This document shows, piece after piece, positions 1 through 64,000 of a stretch of 64,000 nt of DNA. The stretch covers positions 43,351 to 107,350 of the forward strand of contig CAYZIY010000004.1 of NCBI GenBank assembly GCA_964478715.1. Direction: 5' to 3'. Within the stretch, counting starts at the first letter, position 1. Each line of letters starts with the position of its first letter. The position numbers and the translations under genes are program-made. This DNA comes from an uncultured Planctomycetales bacterium. GTDB taxonomy: Bacteria; Omnitrophota; Gorgyraeia; Zapsychrales; JBDRMG01. The notes beneath the pieces are model-generated. The model saw nothing but the letters and a program-made list of their open reading frames with translations, had not been told where the DNA came from and ran no database searches.

Positions 1-3000
1 CGCCGCCGTCGTTTCCGTCGCTGATGTTTTTATACTTTCCGCGGAACTCATCGAAGAGATTGCGCATGACAACTTTTTGATAATCACCCAGGATCGCGCG
101 CTCTTTTCGAACCGTTTTGCCGCGGCCGTCAGCAAAGAATGAATCAATGGTCGCGCCCCCTAAATCAACCTCGCCTTTGGAAAGATCGATATTGCGGGCC
201 AGTATTTGATGCGTGAGTTTTCCCGTATATGGTGTCTCTTGGACCATGTGCCTGAGTTTTTGAAGATTGGCAGGTAAATTAGCGGCATCCAGTTCATCCA
301 TACCGGCCTCTCTCATCAACCGACCTTGTTCCTCGGCTAAAATACTTGATACCGTTCCCTCAGTAAGCTGCAGGCCGCGAAGCGATTTTTTAAGCGCTCC
401 TGTATCCAGCGCGGTAATACCCATTTCGTTAACAGTCTGGAGGGCTAAATCGGATATAATCGGATCACCCGCCTGCGTGGCCTTTTGAGGAAGATTAAAT
501 AATACAGCCGCCGTAAGCTTTTCATCTTCATCCCCGATATAGGTCCGTTTTTCCTGCAAAATCAACTGGCGCGGCGTTAAAGAGGCAGCCTGCTTGGAAT
601 CCATCTTAGCCAGCAAGTCTTTAGAGAAGGCGCGCTTGTCATAGGTTTGAATATCCAATTTGGAAGCGGCACCCTTGCCTTTGCGGCCCCAGAATTCAGC
701 CACGCCTCTCATGTGCTTGGCCTCGTGACTGCGGTCGATATCAGCCTCTTTGAAATCTGTCAGGAATTGTACCGGCTTGCCGTATTCAGACCGGGCCATA
801 TATTGAGTAAGCTGTTCATCGGATAAATCCGCTATGGCATAGTATTCCCCGTCGGCAAAGACATGCTTGATCGTTTGATGATCTTTAAGAGCCGCCAAGC
901 TCAGCCCGCTGATATCTCTTTCGAGTCCGCCCTCGGCTTCGTTATACTGCGCTCGGTAAGCGGCCTGAAGTTCCTTGAAGGTATCGCCTTTTTTGTTAAA
1001 ATAACGACGGCCGACCGTATCCACTGAAAGAGTGGTCCCGTCATCCAGAGCCATGCGGGTAATGCCCATTTTCACAGACGCCCCGTCTTGGTCGGTATGA
1101 TTATAAAGATTTAAAGAATTGACCCGCATGCCCAGCTGAACGCGATCGTACTGTCCGTCAGCTCCTTTTGATTCAAACACAGCCAAAGGATCGCTTTGGG
1201 CCAACCGCAGAGCGGTTTCAAATCCCTGGGAACCTCTTGCATATCTTTTGCCGCCAACCGTCACGGCATCCACATCCTGGCCTTCAACAACAGCCAATCC
1301 TTCTCCGGCCCCGGCGAAAATATATTGCTTTTCTCCAACAGGAAGATGGACTCTGATGCTGGTATCAGGGATGGGCACCAGACGGGTTCCCTGTTCGGTA
1401 GTAATTAACTCGGCCTCCTGAAGCTCGGTGATGTTTCCTTCCTTATCCCGTTTGGTCACCTCATAGTAGCGCGCCTGAGGATCGGCCTCAGCCATTTGAA
1501 GAGCCTTGTTCCAGTCTTCCTGGGTGACCTGATCTCTTCTAACCTTTCGTCTGACGAGCTGGCCTGTCGTTAAATCAACATCAAGAATTTCGACCTGTCC
1601 CAAATCTCCATAATGCGCCGCCTGAGCCGGCACCAAGCTCGAGGTAAAAACCTGCGTTTCTCCAAAACGCGAAGCATAATTACCGCTTTTTGCGTTTTTA
1701 TCATAAATGGAAACAACCACTTTTTTATCTTTGGTCAGCTGATTGGTTGTCAGTTGGAATCTTTTCTTTTTGGTGGTTTTGCGGTTAAAAAGCTCTCCTA
1801 AAAACCGGCTTCCCAAAACCGGCTCAGCTTTCTTTTCATTGATCAGTTCGAAATCAAGAGTGACATCCCGGCCGGCCATTACGCTTTCATCCAAAAGACC
1901 GCGCACCCGGAAATTATCTCCGACTTTGGCCGCATCAGCATCGCTGTCTTCCATGAATCGATCAGGAAGCGCGGCCGTAAAGAAGGGTTTTTCGTCAATA
2001 TTTGTCTCAAAGAGAATATCCTCATCATCCATATTGAGTTTTTTCTGCCAGCCGGCGCTCAATGCGCCCATATGCAGAACCAGGGTCTTGCGGTCCATAA
2101 CGCCCATGCGGTAGGAATTCATCAGAGGTCCGTCAATCCAGTGCAGGGTCTCGGTGGCATCACCCAAATCCCGTTCGGCAAAGAAACGAAAATGCGTATT
2201 TTTTCCCTGGTCTTTAAGCTCTTTGGCCAGAACTTGATCATAAATTTGTTTCTTTTTCTTATCGGCGCTGGCCACCTCTTCCCCGTGGCTTTTGAGGACA
2301 TTTTGATAAGCTCCCTCGGCAATCATTTGAGCCGCCTCTGGAGTGTCAACTAAACTGTAAAGCGCGCCGATATAGGCTGACTCTCTGGCAGCTTCTGCCT
2401 CCTGAAGCACTCCCGCGTCAATCAGAAAATCTTCATAAGCCAATTGCCCGGCCGCCAGCGCTTTTTCTTTGGCCGCATTATCCCGTCTGACCAATTTGAT
2501 TCCGCGCTCATTGAATCCCAGCATATTGGCCAAATTATATCCGGTCATCACCGCATAACGCTTTTCGGCATCTGTTTTGGCCCGGTCTCTGGCCGCTTCG
2601 GCTTCTGATTCGCTCTGGCCGTTAGCTAAGGCAAGCTGATAGGCTTGCTTTCCGGCTTTCTCGCCAGCTTTGGTGCGAGCAGACGCGTATTTGCTCGTGA
2701 CGCGGTTTTTCTCCAATTCTTTAGCCACGGCAGCCATTTGTAAATCGCCTGTTTGTTTAAGAACTTCAAGAAATTTCTTTTCGCCCATTCTTTCGGCCAA
2801 CTCATCCACGGTCAATTCTTCCCGGCCTTTTAATCCGACTAAGGGACCGATCACTTCCCCTAAAGCAAGGCTGGTCACCCCCGCGGCCGCCGAAACCATA
2901 TTTTTTCCCATACGGGAGCTGAATTGCTCATAAGTGCCCTGATGGCTCATGGCCCGCATCGTGCCCCAAAGATTTTCTTTCCATATCCCTTCGGCATATT

Positions 3001-5820
3001 CTTCGGCACTTTTGCCTTCAAACAGCGCATTGAATTCTTTTTCCGAAATAGCTCCGACTTCCAGAAGATTTCTTGCTTCTTCGTATTGCTTATTGACCTG
3101 ATCAACGATCTCTTTTTTAGCCGCTTTGAGCTGAGCCAAATTGGAAGCGGACACTCCGCTTAAGACTCCCAGATTATCCACCATAGTATTAGCGTCCATA
3201 ATGGAACGCTGGCGTCTCATCAAGAGTCCGCCGCCTTGATCAATGGACACGCCAAAGAGGGCATCGGAGATATCAGCCACCAGAACTGTTGAGAAATCAT
3301 TCCACAAATTCTCCCCGATTCCCCGGCCATCACGCTTGGTCAGACCGGTAATGCCCGCCAGAGTCGCATCCGCAAGGGCCATCAGAGCAAAGCCCTTAAC
3401 CGAGAATTCCATCTTGGTCTTTTGTTTGGCCTTGCGGGTGGCCCATTCTTCTTTGCTCATGCCCTGGTATTTTTCCTGAAATTCTTCCTTCGTCATGCGG
3501 TTGCCGCGCACAGCCCAGATATCATCTTCATATTCCTGCATGGCTTTAGCTTTATCCGCCTGGATCATCCTTGATCTATTATGTGCTTTGTCGATTTGGT
3601 GAGCAATGAGTCCCAGCACAGCCGCGCGGGTAATCGGATTAGCCAGAACGCGATGAACATATTTGAGGAATGAATTTTTGTTCTCACTTCTTATGTTTGG
3701 TCTTCCTTTGTTTTTGACGCGCCCGATCAGATAATTACCGATCGAACCGCTTGTGCTCTCTAGGGCCATCATCAAAAACTGATGATCACCGTCTAAATCC
3801 AGATCTTCTTTACCCATTTTCCCGCGAATCGCATTGATCACCGCTACCATACTATAGGTGACACCGGTTGAGATGGCCTGATTGCCGATAGCCGGCAGGA
3901 CATAATCGGTAATTTGCGTGCCCATTTCTTTAAAGAAATTATTTCCGGCATCCACGCCAAAATCTCCGGCAAACCAGTTGTTCTCACCGCCGTCAAGTGT
4001 TCCCAGCTTATCAATGCCAAAGGTTAAACCGGCCATTACCGGAGTTGAGACAGCCGTTGAGATCATGCTGTTGAGACCGTTTCGCAAGATTGGATTTTTG
4101 ACCTTGTCTTCATCAAGAAGCAGAGGTTCGACAATATAGATATCCACCGCTGTTTTAAATCCACCGTAAATAAATCCCTTGCCGAATCCGGAACCGATTT
4201 TCTCCAGGCAATCGCCAATGGTGATATCGGTGAACATGTCGATGCCGGTTGCATCGAAAATCTTAGTGAACATCTCTTCCATAGTGCCGGTCAAACTGTC
4301 GGCCATGGTTTGGCCCAGAATATTTCCGGCATTTTGGGCAAAAAGTTCTTCGGTAAGTTTTTTTAGATCTGTTATCTCACTTTTTAAAAGGTCTAAAAGC
4401 TGGCCATCAATGACCTGATCATATATGCTCTTAACCGCCTCGTCGGACAACTCATCAAGGGTTTGACCAGCTTGCAAAACTCCCCGCTTTCTTAAGGCTT
4501 CTTGATAGGATTTCAAAGCCCCGCGCATAGCATCAGTGGTCGCATCCATCAGGCGCTCCTGAAGCATTTCATCAAAAATAGAATCCTGAAAAGCGCTGAA
4601 TCCCATGGTAAAAGCGTATCCGAGAGCACTGCTTAATATCGTTCCCCAGGTTTCATTCCACCAGCCCTTTTTGATGCCCAAATACATCACCGCTGCCTGC
4701 ATGCGGCCAACTGCTTGGTTGACCATGGCGCTATTCATTCCCATCCATAAAAGATCTTTGAAAGAGAGAATTTCTTTAAGGCCTGTCAAATGGCCGAAAA
4801 ACGCACCTCCAAAAACAGCCAAAACACTAAATCCAACGCTCGCACCAATATTGCTCCAAGCCTCTTTGCTGGTCAAACCAGGATAGTCATCCCAGTGACT
4901 CTTCCAGCCTGATCCCCATACAAAAGCCAGAACTTCATCCGGAACACGTCTCACTTCCTCTGGTTTGTCCAGACTGGACGCTAGAACAATTCCTGTGGAA
5001 TCACGCATAAAATCCTCTTTGGACAAAGTCATGGCATTTCCAAGATCAGTAAAATAGACATTGTCTTCATCAAAACCTGTCACCATCACAAAGTGTTCCT
5101 GCTTTAAGCTGGCTAAAAACGGAGGGGGGAAATAAGAAAGATGCTCCGGCTGGATCCTGAATGCCTTATAATCCAAACCATAAGCGGCAGCCAATTTATT
5201 GATGGCAAAAAGAGAGGTTTTAAGTTTGGGATCACCGGCTTTGATCACATCATACAGTAAATCAATCAAAATCGTGGCTACCGAGAGTTCTTCCAAGGTG
5301 GTATCTACTTCATGAGCGGTTAATATGTCCTTCAGGGCATAAATTCCGCAGTTTAGGGGGTGAATCTCAGGCTCTCTCAGCCAAAGGTAAATGTTCTCAA
5401 TGTCTTGAGAAGTGAATGACCGCTCAGATTCCAGTAAAAGCGAAGGCGCAGTTGATTCATCGGCATAATCGGGAAGATTATTATTCGTTAGGCGGATATG
5501 GAGTTTGGGGTCTTTTTGATGGGCAATCTGGTTCAGGAAATATTCGACATTTCCGGCAATTTGAGCGGTTCGGATCTCTTCTTGAGAGGCCTGCGGGCTG
5601 ATATAACGCGAAGCCTGTTCTTTGTGCAGGACATAAGGATTATAATTGATGGCCCAGGCAACTTGTTCCGGAATGAAACAGGCAAGGACAACAATGGCAG
5701 CAATTTTGATCCATTTCTTGAAACGGCTTTGAAATGGCTGATCAACAACAATATCAGTTTTACTCTGGCCTGAGTCTTCTGATTCGCTGTTATTTATGTC
5801 CATTCTTTCATTCATTTGCA
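1..5820 (-). CDS. Giant membrane-anchored protein, 5' part only (more than 1940 codons in window; the ORF runs off the left edge, so it is absent from the ORF track). After the N-terminal TM helix there is a papain-like/C39-like cysteine peptidase motif.
   Basis: Hand translation of the minus strand from the ATG at 5818-5820 (MQMNERMDINNSESEDSGQSKTDIVVDQPFQSRFKKWIKIAAIVVLACFIPEQVAWAINYNPYVLHKEQASRYISPQASQ...) stays open through 5040 and, by spot checks, to position 1. A hydrophobic segment IAAIVVLACFIP follows a charged N-terminus. Q...LNCGIYALKDIL followed by QEHFVMVTGFDEDNVYFTD resembles the Gln/Cys ... His/Asp spacing of Peptidase_C39-like domains. The downstream region is Ala/Lys/Glu/Gly-rich with no recognisable catalytic motif. 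Confidence 0.6.
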
Positions 5821-6003
5821 TTACCTAAGGTTTAACTTTACCGTTTTATAAAAAAACCCATATTCGACTCGCGAATATGGGCTATAAATTTCCAATCAAA
5901 AAAATTAGAACTATTTATACAATAGTATAAACATTTATTCCGTGGTTTTACATAATTAATTGTCATTCCGTGGCTTCCCTTCCTGTTGGCCAGACAGTAC
6001 GGG

Positions 6004-6051
6004 CAGAAAAAATAAAAAGGCTGCCGAAAACCAAATGGATTTCGGCAGCCT
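6004..6051 (-). terminator. Rho-independent terminator (hairpin GGCTGCCGAAA / TTTCGGCAGCC, with a T-tract on the minus strand).
   Basis: Perfect 11-bp inverted repeat 6019-6029 / 6040-6050. On the minus strand the stem is followed by TTTTTATTTTTTCT (plus-strand 6004-6018 aaaaaataaaaag). It lies downstream of the tadC stop and upstream of the giant gene start. Confidence 0.5.
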
Positions 6052-6422
6052 TATAAATCTAAATTAGATCATTTCTGATCCCGTGGCTTTGCAACCGCTT
6101 TTCTGGCGATTACCTTTTCGATTCCATCAACTGCATTATAAATATAACATATATAATGCAGAAGTCAAGAAAACGGGATTTTTTTAGACCGATTAATTTC
6201 TGTTATTTCAATATGTTACAAACTTATCAAAAATATATTGAAGTATTTTAATAATTCTACTTTATTTTATTTATATTAATATACCTATTAAAAATGTATA
6301 AATTTAGAGGTAACGGTTTTTTAGAATTTTAATAGAGTATTCCTGAATGGACAATTATTTTAATAATTTTTTAAATGGACATTATCTTCTAAGCGCTAAA
6401 TGAATTTATTGTCCAATTTGGA

Positions 6423-7313
6423 TTATCGAATCGCGCTATTAAGACTGCCAGCGGGATTTCTATGGAAGAAATCCATCAATATGGGGCCGGCCACAAGAAT
6501 AGCCACAACCGGAAAGATGCAGAATAGAAGGGGAACCAGCATTTTCAGGGGCGCCTTGAGAGCAATCTGTTCTCCCCTGCGAAAACGGGCTAAACGCATA
6601 TCCTCAGAAAGAATGTTAAGAGCTTCGGCCACCGAAGTCCCCATCCGATCAGCTTGAATAAGCGTACGGGTAAAGGTCGATACATCGGTGAGATCATATT
6701 TTGAAGATAAGTCTTTTAGAGCCGCTTTGCGGGTTTTACCGACATTGATCTCCTGCATAATCAAATTCAGCTCATCGGTTAAAACAGACTTTTTGGACTT
6801 TTCAATCACCCACTTTAAGGCCAGCATAAAATCCAGCCCGGCATTGACACACAGCGCCAGAAGATCGATCATATCAGGAAGTTCTTTAATAATTTCGTTC
6901 TTTATTCGCTTAATCTTGGCCTTGAGCCAAATTTCCGGAAACATATAACCAAAAACAAAACAAAGCAAACCCCAAGCCATAATGAAATCGGGATTCTTGG
7001 GATAAAAAATGATCATGAGGATAATAATAAGAAGCTCCTTGATCAGAAGAAACTCCTCAGGAGTCAGGTTCACCCTCGCCACAGCAATATCCTTGGCCAT
7101 ACGCTTGCCCAGAGGACCAGCGCAAATCGGCTTATTGAAGGCGGCAACCGCCCGGGTAATCTGTTTGATTAAAGGAGTCTTTCTTTTCTCGACGGGAGCA
7201 TGCGGATCGATAGGACGCAAACGCGGCCTGTTTTCCACGTCAATGAAAGCCGTCACAAAAACCGTCAGGCAAATAATCGAGCTGAATATCAATAAAGTAA
7301 TTGCGGTAACCAT
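6423..7313 (-). CDS. tadC: Tad pilus inner-membrane platform protein TadC (GspF/T2SSF family).
   Basis: 296 aa with multiple TM segments and a GspF-like cytoplasmic region (…DELNLIMQEINVGKTRKAALKDL…). It is the second of two adjacent T2SSF-like genes, and its start abuts the stop of the preceding gene (shared 7313). Confidence 0.75.
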   Translation of the reverse strand: MVTAITLLIFSSIICLTVFVTAFIDVENRPRLRPIDPHAPVEKRKTPLIKQITRAVAAFNKPICAGPLGKRMAKDIAVARVNLTPEEFLLIKELLIIILMIIFYPKNPDFIMAWGLLCFVFGYMFPEIWLKAKIKRIKNEIIKELPDMIDLLALCVNAGLDFMLALKWVIEKSKKSVLTDELNLIMQEINVGKTRKAALKDLSSKYDLTDVSTFTRTLIQADRMGTSVAEALNILSEDMRLARFRRGEQIALKAPLKMLVPLLFCIFPVVAILVAGPILMDFFHRNPAGSLNSAIR

Positions 7314-8170
7314 TAAAAATCCTTGAATTTGCTGATTTTATAAATCAAAAACATCCCGATCAGCTGAAGACAGCTGGCCAAAACAAGCAGATTCTTCCCC
7401 TGCTGGGTTTCCAGCATGACATCAAAGAAATGCTTGTTGGTGGAAAGAACGATCATCAAAAAGCCGATCGGCAAAGCGCTCATAATGATTCCCTGGAGTT
7501 TGCCCTGCAGAGTCAAATTCCTGAGATTCTCTTTGATTTTATTGTTTTCCCGGATGGTGGTCACGATGCGGTTAAAGATCACAGGAAGGTTTCCTCCGGT
7601 TTCCCTGGCCAGAAGAATGGCCGTAATCAGCTGGTGGAGCGCGTTTGATGGCACCCGTTCATAAAGCCGGCTGAACGATTCCTCCAGAGAAACTCCCATC
7701 TTATTTTCTCCCAATAAGATGCCAAACTCCTGGCTGATCGGAGGCGGCATCTCTTCATTGACCACCTCCATGGCCTGAATAATGCTTAAACCTCCTTTCA
7801 GCGAGCTGGACATGATCATAAGGGAATCAACCAGTTGATTCTGAAATCTTTCTTTTCTCTGCTCGGCAAGCATTTTGACATAGATGCTGGGGCCGATGAA
7901 GCCCAAAACCACGCCGGCGACAACGCCGATAAGCCGAAAGGCGGGAAAAAAATGAAACCCGGCCAGACCCAAAAGAGGCGGTCCTAATGAAAAAAGAAGA
8001 ATCACTTTGGTGGGTTTAACCCGGACAAAAATCCGATCCATATCATCCACCAGGGACTCGGAACGCTTACGCTGCGCCGAAACATAAAGACCCGTGGCCG
8101 AGGGGATAATAATATAGGCGATTAAGGCCGCCGAAGCAAAAACCAGAGTGAGGATAACAACCAGAAGCAT
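7313..8170 (-). CDS. tadB: Tad pilus inner-membrane platform protein TadB (GspF/T2SSF family).
   Basis: 285 aa, TM-rich, with a T2SSF-like motif region (…LLGENKMGVSLEESFSRLYERVPSNALHQLITAILLARETGGNLPVIF…). It is immediately upstream of tadC. Confidence 0.75.
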   Translation of the reverse strand: MLLVVILTLVFASAALIAYIIIPSATGLYVSAQRKRSESLVDDMDRIFVRVKPTKVILLFSLGPPLLGLAGFHFFPAFRLIGVVAGVVLGFIGPSIYVKMLAEQRKERFQNQLVDSLMIMSSSLKGGLSIIQAMEVVNEEMPPPISQEFGILLGENKMGVSLEESFSRLYERVPSNALHQLITAILLARETGGNLPVIFNRIVTTIRENNKIKENLRNLTLQGKLQGIIMSALPIGFLMIVLSTNKHFFDVMLETQQGKNLLVLASCLQLIGMFLIYKISKFKDF

Positions 8171-8220
8171 ATTTTTATTGTATCAAATTTCTTTGTTGAA
8201 TTGAGTTTTGAAAAATAATT

Positions 8221-8652
8221 TTAAAGAACGCCGGCGCAGCAGGCATCGCAGCAGCGGTCGCATTTGATAAAATCCCCTGAGGCGCAATCTACATCACCGC
8301 AGGCCGCGGAATCCCATAGAGTATAAAGCATACAGCTTTTGCGGCAATCATCATAACATTGCTGGTAGTCATCGGCATCGTACCATTCATTATTAAAGGG
8401 ATTGAGCGCTTCTTCATCAATGATTTTATCGGGATCATACTGCATGCCCTGGCCGAAGATATCGCCGGTCATTTTCCAGCGGCCGGCAAACCCCCGGACA
8501 ATGAATTTCTGCATGGTTAAAACGGCTGCTAACAAGAGCGTTAAGAAAACCGAATATTCCAAAATAGCACTGGCCTTAGATTGTTTGAAATTCCTTAATA
8601 ACATGAATGGGTTTACTTTCTTTAAAAAGGATTCGCTCCGTCTTTGCCGCAA
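8221..8652 (-). CDS. Flp/TadE-like prepilin N-terminus fused to a small Cys-rich C-terminal domain.
   Basis: …KQSKASAILEYSVFLTLLLAAVLTMQKF… fits the [GA]/xxxxEY-hydrophobic Flp leader. The C-terminus is CYDDCRKSCMLY…CGDVDCASGDFIKCDRCCDACCAG. The true start may be the internal Met (MLLRNFKQSKAS…, about 8604), because 8622-8652 overlaps the upstream gene. Confidence 0.5.
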   Translation of the reverse strand: MRQRRSESFLKKVNPFMLLRNFKQSKASAILEYSVFLTLLLAAVLTMQKFIVRGFAGRWKMTGDIFGQGMQYDPDKIIDEEALNPFNNEWYDADDYQQCYDDCRKSCMLYTLWDSAACGDVDCASGDFIKCDRCCDACCAGVL

Positions 8653-11600
8653 GGAACAAAATGAACCTGAAAACCATTGCTGAAGCTAAAGGGCCACCTG
8701 TTCTGACGGAAACTATAATCCGCGCAGGTGTCTGACATCACGCCTTTCTTTAATAATCGCGAAGCCGCATCAAAGCAGGGTGAGCAATTGGACTTTTCGA
8801 CCACATATCTACCGGACAATTGATTACATGTCTGATCGAATCCCCAGCTAAACGCACCGCCACCAAGCGGATCCGCGGGGGTAGAAACACCGTCATTGTT
8901 AATCATAAACGATCCGTCTTCGCTTTTGTCACAATACGTTTCAATCGCGGCAATATCAGCCGCCGTTGATCCCTGCTGGGCCGGATGGCGGAAAATAAAT
9001 TTCCACAAGGGCACATTATTGGCAAATTTCAAGGAGAGATCCCGGTCCTGATCATAAGTGATCACCCGTGATTTGACCCGCCCGCCTTGGAAGCAATCTT
9101 TGGCAGCATCGAAACCGCTTAAATTATCATCATCGCAATGGCTTTCTGGATAAGCGTAGCTGTCCAGCAAGGTGTAACACCGGCTCATCCCCCGGTTTTT
9201 GTTATAGGTTTTTATCCACGGCCAGCGGGGCTCGGCCAATTCCTCTTTGCGGGAACATTTGCCGGCGCATTTTCCTGGCATCGCCGCCTGGGACTGGACT
9301 AAATGCCAGTATCCTTTGGGGTCTTTGTAACCGTAAATCACCCAGGGAGCCAGTTTAGCCAGTTCATAGCGATTATTTTCCTCCAAATCTTTCCAATACT
9401 TAATAATATCGTCTACTCTACCGTCATTGAGCAAGCCATCTATTTTATTCATGGCTGTTTGAAGCTCATCAAGTTTCTCCTGGGCCTCATCGCGGACACC
9501 TTGGAGATAATCCCTGCGGATTTCAAACATGCGGGCTTCTTTCAAAAGATTAAACATGCTAAAGAACAAAGCATCAAAATATGTTCTATCGGGAATATTA
9601 TGCGGAACCATGCAATATTCATAATTATCCGCGTCAGGAAAAGAATCCGGATTGGAGATCCCGATGGGATTATTAGACCAGCAATCGTCTCCGCAAGTAT
9701 TAAAACAATAATCGCCGGTGCCGGGATCGCTCCACGCGCATTTGATCATGCAATTATAGACGATCCCCGCTCTTTGAACCCGGTTAGTGATTTGATTATC
9801 AAGGCAGTTAATAATACCCGGTAATGTTTGGCCGTTACAGACCGCCGGAGAGCCGGGATCATTAAATGCGACAGAATAACTCCCGACGCCGTTGGCCCAT
9901 CCGTTGATGTAACGATGGATTTTATCTATACTTTCACGTAACTCCATCAGCTTTCCGTCGTTGGAATCAAGAACGCTCATCGCCTCAGCAATCCAGGTTG
10001 AGAATTTCGCGTGCAAGCGCTCCGGCGTTTTATTTAAAATACTTTTGGCCCAGTCGATAAACTCATCAATCAGAACGCGGGAATAATCGGTATTATCCTC
10101 AACCCAATAATGCCATCCGCCGGGTGGAGGGCATGACCAACTTGTCAGGTCCTGACCCGGATCTTCCCAAGCGCAGTCATAATCCCAATCTTCGGGATCG
10201 TGATCGACCAACTGCCGCGCGCACAGCCAACCATTGTGACAGTCCCGGTCGCAGTGCTTGCCCGGGCAATCATTCTGATAAGGAAAATTCACAGAACAAA
10301 AATCATCCACGCCTTTTTTCCAGAAAGGAGGCTCTTCACTCTCGAGATCCGGACATTCGTTTTGCGGAATTTCCAAATCATCCGCATAATGAAAATTATC
10401 CGTGAGATTATTAGTAATACAGCAGTTGGCGGGATTCCAGTCATTGAAATGATACTCATCAATGGAGCCAAACCCGCAAGTGGGCGCCGTAGAAGCTGAA
10501 GTGACAAAATAAGAATCGGCAAAATCAAAGGCAAAAACCTGCGGACCGGAATCTGTCGGTAGAGTAAAGCTTCCATTGAGATTCAGATTACCGCAGTCCG
10601 GATGATAACTATGACACCAGTCGCACTCATACGTTCGATCTTCGGGCACAGCCGGAGGCCCCAGACCGACCGTGCCGGATTGACCGTCGTCAGGCAGATT
10701 CCATTTCTGATACTCTTTCGCCAATTTCCAGAAATAGGGATAAAGGATGCCTTCCGCATCCTCTTGTCGCCAGAAACCATCCACAGAAGCTGGATCGATA
10801 TTGATCTCATAATCATCCGAAGGACCGGCGGGGTTTAAAGGACTGGTCTTTTTATCCTTGCGGGTATCACCCCTCCAGTATCGATTATTATCATCCCGCC
10901 CGACGAACTCCCGAAAAGACACGAATTGCCCCGCTCCGGGATTATTGTTGTATTTATTCTCAGCGTATCGATCATAGACATTGGGCCAGTCATGATCCGG
11001 GCAATCAGTTGAAACCCCGCATTCGTCCGGCCCGCCGGTATCACAGCAGCTCGGACGGAGATTGGGCTCATCGGCAATCGGTGGTAAAACATCAGGCCTC
11101 AGCCCGGAATCTCCTTTAAAGGTATTGTTGTAGCTGGGCTCGCTGGGATAAGTCTTCAGTTTTCTAAAAAATACTATTTTTTTTCCGAATGGCGTAGTTA
11201 TTTTTTCTTCAAACCAGGTTCCAGTTCTACCCTCTGTCTTGGGAAGACAACAACAATTGCAATAGGCAGGTTTGGGGTCTTCACAGCATTCATGCTTGGG
11301 ACCAGCGTCCGGACAATAATTCCCGACCGGATCCCACAAGCCCCAGTTATCATTGACACCTTTCCATTCTTTTAATAAAAACTCTCCAATGGCTTTCTGA
11401 AATTTTTCAATCGCTTCTATCCGCGAATCAGCTCCCACCAAAGCCAGGCGGGAAACACGCTCATGCATATGATAGGTGAGGCGAGAAACTTTATCGTCAG
11501 TGGCATCAGGCCCCCACATCCCGTCCATGTCCATGTCCATAAAGTCGATCATCTTCTCCTGGTCCATCACCGCGTTTTGCAAGCCCAGCATCACACCACG

Positions 11601-12149
11601 CTCTAAAAATCCATCAACAATATCCAGGTCAATAGCTTCCAACATTTTGTTCCACTGATCGGTAATGCCGGGCTCGATCTCGGTTAAAGAAATACTTATC
11701 GATATAGCAGTAGCAACGGCTGCTATGATAATCCCCACCGCTAAAGAGGCCCCGGAGCCGCCGGTAGCAATCGTTACAATAACGGCCAGGATGACGCTGG
11801 CAATAAAAGTAACGACCGCCGTAAAGACATCGGTATGCTTGCAGGCCGTGAGATCGTCTCCGAACTCTTCGTCGCCCGCGTGTTGATAATAATACTCCGC
11901 GTAAGAAGCCATTTCCGAGGCCAAGAAAGCGGCCGCCTGATTGCTGGCTAAAGTGGCGGCTGTTTTGGACTGATTGATCCGTCCCAGATTGAGCGTGGCC
12001 GCGAAAAAGATCAGAGCTACCGCGAAAACCAAAACAAGAATCACCGCTACCTGGGCCCGCCTGGAAAGCAAGCTAGAGGATTTTGAAACAACCTTTCCAT
12101 TTATTTTACGGGAATGTCTTTTGATAAGATGGTTAAATATTTGAAACAC
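8622..12149 (-). CDS. TadG-like pilus-associated giant protein (1175 aa) with an extremely Cys/Trp/Asp-rich extracellular region.
   Basis: The N-terminus …LLSRRAQVAVILVLVFAVALIFFAATLNLG is TadE/G-like, followed by a second hydrophobic segment. The remaining roughly 1000 aa carry dozens of Cys in CC, CxC and CxxC clusters (CCEDPKPAYCNCCCLPK, CDWCHSYHPDCG, CPGKHCDRDCHNGWLC) plus W/D/P-rich stretches. It sits between the TadE-like gene and tadB in the operon. Confidence 0.6.
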   Translation of the reverse strand: MFQIFNHLIKRHSRKINGKVVSKSSSLLSRRAQVAVILVLVFAVALIFFAATLNLGRINQSKTAATLASNQAAAFLASEMASYAEYYYQHAGDEEFGDDLTACKHTDVFTAVVTFIASVILAVIVTIATGGSGASLAVGIIIAAVATAISISISLTEIEPGITDQWNKMLEAIDLDIVDGFLERGVMLGLQNAVMDQEKMIDFMDMDMDGMWGPDATDDKVSRLTYHMHERVSRLALVGADSRIEAIEKFQKAIGEFLLKEWKGVNDNWGLWDPVGNYCPDAGPKHECCEDPKPAYCNCCCLPKTEGRTGTWFEEKITTPFGKKIVFFRKLKTYPSEPSYNNTFKGDSGLRPDVLPPIADEPNLRPSCCDTGGPDECGVSTDCPDHDWPNVYDRYAENKYNNNPGAGQFVSFREFVGRDDNNRYWRGDTRKDKKTSPLNPAGPSDDYEINIDPASVDGFWRQEDAEGILYPYFWKLAKEYQKWNLPDDGQSGTVGLGPPAVPEDRTYECDWCHSYHPDCGNLNLNGSFTLPTDSGPQVFAFDFADSYFVTSASTAPTCGFGSIDEYHFNDWNPANCCITNNLTDNFHYADDLEIPQNECPDLESEEPPFWKKGVDDFCSVNFPYQNDCPGKHCDRDCHNGWLCARQLVDHDPEDWDYDCAWEDPGQDLTSWSCPPPGGWHYWVEDNTDYSRVLIDEFIDWAKSILNKTPERLHAKFSTWIAEAMSVLDSNDGKLMELRESIDKIHRYINGWANGVGSYSVAFNDPGSPAVCNGQTLPGIINCLDNQITNRVQRAGIVYNCMIKCAWSDPGTGDYCFNTCGDDCWSNNPIGISNPDSFPDADNYEYCMVPHNIPDRTYFDALFFSMFNLLKEARMFEIRRDYLQGVRDEAQEKLDELQTAMNKIDGLLNDGRVDDIIKYWKDLEENNRYELAKLAPWVIYGYKDPKGYWHLVQSQAAMPGKCAGKCSRKEELAEPRWPWIKTYNKNRGMSRCYTLLDSYAYPESHCDDDNLSGFDAAKDCFQGGRVKSRVITYDQDRDLSLKFANNVPLWKFIFRHPAQQGSTAADIAAIETYCDKSEDGSFMINNDGVSTPADPLGGGAFSWGFDQTCNQLSGRYVVEKSNCSPCFDAASRLLKKGVMSDTCADYSFRQNRWPFSFSNGFQVHFVPCGKDGANPF

Positions 12150-12176
12150 ATTACCCTCGCTTATACTTTTGCGTCA

Positions 12177-12455
12177 TCAATAATGAATCATGTTAAGCTT
12201 TTCAAACTCGTAAAAAATGGGATTGGTCTGCTTCATGGGTCCTTCATCACCTTCAAGAAGGCCCCAGTCTTCCTCGATCCCCTGGGTCAATTGATCATCG
12301 TGAGATTTCCGGCCGCTGGCCAAGCTAGCCCCGGCCCAGCGAAAAGCCATCACGCAGGCATAAATTAAAATAAGAACGATGATAAAGCTGAAGGTGAATT
12401 CGATCATCACTTGAGCTTTTCCTGTTTTGATTTTTGCTTTCAAAGACAATAACAT
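12177..12455 (-). CDS. tadE: TadE-like minor pilin / pseudopilin.
   Basis: 92 aa; …KTGKAQVMIEFTFSFIIVLILIYACVMAF… has the Flp/TadE leader with E at +5 followed by a TM helix. Confidence 0.6.
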   Translation of the reverse strand: MLLSLKAKIKTGKAQVMIEFTFSFIIVLILIYACVMAFRWAGASLASGRKSHDDQLTQGIEEDWGLLEGDEGPMKQTNPIFYEFEKLNMIHY

Positions 12456-12467
12456 TAATCCTCATCC

Positions 12468-13910
12468 TTATTGAATCGGCATTTGGTCATCACTGACATC
12501 GACCGTCCATCTGTGACCGCCGCGATCCTCGATCCGGCTGCGGATATAAAAAACTTTTTGCTCTTCATCGAAGCAGTTTTTAAACATATTGGCATCACTG
12601 AGACAGTCATTACAGGATTCCACATAGGGATTGACCTTATAATTAGGAACACCCTCACCTACGTCCCAACTTTTCCCCGTCCCATTGCCGCACAGGCGCC
12701 CGGTATCATTACTGAGCTGAAATTTGCGCTCAATCAAAGACAACCGGTCGGTCATGCGGGTGTTGCGCACCACCTGGCCGCCGGCCGCAACTAATTTTCC
12801 CTCTTCAATGCGCAGCAGTGTCCCGTCGCGGGTTTCGGTATAGATTCTGGTCTCATCCATCAGGCCCGGCTTTTTCTGATCCGTTCCCCCGGGTTCAGCC
12901 GGTGTCGGCCCTCCCACATAGTCATAGGTATTATAGGTTTGATCATAATCGCCTTCCTGCATATCCAAAACCCAGGCATATTTGACGATCCCTGAACCTT
13001 CACACCCGTATATTGAAGAAGGAGAAGAGGAATACTGCCACGGGGCTGTCGTATTAAACTGAGCCTGATTAGTGTCTTCCAGGCCGAACACTTTTTCTTC
13101 TTTCAGGTCTCCGTCGACATCGTAACTCAGCGTAGCGCCTTCCTCAATAAGAAAATTCTCTGTCAGGCCTGGAACCTTGCGCCATTGCCAGGCCATTCGA
13201 TTGGGATACATGACATCGCCGTCTCTATAAATGAATCCCCCATAATGTATTGTTTCTCCTGTTGCGCCGTTGCGATTATAATCAAATCTTTCTGTGTCGT
13301 TTGAATCCCAGTCCGCGCTCACTCCTGCCGGCCCGGGAATTTTCGTATAAAAAACAGGACAATCGAAGCCCGCGCATTCCCCGGCTTCCATCGAATCGGG
13401 AACAAAGACAGAATCCGGATGTTCCGTGCACTGGCCTTCATCATCCGCAAAACAATAAATCCGATAGGCGGCCACGCTTAAAGGGAAATGCTCGCCGTTA
13501 ACATATAAATCCATCACCGGCACTTCGTCATCCTTTCCGAATTCCGCCGGCATCATCAATTTGTTGGTCATACTGCCGCCGCCGCCAAACACATAAGCGC
13601 TGCGGGCTTCGGGACCGTATTTGCCGCTGCTGCCGGTCACATCAACATCCTTGCGGTCCTCGATCACCAGAACGCTGGCCATGATGCGGGAGGAATTCTC
13701 TGCCTTCCCGGAAGAATCAAGCTGCCAGGAAGAATGAAAAGACTTTGTTAAAGCCAGGCGCGTCGCTTTCATCCAGTGGTTTTGCACATTATTGCTGTGG
13801 CTGGCGTAGCGGATCAACAGCCCCAGCATAAAAAGCAAAATCACGCCGAAAGCGGCGAGTTCGGTGGCGGTTTGGGCTGATAATAATTTACGTTTTTTTC
13901 GATTTCTCAT
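12468..13910 (-). CDS. TadF-like pseudopilin with a large (about 430 aa) C-terminal extension.
   Basis: The N-terminus KRKLLSAQTATELAAFGVILLFMLGLLI has a TadE/F-type leader. The C-terminal region is Gly/Asp/Tyr-rich with scattered Cys. It lies immediately downstream of the Flp array. Confidence 0.55.
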   Translation of the reverse strand: MRNRKKRKLLSAQTATELAAFGVILLFMLGLLIRYASHSNNVQNHWMKATRLALTKSFHSSWQLDSSGKAENSSRIMASVLVIEDRKDVDVTGSSGKYGPEARSAYVFGGGGSMTNKLMMPAEFGKDDEVPVMDLYVNGEHFPLSVAAYRIYCFADDEGQCTEHPDSVFVPDSMEAGECAGFDCPVFYTKIPGPAGVSADWDSNDTERFDYNRNGATGETIHYGGFIYRDGDVMYPNRMAWQWRKVPGLTENFLIEEGATLSYDVDGDLKEEKVFGLEDTNQAQFNTTAPWQYSSSPSSIYGCEGSGIVKYAWVLDMQEGDYDQTYNTYDYVGGPTPAEPGGTDQKKPGLMDETRIYTETRDGTLLRIEEGKLVAAGGQVVRNTRMTDRLSLIERKFQLSNDTGRLCGNGTGKSWDVGEGVPNYKVNPYVESCNDCLSDANMFKNCFDEEQKVFYIRSRIEDRGGHRWTVDVSDDQMPIQ

Positions 13911-13929
13911 GATATCTAACTAAAGCGTG

Positions 13930-14241
13930 TCAATAATTCGGGACATTGGTCTGGCCTGTTTTTGTTTCGGTGGCATAGGCCGAGTCTTTCTTTTTCGACC
14001 AGTAGCTTCCAGCTTCCTCCTGAATCGACAATTCGGACACACTGTTTCCGACAGTGGTAAAAGTGATGTTGCTCACCGCGACCGTCGGATCGTATTGATC
14101 GCCGAAATTATCTATCTGCCCTCTCCAGCGACCCTGAATCCCGCGCTTGATATAAATGGTCATGGCCAGCAGAGCGCCGGCCACGACAATGATAAGAATC
14201 GAATATTCAAGCGTTGACTGGGCTTTTCGTATGCATTTCAT
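13930..14241 (-). CDS. flp: Flp-family pilin paralog 7 (103 aa).
   Basis: MKCIRKAQSTLEYSILIIVVAGALLAMTIYIKRG: prepilin motif A/QSTLEY plus a hydrophobic helix. RBS AAGAGG is upstream. Confidence 0.65.
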   Translation of the reverse strand: MKCIRKAQSTLEYSILIIVVAGALLAMTIYIKRGIQGRWRGQIDNFGDQYDPTVAVSNITFTTVGNSVSELSIQEEAGSYWSKKKDSAYATETKTGQTNVPNY

Positions 14242-14281
14242 TTTATCTAACCTCTTACTTGCGCGGCTTATCTCTTTCGCG

Positions 14282-14632
14282 TTAATACGTGCGGTTCGTT
14301 AATCCCATATTCACGATCGAAGAGCTTTCTTCTTCGGAAGAATCTCCGTAAATATAATCGATCGCGCCCCCCGGGCTTTGCAATAATTGTTTCCCCTGAG
14401 TATAACGGACAGCGGAATAGCTCTCTTCAATATAGCCGCTGGTTTCATCGATCTGCTGTTCGGCGCATTGCTGAATGCCGACCTGATCCGATGCCATTTT
14501 GATGGTCGCCTGGACACTGCGCATCAGAAAAGGGCGCATTAAAATTAAAAAGGAACCCACCACGCCGGCCACCAGAAGATATTCCATCAAGGATTGGGCT
14601 CTGTTATTAAAATGTCTCGATATTTTTCTCAT
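14282..14632 (-). CDS. flp: Flp-family pilin paralog 6. Start refined to the internal ATG at 14632; the track ORF is extended upstream with no pilin context.
   Basis: MRKISRHFNNRAQSLMEYLLVAGVVGSFLILMRPF from the ATG at 14630-14632. The leader is A/QSLMEY. Confidence 0.55.
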   Translation of the reverse strand: MRKISRHFNNRAQSLMEYLLVAGVVGSFLILMRPFLMRSVQATIKMASDQVGIQQCAEQQIDETSGYIEESYSAVRYTQGKQLLQSPGGAIDYIYGDSSEEESSSIVNMGLTNRTY

Positions 14633-14633
14633 A

Positions 14634-15005
14634 TTAATCGGCCTCACCGGGCGGCGCTGTTTCTCCCTCGGATATGACGGAAGTCGTGTCTGTGTCCGCG
14701 CCCTCATACTCTTGTCCTGTAGCCAGCGGAAACAATTGATCGATATCTTGGGTTTGCTGTTTGATCTCGCGAGTGGAATTAACATAATACGGCTCGTACT
14801 GATCAACGAAATCACCCGCGGATCCGGAAACATAAAAAGCGGTTTTGGCATCGGCGAAGGAGCGGTCATGGGCTCCTTTCATCGCCGCCATGAAACCGCG
14901 CTGGACATAGACGCTTATTCCTGTAATCGCGGCCACGACCAAAGCCAGCAAAATCGCCTGTTCGCTGATAATCTGAGCCTTTGTTTTCTTAATTCCTTTA
15001 AACAT
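14634..15005 (-). CDS. flp: Flp-family pilin paralog 5 (123 aa).
   Basis: MFKGIKKTKAQIISEQAILLALVVAAITGISVYVQRG; the C-terminal tail is acidic and Thr-rich. Confidence 0.6.
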   Translation of the reverse strand: MFKGIKKTKAQIISEQAILLALVVAAITGISVYVQRGFMAAMKGAHDRSFADAKTAFYVSGSAGDFVDQYEPYYVNSTREIKQQTQDIDQLFPLATGQEYEGADTDTTSVISEGETAPPGEAD

Positions 15006-15171
15006 TCTACGCCTTATTTATATTAAAGCTTGTTGATAATTGAAGTCAACATTTAATACTAATATTAATAATTCTGAAAGAAACTGCCGAAAAAACTGGC
15101 CTGCCACAATATCTTCCTCCCGGCAGGCCAGTTCTTCTCATTCTTTGATCAACGTGTACTCGACAAACTGA

Positions 15172-15504
15172 TTACTCTGTCTCCGATCCCCAGTATTCCT
15201 GCTGGACATTGATGAGATTAGCCGAATAAGTGACATTCGTCCATTCATCATCCAGAAGCCGGGATTCTGTTTGTCCGTCTATTGTAGTTTCGTTGGAATG
15301 GGTTTGAGTCGTCGTTGATCGGTAGTATCTGGTATTGCCAGGAGAAAACTGATCACCGATATCATCAGTGGCCTGGCGGTAACGTCCCTGAACACCTCGT
15401 TTAATATACATTTGCATAGAGAGCAAAGCACCTAAGACGACAATAATCAAGATGGCGTATTCTAAAGTGCTCTGCGCCTTTTTATTCCGTAAGAATCTTA
15501 ACAT
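15172..15504 (-). CDS. flp: Flp-family pilin paralog 4 (110 aa).
   Basis: MLRFLRNKKAQSTLEYAILIIVVLGALLSMQMYIKRG. RBS GGGAGGTG lies 8 nt upstream of the ATG (plus-strand 15510-15520). Confidence 0.65.
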   Translation of the reverse strand: MLRFLRNKKAQSTLEYAILIIVVLGALLSMQMYIKRGVQGRYRQATDDIGDQFSPGNTRYYRSTTTQTHSNETTIDGQTESRLLDDEWTNVTYSANLINVQQEYWGSETE

Positions 15505-15560
15505 GATTTTATTTCACCTCCCTAAATAAAATATATCAACACAGATCATCTGCTGTCGGC

Positions 15561-15896
15561 TTAATTGCCATTGACATCCGTGGTCAATGTATAACCGTCA
15601 CTGGCTCTTTTAGTATAAGTTGTTTCACCCACTTCTGTTTTATCCGCATCATAATCCTGATACTGAGTAGCATTGCGTTCCTGTTCGTATACTTTCACAT
15701 GATAATAGGGCTCGTATTGCGTAGTTGCGCTGCCCATTTCTGTTGACATTTCGTCTGTCTTGCCTTTAACACCGGCATTGATCGCGCGGGTCACATAGAC
15801 CTGCATCCCGGTGATCGCGCCGACGACAAGGGCGATGAGAATGGCGTATTCCGCCGTGGACTGCCCTTTGATTTTCTTTTTCAACTTAATTAACAT
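15561..15896 (-). CDS. flp: Flp-family pilin paralog 3. Start refined to the ATG at 15894-15896; the track start at 15905 is a GTG inside the RBS.
   Basis: MLIKLKKKIKGQSTAEYAILIALVVGAITGMQVY: canonical G/QSTAEY. RBS AGGAGGTG (15903-15910) lies 6 nt before the ATG. Confidence 0.65.
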   Translation of the reverse strand: MLIKLKKKIKGQSTAEYAILIALVVGAITGMQVYVTRAINAGVKGKTDEMSTEMGSATTQYEPYYHVKVYEQERNATQYQDYDADKTEVGETTYTKRASDGYTLTTDVNGN

Positions 15897-15945
15897 TGAT
15901 TTCACCTCCTATGAAAAACCATAACAACATTCATTAGCTTTTTGA

Positions 15946-16152
15946 TTACGTACCGTTCTTAGGCGACAAGGGCCGCGAACCGGCCAAACGATTGGCCATG
16001 GTCGACATACCATTAGCTGTTGACCCAACGGTATTCTCCAGAGCACTTTGGAATAATCCGCCTTCAACCATAACACCAATAATCACAATCACAACGCCCG
16101 TAATCAAGATAACGTATTCCAGCGTACTTTGTCCTTTTCTCTTTTTTCTCAT
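15946..16152 (-). CDS. flp: Flp-family pilin paralog 2. Start refined to MRKKRKGQ…
   Basis: MRKKRKGQSTLEYVILITGVVIVIIGVMV. RBS GGAGGTG (plus-strand 16160-16166) lies 9 nt upstream. Confidence 0.65.
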   Translation of the reverse strand: MRKKRKGQSTLEYVILITGVVIVIIGVMVEGGLFQSALENTVGSTANGMSTMANRLAGSRPLSPKNGT

Positions 16153-16210
16153 TTTAGTTTTCACCTCCTGCAAAGTCGTCTTGATAACCCTGATTACTCA
16201 GGGATGAATG

Positions 16211-16366
16211 TCACTTATCTCTGGCTTCCTCTTCTATCATTTTCTGGGTTGCCTGAATCGAACGATAGGCATAGGTGCTCATGGCGATCACAGCTGCAGA
16301 AACAATAGCAACAACGATAGAGTATTCAATCAGGTTTTGTGCTTGTCTTTTTTTTATTCGTCTCAT
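16211..16366 (-). CDS. flp: Short classical Flp pilin paralog 1 (51 aa). It is under 60 aa and so is absent from the ORF track.
   Basis: Hand-translated reverse complement: MRRIKKRQAQNLIEYSIVVAIVSAAVIAMSTYAYRSIQATQKMIEEEARDK*. Leader A/QNLIEY. RBS AGGGAG is upstream. This is the first gene of the array. Confidence 0.6.
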   Translation of the reverse strand: MRRIKKRQAQNLIEYSIVVAIVSAAVIAMSTYAYRSIQATQKMIEEEARDK

Positions 16367-16805
16367 CGTTGCTGCTCCCTTGTGCCTAACAAAAATGACA
16401 GATGACCCTTTCTTTTCTCCCCAACCTTAGAGAGCGGAATGCCTTACTAAGGGTCTCTATTTCCGGTTTCCACGAAAACCGGCCCCTTTTGGTCTTTGCG
16501 TTACCTTTTTTGTTTTGATATGTAAGAACAAAAGAGGATTTAAATCCCCCGGCCGATATTACGTCCGGAGAATGTCGCTTCCCTCTTTTTCTGGGTGGAG
16601 AAATAAAAAGTCCTCAACCAGAACAGTTGAGGCGCTGCATGAAATGATGGGTGATCTATTGTGGTGTTTATCTTTCATTATTTCTCCGTGGCCAGAAATA
16701 ATGCTGCTTGATTATAATGCATTTAAGGCTCTTCAAATATAACATATTAAAGAGGGAAAAGTCAAGGGACGGAATAAAAAGACAGAGAAATTTAAGAAAC
16801 CGCTT

Positions 16806-19199
16806 TTATCCTGAGTGACATTTGAAAAATATTTTTTTGCCCCGGGAAATTCTAATATCGCGCTCATTGATTCGTCTGATCGCATATTTAAGGTCTTGCG
16901 CATAGCCATAATTCTCAGGTATAATTAGAGTCACAATGGTTAGATCTCCGGATTCTTGCAAAGAACCCTCAAGGTCATAAAAACGCTCCTTGATGGTTGA
17001 AAAATCCAGCGTTTGACAGGAATCAGGAAAGAAATGTCTCTGACAGTAGTGATTCAGGGCTGACAACAGGAATTCGATGATAGTCCAGAGATCAGTCCAT
17101 CCCCCCAAAAGATTATATTGCCCTATGCCGCTGAAAAGAGGAACTCTCTCTGGCGAAGGAGCCATCATAAAATCCTTAAATGAGGGCCTCTCCACTTTTG
17201 ATCCAAAGTCTTCAAATCCTTCCTTAAAATTCGGCCAATGCAAAATATAATGACTAATGACATCTTGAATGGACATATTTTTTTCTGTGCTGTTCGTAAC
17301 AATGGCTATATTTGGAAAATCATTATCCTTTTCGCGAATAAAAGCAATTCTGAGTTTTATTTTTTGTCCAATCAGAGGCTGATCTATAAAATCGGTTATT
17401 TGGGAATAAATAAATTCCCTTTCTAATCCTTCTATGAAAATTCTCTCCTGGGTTCCCGTGTCTTTGCTGATGTATTTCTTGAACCCTTCCTGCCATGGCC
17501 ATGCTCCGGCAATGAAGCTTCTTTTCTTCTTAGGAACAGTTTTGAACTGAGCTATTAGATCTTTTTGTCCATTGTGAATGCTAACACTGGATATTGTTTT
17601 TTGAGAAATGTTTTCAAAAGCCCAGACAAATTCAAAGAATTCTTTGGAGAAATCATTATATCCGGGAATATTTTGTAAGACGCAAGGATAATTATTGCTG
17701 ATAAAACGTTTTGAAATAATTTCAAGCGCTTTATCAAAACTCTGACAAAATCCAGAATGGACAGTATTTTCATCCCAGATGCTATGACATTGTGTATCAA
17801 TACATAAAACTGTCCCGTCACTCAACTGCAGTTTAATATAGCTCGCCTCGGAAAAGACTTGGCTATATTCATTGGACATTTCCAGAGAGAGATTCCTTGG
17901 ATTATTGATATTCTCAACAAAATGAAGAAGATTTTCAGCTTCAATAGGCTTTTCAAGAGAATTCAAAACCCATAATCCTTTGCCTTTGTAATTCATGATT
18001 TCTTGAGTCTTATCCATACCAAAGGCACGCATATAAAGAATAATTTCGCTGGCCAGATTGACATCCGAAGCGGAAACAGAGCTGTATTTGCTTAGGAGTC
18101 CTCCTAAAATCGAATACGGAGATAAATCATTTTCGGCCGCCTTAAGAAAGAAAAAGCCCATATGATCAAACAACGCTTCTTTGGGAGTTAAGGAAACAAT
18201 TTCTCTGTCAAATACTGGTTCTTCTTCTGTCACAGGTTCCTGTTCTTGTGCCTGATCTTCGGGTAGAGGTTCTTTCTGCTGTCGATCTAACTCTTCCTCG
18301 GATTCTTCCGGAGAATCTTCCCGAGGTTCTTGTTTAGGTTTTTCTGGAGGCTCTTCTTGCACGCAAGAACCTTCGCCTTTTTGTAAGGATTCTTTTGTTT
18401 CCCGCTTTGAACCTTGTTCTGCTTCCCGGGTGAGTTCTTCTTTTTCTTGTTTCGGGATATCTTCGGATTCCAGGGGATCCGCTTCTCCTTTTTGGTTTGA
18501 TTCTTTTTTCTCTTGCGTTGGAGATTCCTCCAATAAAGAATGCTTTTCGTTTTGATCTTGCTGGACAAAGGGATATTTCAATATCTTATCATGCTCATCA
18601 GTCTTTTCTTCTTCCTTTTTTTCTTGATCATTTTCATTTCTGGACATTTCTTTTACAATATTTTCTTCTATATCCTCTTTGGACAATTCCTCTTTCTCAT
18701 GTGACCCCATTTTATCTCTGGACATTGCTTTATTATCAATATCCACCCTTTGCGGCCTCTGGACTGCTAATTCTTCCGGAGGCGTGGGCAATTCTTGCGG
18801 AAGAGCGATAGGTTTAACATCTTTGGATGTTTTTTCATGAATCATCTCACTCTGATTTTCTTTTTGAAGAGCATAATCTTTTTTTATCTCAGGCAAATGC
18901 TCATCCTGGCGATCTGCTTCAATCAATTTTGTTTCTTTGTTTTTCTCAAAAATTTCTTGCTTCTTTTCTTCCGGGATTTTGAAAGTGTCTTTCGATTTTC
19001 GGCTTTTTGATCTGCGGCCAACCGGAGAACTCAAATTGGACTCTTTTAAAACACTGTTGACTGAAGATTTTGAAACCGGAATCGAAAACTGAATTTGAAT
19101 AAGATCTGATATTTTACGGCAGCTTAGTTTGGGATTGGATTTCTTTTTTTCAATAATGAAATCAACAACTTCTTTTTTCAGCTTGTGGATGACACCCAT
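16806..19199 (-). CDS. Hypothetical 797-aa protein with an N-terminal helix-turn-helix, a long Glu/Lys-rich low-complexity linker and a conserved-looking C-terminal domain of about 450 aa.
   Basis: N-terminus …VDFIIEKKKSNPKLSCRKISDLIQIQFSIPVSKSSVNSVLKE (HTH_23/resolvase-like HTH). Residues about 60-330 are EK/QE-rich (EEKKQEIFEKNKETK…, PEESEEELDRQQKEP…). The C-terminal half is of mixed composition with no motif I recognise. It lies between the two tad operons. Confidence 0.6.
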   Translation of the reverse strand: MGVIHKLKKEVVDFIIEKKKSNPKLSCRKISDLIQIQFSIPVSKSSVNSVLKESNLSSPVGRRSKSRKSKDTFKIPEEKKQEIFEKNKETKLIEADRQDEHLPEIKKDYALQKENQSEMIHEKTSKDVKPIALPQELPTPPEELAVQRPQRVDIDNKAMSRDKMGSHEKEELSKEDIEENIVKEMSRNENDQEKKEEEKTDEHDKILKYPFVQQDQNEKHSLLEESPTQEKKESNQKGEADPLESEDIPKQEKEELTREAEQGSKRETKESLQKGEGSCVQEEPPEKPKQEPREDSPEESEEELDRQQKEPLPEDQAQEQEPVTEEEPVFDREIVSLTPKEALFDHMGFFFLKAAENDLSPYSILGGLLSKYSSVSASDVNLASEIILYMRAFGMDKTQEIMNYKGKGLWVLNSLEKPIEAENLLHFVENINNPRNLSLEMSNEYSQVFSEASYIKLQLSDGTVLCIDTQCHSIWDENTVHSGFCQSFDKALEIISKRFISNNYPCVLQNIPGYNDFSKEFFEFVWAFENISQKTISSVSIHNGQKDLIAQFKTVPKKKRSFIAGAWPWQEGFKKYISKDTGTQERIFIEGLEREFIYSQITDFIDQPLIGQKIKLRIAFIREKDNDFPNIAIVTNSTEKNMSIQDVISHYILHWPNFKEGFEDFGSKVERPSFKDFMMAPSPERVPLFSGIGQYNLLGGWTDLWTIIEFLLSALNHYCQRHFFPDSCQTLDFSTIKERFYDLEGSLQESGDLTIVTLIIPENYGYAQDLKYAIRRINERDIRISRGKKIFFKCHSG

Positions 19200-19514
19200 G
19201 TCTGGACATTTCTCCTTTTCTTTTTTATCAGTATATCAAAGGTCAATGTCCAGTCAAGATCAATATGCATTAAAAAGAAATATTTTGAAATAAATCGCAG
19301 TATCTAGCGCGTGATGATTTATTATTTCATTAATGATTGCTTTAATTTATTTTTTAAAAAATTAATATCCTGCCGATCGCTTTGATCTTAATAACACGAC
19401 TATACATAATTCGCCAGGACAATTTATTTCTATTTATTTCAAACTATTTCAATGTATTCAATTTTTTAGTTGATTTCTATTGTACAAATTCATTGTTCCT
19501 ATAAAATATTAATC

Positions 19515-19748
19515 ATGAAACGCTGCCCTTATTGTTTTGGAAAAGTGGAAGAACCTGCCAAGAAATGCCCACATTGTTTTCAATTTATTATTGATCCTCT
19601 CATTGATGTCAGCTACGCGCCTTTCGAAAAAAAGAAATGCATCCTTTGCGGAAAAAAAGTTTTTAAGGAAGCGCGTTATTGCAGACATTGCCATCAGTGG
19701 CTGGACCGCATCGACCAGGACGCGGATGATTTGGAAAAGATGGATTGA
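19515..19748 (+). CDS. Small zinc-ribbon protein (four CxxC pairs).
   Basis: MKRCPYCFGKVEEPAKKCPHCFQF…KKKCILCGKKVFKEARYCRHCHQWL. The start is taken at the ATG at 19515 rather than the track start at 19470. Confidence 0.45.
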   Translation: MKRCPYCFGKVEEPAKKCPHCFQFIIDPLIDVSYAPFEKKKCILCGKKVFKEARYCRHCHQWLDRIDQDADDLEKMD

Positions 19749-19823
19749 AGAGATCCTAAGCTCTAAACTCAAAATGCTAAGAAAATTCGGTTTTGGGCTT
19801 CCTTAGAATTTAGGATTTAAAGC

Positions 19824-20168
19824 TTAGGGTTTTAATGCGAGCTGGTCGCCGCATTCTGTTTGCGTTGCGTCGATGACGCCCACGGGCAGCTCGATCACAT
19901 ACGAGGCTTTAAAGAAAATCGGACTCACGCGGAAGGGTTTTATCTTTCTGCACAGGCCCGCCACACGATGATCAGAATCAGCAAAAACCGCATCAATAGC
20001 AAATTTCATAAAAAACATGTGGATGCTGTTACAGTTTTCGATCAAAAGGGCCTGATTTGCGCGGATCGTTTTCCGATTCAAAAGACCGGTCATTCGTTGA
20101 ACAAAAGATTTGGCGATTTGCACATCGTCCGCCAGGAGTGTCGATTTGTCTTGATTGATAATGACCAT
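19824..20168 (-). CDS. DUF192 (COG1430) family protein.
   Basis: 114 aa; …ADDVQIAKSFVQRMTGLLNRKTIRANQALLIENCNSIHMFFMKFAIDAVFADSDHRV… matches the DUF192 pattern (R.GLM.R..L…GMLF.F…MKN..IPLDI.F.D). It is the last gene of the cpaB-secretin-cpaEF operon. Confidence 0.55.
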   Translation of the reverse strand: MVIINQDKSTLLADDVQIAKSFVQRMTGLLNRKTIRANQALLIENCNSIHMFFMKFAIDAVFADSDHRVAGLCRKIKPFRVSPIFFKASYVIELPVGVIDATQTECGDQLALKP

Positions 20169-20177
20169 CGAGGGAGA

Positions 20178-22334
20178 TTAAGCGTTTTTGGAGAAGATTG
20201 ATTTTTTGATATTGATCCCGCGCCGCACAAAATCTTCATAGCAAATAGGAACATAGCCTGTGGGCCGATAGTCTCCGAGAACCATTCCGTTTTCACCGAT
20301 TCCTTTTTGCGCGAAAACAAAGACATCTTTTAAATCGAGTTCGCCCGAGCTTAACATCCCGCAGACCTCGGTGATACCGGTAATTTTTCTGGTCCCATCA
20401 GAAAACCGGGACACATGAACAATTAAATCAATCGCGGTAGAGATCATTTCATACATGGCGCGGATCGGCAATTCCACCCCGCTTAAAAGCATCATCGAGC
20501 TCATGCGGATCAAAACATCGCGGGTAGAATTCGCATGCAAAGTTGTTAAACTGCCGTCGTGACCGGTGTTCATGGCCTGAAGCATGTCCAGAATTTCAGG
20601 ACCGCGGCACTCGCCGATAATAATGCGATCGGGACGCATGCGCAAGGTATTGATGAACAAATCGCGGATCGATACCCGCCCTCTGCCTTCCACGTTAGGC
20701 GGCCGGGATTCCAAACGGGCCCAATGACTTTTCTTAAGTTTTAGCTCAGCCGCGTCCTCGATGGTAATAATGCGCTCCTCATCGGGAATAAATTGGGAGA
20801 TGACATTCAAAAGGGTTGTCTTACCCGCACCGGTTCCGCCGGAAACAACAATATTTTTCCGCGATAAAACAGCCGCCTGGATAAAATCCGACATCGAGAG
20901 AGTCAAACTTTTAAACTGATGCATCAGATCATCGATAGTGTAACGTTCCTGGCCGAATTTTCGGATGGTAAGCATCGGCCCGCCCAGAGAAAGCGGCGGG
21001 ATGATCGCATTAATCCGCGATCCATCAGGCAAACGCGCGTCCACCATCGGAACAGACTCATCGATCCGCCGGCCCAAAGGCGCGATAATCCGCTCGATCA
21101 CGCTGCGGACCTGACCATTAGAGATAAACTTCTTGCTCGTCAAAACCAGTCTTCCGTTTTTTTCAATATAGATCTCATCTTTATTATTGACCATAATATC
21201 GGTAATTTCATCATCGGCCAGAAGGTCTTCCAGGGGGCCCAAGCCCAGTGTCTCATCGGCGATTTCTTTGATCAATCGTTTTCTCTCTTCGTGAGAGGCA
21301 ATCATGGCGCCGGCTTCCTGAATTAAGAGTTCCCCGACGATCTTTTCGGTAGTGGTGCGCAAGGCTCTGGCTTTTTGGGGGTCATTCAAACTCTCGGCAG
21401 ATATATTACGCAAATCGAGTTTATCAACCAGCTTTTCGTGGATGCTTTTTTTGAGCTTGGATATCTCATCTTGCTGTTTGCTGTAGGGCGTAATTTCTTT
21501 GGCGGCTTCGCTGAGTCCAAATTTCTTCCAAAATTCATCGACCTGCGGAAGATCCTGGGTCGAACGTAATTTTCCGATCTCGGTTCCCGCGACAAAAAAT
21601 TCCGGCTTGGTCAGCTCTAATGCCAGCTTCTTGAACGATTCGCTCACCTTAGCCTTGGGGCTGTCGATCACGCAAGGCACGCCGCGGTTTAATGCCATCC
21701 CTACAGCGCGCCCGTCGGAAGGAAGATGCGCCACAATTTCGCAGGGCAAGGCTGAGCTCACTTCCTGCCAGGCCACCCCCCCGCGGGATTCCGAGCGGTT
21801 TAAAATGATCTTAACCATTTTTAAGGGAAAATGGAGGCTCTGCAAAATATCCAGACTCCAGCGGGTCTGATAAACCGAAAGGATATCGGGAGTGACCACA
21901 AGAAGAATTAAATTGGAATGATCAAAAATCGTCACCAATGTTTCCGAGAAGGCCTTGCCGACATCCATGACCAGATAGTCGTATCCGGCGGCCGCGCTTT
22001 TTAAAAACGGCTTGATATTATCGGGTGTGATCAATCCCACCTGGCGGGTATGGGTCACGCCGGGCAGAAAATCTAAACCCGAAGTGTGTGAAACAACATG
22101 TCTTTTGATGATCTCGGGATTGACGGTATCTTTGAGTTGAGAAAAGAGGTCCACCGCCGCGTAGCGGGGAGTGACATTCAGCATCCGGGCCATGTCTTGG
22201 CCGGCCTGAAAATCAAAATCCACCAACAAAACTTTATGGCCTGTCAAAGCCAGAGAAACAGAAAGATTAACGGATGTGAATGTTTTTCCCACTCCGCCTT
22301 TATTGCTAAAAACAGAAATCGTTCGCGCGCTCAT
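20178..22334 (-). CDS. cpaEF: Fusion protein: a CpaE/TadZ-like ParA/MinD ATPase domain (N-terminal about 250 aa) plus a CpaF/TadA secretion ATPase (C-terminal about 460 aa).
   Basis: N-terminal deviant Walker A SVFSNKGGVGKTFTSVNLSVSLA. The C-terminal half has the T2SSE/VirB11-type Walker A VVSGGTGAGKTTLLNVIS, a Walker B/Asp box (RIITIEDAAEL) and His box (MNTGHDGSLTTLHANS). One uninterrupted 718-codon ORF. Confidence 0.85.
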   Translation of the reverse strand: MSARTISVFSNKGGVGKTFTSVNLSVSLALTGHKVLLVDFDFQAGQDMARMLNVTPRYAAVDLFSQLKDTVNPEIIKRHVVSHTSGLDFLPGVTHTRQVGLITPDNIKPFLKSAAAGYDYLVMDVGKAFSETLVTIFDHSNLILLVVTPDILSVYQTRWSLDILQSLHFPLKMVKIILNRSESRGGVAWQEVSSALPCEIVAHLPSDGRAVGMALNRGVPCVIDSPKAKVSESFKKLALELTKPEFFVAGTEIGKLRSTQDLPQVDEFWKKFGLSEAAKEITPYSKQQDEISKLKKSIHEKLVDKLDLRNISAESLNDPQKARALRTTTEKIVGELLIQEAGAMIASHEERKRLIKEIADETLGLGPLEDLLADDEITDIMVNNKDEIYIEKNGRLVLTSKKFISNGQVRSVIERIIAPLGRRIDESVPMVDARLPDGSRINAIIPPLSLGGPMLTIRKFGQERYTIDDLMHQFKSLTLSMSDFIQAAVLSRKNIVVSGGTGAGKTTLLNVISQFIPDEERIITIEDAAELKLKKSHWARLESRPPNVEGRGRVSIRDLFINTLRMRPDRIIIGECRGPEILDMLQAMNTGHDGSLTTLHANSTRDVLIRMSSMMLLSGVELPIRAMYEMISTAIDLIVHVSRFSDGTRKITGITEVCGMLSSGELDLKDVFVFAQKGIGENGMVLGDYRPTGYVPICYEDFVRRGINIKKSIFSKNA

Positions 22335-22340
22335 AAGAAC

Positions 22341-24047
22341 CTATTGATCTAATCGGTAAACAATCGGTATGCTCAGGGTCAGCTCTGAAAAACCGCTTTT
22401 TTTCGGAAAGCCGTCATAAGGAGAAAGCTCTTTGACAAGGTTCAAAGCATCCTGATCGAATAATTCATGTCCGGAGGACTCCTGAACGCGAACAGTGCTT
22501 AAAGAACCGTCTCTTTTGAGGTGCAGGGACAATTTGACGGTTCCGCTCAAGCCCAATTCTCGAGCTTGGGACGGATAAATAATTCTACGGGCAATTTTTC
22601 TCTGAACTGCCCGGGCATAAGGCATCAATTCGCTGGGGATGGTCACAGAGTAAACCGGTTGCTCCATACCCGATATTCCCCGGGGGGTCATTACTTTTTT
22701 CCCGCTCTGCGGTAAAACAGCCTGAACAGGTCTAATCCGCCCAGGCATCATGATTTCCTCTCCCTTGGCGTACACAGGAGGTTCCAGGCGTTCATCCAGA
22801 AGACTTAGATTAAGAGGATATTCATTGGAATAAGATTCTCTCTCACCCTGACGTAGAATGCTGGGGGATATTGTAATAACGAGCTCGGTATCCGTGTCAT
22901 TCGAGCGGGTCTTTTTGCGAAACAGTAAACCCACAACAGGAATATCGCTTAAGAAAGGCACTCTTTCAAGAGTCTCGCCACGATTTTCTTTAATCAAACC
23001 AGCAATCACAATGGTTTCATTTTCTTTCACGTAAAGGCTGGTCTCTGTGTTGCGGGTTGTAAAAGCGGGCTGCCCGCTGTAATTGGTAGATCGGTCAATG
23101 TCACTGACTTCGATGTTAAGATTCAGTTCGATCGCATCCTTACCGTAAATGGTCGGCTGGATATCGATACCCACCCCGTAATCCTTAAAGGTCACATCCT
23201 GCTGAGAGGCACCGCTCGATGAAATCGATGTGGTCACAATAGGAACCTCGCCGCCGACCAGGAAATTGGCATCGCGGCCGCTGCGCACCACCAGCTTGGG
23301 GCGCGACAAAACCCGGGCCTTGCCTTCGTTGACCAAAGCGTTTAGCGTGGTTTGGATCGCGGTCGAACGGGCAAAATCTCCGAGCTTAAAGATATTGCCG
23401 AAATTCTCGATATGACCCGAAGGCACCGTCTCGTTGTAGGTGAGAGCATCGGTCCAGTCGATACCGAGTGTCTCGCTGTATGTTCCCGTGAGCTCGGTTA
23501 TTTGCGCGTCGATCTGCACCAGATCGTTCGTACTCTCTTGCTTGACCAAATTCATCACCACCATAAAAAACGGATCGATGATGCGTTCAAATTCCAACAA
23601 ATCTGTTGGGGAAACCTCTCCGGTGGCAATGATCTTGCCTTCCTTGCGGTCAATCTCCAAATCAATGCCCTTGAGATTGTCTTTCTCCATCAAATTCTCA
23701 ATACGTGTTTTCACCGAACCCAATTCGCGGTCGGCCACATGGATATCAATAGTCCGCTTCCCGTAGCGATCCCAAATGTAAAGTGTGGTATCGCCGGCGT
23801 TTCGGCCGATAATGAGAATTTTATCATCTTCCATTTCGACGATATCGATGACGCCCGGAATCGTGATAGAAACGCGAAAAAGTTCATAAGCCCGGATGTT
23901 TTCTAAGTCTCCCCGGGTCAGATAAACTTCATCGTCCATCAACTCGGTAAAAGTAAAAGCCTGGGCGCTGCGATGAAAAACAAATACACTGCCCGTCGCT
24001 AGAAGAATCAAAATGCCGATCGTTAAGACTGTTTTATTTTTAAACAT
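22341..24047 (-). CDS. cpaC: Tad secretin CpaC/RcpA with a fused C-terminal TonB_C domain.
   Basis: Signal peptide MFKNKTVLTIGILILLATGSVFVF. Secretin core …PKLVVRSGRDANFLVGGEVPIVTTSISSSGASQQDVTFKDYGVGIDIQP…. The C-terminal about 95 aa …RIIYPSQARELGLSGTVKLSLHLKRDGSLSTVRVQESSGHELFDQDALNLVKELSPYDGFP… matches the TonB C-terminal consensus (YP..A…G.eG.V.v.f.I..dG.v…v..SSG…LD.aAl). Confidence 0.8.
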   Translation of the reverse strand: MFKNKTVLTIGILILLATGSVFVFHRSAQAFTFTELMDDEVYLTRGDLENIRAYELFRVSITIPGVIDIVEMEDDKILIIGRNAGDTTLYIWDRYGKRTIDIHVADRELGSVKTRIENLMEKDNLKGIDLEIDRKEGKIIATGEVSPTDLLEFERIIDPFFMVVMNLVKQESTNDLVQIDAQITELTGTYSETLGIDWTDALTYNETVPSGHIENFGNIFKLGDFARSTAIQTTLNALVNEGKARVLSRPKLVVRSGRDANFLVGGEVPIVTTSISSSGASQQDVTFKDYGVGIDIQPTIYGKDAIELNLNIEVSDIDRSTNYSGQPAFTTRNTETSLYVKENETIVIAGLIKENRGETLERVPFLSDIPVVGLLFRKKTRSNDTDTELVITISPSILRQGERESYSNEYPLNLSLLDERLEPPVYAKGEEIMMPGRIRPVQAVLPQSGKKVMTPRGISGMEQPVYSVTIPSELMPYARAVQRKIARRIIYPSQARELGLSGTVKLSLHLKRDGSLSTVRVQESSGHELFDQDALNLVKELSPYDGFPKKSGFSELTLSIPIVYRLDQ

Positions 24048-24069
24048 AAAGGACCCTCTTTTTGTTTGT

Positions 24070-24906
24070 TTATCTTAACCCCTGAAAAATACTATCCTCA
24101 TAAAGTTCAATCGTTGACGGCTTGGGCCGGGGCCGTTTATCGCTAACGTCTTCTTCGAAGTCGACCTCATCGGGATCCTGGTAACCAATGTCCAGCCCTT
24201 GCGCATTATTGACATAATTCGAAAATGCCTCCCAGTCGCTGGGCGGCAAAATATAAGCACGCGAATCTACCGAGGAGCGCATAAAAAGCTGAAGCTTGCC
24301 GTTTTTGGAAGCAAAAGTCAAAAGACCAGCTTCCTGCGGATCCATGGCGAAGGTAATTACCATCTGATTACCGCTGGTCTTGGGCTTTCCGCTGATTACC
24401 CCGTCAACAGCTAATACCAAAGCATTTTGAAAAAGCGTAAAAGACATTAAATCCTTCTTGGAAGGATTGTAAGGATCGGTGGGAACATAAACATGAGAAA
24501 CAATATCCACTCTGTCTCCCGGCATCACCAAGCCGCCGACGGCAGCCAGGCGATCAACCATTACGGTCACAGCCCGCATGCCCTGCGGGGTAACGGCCGC
24601 CAAAGATTCGGCTGAAGCCATAACGGGCTTTCCCGCCCCGGAATCGATTTGCTTGAGACGATTGTCGAGATTGCGCAATTGATGCGCCAGATCATGATCA
24701 TTTTGTTCCAGCATGCGAAATTGCTCGGCCAGCCTGGCCGCTTCTTTCTCGCGGAAAATGGTGGCAAACTTTTCCGTTTTCTGACCAACGGTGGAATTGA
24801 TATAAATATTCGTTAAAATCACCGCCGCGAAAGCGGTCGCGACCGCCACAATTCCCAAAACCAGCTTCTTTTTATCCAATGTTTTAAAATCAATAGCCAT
24901 GAGCAC
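24070..24906 (-). CDS. cpaB: Flp pilus assembly protein CpaB/RcpC.
   Basis: N-terminal TM LVLGIVAVATAFAAVILTNIYI. Central …GMRAVTVMVDRLAAVGGLVMPGDRVDIVSHV… is typical of the CpaB SAF-like domain. It lies directly upstream of the secretin. Confidence 0.75.
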   Translation of the reverse strand: MLMAIDFKTLDKKKLVLGIVAVATAFAAVILTNIYINSTVGQKTEKFATIFREKEAARLAEQFRMLEQNDHDLAHQLRNLDNRLKQIDSGAGKPVMASAESLAAVTPQGMRAVTVMVDRLAAVGGLVMPGDRVDIVSHVYVPTDPYNPSKKDLMSFTLFQNALVLAVDGVISGKPKTSGNQMVITFAMDPQEAGLLTFASKNGKLQLFMRSSVDSRAYILPPSDWEAFSNYVNNAQGLDIGYQDPDEVDFEEDVSDKRPRPKPSTIELYEDSIFQGLR

Positions 24907-24914
24907 CTTCTTTT

Positions 24915-25871
24915 TTATTCGAGCAGGTCTTCATTCGTTTTAACCTCGATCTCTTCTTCCAATTTATTAACATAATTCAAAACGGCCTGTTGCTGCCTTT
25001 CAAGGGTCAGCTGGTCGATCAACCAGTCTTTGACTTCTGAAAACGGCTGCGGCTCTCCACCCCGTTTTTCTTCGAGTTTAATAATCGTATATCCTTTGGG
25101 GCCTTTGAACACACTGCTGAGCATCCCTTCTTCAAGGGTTAATAGCGCAACCATTAATTTCTCATCGGTGATGTCGGCTTCATTCACATAGCCGAGATCT
25201 CCGCCTTCAGCGGCCGAGTCGCTGATCGAACGCTCCCGGGCCAGCGCGGCAAAGTCGGCGCTTTGCAAAAGCTGGATACTGATCTCATTGGCACCCTGCT
25301 GGGTGGCGGTCACAATTTCGCGGATCTTGTATTCGGTGGGTTCGGTGAAAAAATCCTTGTTTTCATTATAAAATTCACGGGCTTCAAGTTCCGAAACATC
25401 AATTTCCTCAGTAATTTTGGTGATCACTTCCTGGACCAGAAGCGTTCTTTTAAATTCGTCAATCGCCTCCTGAATCCGCGGATCATCGGCTACGCCGCTG
25501 CGCTTGGCATCTTGAACAAACATCTCCTGGCGAATCAATTCCTGAAGGATCAGTCTTTTATTTTCCGCGCTTGCAACATCAGCATCGGGCAAAAGCTCTT
25601 TGATGGCATCGAGCCGTTCATTAAATTCTCGGAGGCTGATCGTCCAGCTGCCCACTTTAGCCAGGGTGTCGGGCCCCATCACAGTCTCTTTGGGCTGATC
25701 AGGCTGATCACCGGCAGCCGGCGCTTTATCATCTGCGTTTTTCTTTAATGAAGGAAAGAAGTCTTCTAAAAATGTCAGCTTATCACAACCGCTTAGCGTC
25801 AAGGAAACCGCAAAAAAACAAATGACCAATGAAGAGATGAAAAATTTCTTTATAGTTTGACCGGATTTCAT
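24915..25871 (-). CDS. SurA/PrsA-like lipoprotein with a PpiC-type (parvulin) peptidyl-prolyl isomerase domain.
   Basis: Lipobox LTLSGC. The parvulin region is …SADFAALARERSISDSAAEGGDLGYVNEADITDEKLMVALLTLEEGMLSSVFKGPKGYTIIKLEEK…. Confidence 0.65.
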   Translation of the reverse strand: MKSGQTIKKFFISSLVICFFAVSLTLSGCDKLTFLEDFFPSLKKNADDKAPAAGDQPDQPKETVMGPDTLAKVGSWTISLREFNERLDAIKELLPDADVASAENKRLILQELIRQEMFVQDAKRSGVADDPRIQEAIDEFKRTLLVQEVITKITEEIDVSELEAREFYNENKDFFTEPTEYKIREIVTATQQGANEISIQLLQSADFAALARERSISDSAAEGGDLGYVNEADITDEKLMVALLTLEEGMLSSVFKGPKGYTIIKLEEKRGGEPQPFSEVKDWLIDQLTLERQQQAVLNYVNKLEEEIEVKTNEDLLE

Positions 25872-25979
25872 ATTCCCTCCTTAAATAAATTTTTTATATA
25901 TAATTAATTATAATAAGCTTGATGACCGAAAACAAGGGCTTTATCACGAATTTACCAAAAGTTCATTTTTTTGGATTTA

Positions 25980-26222
25980 TTAAGCAGGCCGAAGAGGACA
26001 ATTACTGCAATTCTCGCCGGGGCCGCAGCCATCCCCCAGGCAATCGTCAGGACAATTCACGCAGGTCTCACCCGGCTCGCAGCCATTACCCGGACAGCTA
26101 CATTTGATGCCCCAGCAATCGACTAAACAACTCGCGCCGTCTTCATCTTCTTCGCAAACCCAGTTCCCGCATGTTCCTCCTGCTCCATCATGAGGAAGAC
26201 AGCGCCTAAAAAACGCACACAA
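25980..26222 (-). pseudogene. Out-of-frame 3' module of the upstream Cys-rich pilin-fusion paralog. It is homologous to the in-frame C-terminal module of the 469-aa paralog.
   Basis: MCAFFRRCLPHDGAGGTCGNWVCEEDEDGASCLVDCWGIKC…CLGDGCGPGENCSNC aligns with GFPHDGEYGTCGNWVCDPGEDCENCIVDCWGVACNC…CLGDGCGPGENCGNC of 27338..28747. It has no leader peptide of its own and sits 8 nt past the stop of 26231..27298 in a different frame. Confidence 0.45.
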
Positions 26223-26230
26223 AAAGCTTC

Positions 26231-27298
26231 TTATTTGAGGCAGTTACAATTTTTATAATTAGAATTTACGCAAGTATTATAAGACATATTATCGCTAAAC
26301 GTACATATGGTACGATTATCAAATCTTTTGACACACTTTTTCCAATAATAGCTAACGTACAATTTTGTGCATCTATTATCATCAAGGCAATTACTTTTGT
26401 TTCGGCTAGAGCAAGGTGTGGGCTGTGGTCCTTGTGGGGATTGCTTGCAGACAAAAGGGCAAGGGTCAGTCTTACACATTCCAAGAGCATCACAACATTT
26501 TGTCACGCCTCTTTCCCAAATACATCCACGGTCTACGCAATCTTCTTGGTCGAAGAGACATCCACAGTCACATTCGCAGCACTCCCCTACTTCATCGCAT
26601 TCAGGTGAGCAAATCAAGTCTCCACACCGTCCGCAGTCCTGGCAACAGTTGTACGCATCTTCCCCATCTTCACATACACCGTTAGGACATTGCGGCACAA
26701 TGCAATCTCCACTTAAATTAGTAGGCTCCGCCGGAGTTCCCGGCGGCCAGGGAGGGTTGGCCGGGTCAATGCTGGCTGTGTCCACATTATAACTATCTTC
26801 GCCATTGTCCACGCAGCATAAACCATCATCAGCTTCCCAGCAGTTATCCGCGCAGCAGGTATATTTATCCTCTCCGCAAGCCGCGTCGCAAACCCCGTCA
26901 ATCACACAGTTGCTGGCACAACAGTCCTGAGCGCACCATTTTGCGCTGGTGCGATCGTCTTCGTCTAACCCGGAACAACATACATCGCAGGGATTACCGT
27001 ATTGATCCACTCCACAGCCGTCATTGCAGTCTTCACAGCAGTATTCATCCGTGCTGCAGTCATCTTCGATACCGGGAGAGCATACTCCGTCACCGCAAAC
27101 ATCTTGAGGGGTTAATCCAGGATTTCCCGGTTTTTTGATCGGACCTTTGATGGAATCTTCACTGGCATAATCGAAATTTTTTAACAGGGCATTGATGGAG
27201 CGGATCAGGTAAGGGCCCATCAGGATGGCACCGGCCATCACCAGGGTGATGACGGTTGAAAATTCAAGGATAGACTGGGCTTTTTTTCCGTGGCTCAT
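26231..27298 (-). CDS. Flp/TadE-type prepilin leader fused to a large Cys-rich extracellular domain (paralog A, 355 aa, apparently frameshift-truncated).
   Basis: N-terminus MSHGKKAQSILEFSTVITLVMAGAILMGPYLIRSINALLKN (A/QSILEF leader plus TM), then DDCSTDEYCCEDCNDGCG…CCADNCWEADDGLCCVDNGED…PANPPWPPGTPAEP…. Roughly 20% of residues are Cys. Confidence 0.6.
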   Translation of the reverse strand: MSHGKKAQSILEFSTVITLVMAGAILMGPYLIRSINALLKNFDYASEDSIKGPIKKPGNPGLTPQDVCGDGVCSPGIEDDCSTDEYCCEDCNDGCGVDQYGNPCDVCCSGLDEDDRTSAKWCAQDCCASNCVIDGVCDAACGEDKYTCCADNCWEADDGLCCVDNGEDSYNVDTASIDPANPPWPPGTPAEPTNLSGDCIVPQCPNGVCEDGEDAYNCCQDCGRCGDLICSPECDEVGECCECDCGCLFDQEDCVDRGCIWERGVTKCCDALGMCKTDPCPFVCKQSPQGPQPTPCSSRNKSNCLDDNRCTKLYVSYYWKKCVKRFDNRTICTFSDNMSYNTCVNSNYKNCNCLK

Positions 27299-27337
27299 AT
27301 TTTTGAGAAAAACAATCGTCCTAATGGATAGAATGCA

Positions 27338-28747
27338 TCACCAATGCACAACGCATTCCCCGCAATCTTGGGGGCAGGTCGTGCAGCCTTCACCGTGATC
27401 ACTGCGGCAATCCCCGTCTCCGCAGCAATCGGTGCAGTCTTCAGGGCAGGTGAAACAAGTTTCAGCATTTTCGGATCTGCAATCCCCATCGCCGCAACAA
27501 GGATAGTCAATATTTCCATAATTACAGTCTTGCGGGCAATTTCCGCAATTCTCGCCGGGGCCGCAGCCGTCTCCCAGGCAATCTTTAGAACAATTCACGC
27601 AGGTCTCGCCCAGCTCACAGATATCATTCCCACAGTTGCATGCTACGCCCCAGCAGTCTACAATACAATTCTCGCAATCCTCTCCTGGGTCGCAAACCCA
27701 ATTTCCGCAGGTTCCGTATTCCCCGTCATGAGGAAAACCGCACTTTGCAGAAAAACCGCCATGGGGATTAGCCATGCTAGTTACAAGCTGCCCATTTTCA
27801 CACCGCCAATCACCCATGCCCGGCCACGGCCCCTCTTGCACCCAAGTGGCATTACATTCCTCATAAGCTTGATTGCTATAAAGCTTATTTTTCTTAAGGC
27901 ATATTTGTGGAGGGCAACAGTAACTATCATTGGCACAGGTGTTTGTTACACCCACATCACAAAATTTAAACGTTCCATCATCATTAAGCTCAAACGGGTA
28001 TTCGCACCCATCAAACCAATTATGGTAAGGGTTTATAGTATCTCTGCCAGGGTTAACACACACTTTCCCATAAGAACGTTGTTGGCATTTTCCACAGCAG
28101 CAATCATCACTTGTTTCACAGGTCTCCCATTCTACCACGCAACCCAATGGACAATCATCACTTTGATCGGCAGGCTCCGCCGGAGTTCCCGGCGGCCAGG
28201 GAGGGTTGGCCGGGTCAATGTCGGCTGTGTTCTCATTATAACTATCTTCGCCATTGTCCACGCAGCATAAACCATCATCAGCTTCCCAGCAGTTATCCGC
28301 GCAGCAGGTATATTTATCCTCTCCGCAAGCCGCGTCGCAAACCCTGTCAATCACACAGTTGCTGGAACAACAGTCTTCGGGGCACCAGCTCAAGCTGGTA
28401 CGATCGTCTTCATCTAACTCATGACAACAGGTCGGAGAAGCCTCTCCTTCGGCATTGATTCCGCACCAATCACAGTCTTCGCAACAGTAATCTTCGCTGT
28501 CAGGATTGTCTTCTATCCCTCCGACGCATATTTCATCGCCGCAGACATACTCGGGTGGAATAAATTCATCGCTCCCCGGTTTTTTGAGGGGGCCCTTAAT
28601 GGCTTCTTCGGTGGCGATGTCGTAATTCTTTAACAGGGCATTGATGGAGCGAATCAGGTAGGGGCCCATCAGGATGGCACCGGCCATCACCAGGGTGATA
28701 ACGGTCGAGAATTCAAGGATAGACTGGGCTTTTTTTCCGTGGCTCAT
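27338..28747 (-). CDS. Flp/TadE-type prepilin leader fused to a large Cys-rich extracellular domain (paralog B, 469 aa, intact).
   Basis: The first 41 aa are identical to paralog A. It shares about 215 bp that are near-identical at the nucleotide level (28166-28380 versus 26727-26940) and ends with the GTCGNWVC…CGPGENCGNCPQDC…CGDGDCRSDHGEGCTTCPQDCGEC module. Confidence 0.65.
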   Translation of the reverse strand: MSHGKKAQSILEFSTVITLVMAGAILMGPYLIRSINALLKNYDIATEEAIKGPLKKPGSDEFIPPEYVCGDEICVGGIEDNPDSEDYCCEDCDWCGINAEGEASPTCCHELDEDDRTSLSWCPEDCCSSNCVIDRVCDAACGEDKYTCCADNCWEADDGLCCVDNGEDSYNENTADIDPANPPWPPGTPAEPADQSDDCPLGCVVEWETCETSDDCCCGKCQQRSYGKVCVNPGRDTINPYHNWFDGCEYPFELNDDGTFKFCDVGVTNTCANDSYCCPPQICLKKNKLYSNQAYEECNATWVQEGPWPGMGDWRCENGQLVTSMANPHGGFSAKCGFPHDGEYGTCGNWVCDPGEDCENCIVDCWGVACNCGNDICELGETCVNCSKDCLGDGCGPGENCGNCPQDCNYGNIDYPCCGDGDCRSENAETCFTCPEDCTDCCGDGDCRSDHGEGCTTCPQDCGECVVHW

Positions 28748-28856
28748 AAAATAACCTTTCTTTTTTAAGTTTAATATATAAAAGAAGAAAAATCAAACTT
28801 ATTAAAACGAGAATATGAAAAACCAAAAAATATAAAAATCTGAATAAAACCGCTTT

Positions 28857-29222
28857 TTAAAATAATGAATCGACCTCCCGGATCAGCTTATCGCTTTCGA
28901 CGGGCTTAATCAAGACTTTATCGAACCCAAAATGAAGCATTTTCTGGGCTTGATTCTTAGAGAGAACTCCGGTCATCATGATCACCTTTGTATTTTTTAA
29001 ACTCTTGCTGGCTTTCAACTTTTGACAAAAATCGATTCCGCTTTCTTCATCTAGAAGGTAATAATCGACAAGCACAACATCCGGTTTATGCGCTTTGCAA
29101 ATGGTCCACGCCCCGGACACTTTTGAAGCGCAAAATACTTCCCAACCCGCTTCACTGAGAATTTCCGCAAAGCCTTTACGAATCGATTCCTCATCATCGA
29201 CAATTAAAATACTTTTGTTCAT
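28857..29222 (-). CDS. Single-domain response regulator (CheY-like receiver).
   Basis: SILIVDDEESIRKGFAEILSEAGWEVF…KPDVVLVDYYLLDEESGIDFCQKLK…VIMMTG. Confidence 0.75.
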   Translation of the reverse strand: MNKSILIVDDEESIRKGFAEILSEAGWEVFCASKVSGAWTICKAHKPDVVLVDYYLLDEESGIDFCQKLKASKSLKNTKVIMMTGVLSKNQAQKMLHFGFDKVLIKPVESDKLIREVDSLF

Positions 29223-29244
29223 TTTTGACCCGATGTCAACGACC

Positions 29245-32200
29245 TTAAGCCGCCTTTTTTAAGAAAAGCGGCAAAGTAATGATAAAGGTGCTCCCTTTGC
29301 CCCAAACGCTTTTGGCTTTGATCTGACCGCCGTGCTCCCGAATAATTCCCTGGCAAATAAAAAGGCCCAGCCCGGTTCCGCTTTTCTTTTTCGTCGTAAA
29401 AAAAGGATCGAAAATCTGATCCAGATGTTCTTTTTTGATTCCCTCTCCATTATCCTGAATGGTCAAGACGATCCGGTCTTCTTCTTGATCCGTTTTAACG
29501 AGAATCTCTCCCCGCTTGCCTTTCATGCTGTCTGCCGCGTTTAAGATAAGATTCAGCAGAACCTGATGTATTTGCTGCGGCCGGCATTCGATGGCGGGCA
29601 AAGGAGAAGCCCTCTCCGTTTTCAGTTTGATATTTTTGAGCCTCAGCTGGTGCTCAACCAGCTTCATTATTTTCTCAATAAGCTCATTAAGGTCAACCTG
29701 TGATTGTTTTTGATCAGGGGTTTTGTAAATATCCAATAATCTGGAAACAATCGATCGAATTTTCTCAATGTTGGCTTTAACCAAATCGTAATTTTTCTGT
29801 TTCTGATAATTTTTCGGCAAACCGGAGCGCATAATTTCCAGATGCGTCAAAATTCCCTGAAGGGGATTATTGATCTCATGGGCAATACTGGCCGAAAGCC
29901 GGCCCGTGGCGGCCAGGCGTTCGGACTGCCTGAGCTCGCGGGTCCTTTCATCGACCAGCTCTTCTAAATGCTGTCTGTAATTATCCAGCTCCCTTTCCTG
30001 TTTCTTTCTCCGGGTAATGTCTTCGGCAACACCTACCAGGCCGATAATCCGGCCCTGATCATCGCAGAGGGGAACCTTGATCGTGTGCAAAACATGCGCC
30101 CGGCCGTCCAGGGCCCTAAAGGGTTCTTCCGCAATATCCTGACGTTTTCCCGATTCGATCACCTTATGATCCACGAAAGCGGAGAAAGCTTTCTGTTCAT
30201 CGGGTCCGGCAGGACTTTTTTCAGTCAGCAAATTAATGAATTTTTCCGGTGCCACCCCGTAGTCGTTAGCCATTTTCTTATTAACCAGTAAAAATCGTGA
30301 CTTTTTATCTTTAACAAAAACCCATAGCGGCAGGTTATCAAAAACAGTCCGTAAAAGCGTCTCGCTGCGGCGCAGTGCCTCTTCGGCCTCTTTACGCTCG
30401 GTAATATCCCGAACACTGGCCCGATATCCCAGGATGGAGCCTCGATGATCCCTGACGGGCTGAGCGGAAATGGAGAGATAAAGGGAGTACCCGGCTTTGT
30501 TTTTGATCCGGAATTCTTCATCATTGATGATGTCACCCATCAGATATTTTTTGTAAAATTTCTCAACTTTTTCCTTATATTCGGGATAAACCAATTGACG
30601 CAAATCGATACGGCCCGAGTAGAAATCTTTAATCTCATATCCGGTAATCCTCTCCGCGGCCGGATTTATATACGCAATATTTTTTTCTTTATCACGATAC
30701 AATTCCCAGTCGTGGGTATAATCAAAAAACATTCGGAATTTGGCTTCCGAGGCCCGCAGAGCCTCTTCGGCCTTTTTGCGTTCGGTAATATCGATAGCCA
30801 ATTCAAATCGTACATCTCTTCCGTCAGGCCATTTGATAATCCGGTCAAAAATCATATAGTGTTTCTGGAGTTTCCGGTTATAGTATTCCCACTGATAAGT
30901 TTGGTTTCTATTTTTCAAAATGATTCTATTGGTGCAAAAAGGACAGGGTTTATCTAAACCCTGAAAAATGCGGTAACAGATTTTTCCTATCGGATTTTCC
31001 TGAAATGTTTCTTTGAGGAATTTATTAACAAAAAGAATTTTGTCGGTTTTGGGATCTGTTACATAAACGATTTCATTGATGCTGTCAAAAATGGACAACA
31101 ATTGAGCGCGTTCAAACGCGAGGGCTTTCTGCAATCTTTCGCTTTCCGTTATATCGCAGATAATCGTCAAAACGGCAACGACTTTATTTTTCCGGTAAAC
31201 AGGGATTTTTCTGGTCTCTGTCGTGAAACTGCGATTATTTAATGTTGATTTCTCCTGGGTGACAAGCATCTTGCCGCTCTGAAAAACTTCTCTGTATTCC
31301 CGCTTGATTTTTTTGGGCAAAAATGAAAAAACCTCGAAAACATATTTTCCAACAATATTTGCAGGCAGCCCTAACCGTTTATTCCAGCGGATGAATTCCT
31401 GATTGATTAACTGAATCCGCAAATTCTTGTCAACAACATGCACCGCGTCCAGCATGGCATCGATCGTCATCCGGTATTGCTGCTCCGATTCTCTTAACTT
31501 ATCTTCGGTTTCTTTTCTTTCAATGGCGCTGGCGAAAATATCGCCGGCAATTTGGAGGATAGCCACGACTTCATCTGACCAGTCTCTTTCTTTTAGCACG
31601 GAATCAAACCCGACAAAACCCAGAATCCGGTTTTCGGCCTTCATGGGCACGCAGAGCAATGACTGAATAGAAGCTCGTTGAAATTCTCTTTTTTCAGAGG
31701 AGGCCTGAGCCGGCAAGTCTTTCACCCGCAGAAGATTAACCACTTGATTGCCTTTAATTCGCTTAATGAACCAGGGAAAAGATTTGAGAGGTATATTCTG
31801 GAGCCTGGCCTTTTGAGAAGCGATTTCGCGGGCACACCATTCACTGGTATTATTCATAATATTTTGATCATCCGAAAAAAGAAATGTGTAAGCTCGATCA
31901 ACTTGAAGAAAACAGCCAATCTTCCGTAAGGCCTGATTGACCGCTCTGTTTAAATGCCGGGAATCCAAATTGATGAATTTAGCCGAAATAGCTACCAGCA
32001 ATGAATTCAATTTATTCCGGTAATCTGAAAACTGTTCCAGTTTTTTTGCTTCTGTTATATTTCGGGCAATGATCATGGCCGCGGTGATTTTCTCCTGCCG
32101 GTAGACCGGCATACAGCGTGTCGTATAAAAATATCCCTGGCTGTCAGCATATTCGGAATGAATCGTGACTCCCTGTTGAAAGGTCTTTTTAATATCGCGA

Positions 32201-33165
32201 TAAAAGCGTCGGTGATCCTTCTTAGGTATAAAACTCTCTAAGCTTAGACCTACCAAGTCTTCTTTGGAAGGAAGCCCGGGGCGGGACCGATTAACATAGG
32301 TTATGCTCCCTCTGGAGTCAATCATGATCACAAAATCGGGAAGGTTCTCTAGAAGAGACGCCAGCTTCTGCTCGCTTTCTTTGTAATCTGTCTGCGCGAG
32401 TTTCTGCGGCGTCATATCATAAACCATGCTCTGGAAACCAAATAGTTTTCCGTTTTTCTTTAACGGTGTGCTGCGCAGATTCACATAAAGAGCCCTGTTT
32501 TTTCTGGTAAGACAACGGATTTCATGAAAATCACCGGCCTTTTTATTCGTGACAGCTTTGCCAAAAAGGCCCCGCATTCGATCCTTTTCTTGCGGATGCA
32601 GCAAGGCGGAAAAATTTTTATTAAGAAAATCCTGCGGCTGGCCCTCAAACATTTTGCAAAACTGACCGCTAACAAATGTGATGCGCCCCTGAAGATTCAC
32701 GCGACAAATGCCTGCTAAAATATTGGCATAAAGCTCTTCGTATTGCTTTTCCGCTTCCCGCTTGCTTTCTTGAGCCCGCTTACGTTCAATAGCATGGCCG
32801 ATAATCCGCTTCATCATTCGGTTGTTGATCTGGTCTTTGACGACATAATCCTGAGCTCCCCGACGAACCGCCTGAAGAGCAAAAGTATCATCCTCATAGC
32901 TGCTTAAAACGATAATGGGAATCTGCGGAAAACTTTGATGGAGGCGGTCAAAGACTTGTAATCCGGACTGTTTTTGACCGTAAAGATCCAGGAAAAGAAT
33001 ATCGGCTTTAAAATTCTGAAGATAATCCAGAGCTTCATCGAGAATGGGTTTGATCCGAAAGTCAACTGAAAAAGCTCTGTCTTCCGTGCAAATTTTTTTG
33101 ATTAACTGAGCATCGCGGGCATCATCTTCAATGAAAAGAATGCGGATGGGGGATTTGCTTAACAT
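29245..33165 (-). CDS. Hybrid sensor histidine kinase: N-terminal receiver, multiple PAS/GAF domains, HisKA and HATPase_c.
   Basis: Receiver domain (ILFIEDDARDAQ…DLYGQKQSGLQ), several PAS-like repeats (…TERKKAEEALRASEAKFR…, …TERKEAEEALRRSE…), H-box RLSASIAHEINNPLQGI and G-boxes IQDNGEGI…KSGTGLGLFICQGIIREHGG. Confidence 0.8.
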   Translation of the reverse strand: MLSKSPIRILFIEDDARDAQLIKKICTEDRAFSVDFRIKPILDEALDYLQNFKADILFLDLYGQKQSGLQVFDRLHQSFPQIPIIVLSSYEDDTFALQAVRRGAQDYVVKDQINNRMMKRIIGHAIERKRAQESKREAEKQYEELYANILAGICRVNLQGRITFVSGQFCKMFEGQPQDFLNKNFSALLHPQEKDRMRGLFGKAVTNKKAGDFHEIRCLTRKNRALYVNLRSTPLKKNGKLFGFQSMVYDMTPQKLAQTDYKESEQKLASLLENLPDFVIMIDSRGSITYVNRSRPGLPSKEDLVGLSLESFIPKKDHRRFYRDIKKTFQQGVTIHSEYADSQGYFYTTRCMPVYRQEKITAAMIIARNITEAKKLEQFSDYRNKLNSLLVAISAKFINLDSRHLNRAVNQALRKIGCFLQVDRAYTFLFSDDQNIMNNTSEWCAREIASQKARLQNIPLKSFPWFIKRIKGNQVVNLLRVKDLPAQASSEKREFQRASIQSLLCVPMKAENRILGFVGFDSVLKERDWSDEVVAILQIAGDIFASAIERKETEDKLRESEQQYRMTIDAMLDAVHVVDKNLRIQLINQEFIRWNKRLGLPANIVGKYVFEVFSFLPKKIKREYREVFQSGKMLVTQEKSTLNNRSFTTETRKIPVYRKNKVVAVLTIICDITESERLQKALAFERAQLLSIFDSINEIVYVTDPKTDKILFVNKFLKETFQENPIGKICYRIFQGLDKPCPFCTNRIILKNRNQTYQWEYYNRKLQKHYMIFDRIIKWPDGRDVRFELAIDITERKKAEEALRASEAKFRMFFDYTHDWELYRDKEKNIAYINPAAERITGYEIKDFYSGRIDLRQLVYPEYKEKVEKFYKKYLMGDIINDEEFRIKNKAGYSLYLSISAQPVRDHRGSILGYRASVRDITERKEAEEALRRSETLLRTVFDNLPLWVFVKDKKSRFLLVNKKMANDYGVAPEKFINLLTEKSPAGPDEQKAFSAFVDHKVIESGKRQDIAEEPFRALDGRAHVLHTIKVPLCDDQGRIIGLVGVAEDITRRKKQERELDNYRQHLEELVDERTRELRQSERLAATGRLSASIAHEINNPLQGILTHLEIMRSGLPKNYQKQKNYDLVKANIEKIRSIVSRLLDIYKTPDQKQSQVDLNELIEKIMKLVEHQLRLKNIKLKTERASPLPAIECRPQQIHQVLLNLILNAADSMKGKRGEILVKTDQEEDRIVLTIQDNGEGIKKEHLDQIFDPFFTTKKKSGTGLGLFICQGIIREHGGQIKAKSVWGKGSTFIITLPLFLKKAA

Positions 33166-33183
33166 GACCTCATTCAGAATGGT

Positions 33184-33792
33184 CTATTTTTTCTTTGTTT
33201 TGCTTCTTGCCGGCGCAACCTTAGGGATCTGGAACAGGGCTTCAATCTCGGCAAGAAGGACTTTCTTGGATGCAGGTTTGGCAAGACAGCGATCGGCTCC
33301 CAGTTTGATCATTTTCTGAAAATTTTCTTCCGAAGGATATCCGGTCAAAACCAAGATCCGGATGTCTTTCAATAAAGGGTTGGACCTGATCAGGCGACAC
33401 GCACTGAAACCGTCCAAACCCTGCATCTTGATATCCAGGATGATGAGATCGGGCTCGCAGTGAATCGCCAATACGCCCGCCTCAAAACCGTCTGAAGCCG
33501 TTTCCACTTTAAATCCCTTGGCGATAAGTATTTCCTTAAGACCAACCCGGATGGCTTCATCATCATCAACGATTAAAATACGGTGCTGTCTTTTCTTATT
33601 GTATTTCAACCGATTGCGTTTGATAAAAGTCTCGAGCTCCCGGGTGGGGATTCGCCGATGACCCCCAAGAGTCTTGACGGCCTTGAGTTTGCCGTTTTCA
33701 ATCCAGTCGATAATGGTAGAATGCGAGACAAATAAGAGATCTCCCGCCTCATAGGTCGTGTAAAAATTCTTATGATTATTTCTCTTGAGCAT
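33184..33792 (-). CDS. Response regulator with an N-terminal excisionase/MerR-type HTH DNA-binding domain and a C-terminal receiver domain.
   Basis: HTH LLFVSHSTIIDWIENGKLKAVKTLGGHRRIPTREL. Receiver RILIVDDDEAIRVGLKEIL…PDLIILDIKMQGLDGF…LVLTG. Confidence 0.7.
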   Translation of the reverse strand: MLKRNNHKNFYTTYEAGDLLFVSHSTIIDWIENGKLKAVKTLGGHRRIPTRELETFIKRNRLKYNKKRQHRILIVDDDEAIRVGLKEILIAKGFKVETASDGFEAGVLAIHCEPDLIILDIKMQGLDGFSACRLIRSNPLLKDIRILVLTGYPSEENFQKMIKLGADRCLAKPASKKVLLAEIEALFQIPKVAPARSKTKKK

Positions 33793-33975
33793 GAAAATTT
33801 CTTTCTGCTATTTTAAAAATGTGACTGCGGATCCAGCCCCCGTCAAAATAGACACCCTCTTGGATTAATTCTAAGATTCCTAAGAAATCTAATGTCAATG
33901 ATATCATGACCAACGGGCTTTGTCAAACTTTGTCCCGCAGGGGCTTTTCCGAAATGCGAACCTGAAACCGTAACT

Positions 33976-34977
33976 TTATTTGTTCTCATTGGCCTTGATG
34001 ATATCTTGAAGAGACGCGCTTTCTGTCAGAAGCTCGTTGAGGGTAGCTGCAACTTTTTCCTGGGCGAAGTCATTGTGTTCTATTCCGTTAACGATAAGAG
34101 CCCTCTCTCCGCTCCATCGCACCGGAAAGCTGAACATCAGACCAACAGGAACGCGGTAGCTCCCGTCCGAACTCACAGCAACGGAAAAATATTCCCCCTG
34201 TGGTGTCGGGCGGCTCAAAGCCTTGACGGTATCAATAACGGCCTGGGCCGCGGAAGCCGCAGACGAGGATCCGCGGGCCGAAATAATTTCGGCGCCCCTT
34301 TTTTGAACTGATTCAATAAAACTTGTTTTTAACCAGCGATCATCGCCAATCGCCTCGGGAGCCGGGATCCCGTTGATCGTGGCGTGAAACGGATCCGGGA
34401 ACTGAGTCAGGGAATGATTGCCCCAAACAGCCAGATTCTTTATCGCTGAAGACTCGACACCCGCTTTCTGCGCCAGCTGCGCGCAGGCCCGGTTTTGATC
34501 TAGCATGGTCATAGCGAAGAAATTATGAGCAGGAATATTTTTAGCAGCCGACTTGGCAATATACGCATTGGTATTACAGGGATTGCCGACAACTAAAACC
34601 TTTGTTGTCGCCCTGGCGCATTCATTGAGCGCTTTGCCCTGCTCCAGAAAAACGGGAGCGTTGATTTTCAGCAGATCTTTTCTCTGCATCCCCATCTTGC
34701 GCGGAACGCTCCCGACTAAAAGCGCCCAATCAACATTCCTAAAGGCCTTTTGGGGATCATCGGTGATCAGGATATTCTTAAGCAAAGGATAGGCGCAGTC
34801 CTCAAGCTCCATGGCAATGCCTTTCAATTTTCCTAAAGCGCTCTTAAGCTCCAAAAGATACAGTTCGATCTCCGTATCCGGGCCAAACATCTCTCCTGCA
34901 GCGATCCGAAAGACCAGAGAATATCCTATTTGCCCGGCCGCTCCGGTTAAGGCCACTTTCGTTCGCATTCTTGTCAT
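33976..34977 (-). CDS. mdh: Malate dehydrogenase (NAD-dependent, cytosolic-type family).
   Basis: [29 protein letters not shown]-binding motif and a length of 333 aa, typical of LDH-like family-2 MDH. Confidence 0.8.
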
Positions 34978-34995
34978 AACAAAACTCCTTATAGA

Positions 34996-35799
34996 TTAAT
35001 GGCGTCTAATGAAATTGATTCTGCGACGTGTTTTGGGAGGCTCTTCCCCTAAATATCTGACGAAACCATGCTGTCTGGCGAGAAGAATGTCTGCCTTTCT
35101 TGATTCATCCGCCTGGCCAGCTTTATAAAGAACATCCAGGATTTCAATAAAATCTTGCGAATAATCTTTTAAAATTCCCGCATATTCATGCCAGACCTCT
35201 CCCTTTTTTATTTCAAAAACCACCTTGGCTCCAATATGCCTTTCGAGCAAAGGTTCATAGGCGGTGTTAACGGTTGCCATCATATCCTGCTTGATCCGAG
35301 ACACGTATTTTTCCTGCGCGCCCGGCACTCTTGACCCGGGAAAACGACTCTGGGCTTGAACCATAACCATATTGACAAGGTCCATCAGGGCATCTCTCAG
35401 TGTCTTAAAAAAATTCATTGTTCGTCTTTGAGCGCGCCGCATCCAGCAAGGGTGATATGTTCTTTTGAGATCTTTAATCCGCCGGGTATGAGCCTGCTGA
35501 TTGAGATCGTCCAGAAACCGGATAACCAGCCGGATCAGAGGATACTCATTTTTGTAAAATAAATAGCTGGCCTTCTGATGACCCTCTTGATCCCGAAGGA
35601 GCTTACCAAAAAGCAGCTCGCAGCCGGTCGTTTCAACAATGAGCCGGCCTTTGATCTGTTTTCCGTCGATTAATTCGAATGTCACCGTATCTTTTGAGAA
35701 ATCTCTCAGACATTTATCGCGGCTACGACCTTTGGCAAAGATTCCCGCTAATCCAGCCAGAATGATAAAAATAAAAGTCATCGTCAAGCTATCCGGCAT
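34996..35799 (-). CDS. Hypothetical membrane-anchored protein.
   Basis: 267-codon ORF with an N-terminal TM helix (TFIFIILAGLAGIFA). No motif recognised. Confidence 0.45.
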   Translation of the reverse strand: MPDSLTMTFIFIILAGLAGIFAKGRSRDKCLRDFSKDTVTFELIDGKQIKGRLIVETTGCELLFGKLLRDQEGHQKASYLFYKNEYPLIRLVIRFLDDLNQQAHTRRIKDLKRTYHPCWMRRAQRRTMNFFKTLRDALMDLVNMVMVQAQSRFPGSRVPGAQEKYVSRIKQDMMATVNTAYEPLLERHIGAKVVFEIKKGEVWHEYAGILKDYSQDFIEILDVLYKAGQADESRKADILLARQHGFVRYLGEEPPKTRRRINFIRRH

Positions 35800-36598
35800 G
35801 AAGCCCTCTCTTTCTTTTTCTTCCCGGAAGTATATTCTTGGCTTTTTTGATCGCCGACATTTTTAAACGGGCGTAAATGATTTCCTGACGGGTCGCGGAG
35901 CCCTTGGCGATAACGGCTCCCCAGGGATCAACGACCAGGCTGCAACCGTACGAAACCACGCCCTTTTCATTTTTTCCAACTTGATTTAAGGCCAAGACAT
36001 AAGAAGCATTTTCAATGGCCCGGGCCCGGCAGAGAATTTCCCAGTGCGCCCGGCCAGTCTGTTGGGTAAAATTTGATGGAATCGCAAAAACATTAACGCC
36101 TTTTTGAGCCAGGCAGTTAAAAAGAGAGGGAAAGCGCAAATCATAACAAATGGCCAGACCTACTTTAAAGAGTCCGCACGAAAAAGCGCTCAATCGTTTC
36201 CCTGAACGAAAATGCTTTGTCTCATCAATCTTTTTCTTTCCTAAAACAGCTTTAAACAGATTTATTTTTCTGTAGCTGGCCACTGTTCTGCCCTGCGGAT
36301 CAATAGCCAGCGAGGTATTATATACTTTCTTAGATCCGGCAATTTTTTCGTAAACGGATCCGGCCAGCAAAAATATTTCGTTCTGGCGGGCCGCTTCTTT
36401 TAAGAATTTGACGCTGGGTCCGTCTAAGCATTCGCTGTTTCCGCTGATGTCCCGGGAATGAGTCCGCGCGATAAAAAGTTCGGGAAGCAGCACCAGACGC
36501 GCCTTGCGCCGTGCCGCTTGTTCGATCAGCTTGGAGGCATTGAAAAGATTGTCTTCTTTTCTTGTTCCTGCTTGAAACTGGATCAACGCAATCTTCAT
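35789..36598 (-). CDS. Carbon-nitrogen hydrolase (nitrilase superfamily).
   Basis: MKIALIQFQ…RLVLLPELF…ICYDLRFP… Glu/Lys/Cys triad context. Confidence 0.75.
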   Translation of the reverse strand: MKIALIQFQAGTRKEDNLFNASKLIEQAARRKARLVLLPELFIARTHSRDISGNSECLDGPSVKFLKEAARQNEIFLLAGSVYEKIAGSKKVYNTSLAIDPQGRTVASYRKINLFKAVLGKKKIDETKHFRSGKRLSAFSCGLFKVGLAICYDLRFPSLFNCLAQKGVNVFAIPSNFTQQTGRAHWEILCRARAIENASYVLALNQVGKNEKGVVSYGCSLVVDPWGAVIAKGSATRQEIIYARLKMSAIKKAKNILPGRKRKRGLHAG

Positions 36599-36602
36599 GG
36601 CC

Positions 36603-37361
36603 TCATTCCATCCCGACGATTTTCTTTAACACGGACATAATTTGAACAGGTGTGCTAAACATCTTCTCGACTTTTTCTTTATAATTGAAATGGCATTCGG
36701 TATAAAAATTTCTCTTTCTCATTTCTTTTAAGAATAAAATAATATGTTGATATTTGGCCAGGTTGATCTCGGCAACTTCACAAGGATCTAGTGTGGCCAG
36801 TAAATTAATATCGGCTAAAGACATTGCCCGGTAGACCAAAAATCCGGTCTTTTTTAACTGCGTGTCGATAACGGGCAAAAACCTGCTTAAAAAGCTCACG
36901 CCGGTTTTAACGGATCTTTCATCGACAGGGGCATTGATCCGGGGGGCGAAAACCCGGTTAAAGGCGATCCGGTCAATCGCGCTGCCGACGTGAATCGTGG
37001 TGAAATCCATCCATTGATCAATGAGAGCCCTCTTGTGTGAGTCCGCGGGATAAAGCGCGCTCTCGGTTTTTTGAGCCAGATATTTGATGATCGCATTGCT
37101 CTCAAAGAGAATAAATCCCTCATCGTCAATAACCGGAATTTTTGAAGCCGGATGAAGGCGCTTAAAATCCGGATTTTTATGCTCCTGATCCCGCAGAGAA
37201 ATTCGTTTATATTGATAAGGGATTCCCAAATGCTTTAAGGTAAAACGGACTTTATTGGAATAGCTTGAAAGATCTGCCCCGTATAATTTAAGCACAGGTT
37301 TTCTCCTTTTTTTGTTTGCGGTTTTGATATTGGCGAAGCGATGTTTCCATCCAGTTGGCAA
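36603..37361 (-). CDS. Glutathione S-transferase-like protein.
   Basis: GST N-terminal thioredoxin-fold motifs: LKLYGADLSSYSNKVRFTLKHLGIPYQ…SKIPVIDDEGFILFESNAIIKYLAQK. Confidence 0.65.
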   Translation of the reverse strand: MPTGWKHRFANIKTANKKRRKPVLKLYGADLSSYSNKVRFTLKHLGIPYQYKRISLRDQEHKNPDFKRLHPASKIPVIDDEGFILFESNAIIKYLAQKTESALYPADSHKRALIDQWMDFTTIHVGSAIDRIAFNRVFAPRINAPVDERSVKTGVSFLSRFLPVIDTQLKKTGFLVYRAMSLADINLLATLDPCEVAEINLAKYQHIILFLKEMRKRNFYTECHFNYKEKVEKMFSTPVQIMSVLKKIVGME

Positions 37362-38214
37362 TAAGCATCTCTTTATTGAGAAGGGTTTTAAATCGACATT
37401 TCCGGCAATATTCTATTTCCCCGCTTTGGATCTTTTCCTGAAAATCATCAAATCTTTGCTGCAACCTATTGATATTTTGTTGTTGAGTAAAATCGATTTG
37501 CGTAATATCCATGCCGAAATTTTCAATATTTTTACAAAAACTGATGCTATTGCCTTTAATCGAAAGGGGGTGATTACAAACAATCCCGTACCACCGGCTT
37601 GTCGCAACTTTCTCCGCCAAACCCTGGCGCAAATGAAAATCATGAATATAAACTTTTGGGTATTTCTCAACGAGGCTCTCAAATAATGCCTGATAAGGTC
37701 CGATTGCCTCGTCTTCGTCGCTAAAAAGCTTGATGTGTTCGATTTTTTTCAGCTTAGAAAACCTCTCAACCAGAGAAGAAAGCTGCGTCACGCTCTGATC
37801 ATTGACCAAAATATTAATGGCGCATACCGGCATTTGCTCGATGAATTGATCGCACAAATTTAGTCTTTGCGGGTGACCCTCCTGATTATAAGAAACGCCT
37901 ATCCTCAGTTCCCTGTTAATGGCTATTAACCTAAGGTATTCCTTTAGAAGCGTCCCGTTTGTGAAGGTACCAACGATAATATTTTTCTTTCGGCAAAAAC
38001 GCATCAATGCCTCGATGCGATAATAGAAGCAGATTTCTCCCCCAATCAAAAAAAGGCGGTTAATTTTTAAAGCCTCGATGAAGCGAGCGAGTGCCTCAAA
38101 ATTGGTTTCGGGCCGATTGCGATATTCTTCGCTGGTTAGACTCAGGCAATAATCACACCGTAGATTGCATTTATTGGTACATTCAACTCTCAGGCCCACA
38201 TCAGAAATGTTCAT
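37288..38214 (-). CDS. Radical SAM domain protein. Start refined to the internal Met abutting the upstream gene.
   Basis: CNLRCDYCLS (CxxxCxxC) about 20 aa after MNISDVGLRVE. The track ORF start at 38331 would overlap the 2-hydroxyacid dehydrogenase gene. Confidence 0.6.
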   Translation of the reverse strand: MNISDVGLRVECTNKCNLRCDYCLSLTSEEYRNRPETNFEALARFIEALKINRLFLIGGEICFYYRIEALMRFCRKKNIIVGTFTNGTLLKEYLRLIAINRELRIGVSYNQEGHPQRLNLCDQFIEQMPVCAINILVNDQSVTQLSSLVERFSKLKKIEHIKLFSDEDEAIGPYQALFESLVEKYPKVYIHDFHLRQGLAEKVATSRWYGIVCNHPLSIKGNSISFCKNIENFGMDITQIDFTQQQNINRLQQRFDDFQEKIQSGEIEYCRKCRFKTLLNKEMLIANWMETSLRQYQNRKQKKEKTCA

Positions 38215-38215
38215 C

Positions 38216-39190
38216 TTAAAATAATGGATCCTTGATTGGGTGAGGAAATCCTCGCCGCTTGATGAAATATTCAATCGACTGAATAGCCTGCCTGGCCTTG
38301 CGGCTGGTGGCTTCTCTGGTATTGAAAGCATTGTGCGGCGTAAAGATACAGGCCGGATTTTTCTTTAACTCCTGAAAAATTTTCAGCTGACCTGTTTTCG
38401 CTTTTGAATTACTTCTTAAAGAAACAGCCAGCTCGTGTTCCCGATCATAAACATCGCACCCCAAGCCCCCCAGAAAACCCTCATCAAGTAATTTTTTTAA
38501 ATCTTTAAGGGGAGCGATCTCTCCGCGGGCGATATTAAGAAAAACGAGTCCCTTTCGACAGTGTTTAAGAGCTTCGTAACTAAGCATGTTCTCTGTTAAT
38601 CTTGTTAAGGGAAGCGCGCAAACCGCCGCATGGGCCCACATCAAACCGTCAACTAAAGTCACGTATTCGATGTCTTTGCGTTTTTGATTAATATCAATAC
38701 CGCGGACATTCATCCCGATCCCTTTGGCTATGTCAACAATTTCTGAACCAATATTGCCGACTCCGATCACCAGACAATTGCGTCCTTTCGCTTCTGTACC
38801 CGTCATTCCGTCTCGGTGAAATCTTTTCATATGCTCCATTTGCAATTTGCATTTTCGAAAAATCATGAACATCATCATAATAGCCTGCTCAGCAACAGCC
38901 CGGCTGCAATAAGCTGGCAAATACCCGCAAGACGTTTCTGTCTTAGTTTTTTCTCGATAAGCGATCAGGTGATCATAACCAACACTTCGGGTTAGAATGC
39001 CTCTCAATTGGCCTGACCAGCTCACGGGGATAACAGACTGCGTACGAATACTGATAATATCAGCCGGAGGTTCGCGGCGTCCATCTTCTTGAATAGTTTT
39101 TAAAGTAAAATCGGCCTTGAGATAGCTTGGAAGAAACTCTTTTAAAAGATCCTGTTCTTCTTCAAAAGCTTCGTAGAATATGCAATCCAT
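38216..39190 (-). CDS. D-isomer-specific 2-hydroxyacid dehydrogenase family protein.
   Basis: Rossmann motif GKNCLVIGVGNIGSEIVDIAKGIGMNVRGID and a catalytic-domain C-terminus. Confidence 0.7.
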   Translation of the reverse strand: MDCIFYEAFEEEQDLLKEFLPSYLKADFTLKTIQEDGRREPPADIISIRTQSVIPVSWSGQLRGILTRSVGYDHLIAYREKTKTETSCGYLPAYCSRAVAEQAIMMMFMIFRKCKLQMEHMKRFHRDGMTGTEAKGRNCLVIGVGNIGSEIVDIAKGIGMNVRGIDINQKRKDIEYVTLVDGLMWAHAAVCALPLTRLTENMLSYEALKHCRKGLVFLNIARGEIAPLKDLKKLLDEGFLGGLGCDVYDREHELAVSLRSNSKAKTGQLKIFQELKKNPACIFTPHNAFNTREATSRKARQAIQSIEYFIKRRGFPHPIKDPLF

Positions 39191-39346
39191 ATTAAAAATA
39201 AAAAATAGACTTGAAATAAATGGAAATAGTTTGAAATAGATTGAAATAAATTGTCAGCTTAAAAAATTCGCTGCTTTTAAATCGCGAAGGACAAGGTATT
39301 TCTATTTATTTCTGCGTATTCCCACATATTTCATTTCCCGTATTAA

Positions 39347-40366
39347 CTATTGTCTTTCAAACGCTAATTTTACGATCTTCCTTATCAAATTATTATAATC
39401 CATCCCCGCCTTGGCGGCTGATTCGGCAAATTCATCGATTTTGGCGATACAGGGATTCGCGTTGGGCTCTAAAATATAAACCTGGCCGGTTGGGGTAATG
39501 CGGATATCAAAACGCGCATAGCTGTCCATATCCAGCGCCCGATAGGCGCGCTTGCAGGTATCTTGAATTTTTTCATCCATGCCGTTGGGCAATTTACCGG
39601 CAAATTCACTGCGGATATTGTACCGGGCACGATATTTATCATCCCATTTGGCTTTATAGGTCGCCACCCGCGGTTCTTCGTCGGACATCTCGCCGAATTT
39701 TAACTCCCGCGGCGGAAAAACAGTAATGCGTTTTTTTCCCATCACGCTCATATAAAGCTCTCTGCCTTCGATATATTCTTCGGCGATCGCATCAGCTTTC
39801 ATGTGCTCATGAATGAATTTCACTCGCTCAACCAACCCATCCTCACTATCGACGACAGAAGCTTGCGATATTCCCCTCGAAGCCTCCTCGCATAAAGGCT
39901 TGACAACAAGCGGTGTTTTTAATTGCTTGGGTAACCATACTCTATGACCTCTTAAGAATGCATAGAATCGAGGCACCCTTAACCGGTGATAGCGAAGAAT
40001 TTTTTTGGCCAGAGCCTTGTTGTTGCAAACAAATAAACATCCCGGGGAGGCGCCTGTATAGGGAATCTGAAGCATCTCAAGAAGCGAGGCAACATTCTTT
40101 TCAAGATGCGATTTCTGATCAAAAACTTCCGCCTGGTTAAAAATAACATCGGGCTTGTTTTCTTTGATTTCATTGAGAAGAAGATGAATGTCATTATAAA
40201 GCCCCAGAAGACTCACATCGTATCCGCTGGCTTTAAGGGCTCGATATACATCACGCTCAGTATACCACCAGCCTTCGGTGTCTTTGAATTCTTCTTCGTA
40301 GGAATATCCCCTATCGTGCATTTCGGGGCTATCGAATAAAAGCAGCACTTTGAGCTTTTTTTTCAT
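39347..40366 (-). CDS. ATP-grasp ligase (D-Ala-D-Ala ligase-like family).
   Basis: The N-terminal pre-ATP-grasp region (KVLLLFDSPEM…) and central ATP-grasp region (…VVKPLCEEASRGISQASVVDSEDGL…EEYIEGRELYMSV…) are in Ddl-like order. Confidence 0.6.
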   Translation of the reverse strand: MKKKLKVLLLFDSPEMHDRGYSYEEEFKDTEGWWYTERDVYRALKASGYDVSLLGLYNDIHLLLNEIKENKPDVIFNQAEVFDQKSHLEKNVASLLEMLQIPYTGASPGCLFVCNNKALAKKILRYHRLRVPRFYAFLRGHRVWLPKQLKTPLVVKPLCEEASRGISQASVVDSEDGLVERVKFIHEHMKADAIAEEYIEGRELYMSVMGKKRITVFPPRELKFGEMSDEEPRVATYKAKWDDKYRARYNIRSEFAGKLPNGMDEKIQDTCKRAYRALDMDSYARFDIRITPTGQVYILEPNANPCIAKIDEFAESAAKAGMDYNNLIRKIVKLAFERQ

Positions 40367-41388
40367 TTGTTTCCTCTGAGACGGCCGGTGTAACGGTAAT
40401 TCATAATCAAGGCTGTAATGTATGTTGAAATCTTGATAATTGCTGCCTGATCCTCATCTGTCGCAATCAACTTTAACTCCCGGCAACGTTTACCAATTTT
40501 TTTGAGCAGATCATCAGTAATATATTTTTTTTCACCAGTCCAATTCGCAATACTTTTGAGAATCTGAAGACGGTTTGTTTTAAGAAGATCGGACGCGGCA
40601 GGCGCATTTTTTCCACTCTCTTCTTTTTCGGAAAAAATGCGCTTCAAATTCACATCATGAAAATCCGGAAAATCTTCCGCGCCGTAGGCGCGCTTTTTCT
40701 TGTAATAATTCTTTAAAGTCACGCGCAGTGTTGAGAGTCTCCAATCTTTCTTGCCTTTCTTGACAACGGACTCTTTGTCTTTGATCTCTTCCATAAGCTG
40801 TTCGACAAATTTCAATTTAACCAGAGCCCGCCAGCCCTGATAGCGCTGCTGCCAGTCGCTATGCGGTGTCAACCAGACAGCAAAAGTTTCTGAAAAATCT
40901 TCATCGGGATGATATTGCGCGTAATAATCTTCCAGATGCCTGACATAGCTTCTGCTATAGGGACGAAACCGGTAGGTCTCGCCGTATTCTTTATCGGGTG
41001 AACCAAATATTTTCTGCCATTTCTTCTTTTTACTTAACCGATAGGCATGATTGATCGCATGACCCGCTTCGTGGCGCAATAGCTGCATACACCATTCATT
41101 GGTCCAGCCTTCGGCCTCCAGCATCATCTTTTTTTCCAGGCGGATCAGAGCATCGTCGGCCAGGTAAAAAGGGATCCCGATCGTCGGCTCCCCGTCTGGC
41201 GTGAGCCACTCATCGGCCAGATAGCATTCGGGCTTAAAGCCAATGCCTTTGCCATCCAGCTCCCGGTAAAGATCATTGACCCGGTCCTGTAGCCAGGTGC
41301 CTTTGATTTCTAAAGGAAGGTCGCAAATGCGGGTATGAAGCAGTTCCTCTTCAGAAATTTTAGACAAATCGATCTGTTTCTTTTTCAT
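40363..41388 (-). CDS. Putative zinc metallopeptidase (HEXXH).
   Basis: LRHEAGHAINHAYRL HEXXH motif. It is translationally coupled (4-nt overlap) to the ATP-grasp gene. Confidence 0.5.
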   Translation of the reverse strand: MKKKQIDLSKISEEELLHTRICDLPLEIKGTWLQDRVNDLYRELDGKGIGFKPECYLADEWLTPDGEPTIGIPFYLADDALIRLEKKMMLEAEGWTNEWCMQLLRHEAGHAINHAYRLSKKKKWQKIFGSPDKEYGETYRFRPYSRSYVRHLEDYYAQYHPDEDFSETFAVWLTPHSDWQQRYQGWRALVKLKFVEQLMEEIKDKESVVKKGKKDWRLSTLRVTLKNYYKKKRAYGAEDFPDFHDVNLKRIFSEKEESGKNAPAASDLLKTNRLQILKSIANWTGEKKYITDDLLKKIGKRCRELKLIATDEDQAAIIKISTYITALIMNYRYTGRLRGNK

Positions 41389-41403
41389 TGCGGCAACGCT
41401 TCT

Positions 41404-42795
41404 TTACCATTTCCCTGACTTGCGGGCTTCAGCGGGCGGATATTGTTTGAGAACTTCTTCAGATTGATCGATTTCTTTTTGAGGAAGATGGAAAATATCC
41501 AACTTGTCGTCCAAATACTTCTGATAACCCAAAAGATCAAGCAGGCCGTGGCCGCTGTAATTCATCAGGATCACTTTTTCTTTTCCTTCTTCTTTGGCCT
41601 TGAGAGCTTCGTCAATCGTACAAGCCAGCGCATGAGATGTTTCCGGCGCGCAAACTGTGCCTTCGCTGCGTGCCCATGTGATGGCGGCCTCAAAACATTT
41701 AAGTTGATCATAACAACGCGGCTCAAGCAATCCTTCGACAACAGCCTGGCTGACCAAAGGTGCCATGCCGTGATAGCGAAGCCCTCCGGCATGAATCGGC
41801 GCTGGAATGAAATTATGGCCTAAAGTGAGCATCGCCAAAAGAGGCGTCATCTGGGCGGTGTCTCCGAAATCATAAGCAAAAAGACCGCGTGTCATTTTTG
41901 GAGCGGCCGCTGATTCGACAGGAATAATATCAATTTTGGCGCCATGAATCTTATCGTTGACAAATGGAAATGAAAGTCCGGCAAAATTACTCCCGCCTCC
42001 CGCGCATCCAATGATGGTATCAACTTTTTTCTCACCGGTAATCTCAAGCTGTTTTTTGGCCTCAAGCCCGATAATCGTCTGATGCAGCATCACATGATTC
42101 AAGACACTGCCCAGCGAATAACGGGTCTGTCCGCTTTGATCGCTCACCGCCTCTTCAATTGCTTCAGAAATGGCGATCCCCAGGCTACCGGGTGTATCCG
42201 GCATTTTTTCCAAAATGTCCCGCCCGACTTTGGTTTCATTACTCGGCGAAGCCACGCAATGAGCCCCCCAGGTACGCATGAGCGTTTTGCGCATCGGTTT
42301 TTGATCAAAGCTGATCCGCACCATATACACCTTACATTCCAGTCCAACTAAAGCACAGGAAAATGCCAGAGCGCTTCCCCACTGACCGGCCCCGGTTTCG
42401 GTTGTTAATTTCTTAATCCCAAACTGTTTGTTATACCAGGCCTGGGCCACCGCCGTGTTTGGCTTATGGCTTCCAGCCGGAGAGACGCTTTCGTCCTTAT
42501 AGTAAATACGCGCAGGCGTTTTAAGATGCTGTTCCAAATATTTCGCCCGTCGAAGGGGCGAAGGACGCCAGCGATAAAGGATTTCCAGAATCTCATCCGG
42601 TATATCAATCCACCGCTTCTGGGAGACTTCCTGTTCGATCAAATTCGTCGGAAAAACCGGCTCCAGCATATCGGGTGTTATCGGTTTACCGTCGGGCCCT
42701 AAAGGCGGCAGCATGGGCGTGGGCAGATCAGCCGCCAGATTATACCATTTACGAGGAATGTCTTTTTCCGAGAGAGTGATTTTGATTTCGCTCAC
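41404..42795 (-). CDS. trpB2: TrpB-like PLP-dependent enzyme (tryptophan synthase beta chain, type 2).
   Basis: 463 aa. N-terminal extension, then YLKRGDLNPTGSHKINN-like motif (…SPAGSHKPNTAVAQAW…), GAGQWGSALAFSC, and the GGGSNFAGL glycine loop. Confidence 0.75.
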   Translation of the reverse strand: MSEIKITLSEKDIPRKWYNLAADLPTPMLPPLGPDGKPITPDMLEPVFPTNLIEQEVSQKRWIDIPDEILEILYRWRPSPLRRAKYLEQHLKTPARIYYKDESVSPAGSHKPNTAVAQAWYNKQFGIKKLTTETGAGQWGSALAFSCALVGLECKVYMVRISFDQKPMRKTLMRTWGAHCVASPSNETKVGRDILEKMPDTPGSLGIAISEAIEEAVSDQSGQTRYSLGSVLNHVMLHQTIIGLEAKKQLEITGEKKVDTIIGCAGGGSNFAGLSFPFVNDKIHGAKIDIIPVESAAAPKMTRGLFAYDFGDTAQMTPLLAMLTLGHNFIPAPIHAGGLRYHGMAPLVSQAVVEGLLEPRCYDQLKCFEAAITWARSEGTVCAPETSHALACTIDEALKAKEEGKEKVILMNYSGHGLLDLLGYQKYLDDKLDIFHLPQKEIDQSEEVLKQYPPAEARKSGKW

Positions 42796-42807
42796 AGTCG
42801 ATCTCCT

Positions 42808-43431
42808 TTATTGGTTCATGGCTTTTTCGAGAATCCGAATATTCTCCTCTAAAATTTTCGTTTGATGATCGTAATCTTCTTTCACTTCATAGGGCAATGA
42901 AGGAGGAATCTTTTTGTGAAAGTCTAATGTCTCTTTGGCTAGAGATAGGGCTGTCTCACCAAACATATCTTTTCTATCCGCAGCGGCTCCTTTTGATAAT
43001 AAAAATTTGATCGCGTCCTGCGATCCTGATGATGCGGCCATCATTAAAGGAGAGCCTTCCTCTGTCCCCTCTATGTCTGCGCCGGCATCCAAAAGAAGCT
43101 CCATGATTTCTATATTATTAACCCCCGCCGCCCACATCAACGGTGTTGAGCCCATGACGTCTTCGGTTGCCTCAGTATCGGCACCATGTGAAAGCAAGAG
43201 CTTAACCATTTCTTTGTTTCCCGATTGAACGGCATAAAATAAAGCAGGCGCCGTAACGTCATTCGCATTGATATCCGCCTCCTTCTCGATAGCTTCAAGG
43301 GCTTTGTCGTAATCTTTCATTTTTACGGCCACAATCAAGTTATCTTCTTTTAATCCACAGTAAGCTGGATAAACAAAAAGGATGGATAATATCAATAGAG
43401 ATGCGATGATATGAATTCGGGTAAATGTCAT
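42808..43431 (-). CDS. Ankyrin-repeat protein with an N-terminal signal/anchor.
   Basis: ANK repeats: ALFYAVQSGNKEMVKLLLSHGADTEA…TPLMWAAGVNNIEIMELLLDAGADIEG…SPLMMAASSGSQDAIKFLLSKGAAAD. Confidence 0.7.
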   Translation of the reverse strand: MTFTRIHIIASLLILSILFVYPAYCGLKEDNLIVAVKMKDYDKALEAIEKEADINANDVTAPALFYAVQSGNKEMVKLLLSHGADTEATEDVMGSTPLMWAAGVNNIEIMELLLDAGADIEGTEEGSPLMMAASSGSQDAIKFLLSKGAAADRKDMFGETALSLAKETLDFHKKIPPSLPYEVKEDYDHQTKILEENIRILEKAMNQ

Positions 43432-43440
43432 GTTGAATAT

Positions 43441-45182
<1,742 letters not shown>

Positions 45183-45240
45183 GGCTCCTCGCTTTCTTTA
45201 AAATCAATGTTCATATTCTACAGTTGTTTGGGAGCTGGGG

Positions 45241-45287
45241 CAAGGAAAAAGAACCCCACTCTTTTGGCTTAGGTCAAAAGAGTGGGG
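45241..45287 (-). terminator. Rho-independent terminator downstream of the CBM/dockerin gene.
   Basis: Inverted repeat CCCCACTCTTTT / AAAAGAGTGGGG (45254-45287), followed on the minus strand by TTCTTTTTCC. Confidence 0.55.
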
Positions 45288-45325
45288 CTATCCATAGTTA
45301 GGATTATCGCGGGAGAGAATAGTTT

Positions 45326-48300
45326 TTATTTTCCGCTACCGTCACAATCAGGCGCCGGACCGCCGCTAAACATATAGGAAACCAGATAAGTCAAATCAGA
45401 AATATCCGGATTCAGTCCATCCCTACCGTTAACATTGGCCACCCACATCGGATCCGGAGCCGGACCGCCGCTGAACATGTACGAAACTAAATAGGTTAAA
45501 TCCGAAATATCTACTGTCGGAGAACCATCTCCATTTATATCGCCGCAATAATATTCCTGGCTTGATGTAGTCATCTGCGCACTGTCAAAAATAGCTGTCG
45601 CGCCGATGGCATCTACATTGTCGATTTGATCTGCGAAAATGAAGCAGAGAACCTTGATGCTGGCCGCCGCAGCAGGAGCGGTGGCGCTCACGCTAAGCTC
45701 GCTCCAGCCATTGACGCCTTGCAGAGTATCATCAACCTGGGAGCTGACTTCTTGTCCTTGATCATCCAAGAAAATGAGGCCTAAACCGGCAGATGTCGAG
45801 CTGGCAAAGGCGCTGATATCGGTTTTAGCCATAATGCTGACGGTAACATCACTGCCAGCATCTACGGCTACGATCTGCTCGGCGCTGGCATAGTAATTTC
45901 CCGTCGTCACAGAGGAATCAACGACAAACTCCGCGGCATAGGATCCTTCATAAACATCAGCTGTCGTTATAGCAGCTGGTTTATTGGGAGTGTCCCAATC
46001 GCCCAGTCCGTTTTCAAATCCCGGATTCAAAAGATCCGTTGGAAGCGGCGGCGGTTCAATCGCGTCATATGAATAATAAAAGGAATCGAAATTCACCGTT
46101 CCGTTTTCGCCCAAAGGATCATCTTCGGGAACAAAGGCAAAGCCGCTAACGCGTACTTTGACAGCTCCCGCCGGAATGGTGGCAGCCACATAAAGCTCTC
46201 GCCAATCATTAGTGCCGCTGAGGCTGTCCTGACCGATAATATAAGCTTCATTTTCTTCGTCAAAGAACTCTATCTGAATCCCAACACTAGCTTCGGATGC
46301 CGGCTCAATATCGGATTTCAAATAGGCGGTCAAATAGACGTCTTGCTCGCTTGGAAAAGGCGTTCCTTGATTGTTGTAATAAATATCCTGATACACAATG
46401 CTGAAATAATCATCGTTGGGAGGATTTTCACCAATGGTTTTTTGTCCCGAGTAAGTACCCGCGTGAGCCTGGGTGTCGTCAATAACTGTGGGCAATCCAT
46501 AAAGATCGCTCCATCCAGTTAACCCTAATTCGAAACCAGGGTTCACTAAATCTGTGGCAAATCCTGGAGGATCAATAGGATCCAGCGAGGCCACAACATC
46601 GTCGAAATAAGCAGTGCCGCCTAAACCGACATCCGCATTGGGAGCCGAAGCAAAAACGCTAACCCTCGCCTTGACAGTCTGAGTCGGAGCATTTTCGGCC
46701 ACATACAATTTGGTCCATCCGGTTTGCCCGGAAATCGTGTCGGTGTAGGTGGCGATTTCAACATCCATCGCATCCACAAATTCCACCAGCAAACCAGCCG
46801 AACTTCCTGAAGAAGGATCCATGTCGGTTTTCACCCATGCCGTTGTATAAAGTGTGTCTCCGGCCCCAAAAACAAACTCCTGACTTGTTCGCGACCAGAA
46901 ATCGGCACTGCCGCCGGGATCTTGAACAACGGATTTGGCCGCATAGTCTCCGGAATGGCTTGCTTCGCTTGTGACCGTCATCGGAAAGCCTGAGGCATCA
47001 AGGGTCCATCCGCTTAAGGCATCTTCAAAGCTGGGATTAAGAATCAACTCGCTGGGAGGGGTGTTGGAAAACGTGACATCATCGACATAAACCGTTCCGT
47101 TGACAATCCCCTGACCCTGCGCTGCCCAGGTATATCCACTAATACGCATTTTTACGGTCCCAGCGGGCGCTGTCTTGGTGACATAAAGGAGTTTCCAGTC
47201 GGTATTGGCTGTAATCTCCGATTTCGCCGGAGAGCCAATCAGATCATTGTTGGAATTATAGAATCCCACCTGAATACCGCCCACAGCAGTATAAACCGGA
47301 TTGATTTCCGATTTGACCCAAGCGGTCACAAAGGCTGATTCTCCAGAAGAAAACGGCAGCTCCTGATAAACCTCACCCCAGTAATCTTGCGGATCGGTAT
47401 TGCCGATCGTCCTGGCCGCTGCATAGTTTCCGGAATTGACGACTTGGTCGGTCGCCACAAACGGAAAGCCATTAGCCGACCAGTCATTGACTCCGTTTTC
47501 AAAACCGGCGTTGATCAAATCTGTCTGCGGCGGCGGAGTCGAGATGGGACTTGTGGAGACAATAAAATCATCCACATAAAATTTCCCCGTTAAGGCCGGA
47601 GAATCGTTTTGGGCTGCCCAAAGAAAAGCGCCGATACGAACTTTGGCTGTTTGGGAAGGAGCCGTTCCTTCCGTATAAAGCAAACGCCAATCTGTCTGAC
47701 CCCCGATTTCAGAGGTCACTTGTGAAATAATAGTATCGTTGGAACGCAAAAATTGAATAATCAAACCGCCTTTGGCCCCTGCTAATGGAGAAATATTTGT
47801 TTGTCCCCAAGCCGAAGCGTAAAAAGTATTGCCAACTGTTGCCGCTGTTTCCTGATAGATAAAACCGTAATAATCCCCGCCGGTTACGCTATTAACGGCA
47901 TCGTAAGCGCTGTATGATCCGCTATGAACCTGAGAGGAAGAAACGCTAAAGGGATAGGTCCCGGCTCCCGTAGTCCAGCCGCTTAATTGCGATTCAAATC
48001 CGGGATTCGTCACAATTCCACCAGGAGCTTCCTCAAGATCTAGGAAAAGATCGTCTGCGTAAGCTGCGCCGTTGATTGCCTGAGCATCATCTTCAGCGGC
48101 AAAAATAAAGGCCCCGGCTCTAATTTGAACTGTACCGGTCGGCGCATGTCCTGAAACATAAAGTTTGAACCAGTCATTGACCCCGCCCATATCGGTCTTG
48201 ATATTACTGATCACATCACCACCGCTATTGAGGAATTCCACTAAAATACCAGCCCGAGCAGAGGATCCAGCGGCAAAATCCGTCTTGATCCATCCCGACA

Positions 48301-48622
48301 TCAACACCGGATCGCCGGCTGCCACCGGTTCGATGATTTGATAAACCTGACCATAATATTCCTGATCTTCAACATCAGAAATGGTATTTTTTACCGCATA
48401 CGGGCTCCCGTGAACTTCTGTATTAGTAACCCGAAACGGATATCCGATAGACGAATAGCTGTTAAGTCCATTATCAAATCCCGGATTTTCAATCAGATTG
48501 TCGGCAAGAGCTAATTGAGGAACGGCCAGCAGCATTCCAATAATTAAAACTTTCCTTAGTATAGGCATATGTACAACCTCCTTAATTTGGTAAATTTCTT
48601 GTTTGGGTTTGAAGTATAACAT
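45326..48622 (-). CDS. Secreted 1098-aa protein with six tandem CBM-like beta-sandwich repeats of about 150 aa and a C-terminal tandem dockerin-like (Ca-binding) module.
   Basis: Signal peptide MPILRKVLIIGMLLAVPQLALA. The repeat units each start with [LV]xNPGFExxLxxW and contain …YVDD…. C-terminus: GDINGDGSPTVDISDLTYLVSYMFSGGPAPD…VNGRDGLNPDISDLTYLVSYMFSGGPAPD, a duplicated dockerin type I segment. Confidence 0.7.
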   Translation of the reverse strand: MLYFKPKQEIYQIKEVVHMPILRKVLIIGMLLAVPQLALADNLIENPGFDNGLNSYSSIGYPFRVTNTEVHGSPYAVKNTISDVEDQEYYGQVYQIIEPVAAGDPVLMSGWIKTDFAAGSSARAGILVEFLNSGGDVISNIKTDMGGVNDWFKLYVSGHAPTGTVQIRAGAFIFAAEDDAQAINGAAYADDLFLDLEEAPGGIVTNPGFESQLSGWTTGAGTYPFSVSSSQVHSGSYSAYDAVNSVTGGDYYGFIYQETAATVGNTFYASAWGQTNISPLAGAKGGLIIQFLRSNDTIISQVTSEIGGQTDWRLLYTEGTAPSQTAKVRIGAFLWAAQNDSPALTGKFYVDDFIVSTSPISTPPPQTDLINAGFENGVNDWSANGFPFVATDQVVNSGNYAAARTIGNTDPQDYWGEVYQELPFSSGESAFVTAWVKSEINPVYTAVGGIQVGFYNSNNDLIGSPAKSEITANTDWKLLYVTKTAPAGTVKMRISGYTWAAQGQGIVNGTVYVDDVTFSNTPPSELILNPSFEDALSGWTLDASGFPMTVTSEASHSGDYAAKSVVQDPGGSADFWSRTSQEFVFGAGDTLYTTAWVKTDMDPSSGSSAGLLVEFVDAMDVEIATYTDTISGQTGWTKLYVAENAPTQTVKARVSVFASAPNADVGLGGTAYFDDVVASLDPIDPPGFATDLVNPGFELGLTGWSDLYGLPTVIDDTQAHAGTYSGQKTIGENPPNDDYFSIVYQDIYYNNQGTPFPSEQDVYLTAYLKSDIEPASEASVGIQIEFFDEENEAYIIGQDSLSGTNDWRELYVAATIPAGAVKVRVSGFAFVPEDDPLGENGTVNFDSFYYSYDAIEPPPLPTDLLNPGFENGLGDWDTPNKPAAITTADVYEGSYAAEFVVDSSVTTGNYYASAEQIVAVDAGSDVTVSIMAKTDISAFASSTSAGLGLIFLDDQGQEVSSQVDDTLQGVNGWSELSVSATAPAAAASIKVLCFIFADQIDNVDAIGATAIFDSAQMTTSSQEYYCGDINGDGSPTVDISDLTYLVSYMFSGGPAPDPMWVANVNGRDGLNPDISDLTYLVSYMFSGGPAPDCDGSGK

Positions 48623-48695
48623 AAGAAAACGCTTTTTGCCAAAAATTCTGTCAAAGAAAGCGTTTTCGCAATTGAAAAATTATTATTAACTTCGA

Positions 48696-49463
48696 TTATT
48701 TTGCGGGACGGTTTTTGGAGATGATATAGCCATAAAGAGCAATGATACATCCTAATAAGATCAACTGGATCTGCTTCTGGCTGAATCCTGAGACAAATCC
48801 CCACTTGAGCCAGTCGGCTGAAACGGTAAAGAGAATCAGAAGAGTGCCAGTGATCTTAAGAAAGGTGCCTTTGGCGGATCTGGCGCGCGGTGCTTCCTGA
48901 GGTCTTAGCTGGGTTTGGTCACATGGTGATTTTGGATCTTTCAAAGGAGGCGTTTTTTGCAAAGCCAGAAAGCTGGCGATTTCCAAAGCGCCGATGGTGA
49001 AAAACCCGAACAGCGTCATCCATAATCCGTAAACAATATTAACTTTAAGGACAAATTTATCCAGATCGGTTGAAAGCAGTTTATAGGTCACAGCGCAGAC
49101 AATCGCAATGGAAACAATGCCCAAAAACAATCGGATGATTTTGGCCCGCCGGAAGACTTTACCGGCCAGAGCAATCAAAACGGCAATCAGCGGCACGCAC
49201 CACAGCAGATAACTTTTTTTATCAGCATCACGGATTTGGGGATTGAAGATTTTAATCACACTGATCATAAAGCGCGACTCTTCGCTGTTGGCTAAAAGAG
49301 GCACGCTAAAACCGCTAATCGAATCAATCACATCCTGACGTTTGCCGGTTAAAAAGCCGGAGATGTCCCCCACCGTCTTGGCCTCAACAGAAATCCAGGG
49401 TAAGAAAAAAGCGATCACAATCATCGCCGCTAATAACATGGTTAATCGTTCTTGTCCGTCCAT
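48696..49463 (-). CDS. Hypothetical polytopic membrane protein.
   Basis: 255 aa with 6-7 hydrophobic helices. No motif recognised. Confidence 0.45.
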   Translation of the reverse strand: MDGQERLTMLLAAMIVIAFFLPWISVEAKTVGDISGFLTGKRQDVIDSISGFSVPLLANSEESRFMISVIKIFNPQIRDADKKSYLLWCVPLIAVLIALAGKVFRRAKIIRLFLGIVSIAIVCAVTYKLLSTDLDKFVLKVNIVYGLWMTLFGFFTIGALEIASFLALQKTPPLKDPKSPCDQTQLRPQEAPRARSAKGTFLKITGTLLILFTVSADWLKWGFVSGFSQKQIQLILLGCIIALYGYIISKNRPAK

Positions 49464-49516
49464 ATTTTTTCTTTTCGATTTTTTATTGTACTTCTATTTG
49501 GACTATAAAGCAAGAA

Positions 49517-49541
49517 GGAAGCCGAGCTTAGCTCGGCTTCC
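49517..49541 (-). terminator. Hairpin terminator downstream of the higBA pair.
   Basis: GGAAGCCGAGC-tta-GCTCGGCTTCC, a perfect 11-bp stem, followed on the minus strand by TTCTTGCTTTAT. Confidence 0.45.
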
Positions 49542-49653
49542 TTCATAGTTAAACCAACGACCCCGACGGGACACAACCGCCCCCCCCTGATTTAGAAGTC
49601 GATATCGCTACGATAAAGCTGATTTTTAAGAAGTGTGCGCTGGAGATGATCAG

Positions 49654-49929
49654 CTAGGCAAGACTTACTTTCAAATGTTTCCCGACCGCCACGGCAACCT
49701 TTTGCAAAGTAGACAGCTTGATATCCTCGGCATGATTTTCAATCCGGGATATAGCCGTTCGCTGAGTCTTGATCATCCGTGCGACCTCTTCCTGGCTCAA
49801 TCCCGCTTCTTCTCTGGCTTGCCGAATCATTACCCCAATCTTGAACTCCTCAAAACCCTCTTCATAATCTTTGGCAAATTGAGTATCTGTTTTTTTACGT
49901 TTTTCGATATATTTTTCTAAATCGCCCAT
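49654..49929 (-). CDS. higA: XRE-family HTH antitoxin (HigA-like).
   Basis: …MIRQAREEAGLSQEEVARMIKTQRTAISRIENHAEDIKLSTLQKVAVAVGKHL. The start is taken at the ATG preceded by AGGGGG. The track start is a TTG further upstream. Confidence 0.65.
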   Translation of the reverse strand: MGDLEKYIEKRKKTDTQFAKDYEEGFEEFKIGVMIRQAREEAGLSQEEVARMIKTQRTAISRIENHAEDIKLSTLQKVAVAVGKHLKVSLA

Positions 49930-49991
49930 TTCTAACCCCCTCATTAGCCTTCTTTTGGCTAATATGAAGGTAACACGTGTGTTACCTTTTG

Positions 49992-50338
49992 TCAAGGCCT
50001 TCTTTGCCAGTAATCTTGTTTGTAAGCCTCGGATTTCTTGATTTCAGCTAATGGAGTTTTCTGCGATTTCTTAACTATTCCGTGTGTCAGTACAATTTGA
50101 TGGCCATCCCAGAAAGCAAAGATACGATAAATATTGGATCCCAGTTTAATCCGGCATTCCCAAATATCTCTGCTCCTTCCATTTTACAAAAGTATTGCGC
50201 AGGCACGCGCTCCAGCCGGACCAGTAAGCGCAGAACCCATGTAATTTTTTTTGCTTCTTTTGGTGGCAAAGAATCCAAAAATTCTTCTACAGGACATCGA
50301 TTATTATCGGTTTTGTAAAATACAACGGTTCTTAACAT
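49992..50338 (-). pseudogene. higB: HigB/Gp49-like (DUF891) toxin gene interrupted by a frameshift.
   Basis: The N-terminus MLRTVVFYKTDNNRCPVEEFLDSLPPKEAKKITWVLRLLVRLERVPAQYF is canonical. After EIFGNAG the track frame gives a nonsense tail. The +1 frame continues LGSNIYRIFAFWDGHQIVLTHGIVKKSQKTPLAEIKKSEAYKQDYWQRRP*, ending at 49992 and overlapping the antitoxin start. Confidence 0.55.
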
Positions 50339-50444
50339 ACCATAGGGATAACATCTACGTTACCTATCATTAAGGCTTTTTTTATGGGCAAAATAAAGCA
50401 AGGCTTCATCAACGATTTTCGAACTTATTTGACATTAATAGGTA

Positions 50445-51122
50445 CTATTTAACTGGAACGCATTGATTATCCCGGCATTCACAATTATTGCAAACATAGG
50501 CTCCACCTGGTGACACGTAAGGTCCATGTATAGCGTTAGCGCATCCTATAAAAGGCAGGCCGCTTCTAAAAGGCAGGCCGCTTCCTCTTAAACACACGCA
50601 GCCTGTCTTCTCTGAACAATACCGAGGAAATTTTATTGCTGAAATTTCAGCAGTGTGCTCTAAAACAACACCCTTATCGACATCAACAGCGACAGCAAAC
50701 CCGGGAGACAATTTAAACCGTAAAGAATAATCAGCCGCTGCTGGATATTTAAAACCGCATGCTGGACTAACAAAATAACGAATCACAACAGGATTTATAA
50801 ATTTGCGAGTAAATACATAGGCTTGTGGGTCTATAAATCTATATTCCACACAACCTATAAGATTGTCTTTTCCTTCAGAATATTCAGTATTGCAATTTAT
50901 GCATTCTCCATAATGCTTCAAAAATGCTTGAACTGCATCAGATTCATTAGCAATCAAAAGGCCCTTCTGGCTGCGCTTGTCATTGCGAGATTGAACTTGC
51001 AGGGCGGATGATTTCGTTTTACTAACAAAATATCCAAATAATATCTGTGGTAAATTGCTAAAATAGATGCAAGCACAAATTACAATTGTAGAAAGTATCC
51101 AAATTATCTGATTTTTCTTCAT
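50445..51122 (-). CDS. Hypothetical secreted or anchored protein with a Cys-rich C-terminus.
   Basis: N-terminal signal/anchor MKKNQIIWILSTIVICACIYF. C-terminus …CVCLRGSGLPF…CANAIHGPYVSPGGAYVCNNCECRDNQCVPVK. Confidence 0.45.
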   Translation of the reverse strand: MKKNQIIWILSTIVICACIYFSNLPQILFGYFVSKTKSSALQVQSRNDKRSQKGLLIANESDAVQAFLKHYGECINCNTEYSEGKDNLIGCVEYRFIDPQAYVFTRKFINPVVIRYFVSPACGFKYPAAADYSLRFKLSPGFAVAVDVDKGVVLEHTAEISAIKFPRYCSEKTGCVCLRGSGLPFRSGLPFIGCANAIHGPYVSPGGAYVCNNCECRDNQCVPVK

Positions 51123-51220
51123 AGTATTTATATTTCGGTCTTCTCTTGCTTGATTATACCATTATTCTAGTAGAAAATAAAACCCCCCATAACTTTTTTA
51201 GTCACAGGAGGTTGTGGAAT

Positions 51221-51297
51221 TGGCGACCCCAGCGGGATTTGAACCCGCGCCGCAAGCTTGAAAAGCTTGTGTCCTGACCAGGCTAGACGATGGGGTC
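51221..51297 (-). tRNA. tRNA-Glu (anticodon UUC).
   Basis: The reverse complement GACCCCATCGTCTAGCCTGGTCAGGACACAAGCTTTTCAAGCTTGCGGCGCGGGTTCAAATCCCGCTGGGGTCGCCA folds as a cloverleaf: 7-bp acceptor stem, D-arm GTCT/AGGAC, anticodon stem CAAGC/GCTTG with loop TTTTCAA, T-arm GCGGG-TTCAAAT-CCCGC, and encoded CCA. Confidence 0.8.
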
Positions 51298-51442
51298 GAA
51301 ATTTACGTTGTAAATTTTGACCCTAAATCCCGCCTATAGCGGGATGAAGGATCTTGACATAAGAATGTTTTATTATATTAAAAAATACTTTTTCGTAAAG
51401 AACTTTTTAACCGAACCGAACAATGAGAACCGAACAATGGAA

Positions 51443-53893
51443 CTAGTCGTCCTTCGATGCAATATACGCCGCCGAGCTAACCTCATCTCCTTTTTTTAGA
51501 GACAGCAAACGAACGCCGATAGTATTGCGCCCGGACTGACGGATATCCTTCACCCGGCAGCGGACAATCATGCCCTGGCGGGTAATCGCCATGATTTCAT
51601 CATCAACAGTGGCAGCTACCGCCCCAACCACATGACCGGCCTTGGACGAAACTTTGACATTAATAATCCCCTTCCCGCCGCGCGATTGAGTGCGATATTC
51701 ATCAAAGCTGGTCCGCTTGGCAAAGGCCAGTGAAGTCACCGTCAAAAGTCCGCATCCGGTTTTGCTGATATCCGTAGGAAAAACCTGCATGCTGACCACG
51801 TGATCATTTTTGGCCAGATTGATGCCCCGCACACCTTTGGCCGAGCGTCCCATGTCGCGAAGATTGTTTTCCGGAAATCTTAATGCCTTGCCTTCTTTAG
51901 TAGCCAAGAGAACGTCATATTTCCCATCGCTAATCGCTGTGCCGATCAACTGATCATCTTTTTCCAGCGTGATGCCAACAATCCCCGCTTTTCGCGGATT
52001 GCTAAATGCGGAAAGCTTTGTCTTTTTAATGACACCCTTACTCGTTCCCATCACCAGATAGGAATTCTCTGAAAATTCTTTGACAGCCACAATGGAAGCG
52101 ATATGCTCTTCTCTCGTGATCGAAAGGAGATTGACGATCGCTTTTCCCTTGGCTACACGCGAAGCGATGGGAATTTCATAAACTTTCAGCCACCGCACAA
52201 CGCCTTTGTTGGAAAAAACCAAAAGGTAATCTTTAGACGAGGCTATAAATAGATGACTGACAAAATCTTCTTCTTTAGTGCCCATGCCCGAAACACCCCT
52301 GCCCCCCCTTTTTTGTCGTCTATAAGAATCGACCGGCATTCTCTTGATGTAACCGGTGCTGGAGATCATGATTGCCATGTCTTCTTCGGCAATCAGGTCT
52401 TCGATTTCAATTTCTTCGGCCTTGGCCGCAATTTCCGTTCGACGAGCATCTGCAAATTTTTTCCTAATTGCCTGAAGATCCTCTTTAATAAGATCATCGA
52501 TTTTTTTCTCTGACGCCAAAATTGTTCTCAGTTCATCGATCGTCTTTAAAAGAGTCTCGTATTCGGCATCGATTTTACTTTGCTCGAGAGCGGTCAATCG
52601 CTGCAACTGCATTTCCAAAATAGCCTGAGCCTGAATTTCGCTTAAATTGAATCTTTTCATCAGGTTCTTTTTAGCCTCGTGTGTCGACTTCGATGATTTT
52701 ATGGTCTTAATGATTTGATTGATTTGCTTGATGGCAATTTTTAAACCTTCCAGAATATGGGCCCGCCGAAGAGCTTTGTCCAAATCAAACTGCGTCCGAC
52801 GGCGGATTACGATCCGTCGATGTCCGATATATTGATTGATCAACTGCTTAACATTCAAAACGCGCGGACTGCCATTCACCAGCGCCAGATTGATAATCCC
52901 AAAAGTCGTTTCCATCTGAGTATGTTTATAAAGATAATTCAATACGATTTGAGGCTCGACATCACGCCTGAGTTCGATCACAATCCGAACTCCCTCTTTG
53001 TCGGTTTCGTCGCGAATATCGGTGATGCCCTCGACCTTTTTGTTTTGGACATGCCCAACGATCGCGGTAATCAAATTGGCCTTATTCACCTGATAAGGCA
53101 GCTCGGAAATAACAATAGTGTCCTTATTGCCCTTTTGACGTTCAATCGATGCCTTAGCCCGCAAAGTCAGCTTACCCCGGCCTGTCTCATAAGCCTGCTT
53201 GATCCCTTCGCGTCCGCAGATAATACCGCCTGTAGGAAAGTCGGGGCCGTGGATAATTCTATTGAGATCCTTAATGGTAGCCTGGGGATTATCCAGAACG
53301 TGAATAATGCCATCCGCCACTTCAGCCAGATTATGCGGCGGCATGTTGGTGGCCATCCCCACGGCAATCCCGCTGGATCCGTTTAAGAGCAAATTCGGAA
53401 GAGTAGCCGGCAGGACTTCTGGCTCTTTAAGAGTGGCGTCAAAATTATCGTTAAAATAAACGGTATCTTTTTCAATATCCGCAAGTATTTGGCCGGTGAT
53501 AGAGGACATCCGAGCTTCCGTATATCGCATAGCCGCGGCCGCATCTCCGTCAATGGACCCGAAGTTCCCCTGTCCGTCAATCAACGGATAGCGCAGAGAA
53601 AATTCCTGAACCATACGCACAATCGCATCATAAACCGCCATATCGCCATGCGGATGATATTTTCCCAAAACCTCTCCGACGATACGGGCGCATTTTTTAT
53701 AGGGCTTACTGTGCTCTAAACCCAGTTCTTTCATCGCATACAAAATACGGCGATGAACAGGCTTAAGCCCGTCACGCACATCCGGCAGCGCCCGGCTGAC
53801 AATAACGCTCATGGAATAGGATAGATAGGAATTTTTCATCTCGGTCTCGATATTAACCGGAATGATTTTTTCTTTTATCGTGATGTCTTTCAT
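51443..53893 (-). CDS. gyrA: DNA gyrase subunit A.
   Basis: N-terminus …[33 protein letters not shown]…, active-site region [12 protein letters not shown], and GyrA-box [10 protein letters not shown] in the C-terminal beta-pinwheel. Adjacent to gyrB. Confidence 0.9.
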
Positions 53894-53955
53894 TTTGGTT
53901 GCTCTCCTCCAATGGTCAGCATTTTATCTCGCTTCATAGCGAAACGGCGATCTCA

Positions 53956-56743
<2,788 letters not shown>

Positions 56744-56744
<1 letters not shown>

Positions 56745-57835
56745 CAGATCCTCATAGGTAAAGCCAGGTATAAATAATTATCCAGTCTTATCACACCAGG
56801 TTTATCGGATCCCATTAGCTCGAGTTCTAATTGAGGAGCGTCAATATTTTTTAAAACATCAATAAAAAATTGCGGATTGAAGCCGACAATTAATTCTCCG
56901 TATCCGTATTGAATCGGAATTTCCTCGCGTGATTCTCCGACATCGGGAGTCGTTTTGGAAATAATTAATTTTTCTTGAAAAACTTCAAACTTAATAGCCT
57001 GAAAATCCGGCGTGGTTAACAAATTTGCCCGGCGGATCGCTGCCAGCAATTCCTTAGTATCCACAACGATCTTCTCCTTCTGCGCAGACGGAATCACTTG
57101 TTGATAGTTGGGAAATTCTCCCTCAATCATTCTTGTGGCGATTAAAATTCCATCGATATCAAATAAAACCTGGTTGTTCCCGATAACAATAGCAACCGCC
57201 GATCCCTCATCTTTGAGATTGCGGTTCACTTCATAAACCGCCTTAATGGGGATGATAGCGGACACGGCCTTTGGGGTCGACCCCATGAGTGGATTTTCCA
57301 TTTTCGCCAAACGCCGTCCATCTGTGGCTACCAGTCGAATGATCTCTCCCGAAATTTCCATTAATACTCCATTTAAAACATAGCGGGACTCTTCATGCGA
57401 AGCGGCAAAAGCCGTCATTCTCAGCATCTCCCTCAGCTTGTCCTGACTTACTTGAATTACATCGGCATTGTCAAACTCCGGAAATTTAGGAAACTCCTCT
57501 TTGGGAAGGCCTATTAATTTAAAACGAATGCGATCTCCTTCGATATCTATCTGATTATTCCTTTTGGCATGAATAACAATATCACCTGCGGGTAATTCTC
57601 TAATAATATCGCTGAATCTTTTTGCTGGTATTGTTATCGCTCCTTTTTCCAAGATATCTACAGGTAATTCACAACAAATGCCGATGTCTAAATCTGTTGC
57701 ATTCAATTTAAGGACATCGTCTTTCGTTTGAAGAAGAATATTTGAAAGTACTGGCAGTGTCGCTTTTGTGGAAACAATATTTTGGACAATTTGAATTCCT
57801 GAAAGCAGATTTTGTTTGGATATCTTTATCTTCAT
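56744..57835 (-). CDS. dnaN: DNA polymerase III beta sliding clamp.
   Basis: MKIKISKQNLLSGIQIVQNIVSTKATLPVLSNILLQT…; 363 aa in three-domain clamp organisation. Downstream of dnaA. Confidence 0.9.
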
Positions 57836-57993
57836 AGAATTAACAACCCCTTCTGTTATTATTATTCTTTAACAATTTAAAACAAGCAGTAATCATAATA
57901 GTGCTTGTGATATATTTGAATAAAATCTCAAAATATTTGATTTCAGATACTTATGTCAAATTGACTTGTAGAATAAAGCTTAATAATATTGCT

Positions 57994-59328
57994 TTAACCT
58001 TCGATTTCCTGAACAAGATGTTGAATAGTGTTTTTTAAGTTTTGATCTTTGGACATTACAGCCTCAATTTTTTTGCAACTATGCAAGACAGTGGTATGGT
58101 CTTTTCCGCCAAAGGCATTGCCTATTTCAGGAAGAGAAAAATTCGTCAATTTTCGGGTTAAATACATAGCCGTTTGGCGTGGAAGAACAATATTTCTGTT
58201 TCTTCTTTTTGTTTTGAGATCTCTTAAAGAGACATCATAATGGTCTGCAACGATTTTTTGAATCATATCAATACTTATGATTTTAGCGGTTTCTAGAACC
58301 ATATCTTTTAGAATGATTTTAGTCATCTCTAAAGTTACTGGTCTTTCTTCCAGTAAAGAATAGGCGATGACTCTGACCAAGGCTCCTTCCAATTCTCGGA
58401 TATTTGTCTTGATTTCCTGAGCTATAAAAAGGATTACATCATCAGGAACCGCAACGGGTTCTTTTTCAGTTTTTTTCTTTAAGATTGCTACGCGGGTTTC
58501 GAAATCAGGAGGTTGGATATCCGTAATCAATCCCCAGGTAAATCGGGATGTAAGCCTCTCTTCAAGATTGGCGATGGCTTTCGGCGGACGATCGGATGCC
58601 ATGATAATTTGCTTCCGGTTATCATGGAGCGCGTTGAAGGTATGAAAGAATTCTTCCTGAGTAGACTCCTTGCCGGCGATAAAATGAATGTCGTCGATTA
58701 AAAGAACATCGATATTACGGTATTTTTCACGGAAACGGGTTGTAGATCTGTGGCGAATGGCGTCGATTAATTCATTGGTAAAACGTTCCGATGTTAAATA
58801 GCAGTGTTTTGCATGGGGATGAGTTTCTTTAATTTTTTGAGTAATGGCCTGCATCAAGTGAGTTTTGCCGAGTCCCACGCCTCCATAAATAAAAAGAGGA
58901 TTATAAGCTTTCGCCGGACTTTCCGCAACTGCCAAGCAGGCAGCATAAGCAAAACGGTTGGAAGATCCGATGACAAAACTATTGAAGGTGAAACGCGGAT
59001 TCAAATTTGATTGTTTAACAGAAGGATTGCTGAAGCCCGTTTCCAATTGAGAAAGACTTTTTTGCTTTGTCTGATTGAGAATTTGGCTATTAACAATAAA
59101 TTCGCAAACAATGGATTTTGGGGTCGACTGATTCAAGGCTTCCTGTATTAATGTGTGGTAATGTTCCACGATCCAATTTTTAAAAAATTCATCAGGCGCT
59201 TCGACAAGAAGGGTATGTGAATCCTTTTCTTTAACATTAAGCGACGCAAACCATGTTTCATAAGTGGTAGGGCCTATTTTTGTTTTGATATAGGGCTGGG
59301 CTTGTTGCCATATAGAAACGAGGTTCAT
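57994..59328 (-). CDS. dnaA: Chromosomal replication initiator DnaA.
   Basis: AAA+ Walker A YNPLFIYGGVGLGKTHLMQAI, Walker B VLLIDDIHFIAGKE, sensor/box VII, and C-terminal DNA-binding domain …VLPRQTAMYLTRKLTNFSLPEIGNAFGGKDHTTVLHSCKKIE. Confidence 0.9.
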   Translation of the reverse strand: MNLVSIWQQAQPYIKTKIGPTTYETWFASLNVKEKDSHTLLVEAPDEFFKNWIVEHYHTLIQEALNQSTPKSIVCEFIVNSQILNQTKQKSLSQLETGFSNPSVKQSNLNPRFTFNSFVIGSSNRFAYAACLAVAESPAKAYNPLFIYGGVGLGKTHLMQAITQKIKETHPHAKHCYLTSERFTNELIDAIRHRSTTRFREKYRNIDVLLIDDIHFIAGKESTQEEFFHTFNALHDNRKQIIMASDRPPKAIANLEERLTSRFTWGLITDIQPPDFETRVAILKKKTEKEPVAVPDDVILFIAQEIKTNIRELEGALVRVIAYSLLEERPVTLEMTKIILKDMVLETAKIISIDMIQKIVADHYDVSLRDLKTKRRNRNIVLPRQTAMYLTRKLTNFSLPEIGNAFGGKDHTTVLHSCKKIEAVMSKDQNLKNTIQHLVQEIEG

Positions 59329-59655
59329 TTGTCGGATGTCCTTATATTATAGTACAAGAGTAATACACAGTTTCCACAAGATTTCCACAGATGCGATGAT
59401 CCCAATTATAGCAAGAACAAAATAAATCACAATGAGAACTTTGACAAAAAATTCGCCATAGACAAAAAGTGTCATCATTATAGCAAAGAAACATTTTTAT
59501 GCAACCCCGCAAATGATTAAAATCTTTTCAGCAATTGAAAAAGATATTTTCAGAGGTCATCTTCCGCGCAACCATTAGGTAAATATTGGGTTTTGACTCT
59601 ATGAAAATCGAAAAAAACTTGACGTGCTTTTCACCTATGTTATAATTGACAAACT
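59329..59655. promoter_or_regulatory. Probable oriC / dnaA-rpmH divergent intergenic region.
   Basis: AT-rich 327-bp spacer at the global strand-switch between dnaA (minus) and rpmH (plus). It contains two degenerate DnaA-box-like 9-mers, GTTTCCACA (59370-59378) and ATTTCCACA (59383-59391), each 2 mismatches from TTATCCACA. Confidence 0.5.
59619..59646 (+). promoter_or_regulatory. Sigma-70-type promoter for rpmH.
   Basis: TTGACG (59619-59624), a 16-nt spacer, then TATAAT (59641-59646), 10 nt upstream of the rpmH ATG. Confidence 0.5.
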
Positions 59656-59796
59656 ATGAAGAAAAATTTGAAGACTCCCACAATATTAAAAGGCAAAAGA
59701 AGGCATGGTTTCCGACGGAAAAAACAAACATCAGGAGGCCAGGCTGTTTTGAATCGAAGACGTAGAAAAGGCCGCAAAAGATTGACAACGGTGTAA
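59656..59796 (+). CDS. rpmH: 50S ribosomal protein L34.
   Basis: Hand-translated 46-aa ORF (under 60 aa, not in track): [46 protein letters not shown]. It matches the L34 consensus (…[23 protein letters not shown]). Confidence 0.8.
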
Positions 59797-59811
59797 CCCG
59801 CCGCTTTTTAA

Positions 59812-60021
59812 ATGAAATATTTAATTCTTTTTTTTATACGAATTTACCAAAAGACGGCGATTTTATTTTGCGTTAGCCGTTGCCGCTTTACCCCCTCCTG
59901 TTCTCACTACACCTATGAAGTTATCTCCAGAAAAGGTGTTTGCAAAGGCGTGCCACAATCTTTATGGCGCATCATGCGCTGTTCTCCTCTTTTTAAAGGG
60001 GGGTATGACCCGGTTAAATAA
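59812..60021 (+). CDS. yidD: Membrane protein insertion efficiency factor YidD.
   Basis: …CRFTPSCSHYTYEVISRKGVCKGVPQSLWRIMRCSPLFKGGYDPV, the conserved YidD motif. It begins 16 nt after the rpmH stop. Confidence 0.85.
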   Translation: MKYLILFFIRIYQKTAILFCVSRCRFTPSCSHYTYEVISRKGVCKGVPQSLWRIMRCSPLFKGGYDPVK

Positions 60022-60023
60022 TT

Positions 60024-61634
60024 ATGGATAAAAAAACATTAACAGGTTTTGTGTTAATATTTTTGGTGCTTATTGTTTTTAACATGACAGCTATCAATCC
60101 GGACAAAACGAAGGTCGAAGAGACTCTTCCGGCATCCGGCCCAGAAAGCCATGAACCAGCCGCAGAGGCATATGATGAAGATTTTCAAGATCAAAAATCA
60201 GAGGTACTGGAAGCAAAAATTCAGGAGAAAATTACGCAAACCATTGAAAATAATGTAGTTAAGTTAGAAGTGGTAAATATAGGCGGTGCGATTCAGGGGA
60301 TTACTCTCAAGCAATATCGACATGCCTTCCCCCTCTCTGCTTTCTTTGCTCCCAATGAGTTGAATGCTCAACCGTATTTATTCACTGAGGAATTGAGAGA
60401 ATCAGACAACGGTAAGGAGCTTTTGGCTCAATACAATAATTTATCGGTTCGGAAAATTATCGATTTAGGTGAAAAGAACCAGGCAAAGATCAAAACCTAT
60501 ATTACCAACATTGGCACAAGCCCGGTCAGCCATCGATTCCAAATTGATAACTTTAAAATTCAGATAGAAGACGTTAATGAGATAATAGAAAGTGCGCGCG
60601 ATAAAGGTTTTTTGGAGTACTCTTATTCAATTAATAATGAAATAACTCGAGTAAATAATGCTTTTAAATTTTCTGCTAGAAATGATAAGACCATATCAGG
60701 GAATATAAACTGGCTTGGTTTCAGAGATAGATACTATGCTATTGTGGCAAAGCCAAAATATGATGCTGACACAGTTCGGATAGAATCTTTGGACCGCAAG
60801 ACTTTGAGAATGTCCATTTTGACGGGTATAATTAACCTTGATCCTGGCGAAAGTGTTGATTTTGAAACTTCGCTTTATATCGGCCCGCAGGATATGCAAA
60901 AAATGGCTGATTATGATGAGGGATATGAACAGATCACAGCTTTTATGAGCTTTGCGCCTTTGAATTATATTTCAAAGATGATCATTAGAATTATGGACTT
61001 TTTGCATTCCTTTATACCTAATTGGGGCATATGTATTATTATGATTGGTCTTCTGGTTAATGGATTGATGTATCCAATGACCTTGAAATCGATGTCATCC
61101 ATGAAAAAGATGCAGTCCTTGCAACCGGAATTGAATAAGCTCAAGGAAAGATACAAGAATAATCCGCAAAGATTAAATAAGGAAATGATGGAGCTTTACA
61201 AAGAGCATCAAGTTAATCCGCTGGGAGGATGCTTGCCTATGCTTTTGCAGTTACCCATCTTTTTTGCCATATTCCAGGCTTTATGGAGAACAGTTCACTT
61301 GAAGGGCGCACAATTTTTATGGATTGAAGATCTCTCCATGCCAGACCGATTAGTTCTGCTGCCTTTTAAAATTCCTATAATAAATGTTGAATACATTAAT
61401 ATTCTACCTATAATAATAATTGTGTTAATGTCTATTCAGCAAAAATTGTCCTCGAAAAATATGGTTGCCACCGACCCGAATCAAGCGGCACAACAGAAGA
61501 TGATGACCATTTTTTTACCTGTTTTTATCGGCATACTATTTTATAATTTTGCAAGCGGTATGACACTCTACTTTATGACTTTTTACATTTTCAGTATAAC
61601 GACTCAGCTGAAAATAGCCAAAATGAAGATATAA
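60024..61634 (+). CDS. yidC: Membrane protein insertase YidC.
   Basis: N-terminal TM, large periplasmic domain, then the conserved core …QSLQPELNKLKERYKNNPQRLNKEMMELYKEHQVNPLGGCLPMLLQLPIFFAIFQAL…. Confidence 0.9.
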   Translation: MDKKTLTGFVLIFLVLIVFNMTAINPDKTKVEETLPASGPESHEPAAEAYDEDFQDQKSEVLEAKIQEKITQTIENNVVKLEVVNIGGAIQGITLKQYRHAFPLSAFFAPNELNAQPYLFTEELRESDNGKELLAQYNNLSVRKIIDLGEKNQAKIKTYITNIGTSPVSHRFQIDNFKIQIEDVNEIIESARDKGFLEYSYSINNEITRVNNAFKFSARNDKTISGNINWLGFRDRYYAIVAKPKYDADTVRIESLDRKTLRMSILTGIINLDPGESVDFETSLYIGPQDMQKMADYDEGYEQITAFMSFAPLNYISKMIIRIMDFLHSFIPNWGICIIMIGLLVNGLMYPMTLKSMSSMKKMQSLQPELNKLKERYKNNPQRLNKEMMELYKEHQVNPLGGCLPMLLQLPIFFAIFQALWRTVHLKGAQFLWIEDLSMPDRLVLLPFKIPIINVEYINILPIIIIVLMSIQQKLSSKNMVATDPNQAAQQKMMTIFLPVFIGILFYNFASGMTLYFMTFYIFSITTQLKIAKMKI

Positions 61635-61635
61635 T

Positions 61636-61827
61636 ATGGAAGATAAGCAAATAAAGAAAGTCGAGTCAACAGGGAATACGGTTGAAGAAGCAATTCAAGA
61701 AGGCATTAATGAATTAGGTGTTGCAAGGGATAAGGTCAGTATAAAGATAGTTTGCGAAGAGCAAAAAGGACTTTTTGGGATGGGTGGAGCCAAACCTGCC
61801 AAAGTCATCGTTAGTGTTAAAGAATAA
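61636..61827 (+). CDS. jag: Jag N-terminal-domain protein (short, without KH/R3H domains).
   Basis: 63 aa; …GNTVEEAIQEGINELGVARDKVSIKIVCEEQKGLFGMGGAKPAKVIV matches the Jag_N pattern. Start is 2 nt after the yidC stop. Confidence 0.6.
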   Translation: MEDKQIKKVESTGNTVEEAIQEGINELGVARDKVSIKIVCEEQKGLFGMGGAKPAKVIVSVKE

Positions 61828-61855
61828 ATATGGTAATCTTTTAGATTGGACATAA

Positions 61856-61871
61856 TGTTTCACGTGAAACA
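61856..61871. promoter_or_regulatory. parS centromere site, an exact match to the 16-bp consensus.
   Basis: TGTTTCACGTGAAACA palindrome, 12 nt upstream of the parA start. Confidence 0.85.
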
Positions 61872-61882
61872 TTAAAGAATAT

Positions 61883-62734
61883 ATGAGTAAAATCGTATCA
61901 GTTTGTAATCAGAAGGGCGGGACAGGAAAAACCACAACAGCTGTAAATCTTTCTGCCGCACTAGCTTTAGCTTGTAAAAAAACATTACTGGTGGATATTG
62001 ACCCTCAAGGTAATGCAACAAGCGGAGTTGGAATTAATAAAAACACCATCAATCTTTCTGTTTATGAGATCCTTCTGAATCATTCTAAAATTCAAGAAGT
62101 AATCACAGAAACCAATATTTCTAATTTATTTTGCGTTCCATGCAATATCAACCTAACAGGTGCAGAGATTGAGCTTGTTGGTGCATTGTCCAGAGAGACG
62201 CGGCTAAAGCGCTCTTTGGACATTATTCGCTCTAACTATGACTACGTGATTATAGACTCACCACCATCTCTTGGTTTGCTAACCCTCAATTCTCTTGTTG
62301 CTTGCGATTCCATTATTATTCCTATTCAGTGTGAATTTTATGCCCTTGAGGGAGTTTCGCAACTATTAAATACAATTAATCTGGTTAAGGATGGATTGAA
62401 TTCAAATCTAGAAATTGAAGGTGTTCTGATGACAATGGCTGACTACAGAACAAATTTGACCACCGAAGTCATCGAAGAAATTAAAAAATATTTTAAAGAT
62501 AAAGTATACCAGACAGTTATTCCAAGAAACGTGAAACTTAGTGAAGCACCCAGCTTTGGAAAGCCAATTGCGCTTTACGATAAAAATTCCATTGGCTCAA
62601 AGAAATATGAAGAGTTTGCTATGGAGTTTATGGGTAATGAGACGGATGAGCAGAAAGAAGAAAATTCTGCCAGTCCCAGGGGGAATTATGAAGGCCAGGT
62701 TAATAAAGTGACCATAAGCGAGGCAGGAGGTTAA
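61883..62734 (+). CDS. parA: Chromosome partitioning ATPase ParA/Soj.
   Basis: Deviant Walker A VCNQKGGTGKTTTAVNLSAALA; …DYVIIDSPPSLGLLTLN…. Confidence 0.9.
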   Translation: MSKIVSVCNQKGGTGKTTTAVNLSAALALACKKTLLVDIDPQGNATSGVGINKNTINLSVYEILLNHSKIQEVITETNISNLFCVPCNINLTGAEIELVGALSRETRLKRSLDIIRSNYDYVIIDSPPSLGLLTLNSLVACDSIIIPIQCEFYALEGVSQLLNTINLVKDGLNSNLEIEGVLMTMADYRTNLTTEVIEEIKKYFKDKVYQTVIPRNVKLSEAPSFGKPIALYDKNSIGSKKYEEFAMEFMGNETDEQKEENSASPRGNYEGQVNKVTISEAGG

Positions 62735-62735
62735 A

Positions 62736-63578
62736 ATGGAAGGAAAAGCTCTAGGCAAGGGATTGTCTGCTTTAATTCCGGAAAAAGAAAAGTCCGGTCA
62801 GGCCGAAAATATCGCTTATGTAAAAACACAGCTTGTTCAAGACAGTTCGATTCAGCCGCGTGTTGATTATAATCAAGAGAAATTGGCCGATCTTGTTGCA
62901 TCCATAAAGGAGCGTGGTGTTCTGCAGCCGATTCTAGTGAGAAAAAAAGATGATCGTTTCGAAGTGATTGCGGGAGAGAGAAGATTGAAGGCGGCGCGAA
63001 CGATAGGCCTAGAAGAAATTCCAGTGATAATTAAATCGGTTACGGATCGCGAAGCTCTGGTTATTGCATTGATTGAAAATATTCAGAGAGAAGAATTAAA
63101 CGCGATCGAAGAAGCCCACGCTTATCAAAAGCTCATCAATGATTTCGAATATACACAAGATACTGTGGCGCAATCAGTTGGGAAGAATAGGACAACTATT
63201 ACAAACCTATTGCGATTGCTAAGATTGCCTGCAGAGATACAGCAAAGCCTGATCGAGAATACCATTACAGCAGGGCATGCTCGCACTCTGGTTGGCATAG
63301 AGAATCCGCAGAAACAAAAAAAATTATTTGAACAAACACTGAAGAAAAGTTTATCAGTTAGGGATCTCGAGCGATTATCGAAGGGGGAGTCTGCTGGCGC
63401 TAAAAGGATTCAGCAATCCTCTCAGAAAGATCATTACATTATCGCGGCTGAGGAAGATTTGCAAAGAACATTGGGAACAAAAGTGCGGATTGATTCCAAA
63501 AAAAACAAAGGCAAAATCGTTATCGATTATTATTCAAATTTAGATTTAGAACGCATTATCGAAGTAATTAAGAAATGA
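62736..63578 (+). CDS. parB: Chromosome partitioning protein ParB/Spo0J.
   Basis: ParB box LQPILVRKKDDRFEVIAGERRLKAAR; HTH …QDTVAQSVGKNRTTITNLLRL. Confidence 0.9.
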   Translation: MEGKALGKGLSALIPEKEKSGQAENIAYVKTQLVQDSSIQPRVDYNQEKLADLVASIKERGVLQPILVRKKDDRFEVIAGERRLKAARTIGLEEIPVIIKSVTDREALVIALIENIQREELNAIEEAHAYQKLINDFEYTQDTVAQSVGKNRTTITNLLRLLRLPAEIQQSLIENTITAGHARTLVGIENPQKQKKLFEQTLKKSLSVRDLERLSKGESAGAKRIQQSSQKDHYIIAAEEDLQRTLGTKVRIDSKKNKGKIVIDYYSNLDLERIIEVIKK

Positions 63579-64000
63579 ATAATGACCGCGCTCTTATTTT
63601 AATTAAACCCGATGGCTTGGCCAAGTCTTTGACAGGCAATATTCTCACCCGTTTGTCGGAATCAAAATTGGAAATTGTTGCCGCTCGAATGATGCGTGTT
63701 TCTAAAGAATTAGCCGAAGAACACTATAAGCAGCTCAGCGATAAACCCTTTTTCGGCGAAATCATTAAGTATATTACGGGCAATTACCATAGCCGAAAAA
63801 AGGTTATGGCTATGGTTTATTGGGGTCCCGATGCGATTGAGAAGTGCCGATTATTGGCCGGGCGGACCAATCCGGAGGAAGCCGATTCTGTGAGTATCCG
63901 TGGGCAATATGGGAGGATCACAACCAGCGGCGTTTACGAAAATGTGATTCATGTGTCTTCGGATCCAGAAGAGGCCGAAAGAGAAATTAAATTGTGGTTT
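63575..64000 (+). CDS. ndk: Nucleoside diphosphate kinase (3' end beyond the window).
   Basis: MNNDRALILIKPDGLAKSLTGNILTRLSESKLEIVAARMM…YWGPDAIEKCRLLAGRTNP…SIRGQYG…NVIHVSSDPEEAEREIKLWF. The ATG overlaps the parB stop (ATGA). Confidence 0.8.
   Translation, partial: MNNDRALILIKPDGLAKSLTGNILTRLSESKLEIVAARMMRVSKELAEEHYKQLSDKPFFGEIIKYITGNYHSRKKVMAMVYWGPDAIEKCRLLAGRTNPEEADSVSIRGQYGRITTSGVYENVIHVSSDPEEAEREIKLWF

What the first reader, a model, noticed from the sequence alone, without database searches (positions are those of the whole stretch)
25980..28747. Tandem Cys-rich pilin-fusion paralogs with mosaic near-identical DNA tracts (gene conversion) and a frameshifted 3' module in paralog A
Paralogs A (26231-27298) and B (27338-28747) share two near-identical nucleotide blocks: the first about 125 bp (leader plus TM) and an internal block of about 215 bp (26727-26940 versus 28166-28380, with only a few mismatches). 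Their other regions have diverged. This pattern is typical of recent duplication with ongoing gene conversion. In A the reading frame stops at 26231. The homolog of B's terminal GTCGNWVC…CGPGENC module continues in another frame (25980-26222). This implies an indel near 26225-26240: a pseudogenising frameshift, an assembly error, or conceivably a switchable site. The near-identical antisense ORFs in the track (26713-26901 and 28132-28350, both starting MTGFATRLAERINIPAAR) are a by-product of this duplication, not genes.
Basis: seen in the sequence. Interest (0 to 1): 0.65.

Follow-up and report, generated by a model that had tools for sequence, protein, structure and literature searches.

The report
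Duplicated cysteine-rich Tad pilin genes
Two neighbouring genes at the head of a Tad (tight-adherence) pilus operon, probably from an Omnitrophota bacterium, encode pilin-like proteins with large cysteine-rich outer parts; they have recently copied stretches of DNA into one another, and a leftover piece of a similar gene sits out of frame behind the second one, which is ordinary gene-family evolution in a protein family that has not been described.

Summary
A (26231-27298, 355 aa) and B (27338-28747, 469 aa), both on the minus strand, share two near-identical DNA tracts. These are 27180-27299 (95.8% identical) and 26723-26916 (97.4%, including a perfect 111-bp run). Between them, synonymous sites are saturated. 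Tract 2 has no synonymous differences (permutation P<=5e-5), so recent gene conversion is well supported. A third, older tract lies in the fragment behind A. That fragment (25980-26243) is homologous to an internal module of B and lies in the -1 frame relative to A.

Both genes open a Tad/Flp pilus operon: PpiC, CpaB/RcpC, secretin, TadZ-TadA, small pilins, TadB/C. They carry a Flp/class-III-like leader (KKAQSILEF) plus a hydrophobic helix. Single-copy relatives sit at the same position in three other loci; the one named source is an Omnitrophota MAG.

I think a frameshift inside A is less likely than a remnant of a B-type gene. A's stop falls at the homology breakpoint. A is colinear with a 330-aa relative that lacks the module. 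No repeat tract, slippery site or RNA structure is present. The fragment still looks like coding sequence, so it lost its gene recently. Reads or close strains would settle this; none were available.

The parts
27338..28747 (-). Paralog B: 469-aa modular Flp-like prepilin. Layout: leader and helix, Cys-rich N region, unique middle, GTCGNWVC module, then two CGDGDC repeats.
   Evidence: ORF. Identical to P0001, an NCBI protein on a 155,887-bp contig. No Pfam or NCBIfam hit. 64 Cys. AlphaFold predicts only an N-terminal helix, residues 4-50, at pLDDT 52-66; the rest is below 50.
26231..27298 (-). Paralog A: 355-aa modular Flp-like prepilin that ends in TAA at 26233-26231.
   Evidence: ORF. Identical to P0002. 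Colinear with P0012 over residues 1-269 (E 1e-21) and with P0160 over residues 1-269 (E 2e-20). 50 Cys.
25980..26243 (-). Out-of-frame (-1) copy of B's internal GTCGNWVC...CGPGENC module. Most likely the 3' remnant of a B-type gene. It ends in TAATAA, 108 nt before the PpiC gene.
   Evidence: 76.9% nt identity to 27537-27741 with no gaps. Protein similarity extends to about 26216. The frame is open for 87 codons while the other two frames have 3 and 7 stops. Cys conserved at 13 of 14 positions. 5' part dS 1.03 and dN 0.30; 3' part dS 0.29 and dN 0.08.
27180..27299 (-). Tract 1 (leader plus hydrophobic helix), equal to 28629-28748 in B. 95.8% identical.
   Evidence: 6 synonymous and 0 non-synonymous differences in codons 1-40, dS 0.24.
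26723..26916 (-). Tract 2, a recent gene-conversion tract, equal to 28172-28365 in B. 97.4% identical, with perfect runs of 111 and 49 bp.
   Evidence: 0 synonymous and 6 non-synonymous differences over codons 128-193. Third codon positions are identical at 57 of 57 sites from 26891 to 26723. Permutation P<=5e-5. No unusual RNA fold (z -0.83). No Rfam match.
25999..26071 (-). Tract 3, an older exchange inside the fragment, equal to 27537-27609 in B. About 89% identical.
   Evidence: dS 0.29, against 1.03 in the 5' part of the fragment.
26917..27179 (-). Variable segment 1 between tracts 1 and 2, old divergence. Corresponds to 28366-28628 in B.
   Evidence: pS 0.82 (saturated) and dN 0.33, with one-codon indels.
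26231..26722 (-). A-specific body. The first part (to about 26430) is homologous to the middle of P0012 and P0160. The last ~200 nt are AT-rich (27-33% GC) but still Cys-rich.
   Evidence: No similarity to B or to anything else in the window. No database homolog of this stretch other than A itself. GC profile. Colinearity.
27742..28171 (-). B-specific middle, unrelated to A's middle.
27338..27536 (-). B's C-terminal CGDGDC...C.TCP.DC repeats, which have no counterpart behind A.
   Evidence: Homology to the fragment stops at 27537 / 25999. The repeat type is shared with many unrelated secreted proteins, P0003-P0011.
27299..27337 (-). 39-nt B-A spacer. It has no Shine-Dalgarno-like sequence and no terminator, so A is probably co-transcribed with B.
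20178..25871 (-). The operon downstream. PpiC-type PPIase lipoprotein 24915-25871. RcpC/CpaB 24070-24906. Secretin with a TonB_C domain 22341-24047. TadZ/CpaE-TadA/CpaF fusion ATPase 20178-22334.
   Evidence: Pfam hits. The same order occurs in L001, and partly in L002 and L006.

Best explanation
A and B are two tandem members of a small, undescribed family of modular Flp-type (Tad / type IVc) pilin-like proteins. Each has a short class-III-like leader and a hydrophobic N-terminal helix, followed by 300-420 residues of disulfide-rich modules.

Function (inferred, not shown). A prepilin peptidase cuts the leader. The helix inserts the protein into the Tad filament, probably as a low-abundance or tip subunit. 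The cysteine-rich part is displayed as an adhesin.

Origin of the pair. The family gene is normally single-copy and is the first gene of the operon, just upstream of PpiC-CpaB-secretin. In this lineage there are two full copies, with different middle and C-terminal modules.

Mosaic (shown). The two copies exchange DNA by non-reciprocal homologous recombination (gene conversion). Tract 2 was exchanged very recently. Tracts 1 and 3 were exchanged earlier. The segments in between are anciently diverged.

The fragment (inferred). The out-of-frame module behind A is most likely the 3' end of a B-type gene. That gene lost its 5' part when a deletion or replacement placed A's body, with its own stop codon, in front of it. 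The loss is recent, because the fragment still has an intact frame, conserved cysteines and a low dN/dS.
For: Pilin identity.
- The leader KKAQS-ILEF fits the G/XXXXEY-type Flp / class III motif. The same motif heads at least eight small ORFs (51-143 aa) in the locus.
- Several of those ORFs hit PF04021 Class_IIIsignal (best 23.2 bits, cutoff 23.7) or PF04964 Flp_Fap weakly.
- A's N-terminus matches the pilin at 14498-14602 with tblastn E 5.7e-5.
- AlphaFold predicts a helix over residues 4-50 as the only structured element.
- The locus encodes RcpC/CpaB, secretin, a TadZ-TadA fusion and two T2SSF (TadB/C) proteins.

Family and synteny.
- P0012 is in L001, an Omnitrophota MAG. P0160 is in L006. 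A 5'-cut ORF in L002 is the third relative.
- All three sit directly upstream of the PpiC homolog. The gene is single-copy in L001 and L006; in L002 the contig end cuts it, so copy number there is unknown.

Conversion.
- Tract 2 has 0 synonymous differences, next to a stretch with pS 0.82.
- It contains a perfect 111-bp run, P<=5e-5.
- This stretch is not conserved in P0012 or P0160, so deep constraint does not explain the identity.

Remnant reading.
- The homology breakpoint lies within about 15 nt of A's stop.
- A is colinear with relatives that lack the module, and its tail length matches P0160 (86 vs 87 aa).
- Cysteine counts are even for A (50) and odd for the fusion (65).
- L002 shows that a B-type C-terminus (CGNWAC...CVNCPDDC, in frame) is what normally precedes PpiC.
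- The fragment ends in a double stop, 108 nt before the PpiC gene.

Recent loss.
- dN 0.30 at dS 1.03, 13 of 14 Cys kept, and no indel or stop in 87 codons.
Against: - A and B themselves hit no pilin HMM, even at E<=10.
- The cleavage-site residue is Ala, not Gly.
- They are far larger than any described Flp pilin.
- No prepilin peptidase was found among the window ORFs scanned.
- No expression, processing or filament data exist.
- A single-base insertion in CAAAT (26237-26233) would make one 439-aa ORF, so a real or artefactual 1-nt deletion remains possible.
- The similarity of A's AT-rich tail to P0160's tail is not significant (z 1.6). A's natural end is therefore argued from length and position only.
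- No close relative or strain variant was found in any collection, so the order of events is inferred from one genome.
Confidence: 0.6

Rival explanations
1. Genuine frameshift pseudogenisation of A. A was a 439-aa protein (N region, A body, GTCGNWVC module). A 1-nt deletion (CAAAAT to CAAAT at 26237-26233) created the TAA and cut off the last module.
For: The two frames overlap in the open state at 26243-26234, so one inserted base fuses them. The fragment keeps coding signatures, namely low dN/dS, 13 of 14 Cys and no stops, as expected after a recent lesion.
Against: The lesion would have to fall by chance within about 15 nt of the A/B homology breakpoint, roughly 1-3% for a random position. 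Fusability is itself not informative, because only 5-8 codons need to lack a stop. The fusion would have 65 Cys. The relative P0160 ends at the equivalent length without the module. The fragment also lacks B's last 66 residues.
Confidence: 0.17
2. Assembly or sequencing error. The real genome has one more base near 26234-26243, and A is a single longer gene.
For: The source is a metagenome-assembled contig (P0001 and P0002 are each on a single 155,887-bp NCBI contig). Repeats of 111 bp inside tandem paralogs are difficult for assemblers.
Against: The only run in the fusable window is AAA, which is not a typical error site. All the arguments against the genuine-frameshift reading also apply. 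The flanking unique sequence joins B to A and A to the fragment without anomaly.
Confidence: 0.07
3. The fragment is functional. Either it is joined to A by programmed -1 frameshifting or termination-reinitiation (a TTG lies 8 nt after A's stop), or it serves as a silent donor cassette for conversion into B, like the pilS copies of Neisseria.
For: Coding constraint is preserved in a piece that has no normal start. There is evidence of past exchange with B, tract 3 with dS 0.29. It is co-transcribed within the operon, with no terminator found.
Against: There is no X XXY YYZ heptamer in the last 90 nt of A, and no stimulatory structure (z +0.43). A reinitiated 80-aa product would lack any export signal. 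There is only one partial copy, no G4 motif within 25000-30000, and no further copies in the window.
Confidence: 0.07
4. The near-identical tracts reflect strong constraint, from protein function, an overlapping ORF or an RNA element, rather than gene conversion.
For: Tract 1 encodes the leader and helix, is 100% identical in protein, and has only synonymous differences. Same-strand alternative-frame ORFs overlap tract 2.
Against: Tract 2 has no synonymous change at about 40 synonymous sites, while its neighbours are saturated. The stretch is not conserved in P0012 or P0160. There is no RNA family match and no unusual fold. The differences that do exist are all amino-acid changing.
Confidence: 0.04
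5. A and B are not pilins. They are ordinary membrane-anchored or Sec-secreted cysteine-rich proteins that happen to be encoded next to a Tad operon.
For: There is no pilin HMM hit for A or B. They are far larger than Flp pilins. No peptidase gene was seen nearby.
Against: The Q-S-x-x-E-[FY] motif plus helix is shared with the locus's small pilins, and it is conserved in all full-length family members (invariant K6, Q8, S9, I10 and E12). The position at the head of the Tad operon is fixed in four independent loci.
Confidence: 0.12

Closest known systems
Flp / Tad (type IVc) pilins and the Tad secretion-assembly locus (Flp, RcpC/CpaB, RcpA/CpaC, TadZ, TadA, TadB, TadC)
   Same: The genomic context is the same. 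There is a short positively charged leader, a conserved Glu at position +5 after the putative cut site followed by an aromatic residue, and then a ~20-residue hydrophobic helix.
   Different: Flp pilins are 50-90 aa; A and B are 355 and 469 aa, with 14% cysteine. The cut-site residue is Ala instead of Gly. PF04964 and PF04021 do not hit A or B. The TadZ-TadA fusion and the secretin-TonB_C fusion are also unusual for Tad loci.
Modular type IV pilins (Streptococcus sanguinis PilB and PilC; Raynaud et al. 2021, PMC8179133)
   Same: The design is the same: a pilin module at the N-terminus with a bulky extra module grafted on. That paper proposes the extra module is displayed by the filament for adhesion. 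It also notes that many such pilins carry modules not yet covered by database signatures.
   Different: Those pilins were defined by the IPR012902 N-methylation motif of type IVa-like pilins and have a globular pilin domain. Here the pilin part is only a Flp-like helix, the system is Tad, and the modules are disulfide-rich repeats with no known fold.
Concerted evolution / gene conversion between tandem surface-protein paralogs. Neisseria pilE/pilS is the extreme case (from my own knowledge of that system).
   Same: Conserved tracts alternate with variable segments. Sequence transfer is non-reciprocal. A promoterless partial copy lies next to expressed copies.
   Different: Only two full copies and one fragment are present. 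No G4 motif was found. There is no evidence for programmed or frequent switching.
TadG / TadE / TadF pseudopilins (from my own knowledge)
   Same: They are large pilin-like proteins encoded in tad loci. TadG carries an adhesive domain.
   Different: A and B carry the Flp-type leader of the locus's small pilins, not the TadE/G-type N-terminus. Candidate TadE/G-like genes lie elsewhere in the window (12468-13910 and 8622-12149), but these gave no Pfam hit and are unconfirmed.

Membership tests
Flp/Tad type IVc pilin | N-terminal prepilin leader with the G/XXXXEY processing motif | tested here: inconclusive
   A and B read KKA-QSILEF: Ala for Gly and Phe for Tyr. The relative P0012 reads KKA-QSIIEY. 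The motif is shared with at least eight small pilin ORFs in the locus.
Flp/Tad type IVc pilin | Hydrophobic alpha-1 helix directly after the leader | tested here: met
   The sequence is STVITLVMAGAILMGPYLI. AlphaFold predicts a helix over residues 4-50 at pLDDT 52-66, the only part above 50.
Flp/Tad type IVc pilin | Match to the family HMMs (PF04964 Flp_Fap or PF04021 Class_IIIsignal) | tested here: not met
   No hit for A or B, or for A's first 56 residues (identical to B's over residues 1-41), even at E<=10. The neighbouring small pilins reach 23.2 bits (cutoff 23.7) for PF04021 and 17.9 bits (cutoff 32.2) for PF04964.
Flp/Tad type IVc pilin | Small size, about 50-90 aa mature | tested here: not met
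   355 and 469 aa.
Flp/Tad type IVc pilin | Encoded in a tad locus with RcpC/CpaB, secretin, TadA ATPase and TadB/C | tested here: met
   Pfam hits. Synteny is conserved in L001, L002 and L006.
Flp/Tad type IVc pilin | Cleavage by a TadV/CpaA prepilin peptidase and incorporation into the filament | not testable with these tools
   No Peptidase_A24 gene was found among the window ORFs scanned. Biochemistry is needed.
Modular type IV pilins (Raynaud et al. 2021) | An N-terminal pilin module fused to an additional module not specific to pilus biology | tested here: met
   Leader and helix are followed by 300-420 residues of Cys-rich modules. The C-terminal CGDGxC...CP.DC repeats also occur in many unrelated secreted proteins, P0003-P0011.
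Modular type IV pilins (Raynaud et al. 2021) | IPR012902-type N-terminal methylation motif (the criterion used in that survey) | tested here: not met
   No N_methyl-type Pfam hit. The leader is of the Flp / class III type.
Gene conversion between paralogs | Tracts with far fewer synonymous differences than their flanks, longer than chance allows | tested here: met
   Tract 2 has 0 differences at 39.5 synonymous sites, against pS 0.82 in the adjacent segment. The 111-bp perfect run has P<=5e-5.
pilE/pilS-type antigenic variation | Several silent partial cassettes plus a G4-forming initiator near the expressed gene | tested here: not met
   There is one partial copy only. No G4 motif lies in 25000-30000 on either strand.
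Programmed -1 ribosomal frameshift | An X XXY YYZ slippery heptamer in the overlap, with a downstream stimulatory structure | tested here: not met
   No heptamer in the last 90 nt of A. The fold of 26150-26290 has z +0.43.
Phase-variable (contingency) locus | A homopolymer or short tandem repeat at the frame-switch point | tested here: not met
   The fusable window 26243-26234 (CTGCCTCAAA) has only AAA. The nearby A5, T5 and T6 runs lie outside it.
Diversity-generating retroelement target (VR/TR pair) | Mismatches confined to adenines of one copy, with a reverse transcriptase nearby | tested here: not met
   The five tract-2 mismatches are G/A, T/A, G/A, A/G and G/A (A copy/B copy), so they are not one-directional. 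None of the neighbouring genes that gave a Pfam hit is a reverse transcriptase; several nearby ORFs gave no hit at all. Both copies are in-frame coding sequence.

The most novel reading that the evidence does not exclude
The A/B pair plus the promoterless, frame-intact fragment form a small cassette system. Conserved tracts serve as recombination anchors to reshuffle the cysteine-rich adhesin modules of a Tad pilus tip protein. This would let a putatively host-dependent or predatory Omnitrophota cell vary what its pilus binds. The fragment would be kept as a silent donor, which would explain its preserved coding signature.
Probability: 0.06. Interest if true: 0.75.

Novelty: new member of a known kind. 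Interest (0 to 1): 0.35.

Why it matters
Omnitrophota are uncultivated, mostly ultra-small bacteria, and their Tad pili have been put forward as tools for attaching to hosts or prey (PMC10066038). The genes studied here are the first genes of such a Tad operon. They are the most plausible candidates for the part of the pilus that touches the target: a Flp-type anchor carrying large disulfide-rich modules.

I found no database signature and no paper describing this family. It extends the idea of modular pilins to the Tad system and gives a concrete protein to test for target recognition. The duplication, the conversion tracts and the gene remnant are themselves ordinary evolutionary processes. 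They show that this gene is the fast-changing element of an otherwise conserved operon.

Tried and rejected
1. Close relatives, to settle the frameshift. Searches with B, with A's unique body plus the fragment, and with an N-terminal profile found only A and B themselves, P0012 and P0160. The genome-contig scan gave one distant locus. Two metagenome scans gave no close relative, only L002-L005. Exact-protein look-ups of A and B found no contig.

2. The one exhaustive HMMER search was wasted. The profile kept the Hint domain of P0012, so, apart from P0012, A and B themselves, the 150 listed hits matched the Hint domain region.

3. Structure prediction of B failed: mean pLDDT 31.5, with only the N-terminal helix credible. 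No fold search was run.

4. Pfam and NCBIfam gave nothing for A, B or the fragment. The PDB sequence search with A's N-terminal 56 residues gave nothing.

5. DGR, phase-variable repeat, programmed frameshift, G4/pilS-like system, RNA element and terminator/promoter explanations were each tested and not supported.

6. Homology between A's and B's middles was tested and not found. Homology between A's AT-rich tail and P0160's tail was not significant (z 1.6).

7. An AT-rich mobile-element insertion as the origin of A's tail was considered and rejected. The tail keeps 8 Cys in 63 codons, where my own calculation from base composition expects about 2.


Full report
OBSERVATION

A lies at 26231-27298 (355 aa) and B at 27338-28747 (469 aa), both on the minus strand and separated by 39 nt. 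An 80-aa ORF lies at 25980-26222 on the same strand.

blastn and the repeat finder agree on two registers:
- 27299-26723 vs 28748-28172, offset 1449, 82.6% identity.
- 26203-25999 vs 27741-27537, offset 1538, 76.9% identity, no gaps.

A codon-by-codon comparison shows a sharp mosaic:
- Codons 1-40 are 114/120 nt identical.
- Codons 40-128 are only 40-60% identical, apart from about 80% over codons 110-129 next to tract 2.
- Codons about 128-193 are nearly identical. Window 26723-26916 has 5 mismatches in 194 nt, with perfect runs of 111 and 49 nt.

Shuffling the alignment columns never gave a run longer than 62 in 20,000 trials. After 26722 / 28171 the two genes have no detectable similarity, at the DNA or the protein level, until the fragment.

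Four details need correcting:
- The B coordinates given for the internal block are about 10 nt off.
- The copied module is internal to B, not terminal. B has 66 more residues.
- The MTGFATRLAERINIPAAR ORFs are on the same strand as A and B, in another frame, not antisense.
- There is a third tract of raised identity at the 3' end of the fragment (25999-26071, about 89%).

WHAT THE GENES ARE

Neither A, B nor the fragment hits any Pfam or NCBIfam model. The context is nevertheless clear. Downstream on the same strand lie:
- a PpiC-type PPIase lipoprotein (24915-25871);
- RcpC/CpaB (24070-24906);
- a secretin with a C-terminal TonB_C domain (22341-24047);
- a ParA-like/T2SSE fusion ATPase, i.e. 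TadZ/CpaE-TadA/CpaF (20178-22334);
- a run of small ORFs of 51-123 aa, each starting with [KR]-x-[GA]-Q-[ST]-x-x-E-Y followed by a hydrophobic helix;
- two T2SSF (TadB/C) genes (6423-8170).

This is a Tad / type IVc pilus locus.

A and B begin MSHGKKAQSILEFSTVITLVMAGAILMGPYLI, which is the same motif. Several lines connect them to pilins:
- Several of the small ORFs come close to the Pfam Class_IIIsignal threshold (23.2 vs 23.7 bits) or hit Flp_Fap weakly.
- A's N-terminus matches one of them by tblastn (E 5.7e-5).
- AlphaFold predicts a helix over residues 4-50 as the only semi-confident element of B. The rest of the model is unusable at mean pLDDT 31.5.

The remainder of both proteins is 14% cysteine (50 and 64 Cys). 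B's C-terminus consists of CGDGxC...C.xCPxDC repeats, which occur in many unrelated secreted proteins.

I therefore read A and B as modular pilins in the sense of Raynaud et al. 2021 (PMC8179133), but built on a Flp-type anchor. Processing, incorporation into the filament and adhesion are all inferred, not shown.

THE FAMILY ELSEWHERE

Only three relatives were found.
- P0012 (469 aa) is named by NCBI as a Hint domain-containing protein of a Candidatus Omnitrophota MAG. Its locus L001 has the order histidine kinase, receiver, (one inserted ATPase gene), one pilin fusion, PpiC, CpaB, secretin-TonB_C, TadZ-TadA.
- P0160 (330 aa, locus L006) is again followed by the PpiC homolog.
- L002 is a 4.9-kb metagenome contig with a 5'-cut Cys-rich ORF followed by PpiC and CpaB. 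Its C-terminal part carries, in frame, a KCGNWACESGENC...CQAGETCVNCPDDC module plus CGNG repeats, like B.

The gene is thus normally a single first gene of the operon. The duplication is specific to this lineage.

A is colinear with P0012 and with P0160 over residues 1-269 (E 1e-21 and 2e-20). B is colinear with P0012 only over residues 1-96, but shares its C-terminal architecture with L002. The two copies therefore represent two different body plans of the family.

GENE CONVERSION

Nei-Gojobori counts:

| Segment | Synonymous differences | Non-synonymous differences | Rates |
|---|---|---|---|
| Codons 1-40 | 6 | 0 | dS 0.24 |
| Codons 40-128 | 40 | 56 | pS 0.82 (saturated), dN 0.33 |
| Codons 128-193 | 0 | 6 | pS 0, dN 0.04 |

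Third codon positions are identical at 57 of 57 sites from 26891 to 26723.

Alternative causes of the identity were checked:
- Constraint on the protein cannot remove synonymous differences.
- The stretch is not conserved in P0012 or P0160.
- There is no Rfam match and no unusual RNA fold (z -0.83).
- The mismatches do not follow the one-directional adenine pattern of a diversity-generating retroelement.

Recent non-reciprocal exchange between A and B is the well-supported explanation for tract 2.

Tract 1 (dS 0.24) and the 3' part of the fragment (dS 0.29) look like older exchanges of similar age. For tract 1, strong purifying selection on the leader and helix adds to the identity.

THE OUT-OF-FRAME MODULE

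The fragment's frame is -1 relative to A. It is open from 26243, and A's TAA is at 26233-26231. Only a change within 26243-26234 (CTGCCTCAAA) could fuse the two. One extra A in CAAAT would give ...NCNCLKIRSFLCAFFRRCLPHDGAGGTCGNWVC..., a 439-aa protein.

Against a programmed or switchable site:
- the fusable window holds no repeat tract;
- there is no X XXY YYZ heptamer in the last 90 nt of A;
- the RNA around it folds no better than shuffled sequence (z +0.43);
- no terminator or promoter stands out.

Against a simple indel inside a once-continuous A:
- Protein-level homology to B resumes at about 26216. The A-specific sequence therefore ends within about 15 nt of A's stop. A random lesion would land there about 1-3% of the time.
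- A is colinear with relatives that lack the module. P0160 ends 87 residues after the colinear block, as A does after 86.
- A has an even cysteine count and the fusion an odd one.
- The fragment is also cut at its 3' side relative to B and ends in TAATAA, 108 nt before PpiC. That spacing is in the same range as, though shorter than, the 160 and 176 nt seen in L001 and L002.
- L002 shows that a B-type C-terminus is what normally sits in front of PpiC.

The fragment is nevertheless not old junk. It has no stop or indel in 87 codons, while the other two frames have 3 and 7 stops. It keeps 13 of 14 cysteines, against 33 of 54 other residues. Its dN is 0.30 at dS 1.03 in the 5' part, where lifelong neutrality on one branch would give roughly 0.55 by my own estimate. 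It was part of a translated gene until recently.

The simplest history that fits all of this has two steps. A B-type gene stood next to PpiC. Then a deletion or replacement put A's body, with its own stop, directly in front of that gene's last module.

My rough weights are:
- about 0.6 for this remnant reading;
- 0.17 for a genuine 1-nt deletion in A;
- 0.07 for an assembly error;
- 0.07 for a functional role, either recoding or a silent donor cassette.

One feature is left unexplained. A's last ~200 nt are 27-33% GC, far below any other segment of the family genes (37-60%), yet they keep 8 Cys in 63 codons. This tail is coding but compositionally foreign.

COMPARISON WITH KNOWN SYSTEMS AND NOVELTY

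The mechanism of tandem duplication, gene conversion and a truncated relic is textbook evolution of surface-protein genes. The protein family is the less ordinary part. I found no HMM, no solved relative, and no paper linking Flp pilins with cysteine-rich modules. The Omnitrophota papers discuss Tad machinery, not these genes.

By design the proteins are modular pilins. By strict membership they fail the size and HMM criteria of Flp pilins, and they fail the IPR012902 criterion used to survey modular pilins. I therefore file them as working like modular pilins, and as a new member of that broad kind rather than a new kind.

Interest is moderate to low (0.35). The finding is useful as a candidate target-recognition subunit for Omnitrophota Tad pili, but it is not surprising in mechanism.

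LIMITS

No reads and no close relatives were available. One exhaustive search was lost to a badly built profile. The structure prediction was uninformative. No prepilin peptidase was found in the ORFs I scanned, and not every ORF in the window was scanned.

Noticed in passing
window 13930-16366 (-) and 8221-8652 (-): There are at least eight further small ORFs (51-143 aa) with the same [KR]-x-[GA]-Q-[ST]-x-x-E-Y leader plus hydrophobic helix. This is an unusually large set of Flp-like pilins in one Tad locus. Examples are 16211-16366 (51 aa, weak Flp_Fap hit) and 15946-16173 (75 aa, Class_IIIsignal at 23.2 bits).
   Followed up: partly
window 1-5824 (-): An open reading frame of more than 1,941 codons starts near 5824 and runs off the left end of the window, directly downstream of TadB/TadC. 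A 2026 preprint (10.64898/2026.06.07.730766) reports that giant Omnitrophota proteins are commonly flanked by secretion or pilus genes, in one locus a Tad-pilus assembly cassette.
   Followed up: partly
L001 8001-9410 (protein P0012): In another Omnitrophota MAG, the single-copy ortholog of A and B carries a Hint / intein-like domain (residues ~295-430) between its Cys-rich modules and a final CGNGHC repeat. This hints at autoproteolytic processing of a pilin-anchored protein. The profile search that included it retrieved thousands of Hint-domain proteins.
   Followed up: partly
window 22341-24047 (-); also L001 11331-13016: The Tad secretin carries a C-terminal TonB_C domain (PF03544, E 1.6e-14). 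This fusion is not typical of RcpA/CpaC. The L001 homologue has a similar length and sequence through to its C-terminal end, but no domain scan was run on it.
   Followed up: no
window 20178-22334 (-); also L001 13158-15323: A ParA/MinD-like (TadZ/CpaE-type) domain and the T2SSE ATPase (TadA/CpaF) are fused into one 718-aa protein. A near-identical-length 721-aa homologue is present in L001.
   Followed up: no
window 24915-25871 (-); L001 9570-10496; L002 2037-2975; L006 1230-1580: A PpiC-type peptidyl-prolyl isomerase lipoprotein with a SurA-like N-terminal region always sits between the cysteine-rich pilin gene and CpaB. It could be a dedicated foldase for the pilin or its modules.
   Followed up: no
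window 26231-26430 (-): The last ~200 nt of paralog A are 27-33% GC, against 44.6% for the window and 37-60% for other segments of the family genes. They nevertheless encode 8 Cys in 63 residues, so this is a compositionally foreign but coding tail of unknown origin.
   Followed up: partly
window 16806-19199 (-), 12468-13910 (-), 8622-12149 (-): Three large proteins inside the Tad locus (797, 480 and 1175 aa) have no Pfam hit. The 797-aa one has a long Glu/Lys-rich N-terminal half. The 480- and 1175-aa ones have N-terminal hydrophobic segments that could be TadE/TadG-type pseudopilin anchors.
   Followed up: no
window 28857-33165 (-); L001 1411-6643: A receiver-only response regulator and a very large hybrid sensor kinase (1306 aa here, 1554 aa in L001) lie immediately upstream of the pilin genes in both genomes. 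The kinase has an N-terminal receiver and many PAS-like repeats. This suggests the Tad operon is under two-component control.
   Followed up: no
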